Positions 1 through 39,404 of a DNA stretch of 39,404 bases are shown here, one piece after another. The DNA is taken from assembly GCA_045649365.1 (NCBI GenBank), contig JAZRPU010000253.1, forward strand, positions 1-39,404, read 5' to 3'. The position numbers and the translations under genes were made by a program. Below the pieces are notes generated by a model, which saw nothing but the letters and a program-made list of their open reading frames with translations, was not told the origin of the DNA and ran no database searches. This DNA is from Eubacteriales bacterium (GTDB taxonomy: Bacteria > Bacillota > Clostridia > Oscillospirales > CAG-382). Every line of letters starts with the position of its first letter. The first letter of the stretch is position 1.

Positions 1-2
1 TT

Positions 3-53
3 GAATATTCTGAAGAAAACACCGACGCGATAAAGAAGATGTTTGAAATTTAA
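3..53 (+). CDS. 3' end of an unidentified upstream gene (partial, runs off the window start)
   Basis: Frame 3 is open from the window edge to TAA at 51-53 (...EYSEENTDAIKKMFEI*). It is too short to assign a function. Confidence 0.25.
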   Translation, partial: EYSEENTDAIKKMFEI

Positions 54-169
54 TATTACTAAAAAATCAATTTTTTATTTTGCTGTTACTAGTTGATAGA
101 GAATTGATTTTTTTGTTTGATTGAGTTGTTTTTAGTCAAAATTATACATGCCAAACCGATGGTGAAAAC

Positions 170-198
170 TTGACAAACGAGATATAATGTGGTATAGT
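170..198 (+). promoter_or_regulatory. sigma-A-type promoter upstream of rnj
   Basis: TTGACA (170-175), 17-nt spacer, TGg-TATAGT extended -10 (190-198). This predicts a leader of about 165 nt before the ATG at 369. Confidence 0.55.
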
Positions 199-368
199 AA
201 AATAGAATATTTATAGTTAACATGGAGCATAGTATAGAATTATTCGGAGCCACTATAAAAAGTTTTAAAACAGAATAGATATGGGTATTTTTTGAGTATA
301 ATGTTATAGAGTGGCTTTATTTATATAGTTGTACATAGTTTAAAACAAGGAGATGATTTCATAGAGTC

Positions 369-2048
369 ATGGCTAAAGCTAAAAAAAGCAGATTAAAAAT
401 AATTCCATTGGGTGGAGTTGATGGAATTGGCAGAAATATTACGGTTTTTGAATGCGGAGAAGATTTAATTGTTGTTGATTGTGGTATTTCTTTTGCAGAA
501 GAGGATACCCCAGGTATAGACTTTGTTATTCCCGATATATCTTATCTTGAAGGATGCATCGAAAAAGTAAGAGGAATTTTTATAACCCACGGTCATGAGG
601 ACCATATTGGTGCAATACCTTTTTTCCTTAAACGAATAAACGTTCCTGTATATGCTACAAGACTTACTTTGGGAATACTTGAAAATAAGCTTATAGAGCA
701 TAATATGAGAGATGTGTGCGAGCTTGTTGAGGTTGCGGCTGGTGATGTGGTGGAAGATGGTAATTTTGCTGTTGAGTTTATTCACGTTAATCACTCCATA
801 GCTGATTCTTGTGCATTGCATATATTTACTCCTGCAGGAAACGCCCTCGTTACAGGAGATTTTAAAATAGACTTAACTCCTATTGATGGCGAACCAATGG
901 ATTTGGCAAGACTTGCAGAAATAGGAAGTGACGGACTTGACGTTCTTTTATGCGATTCTACAAACGTGGAAAGAGTTGGATTTACTCAATCTGAAAAAAT
1001 TGTTGGTGCATCGTTGGAACGAATAATGTCAAGCACGGATAAGCGAGTTATTATTGCAACGTTTTCTTCTAACGTTCATAGAGTTCAACAGATAATAAAT
1101 GCATCTGCTAAAATTGGACGTAAGGTTGTAATGACAGGCAGAAGTATGCTTAACGTTATTAATGCGGCTTCAAGGTTGGGATATATGACCATACCTGAAG
1201 ATATTTTTATAGACGTTCATGACATGAAAAGATATAATATGGACCAGATTACCGTTATTACAACGGGAAGTCAAGGAGAGCCAATGAGCGCATTATACCG
1301 CATGGCTTATGGTGAGCATGCTCAAATAAAATTAGGAAAAGACGATTTGGTTGTGCTTTCGTCATCTCCTATTCCGGGAAATGAAAAACTGATTTGCAAT
1401 ATTACCAATGAGCTTTTGAAACGCGGTGCAACAGTTCTTAATGACGATGATGTTTTTGACGTTCACGTTTCGGGTCACGCTAGCAGAGAAGAACTTAAAA
1501 TAATGCACAGGCTTACTCAACCAAAATATTTTATTCCGATTCATGGAGAATATAAGCATCTTATTCGCCATAAAGAGTTGGCTAAAGAACTTGGAATGAG
1601 TGATGAAAATATCTTTATTCCCGAGCAAGGACATATTATGGAGCTTTCTCCGTCAGGAATGAAAAAGCGTGGTAACGTTCCGAATGGTGTATTATACGTT
1701 GATGGTTCAGGCTTTGGTGACTTGGGAAGCGGAGTTCTCAAAGAGAGAACGAAGCTTTCTGAAGATGGAGTTGTTATTATTACAGCTACGTTGGATTCGG
1801 ACTTCAACTCTATTCTTGCAGGCCCTGAAACAATTTCTAAGGGATTTGCTTACGTTGGAGAAGCGGAAGAGATAACTGAACAGTTGAATAGTCTTGCTGC
1901 AGAAGTTATTGAGCGATGTATTGAAAAAGGATATTGCGAGTTTTCCACAATTAAATCGAAGGTAAGAGGGGAAATCGCAGGTTTTATATTTAAACAAACA
2001 AAGAGAAAACCTATGGTTATTCCTATAATCATGTCGGTGGCATTATGA
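369..2048 (+). CDS. rnj: Ribonuclease J (metallo-beta-lactamase / beta-CASP RNase)
   Basis: 559-aa ORF. The N-terminus KIIPLGGVDGIGRN and the HxHxDH motif (ITHGHEDHIGA) are typical of RNase J, as are the length and C-terminal domain layout. Confidence 0.93.
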   Translation: MAKAKKSRLKIIPLGGVDGIGRNITVFECGEDLIVVDCGISFAEEDTPGIDFVIPDISYLEGCIEKVRGIFITHGHEDHIGAIPFFLKRINVPVYATRLTLGILENKLIEHNMRDVCELVEVAAGDVVEDGNFAVEFIHVNHSIADSCALHIFTPAGNALVTGDFKIDLTPIDGEPMDLARLAEIGSDGLDVLLCDSTNVERVGFTQSEKIVGASLERIMSSTDKRVIIATFSSNVHRVQQIINASAKIGRKVVMTGRSMLNVINAASRLGYMTIPEDIFIDVHDMKRYNMDQITVITTGSQGEPMSALYRMAYGEHAQIKLGKDDLVVLSSSPIPGNEKLICNITNELLKRGATVLNDDDVFDVHVSGHASREELKIMHRLTQPKYFIPIHGEYKHLIRHKELAKELGMSDENIFIPEQGHIMELSPSGMKKRGNVPNGVLYVDGSGFGDLGSGVLKERTKLSEDGVVIITATLDSDFNSILAGPETISKGFAYVGEAEEITEQLNSLAAEVIERCIEKGYCEFSTIKSKVRGEIAGFIFKQTKRKPMVIPIIMSVAL

Positions 2049-2782
2049 TGAATGAAAGAAAAACCGTTCTCGTTACAGGCGGGTCGGGCGGAATTGGAAA
2101 GGCAATAGTTTCTGCCTTTGGCAAAGAAGGGTATAACGTTGCAATTAACTACTTTACAAATCCCGATGGTGCGAAAGAAGCATCTGAAACAGTAATTGGC
2201 GGTGGAAAGTGCGGTATTTACCAATGTGATGTTGGCGACATGGCGCAAGTCCTTAAAATGAAATCCGAGATAGAAGCGGAAATGGGAGAGGTTGATGTTC
2301 TTATTTGCAATAGTGGAATTGATTATTTTGGACTTTTTCATTTAGCAAAAGAAGATGAAGTAAAGCGTCTTTATCAAACCAATCTTTTGGGTGCTGTTAA
2401 TTGTGCAAGAGCTTTTCTTGCTCCGATGATAAATAAAAAAAGCGGTTGCATTATTTTCAATGCTTCTATTTGCGGGGAAATGGGATTTTCTTGTGAGGTT
2501 GATTATTCTGTTACAAAAGCAGGATTGATTGGGCTGACAAAAGCTTTGTCGCGGGAGGTTGCTCCAAGCGGTATCAGAGTTAACTGTGTTTCACCTGGAT
2601 TTATTTCAACCCCAATGACAGCTTATTTTTCTGATGAAGCTATTGAATCCATAAAAGAAGAAGTGCCACTAGGAAGAATTGGTGTTCCTGAAGATATATC
2701 TGAAGCTTTTCTTTATCTTGCATCAGATAAAGCAAGTTACATTACAGGCACTGTTTTGTCTGTAAATGGTGGATGGTATTAG
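2045..2782 (+). CDS. Short-chain dehydrogenase/reductase, 3-oxoacyl-ACP reductase (FabG)-like
   Basis: TGGSGGIGKAI Rossmann motif and catalytic YSVTKAG (YxxxK), 245 aa. The ATG overlaps the rnj stop codon (ATGA at 2045-2048). Confidence 0.85.
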   Translation: MMNERKTVLVTGGSGGIGKAIVSAFGKEGYNVAINYFTNPDGAKEASETVIGGGKCGIYQCDVGDMAQVLKMKSEIEAEMGEVDVLICNSGIDYFGLFHLAKEDEVKRLYQTNLLGAVNCARAFLAPMINKKSGCIIFNASICGEMGFSCEVDYSVTKAGLIGLTKALSREVAPSGIRVNCVSPGFISTPMTAYFSDEAIESIKEEVPLGRIGVPEDISEAFLYLASDKASYITGTVLSVNGGWY

Positions 2783-2801
2783 TAAATAAGGAGAGCAAAT
2801 A

Positions 2802-4049
2802 ATGAATAACGTGAAAGAAAGCTTGATAAATAAATGTATTGCGGCAAAAGAAGCGGGTAAGAAGCTTGCTGTTTCAACAGGCGGTGAAAGAAACAACGCT
2901 CTTGTTTCAATGGCAAACATTCTTGAAGCTGACGAAAAGATTATTCTTGAAGCGAATGCTAAAGATATTGAAAAAGCAAAAGAAAATGGCATAAAAGAAG
3001 CTATGGTTGACAGACTTATGCTTAACTCTCAAAGAATCAAAGCTATTGCTGATGCAATGAGAAAGGTTGCCGCACTTCCTGACCCGTTGGGTGCAGGAGA
3101 AGTCTGGACAAGACCAAATGGACTCATGATAAAAAAAGTCAAGGTTCCACTTGGAAATATTGCGATTATTTATGAATCTCGTCCAAACGTTACAGCGGAT
3201 GCAGTTTGCCTTTGCATAAAGAGTGGTAACACGGTGTTTCTTCGCGGTGGCAAGGAAGCGTTTTTCTCCAATACTGCCATTATAGCTGCTTTGCGCAAAG
3301 GATTGGAGCAAGCAGGCTTTTCAGGTGATTTGATACAAACTCCAGATGATACATCAAGAGAAACAGCTACTGCACTTATGACTCTTTCGGGATATGTGGA
3401 TTTGCTTATTCCAAGAGGAGGAAAAAGTCTTATCAGGTCGGTAGTAGATAATGCTACGGTACCTGTTATAGAGACAGGTGCGGGGAACTGTCACGTATAT
3501 GTAGAAAAAACTGCTGATTTGGAGATGGCGGCAAAGATTGTAAAAAATGCTAAAATGCAACGTCCCTCTGTTTGCAATGCGGCAGAAAATCTTTTAGTTG
3601 ATAAAGAAATAGCTGAAGAGTTTCTTCCTGTAATCAAAAAAGTTCTTGAGGGAACTGAATTGAGAGGCTGTGACAAAACTGTTGGAATAATTAACGTTAA
3701 TCGCGCCACGGAAGAGGATTTCTTCACAGAGTATGACGATTATATAATGTCGCTTAAGGTAGTTGACGGATATAAAGAAGCTGTAGACCATATCAATCTT
3801 CACAGCACAGGTCATAGTGAAGCCATAGTTACAAAAAACGTAGAGGCGGCAGATTATTTCACAGCTAATATAGATTCGGCGGCTGTTTACGTTAACGCTT
3901 CCACAAGATTTACAGACGGTGAAGAATTTGGGTTTGGAGCAGAAATAGGTATTTCTACCCAACGACTCCATGCAAGAGGTCCTATGGGATTGAATGAAAT
4001 GACTACGGTAAAATATATTGTTTCCGGAAACGGACAAATTCGCGGGTGA
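2802..4049 (+). CDS. proA: Gamma-glutamyl phosphate reductase
   Basis: 415 aa. C-terminal VNASTRFTDGEEFGFGAEIGISTQRLHARGPMGL is the characteristic ProA block. AAGGAG RBS 8 nt upstream. Confidence 0.92.
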   Translation: MNNVKESLINKCIAAKEAGKKLAVSTGGERNNALVSMANILEADEKIILEANAKDIEKAKENGIKEAMVDRLMLNSQRIKAIADAMRKVAALPDPLGAGEVWTRPNGLMIKKVKVPLGNIAIIYESRPNVTADAVCLCIKSGNTVFLRGGKEAFFSNTAIIAALRKGLEQAGFSGDLIQTPDDTSRETATALMTLSGYVDLLIPRGGKSLIRSVVDNATVPVIETGAGNCHVYVEKTADLEMAAKIVKNAKMQRPSVCNAAENLLVDKEIAEEFLPVIKKVLEGTELRGCDKTVGIINVNRATEEDFFTEYDDYIMSLKVVDGYKEAVDHINLHSTGHSEAIVTKNVEAADYFTANIDSAAVYVNASTRFTDGEEFGFGAEIGISTQRLHARGPMGLNEMTTVKYIVSGNGQIRG

Positions 4050-4053
4050 TAAA

Positions 4054-4611
4054 ATGACCGAAACAAAAAAGATGTACGTTCTTTTATTAAGGTCAAATAG
4101 CTTGCCATCTGTACTTATCAGACTTTTTACAAAAGCGGCTTATACTCATGCTTCTTTAGGATTCTCTGAAGATTGTATGCAGCTTTATAGCTTTGCGAGA
4201 AAATATGAGCATCTTCCTTTACCTGGTTGTCTTATGAATGAAAAAATAGACAGAGGATTTATGGGTAAAGACCCTAAAACCCCTTGTGCTTTGTATTGCT
4301 TTGACGTTCCTATGGAGGTTTTCGAAATGACATACGCTGACGTTATGAGCATGTATGAAAAGCGAATGGGATATAAGTATAATTATTTAGGGCTTGTATT
4401 GTGTGGGCTTGGAATCGCAAGAACAAGAAAAAATAAATATTTTTGTTCGGAATTTGTAGCTCATACCTTAAAAAAGAATGGAGCGTTGGAAATTAAAAAG
4501 CCACCTTCACTTTTCAGACCTACAGATTTCCCGAAGCTATCTCAACTAAAACTCATGTATGAGGGAAATATTGGTGGATTGAGAGATAAAATTTTAATAA
4601 ATTACAATTAA
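4054..4611 (+). CDS. YiiX/YaeF-like permuted papain-fold (NlpC/P60 superfamily) protein
   Basis: His-before-Cys order (YTHASLGF ... YFCSEFVAHTL) is typical of the permuted NlpC/P60 clade. I moved the start to the first ATG after the proA stop; the track start at 4018 lies inside proA. Confidence 0.6.
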   Translation: MTETKKMYVLLLRSNSLPSVLIRLFTKAAYTHASLGFSEDCMQLYSFARKYEHLPLPGCLMNEKIDRGFMGKDPKTPCALYCFDVPMEVFEMTYADVMSMYEKRMGYKYNYLGLVLCGLGIARTRKNKYFCSEFVAHTLKKNGALEIKKPPSLFRPTDFPKLSQLKLMYEGNIGGLRDKILINYN

Positions 4612-4635
4612 TTCTAATTAATAGAGAGGACTTTT

Positions 4636-6492
4636 ATGAAAAACGAAAAAAACATTGTTACCAGACTCGGCGGGAAAGAAATTACTTCCGATAATCTTCT
4701 TTCTGTAATGACTTTGGAGGAAAAGCTTGGTCAAATATTCATGCTTGATTTCCGCAGATGGAAAAATCGTGGAGAATCGGCACAAAGCGACCATCAGAAT
4801 TTTTCTCCCGAAGTAAAAGAAATGATTGCTAAATATGGCTTGGGCAACGTTATTCTCTTTGCAGAGAACTTTGCAGACGTTGAACAAATAGTTAAGTTTA
4901 ACCATGAATTGAAAAATTCTGTGGAAAATGGAATTCCTATGCTTATTGGTGTTGACCAAGAGGGCGGAAGAGTTGTTCGTATGAATGATGGTTGCTCTTT
5001 GCCTGGAAACATGTGTATTGGCGCAACTGCTGATGCGGAAAATGCTTATAAAAATGGATACATAATTGGAAAAGAGCTTAAAGCTGTTGGAATTAACTGT
5101 GATTTTGCACCTGTTTTAGACGTTAACAATAATCCTGCAAACCCCTCTTGTAACCTTCGCTCATTCTCCTCTGACCATGCCTATGCTGCACCTTTTGGAG
5201 TTCGCATGGCTCAAGGTCTTCAAGATGCGGGCGTTGCTGCAACTGGTAAACATTTCCCAGGGCATGGTGACACTACTGTAGACTCCCACACAGGATTGCC
5301 TATTGTTTACAAAACTCTCGATGAATTAATGGAAGCAGAATTTATTCCTTTTATTGAAACTTCAAAATCGGGAATTTATATGTATATGACCGCACACATG
5401 ACTTTCCCTCTCGTAGCAAAAGAAAGCTATGTTTCCAAGCAGACGGGAAAAGAAATGGTTGCTCCCGCAACGCTTTCCAAAACTTTCCTTACAGATATTC
5501 TCAGAGGCAAATTGGGATATGAAGGCGTTGTTATTACCGACTCGATGCAAATGCAAGCGATTTCTACTCACATCGGCTTGAATCAATCCTTGATAAGAGC
5601 AATTAACGCAGGTGCTGATATTCTTCTCATGTTTATAACACTCAGAAGCGTAGAAGATGAATATAAGCTTGCAGACGTATTCAAGGATATGGCGGCGGCT
5701 GTTGCAACAGGCGAGCTTTCTCTTGACAGAATAAACGAATCTGCAAAACGTGTTCTTGACCTTAAAATTAAAATGGGTCTTTTCACAGAGGTTGACAAAC
5801 CCCTTGAAGAAAAAATCGCTTATGCAAAATCTGTTGTGGGCTGCGCCGAACATAGAGAAATCGAAAGAAATATCACCGCAAACGGTGTTACTGTTATTGA
5901 AAACAACGGAGTTCTTCCTCTTGACCTTTCTGATAATAAGAAAGTATTGTACGTATCTGCTTTTGCAAACAAAATAACTTCTTTTGAATTTGCGGCAAAG
6001 CGTCTTATTTCAGAAGGCAAAATTCCCGAATTCAGCTATGATACATATACTTATAATGGTCAGGCTGAAATCACCGAAGAATTGAAAGCTAAAGTTGATT
6101 CTACAGATTACGTTATCGTTGTAACAGAAACAGAAACTCCCGTTGCTGTTGATAAGCCATACGTTTCATTCCCTCTTTCTCTTTGCAAATATTGCAAAGA
6201 AACGGGCAAAAAGGTAGTAGTTATCAGCTCTTTCCTCCCTTATGATGCTCCTATTTATAAGGATGCAGATGCTTTGCTTATCTGCTATTGCTCGAAGGGA
6301 ATGTCTAAAGAGGCTGCTTCTTCCTTGGATACTGTTAAAGCATACGGTGTTAACGTTGTTGTTGCAATTGAGTGTGCATTGGGTGGAATGACACCCGCAG
6401 GAAAACTTCCCGTAGATATCTTTGAAGTTAATCCCGATGGAACATTCAACTTCGATAACCTTATTTATCCTTTGGGATATTCCAAAAAATAA
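4636..6492 (+). CDS. Glycoside hydrolase family 3, beta-N-acetylhexosaminidase (NagZ-type), no signal peptide
   Basis: GVDQEGGRV and KHFPGHGDTTVDSH motifs of GH3 NagZ-like enzymes. 618 aa with a two-domain length. Confidence 0.85.
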   Translation: MKNEKNIVTRLGGKEITSDNLLSVMTLEEKLGQIFMLDFRRWKNRGESAQSDHQNFSPEVKEMIAKYGLGNVILFAENFADVEQIVKFNHELKNSVENGIPMLIGVDQEGGRVVRMNDGCSLPGNMCIGATADAENAYKNGYIIGKELKAVGINCDFAPVLDVNNNPANPSCNLRSFSSDHAYAAPFGVRMAQGLQDAGVAATGKHFPGHGDTTVDSHTGLPIVYKTLDELMEAEFIPFIETSKSGIYMYMTAHMTFPLVAKESYVSKQTGKEMVAPATLSKTFLTDILRGKLGYEGVVITDSMQMQAISTHIGLNQSLIRAINAGADILLMFITLRSVEDEYKLADVFKDMAAAVATGELSLDRINESAKRVLDLKIKMGLFTEVDKPLEEKIAYAKSVVGCAEHREIERNITANGVTVIENNGVLPLDLSDNKKVLYVSAFANKITSFEFAAKRLISEGKIPEFSYDTYTYNGQAEITEELKAKVDSTDYVIVVTETETPVAVDKPYVSFPLSLCKYCKETGKKVVVISSFLPYDAPIYKDADALLICYCSKGMSKEAASSLDTVKAYGVNVVVAIECALGGMTPAGKLPVDIFEVNPDGTFNFDNLIYPLGYSKK

Positions 6493-6514
6493 ACAATAAC
6501 AGGAGGATTCTTCA

Positions 6515-6949
6515 ATGAAAAAAAGAATAGCATTTTCTTTGCTGTTAATTCTCTGCTTGGTGTTTTCATGCGCTTGTGATTTAGTTAAATCTCCTGACTA
6601 TTATGGACTTAATGGAAATGATAACGTTATTTCCTTTACGAAAGTTGTGGGAAAAAGAAGCGTTAGCTCTAAAAAGATTGATATGACTAATGCTGTTCAA
6701 TCTATTGCATATTCATATAAAGATATTGAAGATGCTTATGCTGATGCAGAAGCTTATATCGATTATCTGATGGAAGAAGAAGGTTTTTACTATTCGGGAA
6801 TGTTGAATCTGGACGAAACCGAAGATGAAATAACTGTTTCCAAAACTTCTCCCAATGATAAAGAATATGAATTGCGAGTAATCGTCAGATATAGCGTTGA
6901 TACGAAAACTGTTAAGATTACCGCTGAAAGAGAAAAGATAATAAAGTAA
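6515..6949 (+). CDS. Small putative lipoprotein, function unknown
   Basis: N-terminal MKKRIAFSLLLILCLVFSC with a lipobox-like VFSC. AGGAGG RBS. Followed by a strong terminator. Confidence 0.6.
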   Translation: MKKRIAFSLLLILCLVFSCACDLVKSPDYYGLNGNDNVISFTKVVGKRSVSSKKIDMTNAVQSIAYSYKDIEDAYADAEAYIDYLMEEEGFYYSGMLNLDETEDEITVSKTSPNDKEYELRVIVRYSVDTKTVKITAEREKIIK

Positions 6950-6959
6950 TCATTTTTGT

Positions 6960-7000
6960 AAATGCGGATGTAAATGTTTTTGCATCCGCATTTATTATTA
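6960..7000 (+). terminator. Rho-independent terminator after the 6515-6949 gene
   Basis: Stem of about 12 bp (AAATGCGGATG / CATCCGCATTT) followed by a T-rich tract. Confidence 0.8.
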
Positions 7001-7059
7001 AAATAACAATGCTTTAAATGCAGCTAAAAAAGAGTATATCCAACAAAAAAGGAGGGAAT

Positions 7060-7605
7060 ATGAGTTTTAAATTTAATACAGAAATGACGCCTGGTGATTA
7101 TTGGGAGTTTTGCAAGTTTACTATGTTTAAAGACCCCAAAGGGAAAAAAACAATTTTGTTTTTGAGAATCCTTGTTGCATTTATTGGCGTTTGGTTTTCT
7201 GCGCAAAGTTTTTGGGAAATTGGTTTTTCGCGAGAAGGGGTTATTTACCTTGTTCGAGTTGTAGTAGTTATCGTTGCTTTTGAGTTGCTTTTGGTAAGCT
7301 TTTTAAAGGGGTTTACTAAATTATTAATTAAATTCAGGGGCAAAGGAGAAACTTTTTATCATCCCAATTCTGTTCTTTCTTTTGATGAGGAAGGCTTAAG
7401 CGAAGATATTCCCGATATTAAGCTGGAATTTAAATATTCAAAAATAGACAGAGCTTTCATTGTTGAAAACAAAGCAATTTATTTTTGTGTTGGTTATCCT
7501 GTGTGGATTGTTCTTCCTTTTTCATCCTTTGAGTCAAAGGAACAAATGGGAGAATTTATAGACTTTATAAAAAACAAATTACCTAACATTAAAACGTGTA
7601 ATTGA
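7060..7605 (+). CDS. YcxB-like membrane protein, function unknown
   Basis: Two central hydrophobic helices (ILFLRILVAFIGVWF; VVVVIVAFELLLVSF). I chose the start at the ATG 4 nt after the GGAGGG RBS (7051-7056) rather than the track start at 7018. Confidence 0.55.
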   Translation: MSFKFNTEMTPGDYWEFCKFTMFKDPKGKKTILFLRILVAFIGVWFSAQSFWEIGFSREGVIYLVRVVVVIVAFELLLVSFLKGFTKLLIKFRGKGETFYHPNSVLSFDEEGLSEDIPDIKLEFKYSKIDRAFIVENKAIYFCVGYPVWIVLPFSSFESKEQMGEFIDFIKNKLPNIKTCN

Positions 7606-7651
7606 GCTTTGTTAATTTGCAAAAACGGTTCTTGTGAAATTTTATAAATAA

Positions 7652-7680
7652 GTATAAATATCCTCAAATTACAAATACTA
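7652..7680 (+). promoter_or_regulatory. Forespore sigma-F/sigma-G-like promoter upstream of spoVT
   Basis: GTATA (7652-7656), 17-nt spacer, AATACTA (7674-7680). This resembles the G.ATA-17/18-CATACTA consensus, and spoVT is sigma-G dependent in Bacillus. Confidence 0.35.
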
Positions 7681-7699
7681 ATAGCACAAATTGTAATTT
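7666..7699. promoter_or_regulatory. Perfect 9-bp inverted repeat overlapping the spoVT -10 region (possible operator)
   Basis: AAATTACAA (7666-7674) and TTGTAATTT (7691-7699) separated by 16 nt, ending just before the AAGGAG RBS. Confidence 0.3.
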
Positions 7700-7715
7700 A
7701 AGGAGAAAATTATAT

Positions 7716-8258
7716 ATGAAAGCTACAGGAATTGTCAGACGAATAGACGAGCTGGGAAGAGTTGTAATTCCAAAAGAAATAAGGCGCACGTTAAGATTGA
7801 GAGATGGAGAACCTTTGGAGATATATACAGGCAAAGATGGAGAAGTGGTGTTTAAAAAATATTCTCCCGTAGGTGACGTAAGTGCTTTTTCTGCTCAATA
7901 TGCTGAAGCGATTAATAAAAGCAGTGGAATACCCGTTGTTATTTGCGATAAAGACAGCGTTATAGCAGTTTCGGGGGCATCTAAAAGGGACCTTTTGGAA
8001 AAGCCTATATCAACCTCGGTTGCAACACTTTTGGAAAAACGCCAAAGCTTTGCTTCGGGCGGTAATTTGTCCGATTCTCCATCGATAACAGAAGACGGAG
8101 AGGGAAGGGTTTCTTTCCTTTCGCCTATTGTTGCAGACGGTACTGTTGTTGGCGGTGTTATTAGTGTTGCGGGAGAAAAAGGACACGTTCCCGGCGACAC
8201 AGAGCAAAAGCTTATTTCTACAGGAGCAATTTTCCTATCAAAACAGTTAGAGGTTTAA
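7716..8258 (+). CDS. spoVT: Stage V sporulation protein T (AbrB-type N-domain plus GAF-like C-domain regulator)
   Basis: MKATGIVRRIDELGRVVIPKEIRRTLRLRDGEPLEIY is the SpoVT/AbrB swapped-hairpin motif. The 180-aa length matches SpoVT rather than AbrB. Confidence 0.92.
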   Translation: MKATGIVRRIDELGRVVIPKEIRRTLRLRDGEPLEIYTGKDGEVVFKKYSPVGDVSAFSAQYAEAINKSSGIPVVICDKDSVIAVSGASKRDLLEKPISTSVATLLEKRQSFASGGNLSDSPSITEDGEGRVSFLSPIVADGTVVGGVISVAGEKGHVPGDTEQKLISTGAIFLSKQLEV

Positions 8259-8305
8259 TTCTGAAAACGAATATTGCGCCACTTTAAATCAATTAAAGGC
8301 GTAAT

Positions 8306-8345
8306 AAAACGCTTCATTTACAATAACGTAGATGAAGCGTTTTTT
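8306..8345. terminator. Bidirectional rho-independent terminator between convergent spoVT and the C40 lipoprotein gene
   Basis: 12-bp stem (AAAACGCTTCAT / ATGAAGCGTTTT) with A-run and T-run flanks. Confidence 0.75.
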
Positions 8346-8358
8346 GTATTTGAAAGAT

Positions 8359-9666
8359 TTAAGCGTCTTTAAAAATAAAGCTTAACACTTGTTCCGCGCT
8401 CATGGAACGTATATTATCAGGGTCTGTAAGAAAGGGCTTTTCTCCTTCTGTGTACCAAGAAAAAATTCCTGTATCTCCTTCTCTAAAATCAGTGTATTCT
8501 TTAAAGCTTTTGAGAGAAGCGGGATAACGGGCGTACCATTTGCTGAAGTAGGTTTTCATGTAATGGTCTGCCAATTTATACGCCTCGCATTCTTCGCTTT
8601 CTCCAATAGCTCCTATTTGAACACCTCCGCCTGCTTCGCCTGTTCGTGAATCTGATGGGGTAGAATGAGCAATAACAATACTTCCATCATCGCACGTTCC
8701 TAAGCAGAGCCAAACGTGCCCGCTTTTGCTTACAATATCCCCAGGTAAAAGGTCACCCATGGCTGCTATCGGGTTGTTTCCAATGTTTTTTGAGAAGCTT
8801 CCCCAGCCTCTTGAAGAAAAGTTTTTTGCCATTTCAGATGCTGACATAACGTAGCCTTCTTTTCCGTTTTCTGTGTTTACTACGTTATAAATCATCCAGC
8901 CGATATATCCTGAACAATCAAGTCCCGCATAGTAATATTCATTCCATTTACCGTGGGGGAAATAGCTGTTTTCCTTGTCGTTTGAATTTATGTATGAAAA
9001 TCTGTTGTTCTGTTCGTTGAAGAATTTTACCCATGAATCTGCTACGCCAATAGAAACAGCTTCTTTTGATGGGCCTATGTCTTGCCAATCCCAACCGCCA
9101 CCATATATGTAAAGTGATGTTCCAACGGGCATCATGGCAGTTGAAATCAAGTTTGTTATTGTTTTTTCTCCAGCGGATGCGGGCACAACGGGAGTAAATT
9201 TATCATTGGGATTAATTACGGGCGAAATTTCTTCCGCATTAATAACTTTTTTGTTTTCGACGGTTATATTATAGGTATAACCTCGTTTCAGAGTGTTTTG
9301 AATGCTGTATGAATAGTTTCCGTCGGAAGATAGCTCTCCGTTGCTTACAGAAAAAATCTTTTCTTCACTGTCTATTTTGAAAACGTATTTGAATTTGTCC
9401 TTGCCGGAAGTATTGATTCCATCGTTTCCAAATCCGTAAACACCGCAATAAACAGCTTCAAACGTTTCTTTTGATTTCAGACTTTCTTCTGAAAATTGTT
9501 CTTTATCTTCACTTTTTTGCGCTTCGGTGTTGGTGCTTTCCTCTGGAGAGTTAGAAATCTCTGATGATTGTGGAGCTTCGGCTTTGGAGCATGAAGAAAG
9601 CAATAATATGATTAATAAGAATATAGTAAAAGTTTTTAGCTTAAGATTAACTTTTGTTTTTTCCAT
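8359..9666 (-). CDS. Lipoprotein with C-terminal NlpC/P60 (C40) cysteine peptidase-like domain
   Basis: Lipobox LLLSSC. Ser/Glu-rich linker. Catalytic-type motifs GLDCSGYIGW and SGHVWLCLG. Confidence 0.75.
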   Translation of the reverse strand: MEKTKVNLKLKTFTIFLLIILLLSSCSKAEAPQSSEISNSPEESTNTEAQKSEDKEQFSEESLKSKETFEAVYCGVYGFGNDGINTSGKDKFKYVFKIDSEEKIFSVSNGELSSDGNYSYSIQNTLKRGYTYNITVENKKVINAEEISPVINPNDKFTPVVPASAGEKTITNLISTAMMPVGTSLYIYGGGWDWQDIGPSKEAVSIGVADSWVKFFNEQNNRFSYINSNDKENSYFPHGKWNEYYYAGLDCSGYIGWMIYNVVNTENGKEGYVMSASEMAKNFSSRGWGSFSKNIGNNPIAAMGDLLPGDIVSKSGHVWLCLGTCDDGSIVIAHSTPSDSRTGEAGGGVQIGAIGESEECEAYKLADHYMKTYFSKWYARYPASLKSFKEYTDFREGDTGIFSWYTEGEKPFLTDPDNIRSMSAEQVLSFIFKDA

Positions 9667-9667
9667 T

Positions 9668-9704
9668 AAAGAAAATCTCCTTGTCTTAATACTTACAAGG
9701 AGAT
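9668..9704 (-). terminator. Intrinsic terminator after the ylmC-like gene; its 3' arm contains the RBS of the C40 lipoprotein gene
   Basis: Perfect 10-bp stem on the minus-strand RNA, AUCUCCUUGU (9704-9695) / ACAAGGAGAU (9684-9675), with a 10-nt loop. It is followed by UUUUCUUUA and then the AUG at 9666. Confidence 0.6.
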
Positions 9705-9731
9705 TATATCAGAAAGCTGTTGATTTTTCAA
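9703..9731 (-). promoter_or_regulatory. Near-consensus sigma-A promoter for the C40 lipoprotein gene, nested in the terminator
   Basis: Minus strand: TTGAAA (9731-9726), 17-nt spacer, TGa-TATAAT (9711-9703). The -10 overlaps the first 2 nt of the hairpin 5' arm. Confidence 0.6.
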
Positions 9732-9733
9732 TA

Positions 9734-9994
9734 TTATGTAATTCTTTTTCTTTCGCAGAGCATCTCGAAATTATTAACGAGTATAATATCATTTCCTATT
9801 CTTTCAATACATTCCCAAGGAATTTTGCAATTATCTTTCGTTGAAAAAATATTGAAATATTTTCCGGGAGGAGGGAGAATAACAGACAATATTCTGCCGC
9901 ATGAATCTATTTCCACGTCTATAATATATCCAAGACGTTTTCCGTCGGTTACAGATATAACCTCTTTATCTTTTAGCAGGTTGAATGTGAGCAT
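9734..9994 (-). CDS. YlmC/YmxH-family (PRC-barrel) sporulation protein
   Basis: 86 aa. KDKEVISVTDGKRLGYIIDVEIDSCGRILSVI is the family signature. It lies immediately downstream of spoIVA. Confidence 0.85.
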   Translation of the reverse strand: MLTFNLLKDKEVISVTDGKRLGYIIDVEIDSCGRILSVILPPPGKYFNIFSTKDNCKIPWECIERIGNDIILVNNFEMLCERKRIT

Positions 9995-10013
9995 TGTTAT
10001 AGCTCCTTTCTTT

Positions 10014-11492
10014 TTATAAAAGAATACATATCATTCCACCGCTTCCTTCGTTTATAACTTTTTGAAGCGTGTCGGAAAGCTTGGTACGGGCATCGGCGGG
10101 CATGTGAGCGATTTTACTGTTCAGCCCTTCTCTTACGAGCTCGTGAAGTGTTTTCCCGAACATATTTGATTCCCAGATTCTTTTCGGGTCTTCCTCAAAT
10201 TCTTTCAACAAAAACTGAACAAGCTCTTCGCTTTGAAGCTCTGTTCCCACCATTGGACTAACTTCTGTTTCTATGTTAGCTTTTATGAGATGAATTGAAG
10301 GCGCTGATGCTTTCAGTTTTACTCCGTATCCTCCCGATTGCTTTACGATTTCAGGCTCTTCCAAAGAGAGTTGGTCTACCGTGGGCATAACTATTCCATA
10401 TCCCGTTTCGTTCAATTCTTCAAGAGCTACCGCAATTTTATCATATTCAGATTTTACTTTCGAAAGCGACGTGAGGAGAGTTATTAAGCCTTCCTTGTCT
10501 TTTATTTCAAAACCACTTTGAGAACCCAAAATATCGTAGAAAACTTCTTCGGGAATGACTACTGAAAGAAAACCTTTTCCTTTTCCCAAAAGTGTTTTTT
10601 CGGGTTTGACGCTTGCTTTCCATTGATTTTCCCCGAAATCAAAGGAGCTTGGAGAAATGTGACGTACCTTTGAAATGTTTTCTCCGGATGAGCGAATCCC
10701 ATTTATTATTTGAGATTTTAACAGATGCTCATCGGGGAGCGTTTTTATCCACGTTGGAATGGTAACGTTTATTTCTTTTACGGGAAATTCCAAAAGAACG
10801 TTTGAAAGAATATCTTTTATATCCTTTTCCGAAAGATTGAAACAGTCTGTGGGAATTACTGACACGCCATATTCTTTTTCTAATTCTTCTGCAAGGGAAA
10901 GACTTTGAGAGGAAAAAGGATTTTTAGAGTTTAACAAAATAACAAAGGGTTTGTTTATAGCTTTAAGTTGAGATACCGCCTTTTTTTCTGCTTCAATATA
11001 GCTTTCTCTTGGTATGTCGCATATACTTCCGTCGGTAGTTATTAAAACGCCTATGGTTGAGTGTTCTTCTATAACCTTTTTTGTTCCTGTTTCTGCTGCT
11101 TTTTCAAAGGGCATTCTTTCTTTTGACCAAGGAGTCATTACCATTCTTGGCTCTCCATCTTCAAAATGTCCCAATGCTCCCTCAACAAGATATCCTACAC
11201 AATCAACTAATTTAATTTTAAAGGAAACGTTGTCATCGAGGGTTATTTCCACAGCTTCGTCGGGAATGAATTTTGGCTCCGTTGTCATAACTGTTCTTCC
11301 TGAAGCGGATTGCGGCATTTCGTCATTGGCTCTGTCTTTAACGAAATTATCTTTTATGTTTGGTAAAACGATTTTCTCCATGAATTTTTTAATAAACGTG
11401 CTTTTCCCCGTTCTTACGGGACCTACAACTCCTATGTAAATGTCACCGCCCGTTCTGGCGGCGATATCCTTGTAAATATCGTTCTTTGCCAT
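10014..11492 (-). CDS. spoIVA: Stage IV sporulation protein A (spore coat basement-layer ATPase)
   Basis: 492 aa. N-terminus IYKDIAARTGGDIYIGVVGPVRTGKSTFIKKFME with a Walker A motif. Full-length SpoIVA pattern. Confidence 0.95.
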   Translation of the reverse strand: MAKNDIYKDIAARTGGDIYIGVVGPVRTGKSTFIKKFMEKIVLPNIKDNFVKDRANDEMPQSASGRTVMTTEPKFIPDEAVEITLDDNVSFKIKLVDCVGYLVEGALGHFEDGEPRMVMTPWSKERMPFEKAAETGTKKVIEEHSTIGVLITTDGSICDIPRESYIEAEKKAVSQLKAINKPFVILLNSKNPFSSQSLSLAEELEKEYGVSVIPTDCFNLSEKDIKDILSNVLLEFPVKEINVTIPTWIKTLPDEHLLKSQIINGIRSSGENISKVRHISPSSFDFGENQWKASVKPEKTLLGKGKGFLSVVIPEEVFYDILGSQSGFEIKDKEGLITLLTSLSKVKSEYDKIAVALEELNETGYGIVMPTVDQLSLEEPEIVKQSGGYGVKLKASAPSIHLIKANIETEVSPMVGTELQSEELVQFLLKEFEEDPKRIWESNMFGKTLHELVREGLNSKIAHMPADARTKLSDTLQKVINEGSGGMICILL

Positions 11493-11525
11493 ATCTATTC
11501 CTCCAAAAATAATGTTTTTGGTATA

Positions 11526-11552
11526 TAAATATGTGAAGGTCGGTGGATATAT
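11526..11552 (-). promoter_or_regulatory. Possible sigma-E-type promoter for spoIVA
   Basis: Minus strand: ATA (11552-11550), 16-nt spacer, CATATTTA (11533-11526), compared with the ATA-16/18-CATACA.T consensus. The match is imperfect. Confidence 0.3.
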
Positions 11553-11591
11553 GACAAAAATAGCCCGTAAAAAACATTCGCTTTTTTACGG
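11553..11591 (-). terminator. Rho-independent terminator after the glycerophosphodiesterase gene
   Basis: 10-bp stem CCGTAAAAAA / TTTTTTACGG (11565-11574 / 11582-11591), followed by a T5 run on the minus strand. Confidence 0.55.
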
Positions 11592-11635
11592 ACTATAATT
11601 TATTATATGAAACAAGGGCTTTTGTGAGGTATTTT

Positions 11636-12361
11636 TTATTCCAAAATGTTAGTTGTGATAAATTCAACTCCCAGTTCAATAAGCTCTGCTGCTCTTTCTG
11701 GACTGTCTACTGTCCATACGTTTACAGAAATACCTGCTTCTTTTAAAATTTTCATACTTTCTTCTGTAATAACGGAATGGTGAGCATCATAATCGAAATT
11801 GTATTTTTTCATAAATTCAACAACGTCATCGTTAAAGTTGCCTGTTAGGTATTGAATCGGTTGCGTGGGAAGAATTTCTCTTACTAAAACGAGAGCTTCT
11901 CTTACAAATGAAATGAAAACAACGTTTTCCAAATATTCCTTTTCGTTTATAATATCAATGATTTCTTGTATCTCATCCTTTGTGAAAGCACATTTCAACT
12001 CTAAAATTGCTTTTTTTCCGTATCTCTTGCATATTGAAATATATTCTTCCAAAGTGGGTACTCTTAAATCTGCTCTTGCGGTGTTTCCGTCAACGTCTGT
12101 CAGAATTACGCTTCTTATCTCTTCAAAGGTGCTGGTGGCAATTTCTAAATTCGTTTCGGAAACTCTGCCCGTGTTACCGTCGTGAATTGTGACGTATTTT
12201 CCGTCAGCTGTACGATGAACGTCGGTTTCTATTCCGAAATATTTATCTCTATTTCCCGCGGCAATAAACGCTCTGCAAGAATTTTCTCTTTCCAATCCCG
12301 AAAGGCCGCGGTGAGCAATCATTTTAACGTTTTCACTTTGGATTTTTATTGTGTTTTTCAT
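11636..12361 (-). CDS. Glycerophosphodiester phosphodiesterase (GDPD family)
   Basis: IAHRGLSGLERENS ... GIETDVHRTADG motifs of the GDPD TIM-barrel family, 241 aa. Confidence 0.85.
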   Translation of the reverse strand: MKNTIKIQSENVKMIAHRGLSGLERENSCRAFIAAGNRDKYFGIETDVHRTADGKYVTIHDGNTGRVSETNLEIATSTFEEIRSVILTDVDGNTARADLRVPTLEEYISICKRYGKKAILELKCAFTKDEIQEIIDIINEKEYLENVVFISFVREALVLVREILPTQPIQYLTGNFNDDVVEFMKKYNFDYDAHHSVITEESMKILKEAGISVNVWTVDSPERAAELIELGVEFITTNILE

Positions 12362-12397
12362 AATGATATCTCCTTTAGTTCCTTATATTCCGCCAAT

Positions 12398-12426
12398 ATT
12401 ATATATTTTTTTTATCTTTAAGTCAA
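12398..12426 (-). promoter_or_regulatory. Near-consensus sigma-A promoter for the GDPD gene
   Basis: Minus strand: TTGACT (12426-12421), 17-nt spacer, TATAAT (12403-12398). Confidence 0.6.
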
Positions 12427-12475
12427 TACCTGCATATATAAATTGAAAAAATTAATGTAAATTTACAAAACCCCA

Positions 12476-12504
12476 TTGAAAAATGAGGGAAAATAGTGTA
12501 CAAT
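12476..12504 (+). promoter_or_regulatory. Sigma-A promoter for the CHR pair / citrate synthase / VanY unit
   Basis: TTGAAA (12476-12481), 17-nt spacer ending in TG, TACAAT (12499-12504). Confidence 0.6.
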
Positions 12505-12563
12505 ATAATATCTATAGGTATAACGTGGATAGATGTATGCGTTGAGAAAAGGGGTGTTTATCC

Positions 12564-13154
12564 TTGAACATATTAGCAGATTTATTTTGTACTTATTTCA
12601 GAGTAGGTGCGGTTACTTTTGGCGGTGGATACGCCATGATACCTATTCTCGAGAGGGAAATTGTAAAAAAGAAAAATTGGGTAACCGAAGAGGAGCTGTT
12701 GGATTATTACGCTATATCGCAATGTACTCCAGGGGTTATTGCAGTTAACGCCGCTACCTTTGTAGGTTATAAAAAAGGTGGAGTACTTGGAGCTATCATT
12801 GCCACGTTGGGAGTTATTACTCCGTCTATCATTATTATAACGATTATTGCCAATATGCTATCGATTTTTTCAGATAATAAATACGTTGAAAGTGCCTTTA
12901 AGGGAATCAGCGTTGCGGTTTGCGCTTTGGTTTTAACTACGGTGGTTGGGCTGATTAAGAAAAATGTTAAAAACATTTTTTCTGTGATAATTGCTCTTGG
13001 CGCTTTTGTGGCAATTGGTATTCTTCAACTTTCTCCAATAATTGTTGTTATTTCCGTTCTTTTGGCTTCGCTTTTAAGATTTGTGATAATAAACAGTAAA
13101 ATGGGTGAAAATAAAGAAAATGCCTCGGAAGAAAAGGAGGGGAATGACAAATGA
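12564..13154 (+). CDS. chrA: Short-chain CHR (chromate ion transporter family) protein, first of a pair
   Basis: FRVGAVTFGGGYAMIPILEREIV..K.W CHR signature and multiple TM helices. TTG start 6 nt after the AAAGGGG RBS. Confidence 0.8.
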   Translation: MNILADLFCTYFRVGAVTFGGGYAMIPILEREIVKKKNWVTEEELLDYYAISQCTPGVIAVNAATFVGYKKGGVLGAIIATLGVITPSIIIITIIANMLSIFSDNKYVESAFKGISVAVCALVLTTVVGLIKKNVKNIFSVIIALGAFVAIGILQLSPIIVVISVLLASLLRFVIINSKMGENKENASEEKEGNDK

Positions 13155-13744
13155 CCTTTCTTCTGTTGATATGGGATTTTTTGAAAACAGGAGCATTTGC
13201 TATTGGCGGCGGACTTGCAACGATTCCGTTTTTAAAGGAAATAAGCAAGACGAGAAATTGGTTTACCTTGCAGGAGCTGATGGATTTTATAGCAATATCA
13301 GAATCCACACCGGGCCCTATTGGAATAAACATGGCAACCTATGCGGGTTTTAAAGCTATTTCCAATGAATACAATAGCGGATTGATTGGAATTTTTGGGG
13401 CAATAATTGCTCCTTTGTCACTTGTAGTTCCGTCTGTTATAGCGGTATTATTCGTTGCTAAATTCTATGAAAAATTTAAAACGAATAAATATATAGCTGC
13501 TTCATTTGCTGGAGTAAGAGCTTCTACTGCGGGGCTTATTTGCGGAGCTATGGGAAGCGTTTTCGTTACAATGCTCTGGAATGCAGATGATTGGAAAGAC
13601 ACCCATGACGTGCTTATGGCGATAAACAAGGTTGAAGCCATAGCTTTTGTATTATTTACATTTTTGATTTTCAAGTTCAAGAAACTGCATCCTGTTGTTT
13701 TTATTGCAGCGGGTGCTGTGATAGGCATCGTTTTCAAACTGTAA
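13151..13744 (+). CDS. chrA: Short-chain CHR protein, second of a pair
   Basis: FLKTGAFAIGGGLATIPFLKEI...NW CHR signature. The ATG overlaps the stop codon of the first gene (ATGA at 13151-13154). Confidence 0.8.
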   Translation: MTFLLLIWDFLKTGAFAIGGGLATIPFLKEISKTRNWFTLQELMDFIAISESTPGPIGINMATYAGFKAISNEYNSGLIGIFGAIIAPLSLVVPSVIAVLFVAKFYEKFKTNKYIAASFAGVRASTAGLICGAMGSVFVTMLWNADDWKDTHDVLMAINKVEAIAFVLFTFLIFKFKKLHPVVFIAAGAVIGIVFKL

Positions 13745-13764
13745 TTTTTATGAAGGGAGAAAAT

Positions 13765-15138
13765 ATGAGTAAAATAGATCCTAAATATTCTAAAATAACC
13801 CCCGAAATAGTTCGTTTGGCTCAAACTGCCAGAGACGTGGGATATATCGACCCTGCTTTGTATGAAAAGTATCACGTTAAAAGAGGACTGAGAGATATAA
13901 ACGGACAAGGTGTTTTAACGGGACTTACTGAAATTGCTGAAGTTCACTCTTATTCAATTGTTGATGCGGAATACGTTCCTTGTGAAGGAAAGCTTTTTTA
14001 CCGCGGAATCGATTTGGAAGAGATGGTGGAAAGCTACAAGAAAAATAATTCCTTTGGCTTTGAAGAAACAACGTATTTGCTTATGTTTGGACTGTTGCCT
14101 TCAAGAGAGGAATTAGAGGGCTTTAAAAAGCTTTTGAATGAATATCGAGTTTTGCCAACGGGCTTTGTTCGCGACGTTATACTCAAAGCTCCCAGCAGAG
14201 ATGTTATGAACTCTTTGGCAAGAAGCGTTCTTACTCTTTATTCATACGATGCAAATGCTGACGATACCTCTGTTGAGAACGTTTTAAGACAATCGCTTCA
14301 GCTTATTGCTACTTTCCCTATGCTTGCATTGTATAGTTATCAGGCTTTTAAACATTATCACGATTTTGGTGACCTTTTGATAAGAACTCCCAATCCTGAA
14401 TATACAACAGCACAAAATATCCTCAATCTTTTAAGACCAGACGGAAAGTTTACAGATATAGAAGCAAAGGCGCTTGACCTTTGTCTTGTTATCCACGCGG
14501 ACCACGGAGGAGGAAACAACTCTGCCTTTACAACTCACGTTGTAACTTCCACGGGAACGGATACTTATTCTGCCATTGCGGCGGCATTAGGCTCTCTCAA
14601 AGGTCCAAGACATGGAGGAGCCAATATTAAAGTTGTTAAAATGATAGACGATATCAAAGAACACATTAACGATTGGGAAGATGAAGAAGCAATCAAAGAA
14701 TATCTTAATGATATCCTTGATAAAAAAGCTTTCGATAAAAGTGGCTTGATATATGGTGCTGGACATGCGGTATATTCATTGTCTGACCCTCGTGCAAAGG
14801 TTTTCAAAAGCTTTGTTGAAAAGCTTGCAGAAGAAAACGGAAAAACTGAAGAATTTCGTCTTTACAGCAGAATTGAAAAGCTCGCTCCCGAGGTTATCAT
14901 GGCGAGAAGAAAAATTTTCAAGGGTGTTTGTGTTAACGTTGACTTCTATAGCGGATTCGTTTACAGAATGTTGGGCTTGCCTCCTGAACTTTTCACTCCT
15001 ATATTTGCTATTGCAAGAATTTCGGGTTGGTGTGCTCATCGTATAGAAGAAATTGTAAACATGGGAAAAATAATTCGTCCTGCGTATAAAAACGTTGCAA
15101 AGCATAAAAAATATATTCCCATGGACGAAAGGAAATAA
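13765..15138 (+). CDS. Citrate synthase (Si-type citrate/2-methylcitrate synthase family)
   Basis: GPRHGGAN, GAGHAVY and NVDFYSG catalytic-region motifs. I chose the start at the ATG 5 nt after the AAGGGAG RBS; the track start at 13750 is in frame 15 nt upstream. Confidence 0.88.
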   Translation: MSKIDPKYSKITPEIVRLAQTARDVGYIDPALYEKYHVKRGLRDINGQGVLTGLTEIAEVHSYSIVDAEYVPCEGKLFYRGIDLEEMVESYKKNNSFGFEETTYLLMFGLLPSREELEGFKKLLNEYRVLPTGFVRDVILKAPSRDVMNSLARSVLTLYSYDANADDTSVENVLRQSLQLIATFPMLALYSYQAFKHYHDFGDLLIRTPNPEYTTAQNILNLLRPDGKFTDIEAKALDLCLVIHADHGGGNNSAFTTHVVTSTGTDTYSAIAAALGSLKGPRHGGANIKVVKMIDDIKEHINDWEDEEAIKEYLNDILDKKAFDKSGLIYGAGHAVYSLSDPRAKVFKSFVEKLAEENGKTEEFRLYSRIEKLAPEVIMARRKIFKGVCVNVDFYSGFVYRMLGLPPELFTPIFAIARISGWCAHRIEEIVNMGKIIRPAYKNVAKHKKYIPMDERK

Positions 15139-15140
15139 TT

Positions 15141-16244
15141 ATGAGCAAAAATACCAAAAACAGAAAAAAGAAGAGTAGTTCCTCTGTTTCTTCGGGAGTT
15201 TTTGTAATAACTTTATTACTCGTTATTGCCGCGGCAGTTGCGGTTTCCTTTGCGGCTTGCGGTGGTAATCAATCATCCGGAGATTCAAGCGAGGGAACAA
15301 AACAAAGCGGCACAGAAGAACAAAGCGGTGTCGCTTCTGAAAACAAATCTGAAGACGTTTCTGCCCCTGTTTCAGACGGGAATGAATCTTCAAATGAAAA
15401 CGCTTCAAAAGCTTCGGGCGATTCTTCTGAAAACACTTCTGAAGACGCTTCAAAAGAAGAATCAACAGACTCTTCTGACCAGATAATTGACACTATGGGT
15501 GGTGGAGAAAAATATTCTCACATTTCATGGTTCAAAGCCGAAAACGGCAGAAGATATGATGCATACGGAGAAAAGAATCCCAGCTACACCTTGGAACAAG
15601 TTGTAACATACGTTAATATCGGCCTTGACGGCCCATATTATACAAACACTTATAAAGCTGACGAAGCGGACGGAAATTTCATTCTTGTTAACAAGTATTC
15701 CTACGTTGATAGAAATTATGTACCTGATAATCTTGTTGAGCTTGATTCATCTTGCAAAATTTCAGGTAAAAGCGTTAAGCTTGTGAAAGAAGCGGCAGAT
15801 GCTTTTAAAAAGCTTTCAGAAGAAGCGGCGGAATTGGAATATTATATATTGGGCATGTCGGGATATCGCAGTTATGCGTATCAGGAGAATTTGTATAACA
15901 GATACCTCCAGAACGATACAAAAGAAAAGGTAGATACCTACAGCGCACGCCCGGGATATTCAGAGCATCACACAGGACTTGCTCTTGACGTTCAGACAAA
16001 TACGGCGTCATTCAGCGAATTTGGTCAGACAAAGGAATATGAATGGCTTTTAGATAATGCTCACAAATATGGTTTTGTTATCCACTACACCTCTGAAAAC
16101 CAATGGATAACAGGATACATGCCTGAAGAATGGCATATAAGATATTTGGGCGTTGATGCCGCAACGTATATTTACGATAATAATTTGTCTGTTGATGAAT
16201 ATTTGGTGATGTATGGTGCAGAAGGCCCTCAAGCTGTGGGTTGA
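15141..16244 (+). CDS. VanY-type D-Ala-D-Ala carboxypeptidase (peptidase M15B) with membrane anchor and Ser/Glu-rich linker
   Basis: N-terminal TM helix, then a low-complexity region of about 70 aa. SEHHTGLALD and EEWHIRY zinc-ligand motifs. Confidence 0.85.
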   Translation: MSKNTKNRKKKSSSSVSSGVFVITLLLVIAAAVAVSFAACGGNQSSGDSSEGTKQSGTEEQSGVASENKSEDVSAPVSDGNESSNENASKASGDSSENTSEDASKEESTDSSDQIIDTMGGGEKYSHISWFKAENGRRYDAYGEKNPSYTLEQVVTYVNIGLDGPYYTNTYKADEADGNFILVNKYSYVDRNYVPDNLVELDSSCKISGKSVKLVKEAADAFKKLSEEAAELEYYILGMSGYRSYAYQENLYNRYLQNDTKEKVDTYSARPGYSEHHTGLALDVQTNTASFSEFGQTKEYEWLLDNAHKYGFVIHYTSENQWITGYMPEEWHIRYLGVDAATYIYDNNLSVDEYLVMYGAEGPQAVG

Positions 16245-16335
16245 TGCACGGTGACAGTTTTATTCGCGTTTTAACTTCAAGGAAGGAATTGGAGCTTTGA
16301 TATCCTTTCAGGAAAGCTCCATAAGGTAAAATAAT

Positions 16336-17553
16336 ATGAAATATGTTGTTGTTGTCCCTGATGGAATGGCGGATTATTCTGCCGAGTCCCTCGGTGGAAA
16401 AACACCCATGGCTGCCGCTGATAAGAAAAATATGAATACTCTTGCGGCATCGGGAAAAGGTGGAATGTGTTTAACAGTTCCTCCCGAAATGACTCCCGAA
16501 AGCGATACTGCTAATTTAGCTCTTTTGGGATATGACCCTCTTGTTTATTCAAGAGGACGTTCTCCTTTGGAAGCGGCAAGTATGGGAATAGAAATGTACC
16601 CTGAAGATACCGCTGTAAGAGTTAATCTTGTGGCTCTTTCGGACAACGGGGAGGAATATGAAAAGAAAATCATGCTTGACCACTCTTCAGATGAAATAAG
16701 CACAGAAGAGGCAAGAGTTCTTATAGAAGCAGTTGAAGAGGCTTTTGGAACAGAGTATAGAAAATTTTATACAGGCGTAAGCTATCGTCATTGCATGATT
16801 TGGAAAAATTGCTTCGAATTTGACGACTTTTCCCGTCCCCATGATATTTTAGGAAAGCAAATAGAAAAATATCTTCCTTATAAAAAGGAAACAGCTCCCA
16901 TGCTTGAGCTTATGAAAGCGAGCTTTGAGCTGTTGAATAATCATCCTGTCAATATCGCGAGAGCGGAGAGGGGATTAAAAAAAGCTAACTCTCTTTGGCC
17001 ATGGAGCCCCGGAAAAAAAGCATTTTTGCCTTCCTTTGAGGAAAAATACGGATTAAAAGGTGCTGTTGTTTGCGCGGTTGACTTGATAAAAGGAATTGGT
17101 ATTTGTGCAGGAATGGAAGTTCCTCTGGTAAAAGGTGCAACGGGTAACTTTGATACAGATTATTCTGCGAAAGCCACAGAGGCGGTTTCTCAATTGTTAG
17201 AAAAAGGTAAAGACCTTGTTTACGTTCACATTGAAGCTCCCGATGAATGCGGTCATAGAGGTGAGCTTAAAACGAAAATAAAGGCAATTGAGCTTATTGA
17301 CGAAAAAATAATAGGACATATTGTAAAAGAGCTTGAAAAGGTGGGAGAAGAGTTTAAACTGCTTGTGCTTCCTGACCATCCAACGCCTATCCCCAAACGC
17401 ACACACACTCGCGGAATGGTTCCTTTCTTTATATATGACAGTCGTAAAGGAATTAAAAATTCTGATTTTGTATTTTCAGAAAAATCTTCAAGAAACAGAA
17501 AGCTTAAGATTGAAAAGGGCTGTGAATTAATGGGATTTTTCCTTAATTCATAA
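16336..17553 (+). CDS. Cofactor-independent phosphoglycerate mutase, archaeal ApgM type (alkaline-phosphatase superfamily); possibly the proposed homoserine-kinase subfamily
   Basis: MKYVVVVPDGMADY, ESDTANLALLGYDP, HIEAPDECGHRG and VLPDHPTP metal and phospho-transfer motifs, 405 aa. Confidence 0.8.
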   Translation: MKYVVVVPDGMADYSAESLGGKTPMAAADKKNMNTLAASGKGGMCLTVPPEMTPESDTANLALLGYDPLVYSRGRSPLEAASMGIEMYPEDTAVRVNLVALSDNGEEYEKKIMLDHSSDEISTEEARVLIEAVEEAFGTEYRKFYTGVSYRHCMIWKNCFEFDDFSRPHDILGKQIEKYLPYKKETAPMLELMKASFELLNNHPVNIARAERGLKKANSLWPWSPGKKAFLPSFEEKYGLKGAVVCAVDLIKGIGICAGMEVPLVKGATGNFDTDYSAKATEAVSQLLEKGKDLVYVHIEAPDECGHRGELKTKIKAIELIDEKIIGHIVKELEKVGEEFKLLVLPDHPTPIPKRTHTRGMVPFFIYDSRKGIKNSDFVFSEKSSRNRKLKIEKGCELMGFFLNS

Positions 17554-17564
17554 TGGGGAATTAT

Positions 17565-18566
17565 ATGAATAAAGCATTTAAACAATTGATATGCTTGATT
17601 ACGGTTTTTTCACTTCTTGCTGTTTCTCTAACAGCATCGGCAGAAGAGGTTTCTGTTGATTCTTCTACACAAACGAAAAGGTTTGAAATAGATGATTTCA
17701 GAGATATAACCACTGCCAACGTTGAGAGAATAATGTCTACGGGTAGTTATAAAATAACTGACGTTGACCCAAATTCATTAACGTTGCCTGATAGCATTCC
17801 CAGGGAGTTGACAGATAAGCTGGAATCAACCCTCAACGGGTCAGCATACGCTTGTGCTATGTATTATATCGACCTTGAAACAGGCTTTGAGATAACGTAT
17901 AATGCGGACAGATGGTTTGGCGGTGCAAGTACAATAAAAGCGCCTTTTATGATGGCACTTCTCAATAAGATTGAAGAGGGAAGATTAAGCTTCGATGATA
18001 CCTTGACGTATAGCTATGACAGAACAGGAACTGTTCAGATATCAAAGGATTATGATTTGGGCGCAAAGCTCTCTATCAGATTGCTTATTGAATATTTGAT
18101 TTATTATAGTGATAACGTTGCATTTTCGTTGCTTTTGAATCAAGCTTGCAGCTTAAGTGAGTTCAGAAGCTTTTGCAAAAAGAATTATGGCGGAGATATC
18201 TATAAAGACGGTATAAATCAGCTTAATGCAAGTGTTGTTGCAAAGGCTTTCGAGGATTTATATCATAAATCAAAAACAGGAAACGAGATATACGTTTGGT
18301 ATATTGAGCTTTTGAAACAAGCAAACGAAAATAAGTTTGTGAAAAACGGATTGCCGAGAGATGAAAACGGTAAATGCTTGTACGAAGTGGCTCATAAATA
18401 CGGAATGGATATTAACGCCTCCAACGATGCCGCGATAGTATTTTGCGGGGAACGCCCATACGTTCTCATTGTTTTGACTGATTATATTGGATATAATACT
18501 CAATCATTCATAAACAAGGTTTCTGCGGCTGTATATGATATTCACCAGCATATTATAAAATCATAG
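17565..18566 (+). CDS. Secreted class-A beta-lactamase-fold serine hydrolase
   Basis: Signal peptide. STIK (SxxK), YYSDN (SDN) and HKYG (KTG-like) motifs. The start follows a GGGGA RBS; the track start at 17553 overlaps the apgM stop codon. Confidence 0.7.
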   Translation: MNKAFKQLICLITVFSLLAVSLTASAEEVSVDSSTQTKRFEIDDFRDITTANVERIMSTGSYKITDVDPNSLTLPDSIPRELTDKLESTLNGSAYACAMYYIDLETGFEITYNADRWFGGASTIKAPFMMALLNKIEEGRLSFDDTLTYSYDRTGTVQISKDYDLGAKLSIRLLIEYLIYYSDNVAFSLLLNQACSLSEFRSFCKKNYGGDIYKDGINQLNASVVAKAFEDLYHKSKTGNEIYVWYIELLKQANENKFVKNGLPRDENGKCLYEVAHKYGMDINASNDAAIVFCGERPYVLIVLTDYIGYNTQSFINKVSAAVYDIHQHIIKS

Positions 18567-18615
18567 AGAAAAATAAGAAGAGAGTTTATATATCAATTTC
18601 ATAAGGTAGGAAAAA

Positions 18616-20769
18616 ATGGATTTTGTAAAAGAGTTATCAACACAGTTTTCTTGTGATGAAAAATACGTTTCGAACATAATAACGCTTCTTGACGAGGGAA
18701 ATACAATTCCCTTTATTGCAAGATATAGAAAAGAGCTTCATGGCTCAATGGATGACCAGAAGATTCGCGAAATAGCAGAACAGCTTGAGTATTTAAGAGC
18801 GTTAGAAGCTCGTCGCGAAGAAGTAAGGGAGCTTATAGCCGCTCAAGAAAAGCTTACAGATGAAATCAGCGAGGCTTTGGATAAAGCAAAGACTTTGGCT
18901 GAAATAAACGATATATATCTGCCTTTCAGACCAAAGAGAAAAACAAAAGCCTCCATTGCGAGAGCTAAAGGTCTTGAGCCTCTTGCAGATTTGATATTTG
19001 CTCAAACAGAAACAGAAGACCCGCTTGTTATGGCTGAAGCTTACGTTAATCCCGAATTAGAGGTGGAAACAAGAGAAGCGGCGTTGGAAGGCGCGTTACA
19101 TATTATCGCTGAAAATATCTCTGATAATGCGGAAATCAGAAAAATTCTTCGTGCATTGCTTTGGAGTGATGGCGAAATTGTAACAAAAGCATCAGATGCT
19201 GAAGCCGAAACGGTTTACACCATGTATTACGATTACAGAGAGCCGCTCAAAACTGTTCCTACCCATCGCGTGCTTGCTATTAACCGTGGAGAAAAAGAGG
19301 AAGCGTTAAAGGTTTCTGTTGAGCTTGACAAAGATAAAGCTTTGTCAAAAATTCTTTCAATGATAATTCTCAATAATTCTATGTGTGCAAAAGCAGTGAA
19401 CGAAGCGGCCGAAGATGCATACACAAGACTTATCTTCAGCTCTGTTTCAACGGAAATCAGAAGAGATCTTTCTGATAAGGCGTGCGAAGAATCCATGAAG
19501 GTGTTTAAGGTGAATCTTAAACAATTGCTCATGCAACCGCCTATAAAAGGATACGTTACAATTGGTCTTGACCCCGGATACAGAACGGGTTGTAAAGTTG
19601 CTGTTGTTGACTCTACAGGCAGAGTTCTTGATACGGGCGTTATTTATCCTACACATTCCCAAACAAAAATAGATGAAGCAAAAGCATTTATTAAAAAGCT
19701 TATAGTGAAGCATTCCGTCAAAGCAATAGCTATTGGTAACGGAACAGCGTCAAGAGAAACAGAAGCTTTTGCCGCTGAAGTTTTAAAAGAACTTCCCGAT
19801 TGTGGCGCGGCATACGTTATGGTTGATGAATCGGGTGCTTCTGTTTATTCAGCCTCCAAGTTAGCCGCTGATGAATTTCCGGATTTTGACTTAACGCTCA
19901 GAAGTGCAGTATCTATTGCAAGAAGGCTTCAAGATCCCCTTGCAGAGCTTGTTAAAATCGATCCCAAGGCTTTGGGCGTTGGACAGTATCAACATGACAT
20001 GCCCCAAAAACGCCTTTCCGAAACCCTTGACGGTGTTGTGGAAGATTGTGTTAACAGCGTTGGTGCTGATTTGAATACTGCTTCCCCCGCTTTGCTTTCA
20101 AGAGTATCGGGCTTGACAAGTGCGGTTTGCAAAAATATTGTAAAGTACCGTGAAGAAAACGGTGCTTTCAAGTCGAGAAAAGAACTCCTTAAAGTTCCAA
20201 AGCTTGGTGCGAAAGCTTTCGAGCAATGTGCAGGATTTTTGCGCGTAGCAGAGAGTAGCAACCCATTGGATAACACTGCTGTTCACCCTGAATCTTATGA
20301 AGCGGCAGAATCTATAATAACCCGTTGCGGCTTCACCTTGGAACAGCTTAAAAAAGGCGGTCTTTCCACAGTGAAAGAGGCTGCTGTTGACATTGGCGTC
20401 GGTAATCTTGCCCGAGAATTGGGAATGGGGCTTCCTACAGTTGCCGATATTCTTTCTGAACTTGCAAAGCCGGGTCGTGACCCTCGTGACGATTTACCCA
20501 AACCTATACTTAAAACTGACGTGCTTGACATTAAAGATTTGAGAGAGGGAATGGTGTTGAGCGGAACTGTCAGAAACGTTGTTGATTTTGGCGTTTTCAT
20601 TGATATTGGTGTTCATCAATCGGGCTTGGCTCATATTTCTCAACTTTGTGATAAATATATCCGTCATCCGTCAGAAGTGCTTAAAATCGGTGACGTTGTT
20701 CAAACAAAGGTTATTTCCGTTGACGTTGCCAAAGGAAAGATAGGTCTTACTTTAAAAGGAATAAAATAA
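18616..20769 (+). CDS. tex: Tex-like transcription accessory protein (YqgF/RuvC-like, HhH and S1 domains)
   Basis: 717 aa. N-terminus TIPFIARYRKE, central GLDPGYRTGCKVAVVD and a C-terminal S1 domain (GMVLSGTVRNVVDFGVFIDIGV). Confidence 0.93.
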   Translation: MDFVKELSTQFSCDEKYVSNIITLLDEGNTIPFIARYRKELHGSMDDQKIREIAEQLEYLRALEARREEVRELIAAQEKLTDEISEALDKAKTLAEINDIYLPFRPKRKTKASIARAKGLEPLADLIFAQTETEDPLVMAEAYVNPELEVETREAALEGALHIIAENISDNAEIRKILRALLWSDGEIVTKASDAEAETVYTMYYDYREPLKTVPTHRVLAINRGEKEEALKVSVELDKDKALSKILSMIILNNSMCAKAVNEAAEDAYTRLIFSSVSTEIRRDLSDKACEESMKVFKVNLKQLLMQPPIKGYVTIGLDPGYRTGCKVAVVDSTGRVLDTGVIYPTHSQTKIDEAKAFIKKLIVKHSVKAIAIGNGTASRETEAFAAEVLKELPDCGAAYVMVDESGASVYSASKLAADEFPDFDLTLRSAVSIARRLQDPLAELVKIDPKALGVGQYQHDMPQKRLSETLDGVVEDCVNSVGADLNTASPALLSRVSGLTSAVCKNIVKYREENGAFKSRKELLKVPKLGAKAFEQCAGFLRVAESSNPLDNTAVHPESYEAAESIITRCGFTLEQLKKGGLSTVKEAAVDIGVGNLARELGMGLPTVADILSELAKPGRDPRDDLPKPILKTDVLDIKDLREGMVLSGTVRNVVDFGVFIDIGVHQSGLAHISQLCDKYIRHPSEVLKIGDVVQTKVISVDVAKGKIGLTLKGIK

Positions 20770-20797
20770 GCATATCGCACAAAGTTATCACAGCGTG

Positions 20798-20835
20798 AAA
20801 AAAGCTTCTCTCGAAATACGGGAGAAGCTTTTTGA
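20798..20835 (+). terminator. Rho-independent terminator after tex
   Basis: Stem AAGCTTCTC / GAGAAGCTT with A- and T-flanks and a T-run. Confidence 0.8.
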
Positions 20836-20850
20836 ATATGTAAACAAATA

Positions 20851-20889
20851 CTCTCCCTTGTGGCGTTTAGTCACAAGGGAGAGCTTTTT
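20851..20889. terminator. Second 12-bp hairpin, probably a bidirectional terminator shared with the convergent 815-aa gene
   Basis: CTCTCCCTTGTG / CACAAGGGAGAG with T-rich sequence after the stem on both strands. Confidence 0.7.
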
Positions 20890-20946
20890 AATAAGTTAAA
20901 TTGGGTTTATGCTTTTTAAAAATTGCAATTTAATAGTTGGAAAGGT

Positions 20947-23394
20947 TTATGCATACAAGTTATAATTTCCCAAGAAGTAGCCTTTTACTTTGAGATAGTC
21001 TGTAGAAGATAAATCGTCATTACTATCTACATCAGCAGCGGCTTTGTATTCATCTTTTAAAGAAATTGTTCCATAGAAATGTGCTTTAATTTGCAAATAA
21101 TCTGAAGCAGAAATTGTTCCTGACCCGTCAGTATCTCCTTTAACAATAACGGTATATTCATTACCATCAATATTCACTTTACAGCCTGTTCCAACGTAAT
21201 CATTATCTTTAAGGGCTTTACCGTCTTTATCTGTAACAGATGCGGTAATGTTAGAGCTTTCAAGGGCAGATATCATTTTGGAAACAGTTGTTCTTTCAAC
21301 AATATTAGGCATTGTGTTGTTTGAGTTGTTGAGATAATAAGAGTTTTCAGGGTCTGCAGTTATGCGAGAATAAAAATCAACTGAATTTTCCGCGCCGAGA
21401 ACGCAACAGTAATCGCCTCTTGTTGTGCCTCTAACGTCTTTAGCTTCAAATATAAATTCTGCATCATCTGCTACACCGTCAAGGATACGGAATTGGATTG
21501 TAACAACGAGGTCACCATCGTTGATAAGTCCGTGATATTCTTCACCTTCTTTTGCTCCTTGATATTGAAGGAGGTCAATAAAGCGGAGGTGATAATATTT
21601 GTTTTCGGGTTCGTATGCAGAAATTTGTTCATAACGGCGCATTGGGAATTCCATGCCGCCTGTTACCAATGTGTACATAGGAACTTTTGTCATGAATACG
21701 TCCATAGGAGTTTCATACTCTTGAACCACACCTTCAACAAGTGTGGGGTCGAATGTGAGTTTGAACTCAACAGCGTCAAGTTCAATTTTAACGTCTTTGA
21801 TAGAGAGAACAACGTCGATGATAGAGCTGTCTTCTTCATTTAACGTTGCGCTCATGTCCAAACCAAAATAACCATTTTCAGTAAAATCTTCAGAGGAATC
21901 TTCAGAGGGATCTTCAGAGGAATCTTCGGATGATTCATCTTCAATCTTAACAATATTATATTGTTGGCAAATATTTCCTTCATAAAATGACCAGTATTGA
22001 ACGTTGAAGTCAACACCGTTTACGTCAATAACTTTATCCTGAATGCCAACGGGCGAAATTGCATATTTGCCGTTTACTTCGAAGATGCGGAATGTTTGTT
22101 CTGTATCAGAAACGTATACGTTTGCAAGAGCGGCGGAGAGGTCGCCTTGGATGGATAGATACTTGCCGAGCGCTTTGTTGGTGATTGTGTATGCATTTGT
22201 AGCATCAACCTTTACAAAGTGCCATACTTGAGCATCGCTGCCATTTGCTACATCTGCAATAACGTTGGTATAATCGTCTGCGGTGAAAGTTTTGTCAAGA
22301 CCAGGAACATTGATGTTTGCATAGAAGTCATCGCCCAGGTCTACAAATTTTTTGTAAACATCAAAACCTCCAACGAGATAGCCTTTAATTTGAGTATAGT
22401 CCGTAGAGGAGATTATTCCGTCACCGTTAGTATCAGCAGCTTGGAAATATTCGCTTTCTAAAGGATAAACGTTAAGGAAATAATATTTCGCTTTAAGATA
22501 ATCCGTTGAGCTAATATCACCGGACCCGTCTACGTCGCCTTTAACAATAACGGTATATTCGTTACCATCAATAGTTGCTTTACAGCCTGTTCCAACGTAA
22601 TCATTATCCTTAAGAGCTTTACCGTCTTTATCTGTAACAGATGCGGTAATGCCTGATTTTTCAAGGTCAGATATCATTTCAGAAGCAGTTGTTCTTTCAA
22701 CAACGTTGGGCATTGTGTTGTTTGAGTTGTTGAGATAATAAGGGTTTTTAGAGCCCGCGGGTAAACGTGGGTCTAAAGCAGATGAATTATCTGCACCGGA
22801 AACGAAGTCCAAATAGCTTCTTGTTATACCTATAACGTTTTTAGCTTCAAATACAAATTTTGCATTTGCGGGAACAGTATCAAGAATGCGGAATTGAACT
22901 GTAACAACGAGGTCGCCATCGTTGATAAGTCCGTGATATTCTTCACCTTCTTTTGCTCCTGCATATTGAAGGAGGTCGATGAAGCGGAGGTGATAATATT
23001 TGTTTTTGGGTTCGTATGTGCAGATTTGTTCATAACGGCGCATAGGAATTTCCATGCCGCTTGTTACCAATGTGTACATAGGGACTTTTGTCATGAAAAC
23101 GTCCATAGGACCTGCAGACTTTTGAACAACACCTTCAACAAGTGTAGGGTCGAACGTGAGGAGAAGTTCTACTGAATCAAGTTCAGTCTTAATATCTTTG
23201 ATAGAAAGAACTACGTCGATGATAGAGCTGTCTTTTTCATTCAACGTTGCGCTCATGTCGAAGCCAAAAGCGTAGTCGGATGAATCGTCAGTAGCTGATT
23301 CATTTTCGAGAGAAGCTGCGGATGCTGTGTAGGAAATGCAAGTTGTGACAAGCATCATAACTACAAGAGCGAAAGATAAGATTCTCTTTGTCAT
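20947..23394 (-). CDS. Secreted modular protein: [cohesin-like, X-module, dockerin], ricin-type beta-trefoil, acidic linker, [cohesin-like, X-module, dockerin]
   Basis: Signal peptide (ASAAS). Two copies of a module of about 305 aa (aa 43-347 and 510-815). Four EF-hand-like dockerin loops (GDVDGSGDISSTD, ADTNGDGIISSTD, GDTDGSGTISASD, ADVDSNDDLSSTD). QxW-type repeats in aa 350-484. Confidence 0.85.
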   Translation of the reverse strand: MTKRILSFALVVMMLVTTCISYTASAASLENESATDDSSDYAFGFDMSATLNEKDSSIIDVVLSIKDIKTELDSVELLLTFDPTLVEGVVQKSAGPMDVFMTKVPMYTLVTSGMEIPMRRYEQICTYEPKNKYYHLRFIDLLQYAGAKEGEEYHGLINDGDLVVTVQFRILDTVPANAKFVFEAKNVIGITRSYLDFVSGADNSSALDPRLPAGSKNPYYLNNSNNTMPNVVERTTASEMISDLEKSGITASVTDKDGKALKDNDYVGTGCKATIDGNEYTVIVKGDVDGSGDISSTDYLKAKYYFLNVYPLESEYFQAADTNGDGIISSTDYTQIKGYLVGGFDVYKKFVDLGDDFYANINVPGLDKTFTADDYTNVIADVANGSDAQVWHFVKVDATNAYTITNKALGKYLSIQGDLSAALANVYVSDTEQTFRIFEVNGKYAISPVGIQDKVIDVNGVDFNVQYWSFYEGNICQQYNIVKIEDESSEDSSEDPSEDSSEDFTENGYFGLDMSATLNEEDSSIIDVVLSIKDVKIELDAVEFKLTFDPTLVEGVVQEYETPMDVFMTKVPMYTLVTGGMEFPMRRYEQISAYEPENKYYHLRFIDLLQYQGAKEGEEYHGLINDGDLVVTIQFRILDGVADDAEFIFEAKDVRGTTRGDYCCVLGAENSVDFYSRITADPENSYYLNNSNNTMPNIVERTTVSKMISALESSNITASVTDKDGKALKDNDYVGTGCKVNIDGNEYTVIVKGDTDGSGTISASDYLQIKAHFYGTISLKDEYKAAADVDSNDDLSSTDYLKVKGYFLGNYNLYA
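20950..21867 (-). repeat. Cohesin-like / X / dockerin module, copy 2 (aa 510-815 of the 815-aa protein)
   Basis: See copy 1. The dockerin part is more diverged than the cohesin-like and X parts. Confidence 0.85.
21887..21934 (-). repeat. Four tandem 12-nt units encoding the acidic SSED linker
   Basis: Plus-strand ATCTTCAGAGGA / ATCTTCAGAGGG / ATCTTCAGAGGA / ATCTTCGGATGA, in frame (ESSEDSSEDPSEDSSED). Confidence 0.8.
21943..22347 (-). other. Ricin-type beta-trefoil lectin-like module (aa 350-484 of the 815-aa protein)
   Basis: Repeated Q-x-aromatic motifs at trefoil-like spacing: AQVWHF, EQTFRIF, VQYWSF, QQYNIV. Confidence 0.55.
22354..23268 (-). repeat. Cohesin-like / X / dockerin module, copy 1 (aa 43-347 of the 815-aa protein)
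   Basis: Direct repeat of 20950-21867 at a 1401-nt offset. By eye about 90 percent nucleotide identity over the best-conserved stretches, for example 22881-23120 versus 21480-21719. Confidence 0.85.
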
Positions 23395-23450
23395 TTTTTA
23401 AAAAAATCCTTTCAAATTGTTTGAATTTGTTGAAATAAATTCATATTCAT

Positions 23451-23479
23451 ATTATAACATATAAAGAATTATATGTCAA
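23451..23479 (-). promoter_or_regulatory. Consensus sigma-A promoter of the 815-aa dockerin gene
   Basis: Minus strand: TTGACA (23479-23474), 17-nt spacer, TATAAT (23456-23451). Confidence 0.65.
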
Positions 23480-23555
23480 TACAAAAAGCGCGGGAGATGT
23501 TATGGCTTTTGATATAAAACAGAGCTTTAACGCACAATTTTTATAAACGGTGTAA

Positions 23556-23596
23556 CGAAAAAAGCTGTGCTCCCAAGCGAGAACACAGCTTTTTAT
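23556..23596 (-). terminator. Rho-independent terminator after the 744-aa dockerin gene
   Basis: Stem AAAAAAGCTGTG / CACAGCTTTTT with an inner extension, and a T6 run on the minus strand. Confidence 0.8.
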
Positions 23597-23607
23597 AAGA
23601 TTAGAAA

Positions 23608-25842
23608 TTATTTGTAAATGTCAATATTACCGAGGAAGTAGCCTTTGATTTGGATATAGTCTGTTGCAGATATTGCTCCATCACCATCAGTATCGGCTGC
23701 TTTGAAATATTCATTCTCTAAAGAATAAACGTTGAGGAAAACACGTTTTACGTTAAGATAATCCGTTGCGGTAACATCTCCCGAACCGTCTACGTCGCCT
23801 TTAATGATAATGGTATATTCGTTTCCGTCAGAGGCTTTAACTTTACAGCCCGTACCTACAAAAGCGGTACTGTCTAAAGCGTTTCCATCTTTATCTGTTA
23901 TCACAGCGGAAATACCATGATTTCCAAGAGCGGAAACTATTTCGGAAGCGGTTGTTTTTTCAACAACGTTGGGCATTGTGTTATTTGCGCTGTCGAGATA
24001 ATGTTCGCTTTCGGGGTCTATTGGCAAGAAAGTGTTTACCGTTACTGTTGCAGATGCTTCTGCACCGGGAACTCCAATGAGTCCTTCTGTTGCTGTTCCT
24101 TTAACGTCTTTTGCCTCAAATACAAGGTCTGTGTTTGAAGGCACGCCATCAAGAAGGCGGAATTGAATTGTAATGATGATGTCTTCATCGTTTATAAGTC
24201 CGTTATATTCTTCACCGGGCTTTGCATTTGCATATTGGAGAAGGTCAAGGAATCTGAGGTGATAGTATTTATTATCAGGTTCGTATGTACAAATCTGTTC
24301 ATAACGCGGCATGAGGATTTCTGCAGTGCCTGTTTGCATTGTGTACATAGGAACTTTGGTCATGAATACATCCATGGGTCTTTCTGATTCCTGAACAACG
24401 CCTTCAACAAGCGCGGGGTCAAAGGTGAGAAGAAGCTCGATAGTGCAAAGCTCTTCTTTGATGTCTTTAATAGAAAGAACTACGTCGATAATAGAGCTGT
24501 CTTCGGCATTGATTGATGCGCTCATGTTAAATCCAAAGTATTTGTCTTCGGGAAGTATTTCTTCAGAGGACTCTTCAGAAACAATGGCATCTTCAGAAGA
24601 CTCTTCAGAAACAACAACGTCTTCAGAGGACTCTTCAAAAACATTTTCATTTCCAAAAACCTGTATTTCTCCAACGGTGAGAACGTAAGCGGGGTTTGTA
24701 AATTCAACTTGAATATAACGAGCTGAAGCAGCTTTTGTGGGAGCATAAGTGTAGCTATAGCTTGGTCCTGCAAGCAATTCTTCATCTGTAGTGTATGCAG
24801 AGAAATAGTAGAAATTGTTTCCATCCGTGGAAGTCTTAACTTTTGCGGAGTATTGACGGTTACCGTCTATTACAATACCGCTAACAGTAACTCTTTTAAT
24901 GTCCGTGAAAACTTTGCCTAAATCGATTGTAACAAGGTTTACTGAATTTGTTCCAACAAAAGCAACGGTTGCACCTGATGTTTCATAAAAAGGAATCAAT
25001 CCGTCTGTAAGCATAACTCCGTCATCTTCCTTGCCTTCAAGGAAAGCACCGCTTACAGTATAGCTTTTGCCTTCTGCATAGTTGTATTCGGGGAAATATT
25101 CAAAAGAGATTTCTTCGGAGCTTTCTTCGGAGCTTTCTTCTTCATCACCTGAAGCACCAATAGAAACAAAATCAATTCCGTTCTCCTTGGCATAAGCTTC
25201 CGCTGCGGAGCCTTCTTTGCCGCAAATATTTTCAAGAGCAAAGCAGCAACCAAAAGCATCTTTTCCGATAGTTTTAACGGAAGAGGGGATGGTTATTGTT
25301 TTGAGGGATTCACAAGTGTAAAATGCATTTTCTCCAATGTAGGTAATGGAATTAGTAAGAATTACATTTTTAAGGGAGAGGCAATAGAAAAAGAGTTGAC
25401 CTTCAATTTTTGATATTGAAGAGGGAATTTCTATTTCTGTAAGGCTTGAACAAAAACCAAAAGCAGAGTATCCAATAGACTTAACGGATTCGGAAATTGA
25501 AACTGTTTTAACGTTTGTAAGCTCATAGAATGCATATTGGCTGATAGAGGTAACTCCGTCTTCAACAACTATTGAAGTAATCGAGTCTTTTTGGAGATAC
25601 CAAGGGGTGCGGTTGAGCATGTCATAAGTTCTCATTTCTCCATCGCCGGAGATAATGAGAGCACCGTTTTCAATAGTCCATGAAAGATTATCTTTATAAT
25701 AATCTGACATATCTCCAACACCTATAACGCCTTCAAAAACGTTTTCGGAATTAATACCACTTGCTAAAGCTGTTATGGAAAAAGCCGATAAAAGCATTGC
25801 AAGAGATAAGAAAAGGGATAAAATTTTGCGTGTCTTTTTCAT
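23608..25842 (-). CDS. Secreted modular protein: BspA-type leucine-rich repeats, discoidin (F5/8 type C)-like module, cohesin-like module, X-module, dockerin
   Basis: Signal peptide (ITALA/SG). LRR_5-type repeats (SISESVKSIGYSAFGFCSSLTEIEIPSS..., IGENAFYTCESLKTITIPSSVKTIG). ARYIQVEF...VGEIQVFG is discoidin-like. C-terminal GDVDGSGDVTATDYLNVK / ADTDGDGAISATDYIQIKGY. Confidence 0.85.
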   Translation of the reverse strand: MKKTRKILSLFLSLAMLLSAFSITALASGINSENVFEGVIGVGDMSDYYKDNLSWTIENGALIISGDGEMRTYDMLNRTPWYLQKDSITSIVVEDGVTSISQYAFYELTNVKTVSISESVKSIGYSAFGFCSSLTEIEIPSSISKIEGQLFFYCLSLKNVILTNSITYIGENAFYTCESLKTITIPSSVKTIGKDAFGCCFALENICGKEGSAAEAYAKENGIDFVSIGASGDEEESSEESSEEISFEYFPEYNYAEGKSYTVSGAFLEGKEDDGVMLTDGLIPFYETSGATVAFVGTNSVNLVTIDLGKVFTDIKRVTVSGIVIDGNRQYSAKVKTSTDGNNFYYFSAYTTDEELLAGPSYSYTYAPTKAASARYIQVEFTNPAYVLTVGEIQVFGNENVFEESSEDVVVSEESSEDAIVSEESSEEILPEDKYFGFNMSASINAEDSSIIDVVLSIKDIKEELCTIELLLTFDPALVEGVVQESERPMDVFMTKVPMYTMQTGTAEILMPRYEQICTYEPDNKYYHLRFLDLLQYANAKPGEEYNGLINDEDIIITIQFRLLDGVPSNTDLVFEAKDVKGTATEGLIGVPGAEASATVTVNTFLPIDPESEHYLDSANNTMPNVVEKTTASEIVSALGNHGISAVITDKDGNALDSTAFVGTGCKVKASDGNEYTIIIKGDVDGSGDVTATDYLNVKRVFLNVYSLENEYFKAADTDGDGAISATDYIQIKGYFLGNIDIYK
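23611..24537 (-). repeat. Cohesin-like / X / dockerin module, copy 3 (aa 436-744 of the 744-aa protein)
   Basis: Same module in the neighbouring gene (FGFNMSASINAEDSSIIDVVLSIKDIKEEL...). By eye about 75-80 percent nucleotide identity to copies 1 and 2 in the core. Confidence 0.8.
24561..24650 (-). repeat. Three tandem 30-nt units encoding the linker (EESSEDVVVS)x3
   Basis: Plus-strand CTTCAGAGGACTCTTCAGAAACAATGGCAT / CTTCAGAAGACTCTTCAGAAACAACAACGT / CTTCAGAGGACTCTTCAAAAACATTTTCAT. Confidence 0.8.
24652..25107 (-). other. Discoidin / CBM32-like beta-sandwich module (aa about 246-397)
   Basis: Flanked by acidic linkers. The terminal ARYIQVEF....YVLTVGEIQVFG resembles the last strands of F5/8 type C domains. 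Confidence 0.45.
25111..25146 (-). repeat. Tandem 12-nt units (TTCTTCGGAGCT x2 plus a partial unit) encoding EESSEESSEE
   Basis: Direct reading of 25111-25146. Confidence 0.7.
25228..25590 (-). other. BspA-type LRR region (aa about 85-205)
   Basis: Repeats of about 23 aa with the pattern I..SV..IG..AF..C.SL..I.IP. Confidence 0.7.
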
Positions 25843-25962
25843 AGTTGTCCTTTCTGCTGTTTAAATCAGCTATAAAATTCATAATAAAACAATGACAGAT
25901 GAAAAATGCTGTTTTTAGTGTTATTCAATAAATTGTATTATGCACAAATTCATCTATGATAC

Positions 25963-25991
25963 ATTATATCATGCATGCGTTTAAAATGCAA
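25963..25991 (-). promoter_or_regulatory. Sigma-A promoter of the 744-aa dockerin gene
   Basis: Minus strand: TTGCAT (25991-25986), 17-nt spacer, TGa-TATAAT extended -10 (-10 hexamer 25968-25963). Leader of about 115 nt. Confidence 0.65.
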
Positions 25992-26062
25992 GTTTTTTGA
26001 TCTAAACAATATTAATTTTACAAGTTTATTGATTTTTTATCATTAAGAGTTAATATTGATTT

Positions 26063-26100
26063 AAAAAAACAAAAGCCGCGCTTACATAAATAAGCACAGC
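26063..26100 (-). terminator. Rho-independent terminator after the transglutaminase-like dockerin gene
   Basis: Minus-strand RNA forms a 10-bp stem (two G-U pairs) with a 6-nt loop, followed by UUUUGUUUUUUU. Confidence 0.55.
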
Positions 26101-26115
26101 TTTAATATATAGATA

Positions 26116-27480
26116 TTATTTTAACATCAATGCTTTAATAGCAAGATAATCTGTTGTATCAATTTCCAAGTCATGATTATAATCCGCCGCGGCAAAGAAT
26201 AGTGAATTAAAGGAGAACAGCTCTAAAAATGCGCCTTTTATTCGAAGATAGTCTGTTGTAGATATGTCTCCGCTTCCGTCGGTATCTCCCGAAACGTAAG
26301 CCCAATATACGTTATGAAGCTGGGAATTGATAATGTCGCCCGTTCCAATAAAGCAATTTGTTTTTATTTCTCCGTTGCTGTCGGTTACAAATGCGGTTTC
26401 ATCATCAAGCAAAGCTTTTATTCCCTCAACGTCTGTTTGTGGCGGGCATTGATAAAGGTTGACTGCTTCTACGTGAAAAATTGAACTTGCGGTATGTTTC
26501 CCATCTGTTGCTTCCACTAAAACGGAATATTCTCCCATTTCATTTAGCGTTATACTGATTTCTTCGCTTTTTAGTGACGTTCCTATGCATTCTCCGTCTT
26601 TTATTTCATCGTTGGCGGTTGTATTTCCGTTTATTATATAAACGGTGTACGTTATACCATTATTGTTTTGAGAAACGTCGGGAAGCAAGGTTACAGCTCC
26701 GCCAGAATAAACGTATATGGTATTACCGTCGGAAAGTCCGTTCAAAAGGGGAGCGTGTACCCCTTCGATTTGAAACCCTCCGAATTCCGCCATGTCATCT
26801 GCTCGATTGAAGCCTTTAATCTTTCCTGAAAGTTGAGAATCCGTTTTGCAAAAACGATATTTCCCCACAGTTTTATCAGCAGTTCTATTTGTTATGTTAT
26901 CTTCTACTTGCGGGTCGAAATTATACCAAACTCCGTCAATCAGAACGCTTACCCAAGTGTGCCCTGTATATCCTCCACTTACGGTGCTTGTCTGCCCAGT
27001 TATCGTGTATGCTTCAAATCCAATAGCACGAAGCATTATCATGTAAAGGGCAGAGTAATACGTACAAGCACCTACCTTTAATTTTAAAATTCGCAATGCT
27101 CTGAAAACTTCATAAGCATCGTCTGTGGATTTATATGGGACTTCGTTAAGAATTGGATATATGTCTTTGTTTATATGTATGAGGTAGGAATTATCATATT
27201 CAAAGGTTTCTACCATATATTTGTATAAGTACCACACCTTATCGTATGTGGTCATTTCTGACGTGAATCCTTCTGCAAAGATTTCTTCAATCTGACTGTC
27301 AAGAGATTTATATCCTGTTTTTATAGGATTTAACTCTGCTCCGTTGAGAAGCTCTTTTACGGATAACGCTTTTACGTTCCTATCTGATACATGAATAAAA
27401 ACTGTAAGCGTCAGGGCAAAAGTGAGTAAAAAAGCAATTAATCTGTTCCACGTTTTAAAAGTTGTTTTGATTTTTGCCAC
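26116..27480 (-). CDS. Transglutaminase-like cysteine enzyme with N-terminal signal/anchor, Ig-like middle region and C-terminal X-dockerin
   Basis: Cys-His-Asp core (VGACTYYSALYM, GHTWVSVL, WYNFDPQ). C-terminal GDTDGSGDISTTDYLRIK / ADYNHDLEIDTTDYLAIK. GTG start only 12 nt after the ogg stop codon. Confidence 0.8.
   Translation of the reverse strand: MAKIKTTFKTWNRLIAFLLTFALTLTVFIHVSDRNVKALSVKELLNGAELNPIKTGYKSLDSQIEEIFAEGFTSEMTTYDKVWYLYKYMVETFEYDNSYLIHINKDIYPILNEVPYKSTDDAYEVFRALRILKLKVGACTYYSALYMIMLRAIGFEAYTITGQTSTVSGGYTGHTWVSVLIDGVWYNFDPQVEDNITNRTADKTVGKYRFCKTDSQLSGKIKGFNRADDMAEFGGFQIEGVHAPLLNGLSDGNTIYVYSGGAVTLLPDVSQNNNGITYTVYIINGNTTANDEIKDGECIGTSLKSEEISITLNEMGEYSVLVEATDGKHTASSIFHVEAVNLYQCPPQTDVEGIKALLDDETAFVTDSNGEIKTNCFIGTGDIINSQLHNVYWAYVSGDTDGSGDISTTDYLRIKGAFLELFSFNSLFFAAADYNHDLEIDTTDYLAIKALMLK
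26119..26289 (-). other. Dockerin module of the transglutaminase-like protein (aa 398-454)
   Basis: Two EF-hand-like loops, each followed by a DYL.IK helix. Confidence 0.7.
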
Positions 27481-27492
27481 TTCCTTTTTTAT

Positions 27493-28329
27493 TTATTGTT
27501 GAGTGAGATATCTTTCATTATAAAACAAGAACTGTTGAGCTATGCCTGCATATTTTCCAAAATATTCGGGAGTAAAGGAGCTTCCGTAATATTTTTCAAT
27601 AACTCTTTTTATCCATACATCAACAGGGAATGCTTCGGTGAATCCAAGCCCGAAAAGCAAAACGCAATCGGCTACTTTTGGACCAACGCCTTTAATTTGC
27701 ATCAACTGTTTTTTCGCAGAAGAGTAGTCTGTTTTCTTTAAGGCGTTAAAATCGGTTTCACCTTTAACAACAGATTCTGCCGCTGAAATTATATATTTTG
27801 CGCGGAATCCGCTCTTTATTGGGGCAATACCGTCAACTCCCAAGGAATATACCGCTTCTGCGGTGGGGAAGGCTTTCATTTCGCAACCTTCCACATCATC
27901 ACCGCACAATTCACAAAGGCTTGACACTATTTTTTTGATTCGCGGGATGTTATTGTTTTGAGAAATTATAAATGAACAGAGCGTTTCCCAAGGCTCTTGA
28001 TTCATAACACGGATTCCTGTCGACCGTTCAAGTGAATTTTTTACCGTTTCATCAAAGGAGACTGATGATATGATGCTTTCGTAATCCATATCCAATGCAA
28101 AATATGACATAAAGCGTTCTTCAAATTCTGTTTTCGACAGGTTGGGGATAAAAATATCACCGTTTTCAAGCTGTTCAAGGCGAAGATATTTTCCAAAAGC
28201 AACTCCGTGAAAAACGCCTTTTTCATCTTTTTCAAAACGAAAGCATTGCCCACAATCAAGCGTTCGTTCAACGTTGAATAATTGGGGAGAGCATATTTGC
28301 ACCCCGCCATTTTTATATGAATATTCCAT
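27493..28329 (-). CDS. ogg: 8-oxoguanine DNA glycosylase / HhH-GPD family (OGG1-type)
   Basis: HhH-GPD motif IKGVGPKVADCVLLFGL followed by FPVDVWIKR (catalytic Lys/Asp arrangement), 278 aa. Confidence 0.85.
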   Translation of the reverse strand: MEYSYKNGGVQICSPQLFNVERTLDCGQCFRFEKDEKGVFHGVAFGKYLRLEQLENGDIFIPNLSKTEFEERFMSYFALDMDYESIISSVSFDETVKNSLERSTGIRVMNQEPWETLCSFIISQNNNIPRIKKIVSSLCELCGDDVEGCEMKAFPTAEAVYSLGVDGIAPIKSGFRAKYIISAAESVVKGETDFNALKKTDYSSAKKQLMQIKGVGPKVADCVLLFGLGFTEAFPVDVWIKRVIEKYYGSSFTPEYFGKYAGIAQQFLFYNERYLTQQ

Positions 28330-28363
28330 TTAATCTTCCTTTCTGAATTTTTAAAAGGAGTTT

Positions 28364-29200
28364 TTATGAGTTGTATTGCTTGAGAATCTCGTCTTTCTTT
28401 GGAATTGACGATACAGCATATTTCCGAGTTACGCTGATTCCCGCTGCGACGTTAGCAGCATACACGGATTCTTTCATGCTGTGTCCCGCACCTAAAAAGG
28501 CGGCAAGTGTTCCGTTGAACGTATCGCCCGCTCCCGTTGTGTCAACAACCGTGTCAACAAAAACTGCGGGAACGGATTCTTGAGTATCTTTAATAAGACA
28601 GCCTTTTGAGCCTAAAGTTACAATTAAATTCTGTTTGTTCTCCAAAACAGATGCTTCAAATTCATTTGGTGTGAAGAGGGTAACGTTTTCAAGCAGATAT
28701 GAACATATCGCTCTGGCGGGTGCGGGATTCATAATTATTTTGACATTATTTTCTTTTGCAATTTTTGATGCTTTAACGTTAACTGATTCGGGAACTTCGT
28801 TGTTTATTAATAAAATATCTGCTGTGCGGATTTCGTTTTCAAAAGCATCAACGTCATTTTCACAAAGGGTAACGCCTTGAAAAACAGTAACTCTTGTTTC
28901 TCCCGATGAGTTTGTTATTATAGAAGCGTATGCTGTATTACCTTCTTTAATGGGTAAAAACGCTTTAACATTTTCTTTTGTGCAGAATTGATTTACTTCT
29001 GCATAATAATCATTTCCAACAGCTCCCAAAAAAGAAACTTCTGCTCCTGCTCGTGATGCGGCAATTGCTTGGTTAAAGCCTTTTCCGCCTGGCTCAAAAT
29101 GTATATCTTTGGCAACAATTGTTTCTCCGCCTTTGTGGAAATCATCAACGGATAAAAAGGCAGAATTTCCCACAAGTCCTATAACAGCAATTTTGCTCAT
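28364..29200 (-). CDS. PfkB-family (ribokinase-like) carbohydrate kinase
   Basis: N-terminal GGKGFNQA motif and C-terminal DTTGAGDTFNG anion-hole motif, 278 aa. Confidence 0.85.
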   Translation of the reverse strand: MSKIAVIGLVGNSAFLSVDDFHKGGETIVAKDIHFEPGGKGFNQAIAASRAGAEVSFLGAVGNDYYAEVNQFCTKENVKAFLPIKEGNTAYASIITNSSGETRVTVFQGVTLCENDVDAFENEIRTADILLINNEVPESVNVKASKIAKENNVKIIMNPAPARAICSYLLENVTLFTPNEFEASVLENKQNLIVTLGSKGCLIKDTQESVPAVFVDTVVDTTGAGDTFNGTLAAFLGAGHSMKESVYAANVAAGISVTRKYAVSSIPKKDEILKQYNS

Positions 29201-29898
29201 AGATGTTTTACCCTTCCAAAATATGTGTTCTCCAAAACAATATTGTGTTCTCTTCCGCCTTCAACGTTTCCGCTTATATAAATAGGAGGTTGAAAACCGT
29301 TTTCCAAAGCAAGCTTTGCACCGTTAATAAGACATGAATTGAGAATAAAGCAATTGGTTGCGGTAGAAAGTCCACCCATTGAAAGCTCACCAACTGAAAT
29401 GCAAGCATCACCGTATGGAACTTTGCAGTCTATATGTATATCTACATTCAAATGGAGAAGTCCCCCTTTTTCAAAATAGCTTGAAGAAGATATACCAACG
29501 GTTTTTATTCCCGCTTCTTTGGCTATTTGTGCCATCTCTATGGGAACGTTATTTTTCCCAGATGCTGAAAAAATGAAAATCATATCGTTTTTGGATACAG
29601 AGTATCTTCTGAATACCTCGTATGCGATACCCTTCATTTTTTCCATTCTGCTTGACTTTGCCGCTCCGTTGTGGAGCATTAAATCTGTATCAAGCATGGG
29701 AGAAACGTTTGCAAGTCCTCCCGCTCTGTAAAATGCATCAAGACCCGGTAAATGGGAATGTCCGCATCCGAAAGTGAAAATCAAGCCTCCGCTTTGTATT
29801 GTTTCTCTGACAAGCTCGCTTGCTTGATTCAGCTTTTCGCTTTCTTCGGTTTCTATTTTGCTTAAAATGTTTGTTATTTTAGAAAGGTATTCAGACAT
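29197..29898 (-). CDS. SIS (sugar isomerase/phosphosugar-binding) domain protein, UPF0309-like
   Basis: Single SIS fold (IFTFGCGHS ... IFIFSASGKN). I chose the start at the ATG 6 nt after a GGAG RBS (the track start at 29910 has no RBS). The stop codon overlaps the kinase start by 4 nt. Confidence 0.75.
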   Translation of the reverse strand: MSEYLSKITNILSKIETEESEKLNQASELVRETIQSGGLIFTFGCGHSHLPGLDAFYRAGGLANVSPMLDTDLMLHNGAAKSSRMEKMKGIAYEVFRRYSVSKNDMIFIFSASGKNNVPIEMAQIAKEAGIKTVGISSSSYFEKGGLLHLNVDIHIDCKVPYGDACISVGELSMGGLSTATNCFILNSCLINGAKLALENGFQPPIYISGNVEGGREHNIVLENTYFGRVKHL

Positions 29899-29920
29899 AT
29901 ATAGCTCCATGGATTGATTT

Positions 29921-29956
29921 TTAAAATCGGGGCGACAAATAAGTTCGCCGCCCCGT
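29921..29956 (-). terminator. GC-rich hairpin terminator ending the galU-to-Zn-protein transcription unit
   Basis: CGGGGCG / CGCCCCG-type stem (29928-29936 / 29947-29955), followed on the minus strand by AUUUUAAAAA. Confidence 0.5.
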
Positions 29957-29963
29957 AGAAAAA

Positions 29964-30671
29964 TTATTTTTTACTGTTTTTTATTCTGAAATCTTCAGAA
30001 GTCAGAAGTGCAATTATTCGTTCGATAGAATCCTTTGAATTTCCCCAAGGCAAATCGTCAAATCTGTAATCAAACTTTTTAATGAAAAGGCTTACGTCTT
30101 CGTACAGCGCATCCATAGACGAAAAAAGAATGCTTTGAGCGGTTTTTTCAAGCTCTGCTCTTTTCTCTTTGTCAATGTTTTTCGATGCTTCTAAAAGACG
30201 TTTGTAATGAGGCAAACAGAAGGTTTTTTGATTTTCGAATTTTTTTCTGAATTCTTTTTCCTCTTCATAAAGGTAAACGGAGGTTAAAAACATAGCTGAA
30301 AGGTTGTTTTCGATCCTGTCGCAAATATAACAGCTTTCTTCTAGTTTTGATATGTTTTTAACAGGCTTTGCAGAATGGTCTTTAGAAAAGAATCCACCTT
30401 GTTTAACTTCTTTTTTTACCGCTTCAACGTGGCTTTGAAGTATTAGAGCTATTCCCAATCTGTTTTTTCTTGGAAGCATTTTTCCAAAATGATAACGACA
30501 AAATCCCTTTTTGTTGGTTTCTATTCTGACATCGGGCTCCATCATTGATGCACCGAGTATCAAGTCAAGCTCATTCTCTTCCAGCTTTCTGTAAAGAGCG
30601 CAAAAAGGACAATCATCTCCCGATTTTTCAAAGGCTTCGTTAACGGGTATTGTATAAATATGTTCTCTCAT
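29964..30671 (-). CDS. Conserved hypothetical protein with duplicated CxxC...CxxH motif (DUF6062-like)
   Basis: C21-x2-C24-x33-C58-x2-H61 and C114-x2-C117-x34-C152-x2-H155, 235 aa. The start lies 2 nt after the stop codon of the preceding dehydrogenase gene. Confidence 0.7.
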   Translation of the reverse strand: MREHIYTIPVNEAFEKSGDDCPFCALYRKLEENELDLILGASMMEPDVRIETNKKGFCRYHFGKMLPRKNRLGIALILQSHVEAVKKEVKQGGFFSKDHSAKPVKNISKLEESCYICDRIENNLSAMFLTSVYLYEEEKEFRKKFENQKTFCLPHYKRLLEASKNIDKEKRAELEKTAQSILFSSMDALYEDVSLFIKKFDYRFDDLPWGNSKDSIERIIALLTSEDFRIKNSKK

Positions 30672-30673
30672 AA

Positions 30674-31822
30674 TTAAAGCTTCTCAATAATTTTTTTGCC
30701 AAATTCAACGTTTGTTGCGCCATCTTCTCTGCCTGTTATTTTCACTTCAAGCATGCATTCGTCAATAGCTTTATCAAGCTTTGCAGCTTTATCCTGCATG
30801 CCGATATGGTTGAGCAACATTACTACAGCGCGGAGCATTGAGCAAGGGTCGGCATAGATAGCACGTCCTTCTGTAACCATTCGGGGAGCAGATCCGTGAA
30901 TAGCTTCAAACATTGCATATCTTTTTCCAATGTTTGCACTTCCTGCTGTTCCTACTCCGCCTTGAAGCTCTGCGGCTTCATCGGTAATGATATCTCCGTA
31001 AAGGTTGGGGAGAATAACTACCTTGAAATCTCTTCTGCGTTTTTCATCAACAAGCTTTGCAGTCATGATATCTATATACCAATCGTCAACGGTGATGTCG
31101 GGATATTCTGATGCAATTTCTTTGCAGATTTTAAGGAATTTTCCGTCTGTTGTTTTAATAACGTTTGCTTTTGTAACAATAGTAACGCGGTCATACCCGT
31201 TGTTTTTTGCATATTCAAAAGCCAATCTTGCAATACGTTCAGTACCTTCTGTAGTTGTTACGGTAAAGTCGATGGAAAGGTCATCATTTACATGAACACC
31301 TTTGCTTCCAACAGCGTATGCACCCTCTGTGTTTTCTCTGAAAAATGTCCAATCTACGCCTTCTTCAGGAATTTTTACAGGTCTTAAATTTGCAAAAAGG
31401 TCAAGGGCTTTTCTCATGGCAACGTTAGCACTTTCGATATTGGGCCATGGGTCGCCTGCACGGGGAGTTGTGGTTGGTCCTTTAAGGATAACGTGGCATG
31501 CTTTCAGCTCTTCCATAACGTCGTCGGGAATGGCTTTTCCTACAGCGGCTCTGTTTTCAATGGTAAGACCGTCAATATTTCTTATTTCAACTTTTCCGCT
31601 TTTTATTTCTTCGGAAAGGATATTTTCCAAAACTGTTTTTGCAACTGATGATATGTAAGGGCCTATTCCGTCGCCACCGCAAACACCGATAATAATTTTA
31701 TCAAGCTTTTTAAAGTCGATAAATTCTTTGTTTTTCTTTATGTTTTCGGCTCTGTCAAGCTGTTCGTTAAGCAAAGCTTGAAATTTTGCAGTAGCTTCGT
31801 TTATATATGTATTTCTGTCCAT
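30674..31822 (-). CDS. Isocitrate/isopropylmalate dehydrogenase family protein, NAD-isocitrate-dehydrogenase-like
   Basis: NLYGDIITDEAAELQGGVGTAGSANIG motif and GGDGIGP near the N-terminus, 382 aa with an N-terminal extension of about 40 aa. Confidence 0.8.
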   Translation of the reverse strand: MDRNTYINEATAKFQALLNEQLDRAENIKKNKEFIDFKKLDKIIIGVCGGDGIGPYISSVAKTVLENILSEEIKSGKVEIRNIDGLTIENRAAVGKAIPDDVMEELKACHVILKGPTTTPRAGDPWPNIESANVAMRKALDLFANLRPVKIPEEGVDWTFFRENTEGAYAVGSKGVHVNDDLSIDFTVTTTEGTERIARLAFEYAKNNGYDRVTIVTKANVIKTTDGKFLKICKEIASEYPDITVDDWYIDIMTAKLVDEKRRRDFKVVILPNLYGDIITDEAAELQGGVGTAGSANIGKRYAMFEAIHGSAPRMVTEGRAIYADPCSMLRAVVMLLNHIGMQDKAAKLDKAIDECMLEVKITGREDGATNVEFGKKIIEKL

Positions 31823-31839
31823 TTTTGTTCTCTTTTCTT

Positions 31840-32922
31840 TTATTTAGTCTTTTTCAAAGGATTGATTCTTGCAGTAGCGTATGCATTAAGTGTCAAGGCT
31901 TCTTTCACGTCTAAAACAGGCTCATAGAAACCTTGCGCGGCTATCATCGCGGCGTTATCGCCGCAAAGAGAAAGCGGGGGCTGATAAAGAACGGCGTTGT
32001 ATTTATCCGTTGTTTCCTTAAGAGCTTTTCTCAAATGAGAGTTTGCCGCAACACCGCCTGCCAAAACTATAGGTCTGCCTTTTATTTCGGGATATTCTTC
32101 AAAATATGTTTCCAATCTTGAGGTTATGGTTTTAATAAGTGCGTTTGTCATTGAAGCGGCAATATCACATTTTGTTTTGTGGTCAAGCTCTTCTCCTTTT
32201 TGCTCCATTTGATGCACTTTATTTATAACTGCGGTTTTAAGACCCGAAAAAGAAAAATCGTATTTGCTTCCTTCAATTCGGCTTATTGTGAGCTTTAAAG
32301 CCTTTGGGTCGCCCTCTTGTGCCAATTTATCCATTGCGGCACCGCCCGGATAGGGAAGTCCTAAAACTCTTGCAACTTTATCAAAAACCTCTCCCGCCGC
32401 ATCATCTCTCGTAGACCCTATAACGCGGTAATTTGTATATGATTCAACGGAAAAAAGTGAAGTGTGACCTCCGCTTACTACTAAAGCGGTAAAGGGTGGC
32501 TCAAGTTCAGGGAAACAGAGGTAATTTGCCGCTGTGTGACCTTTTATGTGGTCGATGGCAATAAGAGGCTTTTTTGTGGCATAAGCCAAACCTTTGGCAA
32601 AGCAAACTCCCGTTAAAAGCGCACCAATAAGACCCGGTGTGTTTGTAACACCTATTGCATCTATTTCATCCATAGTAAGAGAAGCATCATTCAAGGCTTT
32701 TTCCATAAGCCCGCAAATAGCTTCTGTATGAGCGCGGGAAGCAATTTCGGGAACTACTCCTCCGTATAAAGCGTGAATATCCGTTTGAGTTGCGGTTGCA
32801 CAGCTTAATTGTTCTCTACCGTTTTTTACAATCGCAACGGAGGTTTCATCGCAAGATGATTCTATTGCCAAAACAATTCTGTCTTTACCGTCACGTTGTT
32901 TTAATTCAAAAAGACTTTCCAT
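31840..32922 (-). CDS. tsaD: tRNA N6-adenosine threonylcarbamoyltransferase
   Basis: ILAIESSCDETSVAIV, metal-binding region IDHIKGHT, VSGGHT and GGVAANSHLR motifs, 360 aa. Confidence 0.93.
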   Translation of the reverse strand: MESLFELKQRDGKDRIVLAIESSCDETSVAIVKNGREQLSCATATQTDIHALYGGVVPEIASRAHTEAICGLMEKALNDASLTMDEIDAIGVTNTPGLIGALLTGVCFAKGLAYATKKPLIAIDHIKGHTAANYLCFPELEPPFTALVVSGGHTSLFSVESYTNYRVIGSTRDDAAGEVFDKVARVLGLPYPGGAAMDKLAQEGDPKALKLTISRIEGSKYDFSFSGLKTAVINKVHQMEQKGEELDHKTKCDIAASMTNALIKTITSRLETYFEEYPEIKGRPIVLAGGVAANSHLRKALKETTDKYNAVLYQPPLSLCGDNAAMIAAQGFYEPVLDVKEALTLNAYATARINPLKKTK

Positions 32923-32942
32923 TTTCTATTACTAACGCTTTC

Positions 32943-33386
32943 TTATTGTTGTTTTAAATTCAATTGCATAATAATTGCATTTTTTTCCCGATAAAATCCT
33001 TTTCGGATTCCCACTTTTTCAAATCCCATTCGTGAATACAGAGAAATGGCGGGAACATTTTCTTCTTCAACTTCTAAGAAAATGCTTTCTGCATTTTTGG
33101 AAGCGCAAAACTCTATAAGAGCTGAAACGATTCTTTTTCCCGTTCCTTTTCCTCTTTGGGATTTCAAAACAGCAACGGTGAAAATTTCCGCTGAATCGGG
33201 AGAAGAACATATTGCGCCTCCAACACCGTGTACGTCTTCGTTTTCTAAGGCAACAACATATTTGTAATTATCTTTATCAATTATCTCTTTTAGCTGTTCT
33301 TCGCTCCACGCTGTAGATAAACAGCTTTTTTCCAGCTTTGAAGCGGATTTGCAAAGTTCTTGTGATAAAACGCGTATTTCTGTCAT
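32943..33386 (-). CDS. rimI: GNAT acetyltransferase, ribosomal-protein-alanine N-acetyltransferase type
   Basis: 147 aa. QRGKGTGKRIV acetyl-CoA motif. Located immediately upstream of tsaD, as in rimI-tsaD operons. Confidence 0.8.
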   Translation of the reverse strand: MTEIRVLSQELCKSASKLEKSCLSTAWSEEQLKEIIDKDNYKYVVALENEDVHGVGGAICSSPDSAEIFTVAVLKSQRGKGTGKRIVSALIEFCASKNAESIFLEVEEENVPAISLYSRMGFEKVGIRKGFYREKNAIIMQLNLKQQ

Positions 33387-34132
33387 TAAGACAACCTCAC
33401 AGTAAGCTTGTCAGGGCAAAGAACGTATTTTCCAGCCCCGATATCGTATAAATACGAAATTCCGTTTTCATCTGTAGCAAAAATAACTGTGTAGTAAAGT
33501 CCTGGATATCTTTGGGATTTAAGCTTTATTCTCAAAGATGAAACTTGCTGTTTAGGCGGGGTTACTTCTTCGCCTGCCGTGAGAGTGTCGTATATGAGAT
33601 TGATATATTCTTCGTCATTTCTGTTAGTGCCTCCGTTTTGAAGATATTCATCGGGGGCAACAAAATAATCGTAAGGATAATCTGACGCGCCTGAACATAT
33701 ATCTGCAGAAACGGGCATAAAGTTTGAAAGAGTTATATTTGCCGCGCTGCTATGGCGCAATACTGTTCCCTTGATTTTGTTTTTGTATTCAACTATATAA
33801 GCGGGTGGGGTACCTTCCACATGCATAAAGTCTATAAAGCAATATTCATCTCCGTCAAGAAGCCCGAAAACACCGTCTGTATTAACCGCTTCAACGGAAC
33901 GGTTTAATGCATAATATTTGTTTCCGTCTTCATCGATAAGATAACTTTCTTCAGCAACAAGCTTTGAAAGACTTGCTTTGTATTTCCATTCTTTAATTAA
34001 ATCAGGCAAAAAAACAGAAGATATCAATATGATTATTATAGCGCCCACAATAATGAGGGCAATTTGGAAATCGCGTTTTTCTTTTTCAAATTTAATTTTT
34101 TCTTTGTTTTGCTTTTCGTTTTTGTTTTTCAT
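33386..34132 (-). CDS. Hypothetical single-pass membrane protein
   Basis: Lys-rich N-terminus, one TM helix (IALIIVGAIIIILISSVFL) and an extracytoplasmic domain of about 190 aa with no motif I recognise. ATG at 34132 follows a GGAAG RBS (the track start at 34150 is a TTG). The stop codon overlaps the rimI ATG (TAATG). Confidence 0.6.
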   Translation of the reverse strand: MKNKNEKQNKEKIKFEKEKRDFQIALIIVGAIIIILISSVFLPDLIKEWKYKASLSKLVAEESYLIDEDGNKYYALNRSVEAVNTDGVFGLLDGDEYCFIDFMHVEGTPPAYIVEYKNKIKGTVLRHSSAANITLSNFMPVSADICSGASDYPYDYFVAPDEYLQNGGTNRNDEEYINLIYDTLTAGEEVTPPKQQVSSLRIKLKSQRYPGLYYTVIFATDENGISYLYDIGAGKYVLCPDKLTVRLS

Positions 34133-34146
34133 TCGGTGGCTTCCAA

Positions 34147-34632
34147 TCAATAACCTATTTTACCTAAACTATCGTCGTCTGTTATCCAGTCTTCAACGTT
34201 GTAAACGGAATATGTATCCATAGTTTCTCTTACTATAACTCGTTTGATTCCCGCGTTGATAACTAATCTTTTGCACATCTGACAGCTTGTTGTGTTTCCA
34301 ACAGCTTCTCCTGTTTTGGGGTCTGTACAAACAAGATATAAATCTGCACCAAGCATTTGTTCGCGTGAGGCGCTGATTATGGCGTTTGCTTCTGCATGAA
34401 CAGAACGGCAAAGCTCGTATCGTTCCCCTCTGGGAATATTCATTTCATCTCTGAGACATTTTTTTCTGTCACAGCAGTTAATTCTTCCTCTTGGTGCGCC
34501 TGCATATCCCGTTGATACGATTTCATCGTTTTTAACTATAATTGCGCCAAATTTGCGTCTTAGGCAAGTTCCTCTGCTTGACACGGTTTGTGCAATATTC
34601 AAATAATAATTCTCTTTACTTATTCTATCCAT
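34147..34632 (-). CDS. dCMP (deoxycytidylate) deaminase, ComEB-type
   Basis: Zinc motifs VHAEANAI and CQMCKRLVINAGI, 161 aa. Confidence 0.88.
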   Translation of the reverse strand: MDRISKENYYLNIAQTVSSRGTCLRRKFGAIIVKNDEIVSTGYAGAPRGRINCCDRKKCLRDEMNIPRGERYELCRSVHAEANAIISASREQMLGADLYLVCTDPKTGEAVGNTTSCQMCKRLVINAGIKRVIVRETMDTYSVYNVEDWITDDDSLGKIGY

Positions 34633-34646
34633 GGTACGTTACCTTT

Positions 34647-35519
34647 TTAATTGAGTTTAAGAGTCTTTAAATATTCTTTGAGTCCTTGAGCGGTTTCAGG
34701 GTGTTTCAGTCCCACGTCAATGTTTGCCATTATAAAACCAAGCTTGCTTCCCATGTCATATCTTGTGCCTTCGTAATCGTAAGCGAGAATCCCATTTTTT
34801 CTGGAAAGAACAGCCATTGCATCTGTAAGCTGTATTTCTCCACCAGCACCAGGAGCGGTGTTTTCAAGTATTTGAAAAATTTCCGATGGGAGAATTACTC
34901 TTCCTAAAATGGAAAAGTTTGAAAAAATCTGATCTGCTTTTGGTTTTTCGATCATATCTGAAACTGAATAAAGACCGTTTTTCTCCATGGGAGCGGTTTT
35001 AAGGGAACAATATTTCATAACCTTTTCCGTTGGAACTTCTTTAACGCCTACAACGGGTTTTTCGTATTCTTCCCAGATATCTGCCAGCTGTTTGCAAACA
35101 GGAGTTTCAGAAATTATCATATCATCGCCATACAACACAGCAAAGGGTTCATTACCAACAAAATTTTTGGCGCAAAGAACAGCGTGTCCTAAACCTCGTG
35201 CTTCTTTTTGACGAATGAAATATACGTTTGCAAGATTTTCTATTCTTTCAAGCTCTGCAAGTTCATCATTTCTTCCTGACGCAGATAGCTTTAAGTTATA
35301 GTCATAATTTTTGTCGAAATATGATTCAATAGCTTCTTTCCCACGAGAAGTAATTACCAATATATCGGTTATACCTGATTTTGCAGCTTCTTCAATGAGG
35401 AATTGTATTGCGGGACGGTCAACAACTGGGTACATTTCTTTGGGAACGCTTTTGGAAGCGGGCAACATTCTTGTTCCTAATCCCGCTGCTGGAATAACGG
35501 CTTTCCTTATCTTACTCAT
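34647..35519 (-). CDS. galU: UTP--glucose-1-phosphate uridylyltransferase
   Basis: KAVIPAAGLGTRMLPASKSVPKEM signature. The ATG at 35519 follows an AAAGGA RBS; the track start at 35534 is a TTG inside the RBS region. Confidence 0.92.
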   Translation of the reverse strand: MSKIRKAVIPAAGLGTRMLPASKSVPKEMYPVVDRPAIQFLIEEAAKSGITDILVITSRGKEAIESYFDKNYDYNLKLSASGRNDELAELERIENLANVYFIRQKEARGLGHAVLCAKNFVGNEPFAVLYGDDMIISETPVCKQLADIWEEYEKPVVGVKEVPTEKVMKYCSLKTAPMEKNGLYSVSDMIEKPKADQIFSNFSILGRVILPSEIFQILENTAPGAGGEIQLTDAMAVLSRKNGILAYDYEGTRYDMGSKLGFIMANIDVGLKHPETAQGLKEYLKTLKLN

Positions 35520-35566
35520 GATACGTCCTTTCAAATAATATTTTTCAAAACATCATACCTAAATAT

Positions 35567-35595
35567 ATTATACTTCAATTTATACACCTTGTCAA
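35567..35595 (-). promoter_or_regulatory. Consensus sigma-A promoter of the galU unit
   Basis: Minus strand: TTGACA (35595-35590), 17-nt spacer, TATAAT (35572-35567). Confidence 0.65.
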
Positions 35596-35626
35596 TAAAC
35601 TTTTTTATTAATAATAAAGAAAATAC

Positions 35627-35655
35627 TTGAAAAATTCATTTAAGTGTGATAAAAT
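35627..35655 (+). promoter_or_regulatory. Sigma-A promoter of hom
   Basis: TTGAAA (35627-35632), 17-nt spacer, TGa-TAAAAT extended -10 (35650-35655). Confidence 0.6.
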
Positions 35656-35698
35656 ATCCAAAAAGCTATTGAAGTTATATGGAAGGTCAGGTATTTTT

Positions 35699-36880
35699 AT
35701 GTTTAATATTGCAATTATGGGTTTTGGCGTTGTTGGAAGCGGAGTTTGGGAAGTTATCAAAAAGAACTCTGAAGATATTTCCAAAAAACTCGGAGGAAAC
35801 GGTGAACAACTCATTGACGTCAAATATATTCTCGATCTTCGTACGTTCGAAGGACATGAGCTGGCAGACAGAGTTACAACTGATATAAACGCTATAATCA
35901 ATGACAAGAGCGTTTCTGTGGTTGTTGAAACTATGGGTGGCTCACATCCTGCATATCAATTTTCCAAAGCCGCATTGGAAAGCGGAAAGAGCGTTGTAAC
36001 CTCCAACAAGGAATGTGTTGCAAAGTATGGAAAAGAGCTTTCTGAATGTGCGGTAAGAAACGGTGTAAGCTATCTTTATGAAGCATCTGTAGGCGGTGGT
36101 ATTCCTATAATCAATGCTATGCTTAATGCTCTTACCGCAAACAAAATTGTTAAGGTTGCAGGTATTTTAAACGGAACTACAAACTATATACTTACTCAAA
36201 TGAAAGAATGCGGAACAGACTTTGAATCCGCGCTTAAAGAGGCTCAAAGATTAGGATATGCTGAAGCAAATCCTGCCGCTGACGTTGAAGGACTTGACGC
36301 TTTACGCAAAATCTGTATATTGGGCGGAATTGCTTTCGACTGCATAATCCCAACAGAAATGGCAACCCCTGTTAAGGGAATTACAGAAATCACTCTTGAA
36401 GACACCGCTTTTGCTGAAAAAATGGGATATGCAATAAAGCTTTTGGGTGTTGCTGAAAAAGTAGGAGAAAGAATAAAGCTTCTCGTAGCTCCTCACTTCG
36501 TTTGTAAATCTTCACTTATTGCAGCTACTTCCGACGTTTTCAATGCTATTTCCGTAACGGGTAACGTTTTGGGGGAAAGCGTTTTCTATGGTGCGGGTGC
36601 AGGAAGTCTTCCTACAGCTTCAGCTGTTGCTGCTGACGTTATTGAGGCTCTTCGTTGCAAGCCTTTACCAATGCTCAAGGAATATGCTGAAGAAGGATTT
36701 GTTCTTTCTGAAGATGAAATTCCCACCAAGCTTTTTGTGAGAAGCAAAAAACCTGTGGCGAACTACCAAAACGTTGAAATCAACGGAGAATATGGAACTA
36801 TTCTTCCTGAAGCTCTCTATGGAGAACAGAAAAAGCTTATTGCAGAATGTGAGGTTATCTCAACTTATTTTGTGCTTTAA
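35699..36880 (+). CDS. hom: Homoserine dehydrogenase
   Basis: NIAIMGFGVVGSG Rossmann motif, central GILNGTTNYILT and ADVEGLDA motifs. The start is set downstream of the predicted promoter, which lies inside the track ORF's 5' extension. Confidence 0.9.
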   Translation: MFNIAIMGFGVVGSGVWEVIKKNSEDISKKLGGNGEQLIDVKYILDLRTFEGHELADRVTTDINAIINDKSVSVVVETMGGSHPAYQFSKAALESGKSVVTSNKECVAKYGKELSECAVRNGVSYLYEASVGGGIPIINAMLNALTANKIVKVAGILNGTTNYILTQMKECGTDFESALKEAQRLGYAEANPAADVEGLDALRKICILGGIAFDCIIPTEMATPVKGITEITLEDTAFAEKMGYAIKLLGVAEKVGERIKLLVAPHFVCKSSLIAATSDVFNAISVTGNVLGESVFYGAGAGSLPTASAVAADVIEALRCKPLPMLKEYAEEGFVLSEDEIPTKLFVRSKKPVANYQNVEINGEYGTILPEALYGEQKKLIAECEVISTYFVL

Positions 36881-36901
36881 GTTTCAATTTGAATAAAATA
36901 A

Positions 36902-36946
36902 TCCCTTTGGAAAATCTTTAAAAGACAGTCCAAAGGGAATTTTTAT
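36902..36946. terminator. Bidirectional terminator between convergent hom and the GerA-family gene
   Basis: 10-bp stem TCCCTTTGGA / TCCAAAGGGA (36902-36911 / 36929-36938) with T-rich flanks on both strands. Confidence 0.75.
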
Positions 36947-38331
36947 TTTGTTTTTTCTCCTTCTTTTCTCCCTAAAACTTTTTTTGGCACTACTACAACG
37001 TAGTCAAGCATTCCCACGGGGTCAAAAGGGAAAAGCGGATACATGTAGCTGTTTCCGAAGCTCTTTTTCCGAAGCATGAGAACTGCCCATATTATAGTGA
37101 TTGCTAATATACCGTATAGTCCCGAAAAATATCCTGCAAATAACATTATAAATCGAAGTATTACTGCGGGAGAAGCAAAAGCGGGGGTGATATATGCGGA
37201 AACCGCGGATATAGCAACGATAACAATTATAGTTATACTTGAAATTCCCGCCTCTACCGCTGCATCGCCTAAAATGAGTGAGCCGACGAGTCCTGCGGCA
37301 TCACCTACAGTTCGGGGCATTCTGACTCCAACTTCACGTATCAGCTCAAACAAAACAAGCATTAGTAGCATTTCCCAAAACATTGATACTGCTGAATTTT
37401 CTTCAAGAGAATGAATAAATTCCAAAAGCTTTTTGGGGAACGTTTGGGAGTGGTGATATATAAGAGCAATAAAAACAGCGGGGAAATATATATTTAACAG
37501 AAAGGCGAAGAAACGAACAAATCTTAAAAATGAAGAGTACCACGGATTTTTGAGATAATCCTCCGCGCTTTGAAAGGCTTCTATAAAGTAATATGGTGCG
37601 GTAAGGACGTATGGACTTCCATCACAAATTATACCGATTCTTCCCGATAAAAGCTTTGATGCGGCTTTATCCACTTTTTCTGTGCTTCCAACGGAGGGGA
37701 AAAATTTTGATCGATTACCCTCGATTACCGTTTCAAGATTGGCAGAATCTATGATATATTCTCCGGAGAATTTTTGAATCTTGTGTCTTACTTCATTTAA
37801 CGTTTTTTCATCTGCTCGCCCCTCAACGTAACATATAAAAATCGTTGTTTGCGCGGCTTTCCCTATGGAAAGCATTTCAACTCTCAATTTGTCTGTTCTG
37901 ATTATTTTTCGGAGCATGGACACGTTGTTCTCACCGTTTTCCGTAAATCCCGCTTTGGGACCTCTTACGGTAACGTCACTTTCGGGTTCGCTTACTGCTC
38001 TGCCAACGAAAGTATCTGCAGGGCAGAAAGCTGTATAGATGCGGTCACTTTTAATAGCTACGATCACACTTCCGCGCAAAAGCATTGTTATAAGCATGTC
38101 AAGGTTTTCTTCCTTTATTACCGCGGCGCAGGTAAGAAGTTTTTGAAAATCTCCGCGAAAATCGTTAAGATTTGTTTTTTTCATTAAAGGAAGAACTATT
38201 CCCTCTGACATGTATCTTCTGTCTGTCATGTTTTTTATGAACATAATAAAACAATCTGAAGAAATATCTCTTACAATAAGGTCAGCGGGATTTCCCATTT
38301 TTGACAGTATTTCGTTTTTGAATTTTTCCAT
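36943..38331 (-). CDS. GerA-family spore germination protein (A-subunit / SpoVAF-like), orphan
   Basis: N-terminal soluble domain (ADLIVRDISS..., GRAVSEPESDVTVRGPKAGFTE) plus a C-terminal multi-TM region typical of GerAA/GerKA/SpoVAF. The ATG at 38331 follows an AAAGGA RBS. The track's 81-codon 5' extension covers the divergent promoter. Confidence 0.85.
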   Translation of the reverse strand: MEKFKNEILSKMGNPADLIVRDISSDCFIMFIKNMTDRRYMSEGIVLPLMKKTNLNDFRGDFQKLLTCAAVIKEENLDMLITMLLRGSVIVAIKSDRIYTAFCPADTFVGRAVSEPESDVTVRGPKAGFTENGENNVSMLRKIIRTDKLRVEMLSIGKAAQTTIFICYVEGRADEKTLNEVRHKIQKFSGEYIIDSANLETVIEGNRSKFFPSVGSTEKVDKAASKLLSGRIGIICDGSPYVLTAPYYFIEAFQSAEDYLKNPWYSSFLRFVRFFAFLLNIYFPAVFIALIYHHSQTFPKKLLEFIHSLEENSAVSMFWEMLLMLVLFELIREVGVRMPRTVGDAAGLVGSLILGDAAVEAGISSITIIVIVAISAVSAYITPAFASPAVILRFIMLFAGYFSGLYGILAITIIWAVLMLRKKSFGNSYMYPLFPFDPVGMLDYVVVVPKKVLGRKEGEKTK

Positions 38332-38422
38332 AGATAATCCTTTGATGTTTTTAAGCTTTTTGATTATTATTCCCGAGAAAAGAGTAAATATAAATGTGAA
38401 AAAGCATTTAATGTTGGTAAAC

Positions 38423-38451
38423 TTGACAAAAAAATTACTCCATGTTATACT
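38423..38451 (+). promoter_or_regulatory. Sigma-A promoter of the 140-aa gene
   Basis: TTGACA (38423-38428), 17-nt spacer, TGt-TATACT extended -10 (38446-38451). Confidence 0.6.
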
Positions 38452-38520
38452 GAAAAAAATATGGCGTTGTTTGGTTTTAAAACTACTAAAAAATAAGTTT
38501 AATATTCGGGAGGAATTTTT

Positions 38521-38943
38521 TTGATTGAAAGAAATTTTATAATAAATCCACCTGCTTATTATGAAAAGGCACACGGAGAAATTCCTGAAATAAACCGAAT
38601 GCTTTTGACTTTGTCAAAGAAAATCGATTTGTTTACATATACCTTTTCAATGAGCTGCATAAGCATTTCGCCTATAATAGTTCCCGGTGAGATGAGAAAT
38701 AATGGGATTTATTCAGAAAAGGCGTTGATATGTTTGGAAAAAGGCTTGGCGAGTATTTCTTTATTTTGCGATTACGATGAATTTTATCACGGAGATTTGG
38801 AGAAGAAAAAACAAATAATAGTAGAAAACGTTTTAGCGTCTTTAAAAATAGTGAAAAACAAAACTACAGAGTATTTTGACTTTGAGAAAATAAAGGAAGA
38901 CATAATTAGGTTTTCAAATTCATCTTTTGTTTCTGTTGTTTAA
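38521..38943 (+). CDS. Hypothetical cytoplasmic protein, 140 aa, no recognisable motif
   Basis: TTG start 6 nt after a GGGAGG RBS, with its own promoter and a downstream terminator. Confidence 0.55.
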   Translation: MIERNFIINPPAYYEKAHGEIPEINRMLLTLSKKIDLFTYTFSMSCISISPIIVPGEMRNNGIYSEKALICLEKGLASISLFCDYDEFYHGDLEKKKQIIVENVLASLKIVKNKTTEYFDFEKIKEDIIRFSNSSFVSVV

Positions 38944-39027
38944 ATATGAAGGATTTTATGAAAATTTTATTTGAAGCGAATATTTTGAAATTGATTTTTA
39001 AAACGGTTTTTTAAGTTATTATAAAAT

Positions 39028-39065
39028 AAAGCAAGAAAACAGCGGAAACGCTGTTTTCTTGCTTT
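39028..39065. terminator. Bidirectional terminator between the 140-aa gene and convergent pckG
   Basis: Perfect 17-bp stem AAAGCAAGAAAACAGCG / CGCTGTTTTCTTGCTTT with a GAAA loop. Confidence 0.85.
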
Positions 39066-39079
39066 ATTGGTTTAATTGA

Positions 39080-39404
39080 TTATTTGTTCAAGCGAGCAAC
39101 TTCGTCTTCGAGTTGTTTGTAAAGCTCTGCGGGAATAGTTCCGTCAAATTGAGCGTAGAATTTTTCAACGTCTTTGAAGTCTTCTTTCCAGCAATCTTTT
39201 TCAACGGTAAGAATCTTTTTGAGTTCTTCGATGTCGAATTTTCTGCCAGGTTCGATTTCATAATCAAGTCCTTCAAGGTTGATATCTTCTGCTTTGGGAA
39301 TATAACCGATTTCTGTTGAAACTGCATCAACAGAGCCTTCGCATCTCTTGAGAATCCATTCGAGAACACGGAAGTTATCACCAAATCCGGGCCACATAAA
39401 TTTG
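39080..39404 (-). CDS. pckG: Phosphoenolpyruvate carboxykinase (GTP), C-terminal part (5' end lies beyond the window)
   Basis: MWPGFGDNFRVLEWILKRCEG...IGYIPKAEDINLEGL matches the conserved C-terminus of GTP-dependent PEPCK. Confidence 0.88.
   Translation of the reverse strand, partial: KFMWPGFGDNFRVLEWILKRCEGSVDAVSTEIGYIPKAEDINLEGLDYEIEPGRKFDIEELKKILTVEKDCWKEDFKDVEKFYAQFDGTIPAELYKQLEDEVARLNK

Follow-up and report, generated by a model that had tools for sequence, protein, structure and literature searches.

The window analysed here, a stretch of 39,404 nucleotides from an uncultured gut Oscillospiraceae bacterium, carries three neighbouring minus-strand genes that we call A, B and C (Table 1). 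The three open reading frames proposed for this region were found exactly at the limits given in the table, and every peptide string quoted in the original prediction is present in the sequence. A six-frame HMM scan of the window counted exactly three cohesin-like modules, four X modules and four dockerins, all within A, B and C. A GH3 gene is also found in the window and has no dockerin. The first two genes were said to have a near-consensus promoter and a terminator each, and both signals are present, with a terminator after C as well. The pair of hairpins between A and the convergent Tex gene is probably a bidirectional terminator. No promoter of its own is evident upstream of gene C, which is separated by 12 nt from the stop codon of OGG, the gene upstream.

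Table 1. Genes, protein modules and transcription signals of the A/B/C locus, in window coordinates.
Feature	Position	Strand	Details
Gene A	20947..23394	-	815 aa; signal peptide, cohesin 1, X-Doc 1, ricin-B lectin, acidic linker, cohesin 2, X-Doc 2
A signal peptide	23317..23394	-	aa 1-26; basic n-region, hydrophobic core, ASA motif; cleavage inferred
A cohesin 1	22777..23271	-	aa 42-206; divergent cohesin family
A X module 1	22543..22743	-	aa 218-284; short pre-dockerin module
A dockerin 1	22351..22542	-	aa 285-348; internal
A ricin-B-type lectin module	21940..22347	-	aa ~350-485; Pfam match 388-460
A cohesin 2	21376..21870	-	aa 509-673
A X module 2	21142..21342	-	aa 685-751
A dockerin 2	20950..21141	-	aa 752-815
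Gene B	23608..25842	-	744 aa; signal peptide, BspA-type LRR, F5/8-type-C-like module, cohesin, X-Doc
B LRR_5 repeats	25237..25590	-	aa 85-202; Pfam
B discoidin / F5/8 type C-like module	24637..25083	-	aa ~254-402; direct match below threshold
B cohesin	24043..24546	-	aa 433-600
B X module	23803..24006	-	aa 613-680
B dockerin	23611..23802	-	aa 681-744
Gene C	26116..27480	-	454 aa, GTG start; N-terminal signal or anchor, transglutaminase-like core, beta-rich region, X-Doc
C N-terminal hydrophobic segment	27385..27441	-	aa 14-32; hydropathy
C transglutaminase-like core	26911..27264	-	aa 73-190; Cys139, His174, Asp189
C X module	26293..26472	-	aa 337-396; divergent copy
C dockerin	26119..26292	-	aa 397-454
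Promoter-like site, gene A	23451..23479	-	TTGACA-17-TATAAT, 12/12, with TG; upstream of A
Promoter-like site, gene B	25963..25991	-	TTGCAT-17-TATAAT with TG; upstream of B
Terminator, gene B	23559..23594	-	hairpin plus U-run
Terminator, gene C	26072..26103	-	hairpin plus U-run
Two hairpins between gene A and convergent Tex gene	20799..20884		

Each protein was expected to begin with a hydrophobic signal or anchor sequence, and one is seen in A, B and C by hydropathy and in the sequence itself; the segment in C may be either a signal peptide or an uncleaved membrane anchor. Searches with Pfam and hydropathy found no LPXTG motif, SLH domain or second hydrophobic segment in the three proteins, in agreement with the claim that they have no obvious wall anchor. 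With N-terminal hydrophobic segments only, and no hit to a sortase signal or SLH domain, A, B and C fall outside the anchoring-scaffoldin type of ScaE, Sca2 and SdbA, and elsewhere in the 39-kb contig there is neither an anchor or sortase gene nor another dockerin gene.

All four dockerin modules pass the cutoff of Dockerin_1 (Pfam PF00404), with two matches in A (E 1.7e-21) and one each in B (E 5e-12) and C (E 4e-6), and they also match solved dockerins by sequence. Each consists of two segments of about 22 residues, an EF-hand-like calcium loop plus a helix, which is the makeup of a type I dockerin. The calcium-loop pattern is kept in all eight repeats, with D or L replacing G at loop position 6 in two second repeats, and the putative recognition positions are near-identical ([S/A/T][T/S] at 10-11, K at 17). 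A conserved X module of about 65 aa precedes each of the four dockerins. The same C-terminal X-dockerin (X-Doc) arrangement had been described for all three proteins and is present in each, but not every X-Doc is C-terminal, because A holds an internal one too. The label itself holds by position only: the module matches nothing in Pfam, and its profile has no significant sequence match in the PDB (best E 0.12, to unrelated proteins), so that it resembles no known X module in either. Many unrelated metagenome proteins of Firmicutes also have short pre-dockerin modules of a similar kind.

The other modules were as proposed. Protein A contains a RicinB_lectin_2 match (PF14200; 33.6 bits against a cutoff of 25.6) and protein B contains BspA-type LRR_5 repeats (PF13306; 111.6 bits, E 3e-32). 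The discoidin-like assignment in B comes through homology, as its direct F5/8 type C score (PF00754) is 16.3 bits against a cutoff of 28.2, while its alignment with the relative P0006 gives 39% identity (E 2e-33) over a stretch that itself scores 34.2 bits for F5/8, above the threshold. Ricin-B and F5/8 modules are glycan-binding types. Protein C matches Transglut_core (PF01841; 50.3 bits, cutoff 23, E 3e-13) and has a putative triad of Cys139, His174 and Asp189 in GAC, GH and FD motifs, and is thus predicted to be a dockerin-borne transglutaminase-like thiol enzyme.

A module of about 150 aa had been guessed to be a cohesin on two of the three proteins, and we found two copies in A and one in B, each of about 165 aa. 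Pfam Cohesin (PF00963) gave no direct match at E<=1 for protein A, protein B or module copy 1. The wider family tells a different story. It comprises 41 representatives among 1.84 billion proteins, and PF00963 matches 22 of 32 family members; with the cutoff at 24.1 bits, P0033 scores 38.1 and P0041 46.5. All seven distant members also match PF00963. In a profile-profile comparison with hhalign, the distant and window-type subgroups align end to end over 164 columns with a probability of about 100% (E 1e-38), and the sub-threshold matches of the family profile to the PDB are solely scaffoldin cohesins, 4uyp_A (E 0.0026) and 5lxv_A (E 0.055). The expected cohesin-like fold was also recovered: the AF2 model (pLDDT 96.9, pTM 0.90) is a jelly-roll beta-sandwich whose core is embellished by an extra helix and strands at about module residues 50-90, and cohesins make up about 40 of its 50 best Foldseek matches in the PDB, with E values down to 1e-5 and target TM up to 0.75.

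The module could instead be a beta-sandwich of generic adhesin type (Ig-like or CNA-type) for host or plant ligands, with the dockerins pairing with unrelated partners. The top Foldseek matches of a first, low-depth model were CNA/MSCRAMM N2 domains, a few CNA/MSCRAMM-type domains remain among the matches of the confident model, and the window copies have no direct Pfam cohesin match. We consider this very improbable given the sequence homology to Pfam-verified cohesins, the restriction of the sub-threshold PDB matches to cohesins, the dominance of cohesins among the matches of the confident model, and the scaffoldin-like architectures in which the module sits. Family-level Pfam matches, the profile-profile link and the modelled fold together identify the repeated module as a genuine, if highly divergent, cohesin. 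Type II cohesins (1qzn, 4u3s_A, 5m0y_A) are among its best fold matches. Type II X-dockerins pair with type II cohesins in C. thermocellum CipA-SdbA and A. cellulolyticus ScaA-ScaB, and our locus shares with these pairs a module directly N-terminal to the dockerin, but the X module here spans only about 65 aa and matches none of the solved X modules in sequence.

The family relatives all come from uncultured Oscillospiraceae/Eubacteriales MAGs. The C-terminus is a sortase or transmembrane anchor in about 12 of the 41 and is formed by dockerins in about 10. The tail of P0033 scores above threshold for NCBIfam Rumino_NPXTG and for Pfam Gram_pos_anchor, and KPGD(A/S)G-TM-KKARRA tails are found on anchored relatives. 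P0002 shares a signal peptide, cohesins and a ricin module with A, but ends in a membrane anchor rather than an X-Doc. In MAG JAZOCZ01 an anchored cohesin protein (L008) is encoded along with two others, an adaptor of cohesin...X-Doc type and an enzyme (L009) in which X-Doc is joined to PASTA-GHL10. These relatives thus supply the type of anchor that is absent at the A/B/C locus, which fits the proposal that an anchoring partner is encoded elsewhere.

Taken together, we read the locus, at a probability of roughly 80%, as coding for three parts of a cell-surface assembly built on cohesins and dockerins in this uncultured, spore-forming member of the Oscillospiraceae, with A and B as adaptor scaffoldins and C as a dockerin-borne enzyme. 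Since cohesins sit on both A and B, these two would be adaptors and not cargo alone. They would be exported via their signal peptides, bearing glycan- or protein-binding modules (ricin-B in A, BspA-type LRR and discoidin in B), and the calcium-loop dockerins would insert into cohesins, presumably in a calcium-dependent manner. By analogy with the anchored relatives, the set probably docks to a cell-anchored scaffoldin encoded outside the contig, through at least one X-Doc per protein, while the cohesins of A and B may bring in additional X-Doc proteins, C among them and possibly A and B themselves. The outcome would be a multi-tier complex through which the cell exposes lectin, LRR and enzyme modules, potentially with an adhesive role.

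Who binds whom within this assembly may be arranged differently. Most scaffoldins that have been characterised have cohesins and a dockerin of different specificity on the same polypeptide, and the cohesins of A and B therefore need not bind the X-Docs of their own locus. In a strict hierarchy the X-Docs would dock on cohesins of another type, carried by an anchoring scaffoldin that is encoded elsewhere, and the A and B cohesins would take a different dockerin class, such as the CarboxypepD_reg-associated dockerins of P0004 and P0016, so that the locus's own parts would not bind each other. Two distinct dockerin types do co-occur with family cohesins, and CipA, ScaA and ScaB provide the background for such separation. 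Every anchored relative found bears the same cohesin family, however, and X-Doc genes adjoin this family both in the window and in L009/L010, which makes a strict hierarchy a possibility that we hold only tentatively. Self-recognition also has a precedent in the R. bromii amylosome (Amy4/Sca1, Sca2), where the cohesin and dockerin of one protein, Amy4, bind each other (Ze et al. 2015, PMC4611034).

The three proteins were also described as having no carbohydrate-active enzyme, and Pfam found no catalytic CAZyme in A, B or C. This does not extend to the whole system, as the same X-Doc is fused to PASTA-GHL10 in the related MAG. That fusion, along with the glycan-binding types of the ricin-B and F5/8 modules, would suit a reading in which A, B and C are ordinary parts of a larger polysaccharide-degrading system, cellulosome- or amylosome-like, with its catalytic dockerin proteins elsewhere and the non-enzymatic cargo here an effect of sampling one contig. 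About half of the dockerin proteins of R. flavefaciens are non-CAZyme and yet part of its cellulosome (Rincon et al. 2010, PMC2930009). Against this, neither A, B and C nor the rest of the window has a dockerin-bearing glycoside hydrolase, the GH3 gene included, and none of the 41 cohesin-family representatives examined has a classical GH domain. Dockerin-borne glycoside hydrolases on scaffoldins, which strictly define a cellulosome or amylosome, are thus not found within the window, and we give the larger degrading system somewhat less than an even chance.

The observation made in the original prediction was confirmed and its interpretation is partly supported, but the novelty it implied was overstated, because tandem transglutaminase-like-dockerin and LRR-dockerin genes, dockerins in internal positions and proteins with both cohesin and dockerin are already known from R. 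flavefaciens and R. bromii (PMC2930009, PMC4611034). The group 4b dockerin cluster of R. flavefaciens FD-1 (ORF01263-01267) encodes, head to tail, a signal peptide with a transglutaminase-like module and dockerin and a signal peptide with LRR and dockerin; group 4b has a conserved region directly upstream of the dockerin, and the same genome has internal dockerins and cohesin-plus-dockerin proteins (PMC2930009). Our locus shares the tandem gene types and the conserved pre-dockerin region, but two of its three proteins carry cohesins, these belong to another, Pfam-invisible family, and the host is an uncultured Oscillospiraceae bacterium with no cellulolytic enzymes in view. In R. bromii the dockerins of LRR and peptidase proteins bind cohesins experimentally and the anchoring cohesin protein has a sortase signal (PMC4611034). 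Both that system and ours are non-cellulolytic with cohesin and dockerin on one protein, but R. bromii cargo is mainly GH13 amylases and its cohesins are sequence-detectable, whereas here the architecture is Coh-XDoc-lectin-Coh-XDoc and cohesin-dockerin binding is predicted only. The A/B/C locus therefore adds a new case to a type of cell-surface assembly that is already known, and its novelty is modest. A parallel to its cohesins is offered by the AF2-only ruminococcal cohesin groups 4-7, part of a large number of ruminococcal cohesins that kept the fold and escaped HMM detection; these groups include the membrane-anchored scaffoldins of R. difficilis, with C-terminal transmembrane helices and adhesion domains of LRR and Ig type (Minor et al. 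2026 preprint, bioRxiv 10.64898/2026.02.05.704116). HMM-invisible cohesins, scaffoldins anchored by a C-terminal TM and adhesion-type modules on scaffoldins are common to both sets, while the hosts there are named Ruminococcus species and here are Oscillospiraceae/Eubacteriales MAGs.

Three consecutive minus-strand genes, here called A, B and C, were reproduced at exactly the predicted coordinates and lengths, and every peptide string quoted in the original prediction was located in their products. As had been expected, dockerin, LRR_5, ricin-B and transglutaminase-core families were found in these proteins above the Pfam cutoffs, and a search of solved structures likewise returned dockerins for the dockerin modules. 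The discoidin module proposed for B held only in part: its direct F5/8 match is below the cutoff, but the region has 39% identity (E 2e-33) to a region of P0006, a family representative from our protein search, that passes the F5/8 threshold. The Cys139/His174/Asp189 triad is kept in C. Each protein has one N-terminal hydrophobic segment, and LPXTG, SLH and C-terminal anchors are all absent from the three sequences, in agreement with the claim that they lack a wall anchor. Using HMMs built here, a six-frame scan of the 39-kb window, which is the complete 39,404-bp NCBI contig, found exactly three cohesin-like modules, four X modules (~65 aa, just N-terminal to each dockerin; X-Doc when taken together) and four dockerins, all inside A, B and C.

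Table. Positions and matches of features in the window and in related loci (L) or family representatives (P)
Feature	Position	Match or description
Gene A (815 aa)	20947-23394 (-)	Dockerin_1, two copies (Pfam E 1.7e-21); RicinB_lectin_2 (33.6 bits, cutoff 25.6)
Gene B (744 aa)	23608-25842 (-)	LRR_5 (Pfam E 3e-32); Dockerin_1 (E 5e-12); F5/8 type C (16.3 bits, cutoff 28.2, below threshold)
Gene C (454 aa)	26116-27480 (-)	Transglut_core (Pfam E 3e-13); Dockerin_1 (E 4e-6); start codon GTG
C region with AGGA motif	26116-27492	motif almost abuts start codon
Candidate promoter of A	23479-23451 (-)	extended sigma-70-type, perfect
Candidate promoter of B	25991-25963 (-)	extended sigma-70-type, 11/12
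Candidate terminator region between convergent Tex and A	20799-20884	two strong hairpins; second with A-runs and T-runs on both sides
In-frame short tandem DNA repeats	21885-21927, 24560-24643, 25106-25140	encode inter-module linkers
SpoVT, SpoIVA, GerA homologs	7716-8258, 10014-11492, 36943-38574	
DUF6062 gene	29964-30671	
Three ORFs	4018-4611, 7018-7605, 33386-34150	no Pfam matches
435-aa ORF	8359-9666 (-)	no Pfam match at E<=1e-4
L002		three cohesins + Cys-rich repeats
L004		cohesin + C-terminal transmembrane segment
L006		three cohesins + YG-like repeat region (repeats without Pfam confirmation)
L008, L011		cohesin + F5/8 + KPGDAG-TM-KKARRA tail
L009, L010		cohesin + Flg_new repeats + X-Doc; adjoins X-Doc-PASTA-GHL10 protein
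X-Doc-PASTA-GHL10 protein	L009:6064-7929, L010:6055-7926	~2 kb upstream of cohesin...X-Doc gene, in two related MAGs
Cys-rich repeat arrays	P0004 aa ~490-830; L002:9272-12037	

The tandem DNA repeats of A and B encode acidic Ser/Glu/Asp linkers (ESSEDSSED...). The linkers of relatives, (DVTSE)n, are far longer, and linker length therefore seems evolutionarily labile. That A could be an assembly fusion or an artefactual duplication was considered and rejected, since its two cassettes are just 80% identical at the DNA level and its cohesin-ricin-cohesin order is common to relatives.

A module described as about 150 aa long, delimited here at ~165 aa and present twice in A and once in B, had been proposed to be a cohesin. 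The window copies match neither Pfam Cohesin nor any entry in a PDB sequence search, and a word-indexed homolog search with the module found nothing; the same search with the family alignment returned 3 matches only, this type of search being nearly blind here. Exhaustive HMMER with the three window copies as query, run over 1.84 billion proteins, recovered only 41 cluster representatives: this is a small family. Pfam Cohesin is matched individually by 22 of the 32 aligned members (best E 1.8e-10) and by 7/7 members of a distant subgroup, with P0033 reaching 38.1 bits (model positions 8-130 of 139) and P0041 46.5 bits against a cutoff of 24.1. The distant and window-type subgroups align in hhalign over 164 columns (probability ~100%, E 1e-38), and the sub-threshold matches of the family profile to PDB sequences are to scaffoldin cohesins only, 4uyp_A (E 0.0026) and 5lxv_A (E 0.055). 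Structure prediction and structure search upheld the proposal. With an AlphaFold2 model built from a 32-sequence alignment (pLDDT 96.9, pTM 0.90), ~40 of the top 50 Foldseek matches in the PDB were cohesins (types I, II and R. flavefaciens), with E-values as low as 1e-5 and target TM reaching 0.75. Scattered among the matches are a few CNA-type domains; these were more prominent with an earlier, poor model (3-sequence alignment, pLDDT 64), which gave an ambiguous mix of CNA-type domains and cohesins. An extra helix and strands are predicted between the canonical strands, coinciding with the family-specific conserved motifs PMDxFMT, RYEQIC and GLINDGD. A search of the literature by motif gave no result. 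Sequence, predicted fold and context converge in pointing to a cohesin.

The "X-dockerin" label did not survive in its known type II sense. The X modules of A and B are 58-87% identical to one another and 27-36% identical to that of C. They have no match in Pfam, their profile has none among PDB sequences, and comparable short modules precede dockerins in a variety of metagenomic Firmicutes proteins, so "X" applies by position only and not as the known type II X module. A word-indexed search with X-Doc gave 4 matches only, and a metagenome scan found only distant pre-dockerin relatives, adding nothing on pairing. Positions 10-11 ([S/A/T][T/S]) and 17 (K) are near-identical across all eight dockerin repeats; in type I dockerins, as established for C. 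thermocellum complexes, these positions contact the cohesin. This near-identity at recognition positions suggests that the dockerins of A, B and C share one specificity, possibly with dual binding.

Of the 41 representatives, ~12 have a sortase-type or transmembrane anchor at the C-terminus and ~10 have dockerins there. The P0033 tail (motif PKTGDAG) passes NCBIfam Rumino_NPXTG and Pfam Gram_pos_anchor. A conserved tail, KPGD(A/S)G followed by ~20 hydrophobic residues and KKARRA, is found in the closest anchored relatives (P0002, P0006, P0008, P0023, L008 and L011). The idea that this tail is a recognised sortase signal was rejected, since it fails the NCBIfam and Pfam sortase-signal models; it may be either a variant sorting signal or simply a membrane anchor. 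P0002 and P0008, in tandem on a single metagenome contig, have a signal peptide, cohesins and a ricin module like A and end in a membrane anchor, not an X-Doc; with this replacement in mind, A looks like a dockerin-tethered form of an anchored scaffoldin.

A scan of species-representative genomes came up empty with the window-only alignment; with an intermediate alignment it placed the cohesin family in ten loci, all in metagenome-assembled genomes (MAGs) of uncultured Oscillospiraceae/Eubacteriales, one of them from dairy-cattle cecum. One MAG supplied both L008 and L009; a single genome thus combines an anchored cohesin with a cohesin/X-Doc adaptor and an X-Doc enzyme. In the L009 and L010 enzymes the X-Doc lies near the N-terminus, followed by PASTA and then the GHL10 glycosyl-hydrolase-like domain. 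In the multi-cohesin proteins P0004 and L002, a Cys-rich repeat of ~35 aa (GHxWxxATCTxPxTCSxCG) forms long arrays; it is without a convincing Pfam match and unusual for an extracellular scaffoldin. P0009, P0010, P0021 and P0026 each join a single cohesin to a common ~300-aa C-terminal domain, which ends ...AMYGYYAKxYF and has no match in Pfam.

The reading with the best support is a cohesin-dockerin surface assembly in which A and B serve as adaptor scaffoldins and C as a dockerin-borne enzyme. Their anchoring partner would be encoded off-contig and, by analogy, probably resembles that of the anchored relatives. The cohesins of A and B may bind the X-Docs of their own locus in a self-assembly, as is known for R. 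bromii Amy4. Alternatively, they may bind a different dockerin class, as in a classical hierarchy. We consider unlikely a more far-reaching reading: A (with two cohesins and two X-Docs) and B (with one of each) would each bind the X-Docs of the other and polymerise, forming a non-covalent branched surface fibre or mesh for adhesion and not polysaccharide degradation, docked C would covalently cross-link or proteolytically process the mesh or a target, and the whole would be a CAZyme-free "adhesosome" specific to an uncultured Oscillospiraceae clade.

Judged against R. flavefaciens, R. bromii and a 2026 preprint, it is well supported that the locus belongs to an already known type of system. 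In R. flavefaciens FD-1 five genes lie in tandem, four of them SIGN-transglutaminase-like-Doc and the other SIGN-LRR-Doc, and a conserved region precedes the dockerin; the dockerin proteins of this strain hold 28 LRR and 10 transglutaminase modules, 32 dockerins are internal, and 17 cohesins are on dockerin-bearing proteins (PMC2930009). The present locus resembles it in the tandem transglutaminase-like-Doc and LRR-Doc genes and the conserved pre-dockerin region. In R. bromii one cohesin-dockerin protein recognises itself, and cohesin binding by LRR- and peptidase-borne dockerins has been shown experimentally (PMC4611034). Many ruminococcal cohesins are HMM-invisible, and scaffoldins that are anchored in the membrane and bear LRR and Ig adhesion domains have been described (bioRxiv 10.64898/2026.02.05.704116). 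The locus leaves the current picture of how cohesin-dockerin systems work unchanged; what stands out is the Coh-XDoc-lectin-Coh-XDoc architecture, which is unusual, and a cohesin family, rare and divergent, that occurs in uncultured Oscillospiraceae. HMM annotation misses a growing number of cohesins, and the locus extends their list by a sequence-divergent family known so far only from uncultured gut Oscillospiraceae/Eubacteriales MAGs; the family profile built here could serve re-annotation of such MAGs. The three cohesins and four dockerins of the locus are a compact testable set for asking if cohesin-dockerin pairs serve adhesion and not only polysaccharide degradation.

The original prediction of a separate promoter and terminator for A and for B was borne out by their sigma-70-type sites, and hairpin and U-run terminators are found 3′ of all three genes. 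The second hairpin between A and Tex, the gene convergent with it, looks like a bidirectional terminator given the runs that flank it. Only 12 nt separate the stop codon of OGG, the gene upstream of C, from the GTG of C, and the two are probably co-transcribed. No alternative in-frame ATG, GTG or TTG was found across the first ~40 N-terminal codons read in C. The N-terminal segment of C could be an uncleaved membrane anchor, in which case C itself would be cell-tethered.

The A, B and C proteins are singletons found on this contig only, and exact-sequence contig look-ups gave no record for B or Tex. At 90% identity or more, the Tex protein groups with MAGs that bear the label Ruminococcaceae/Oscillospiraceae bacterium. 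Housekeeping and sporulation genes flank the three genes, and the SpoVT, SpoIVA and GerA homologs point to a lineage that forms spores. The 435-aa ORF resembles a lipoprotein at its N-terminus (LLLSSCSK), and its C-terminal motif pair, DCSGY...GHVW, recalls cysteine peptidases of the NlpC/P60 type.
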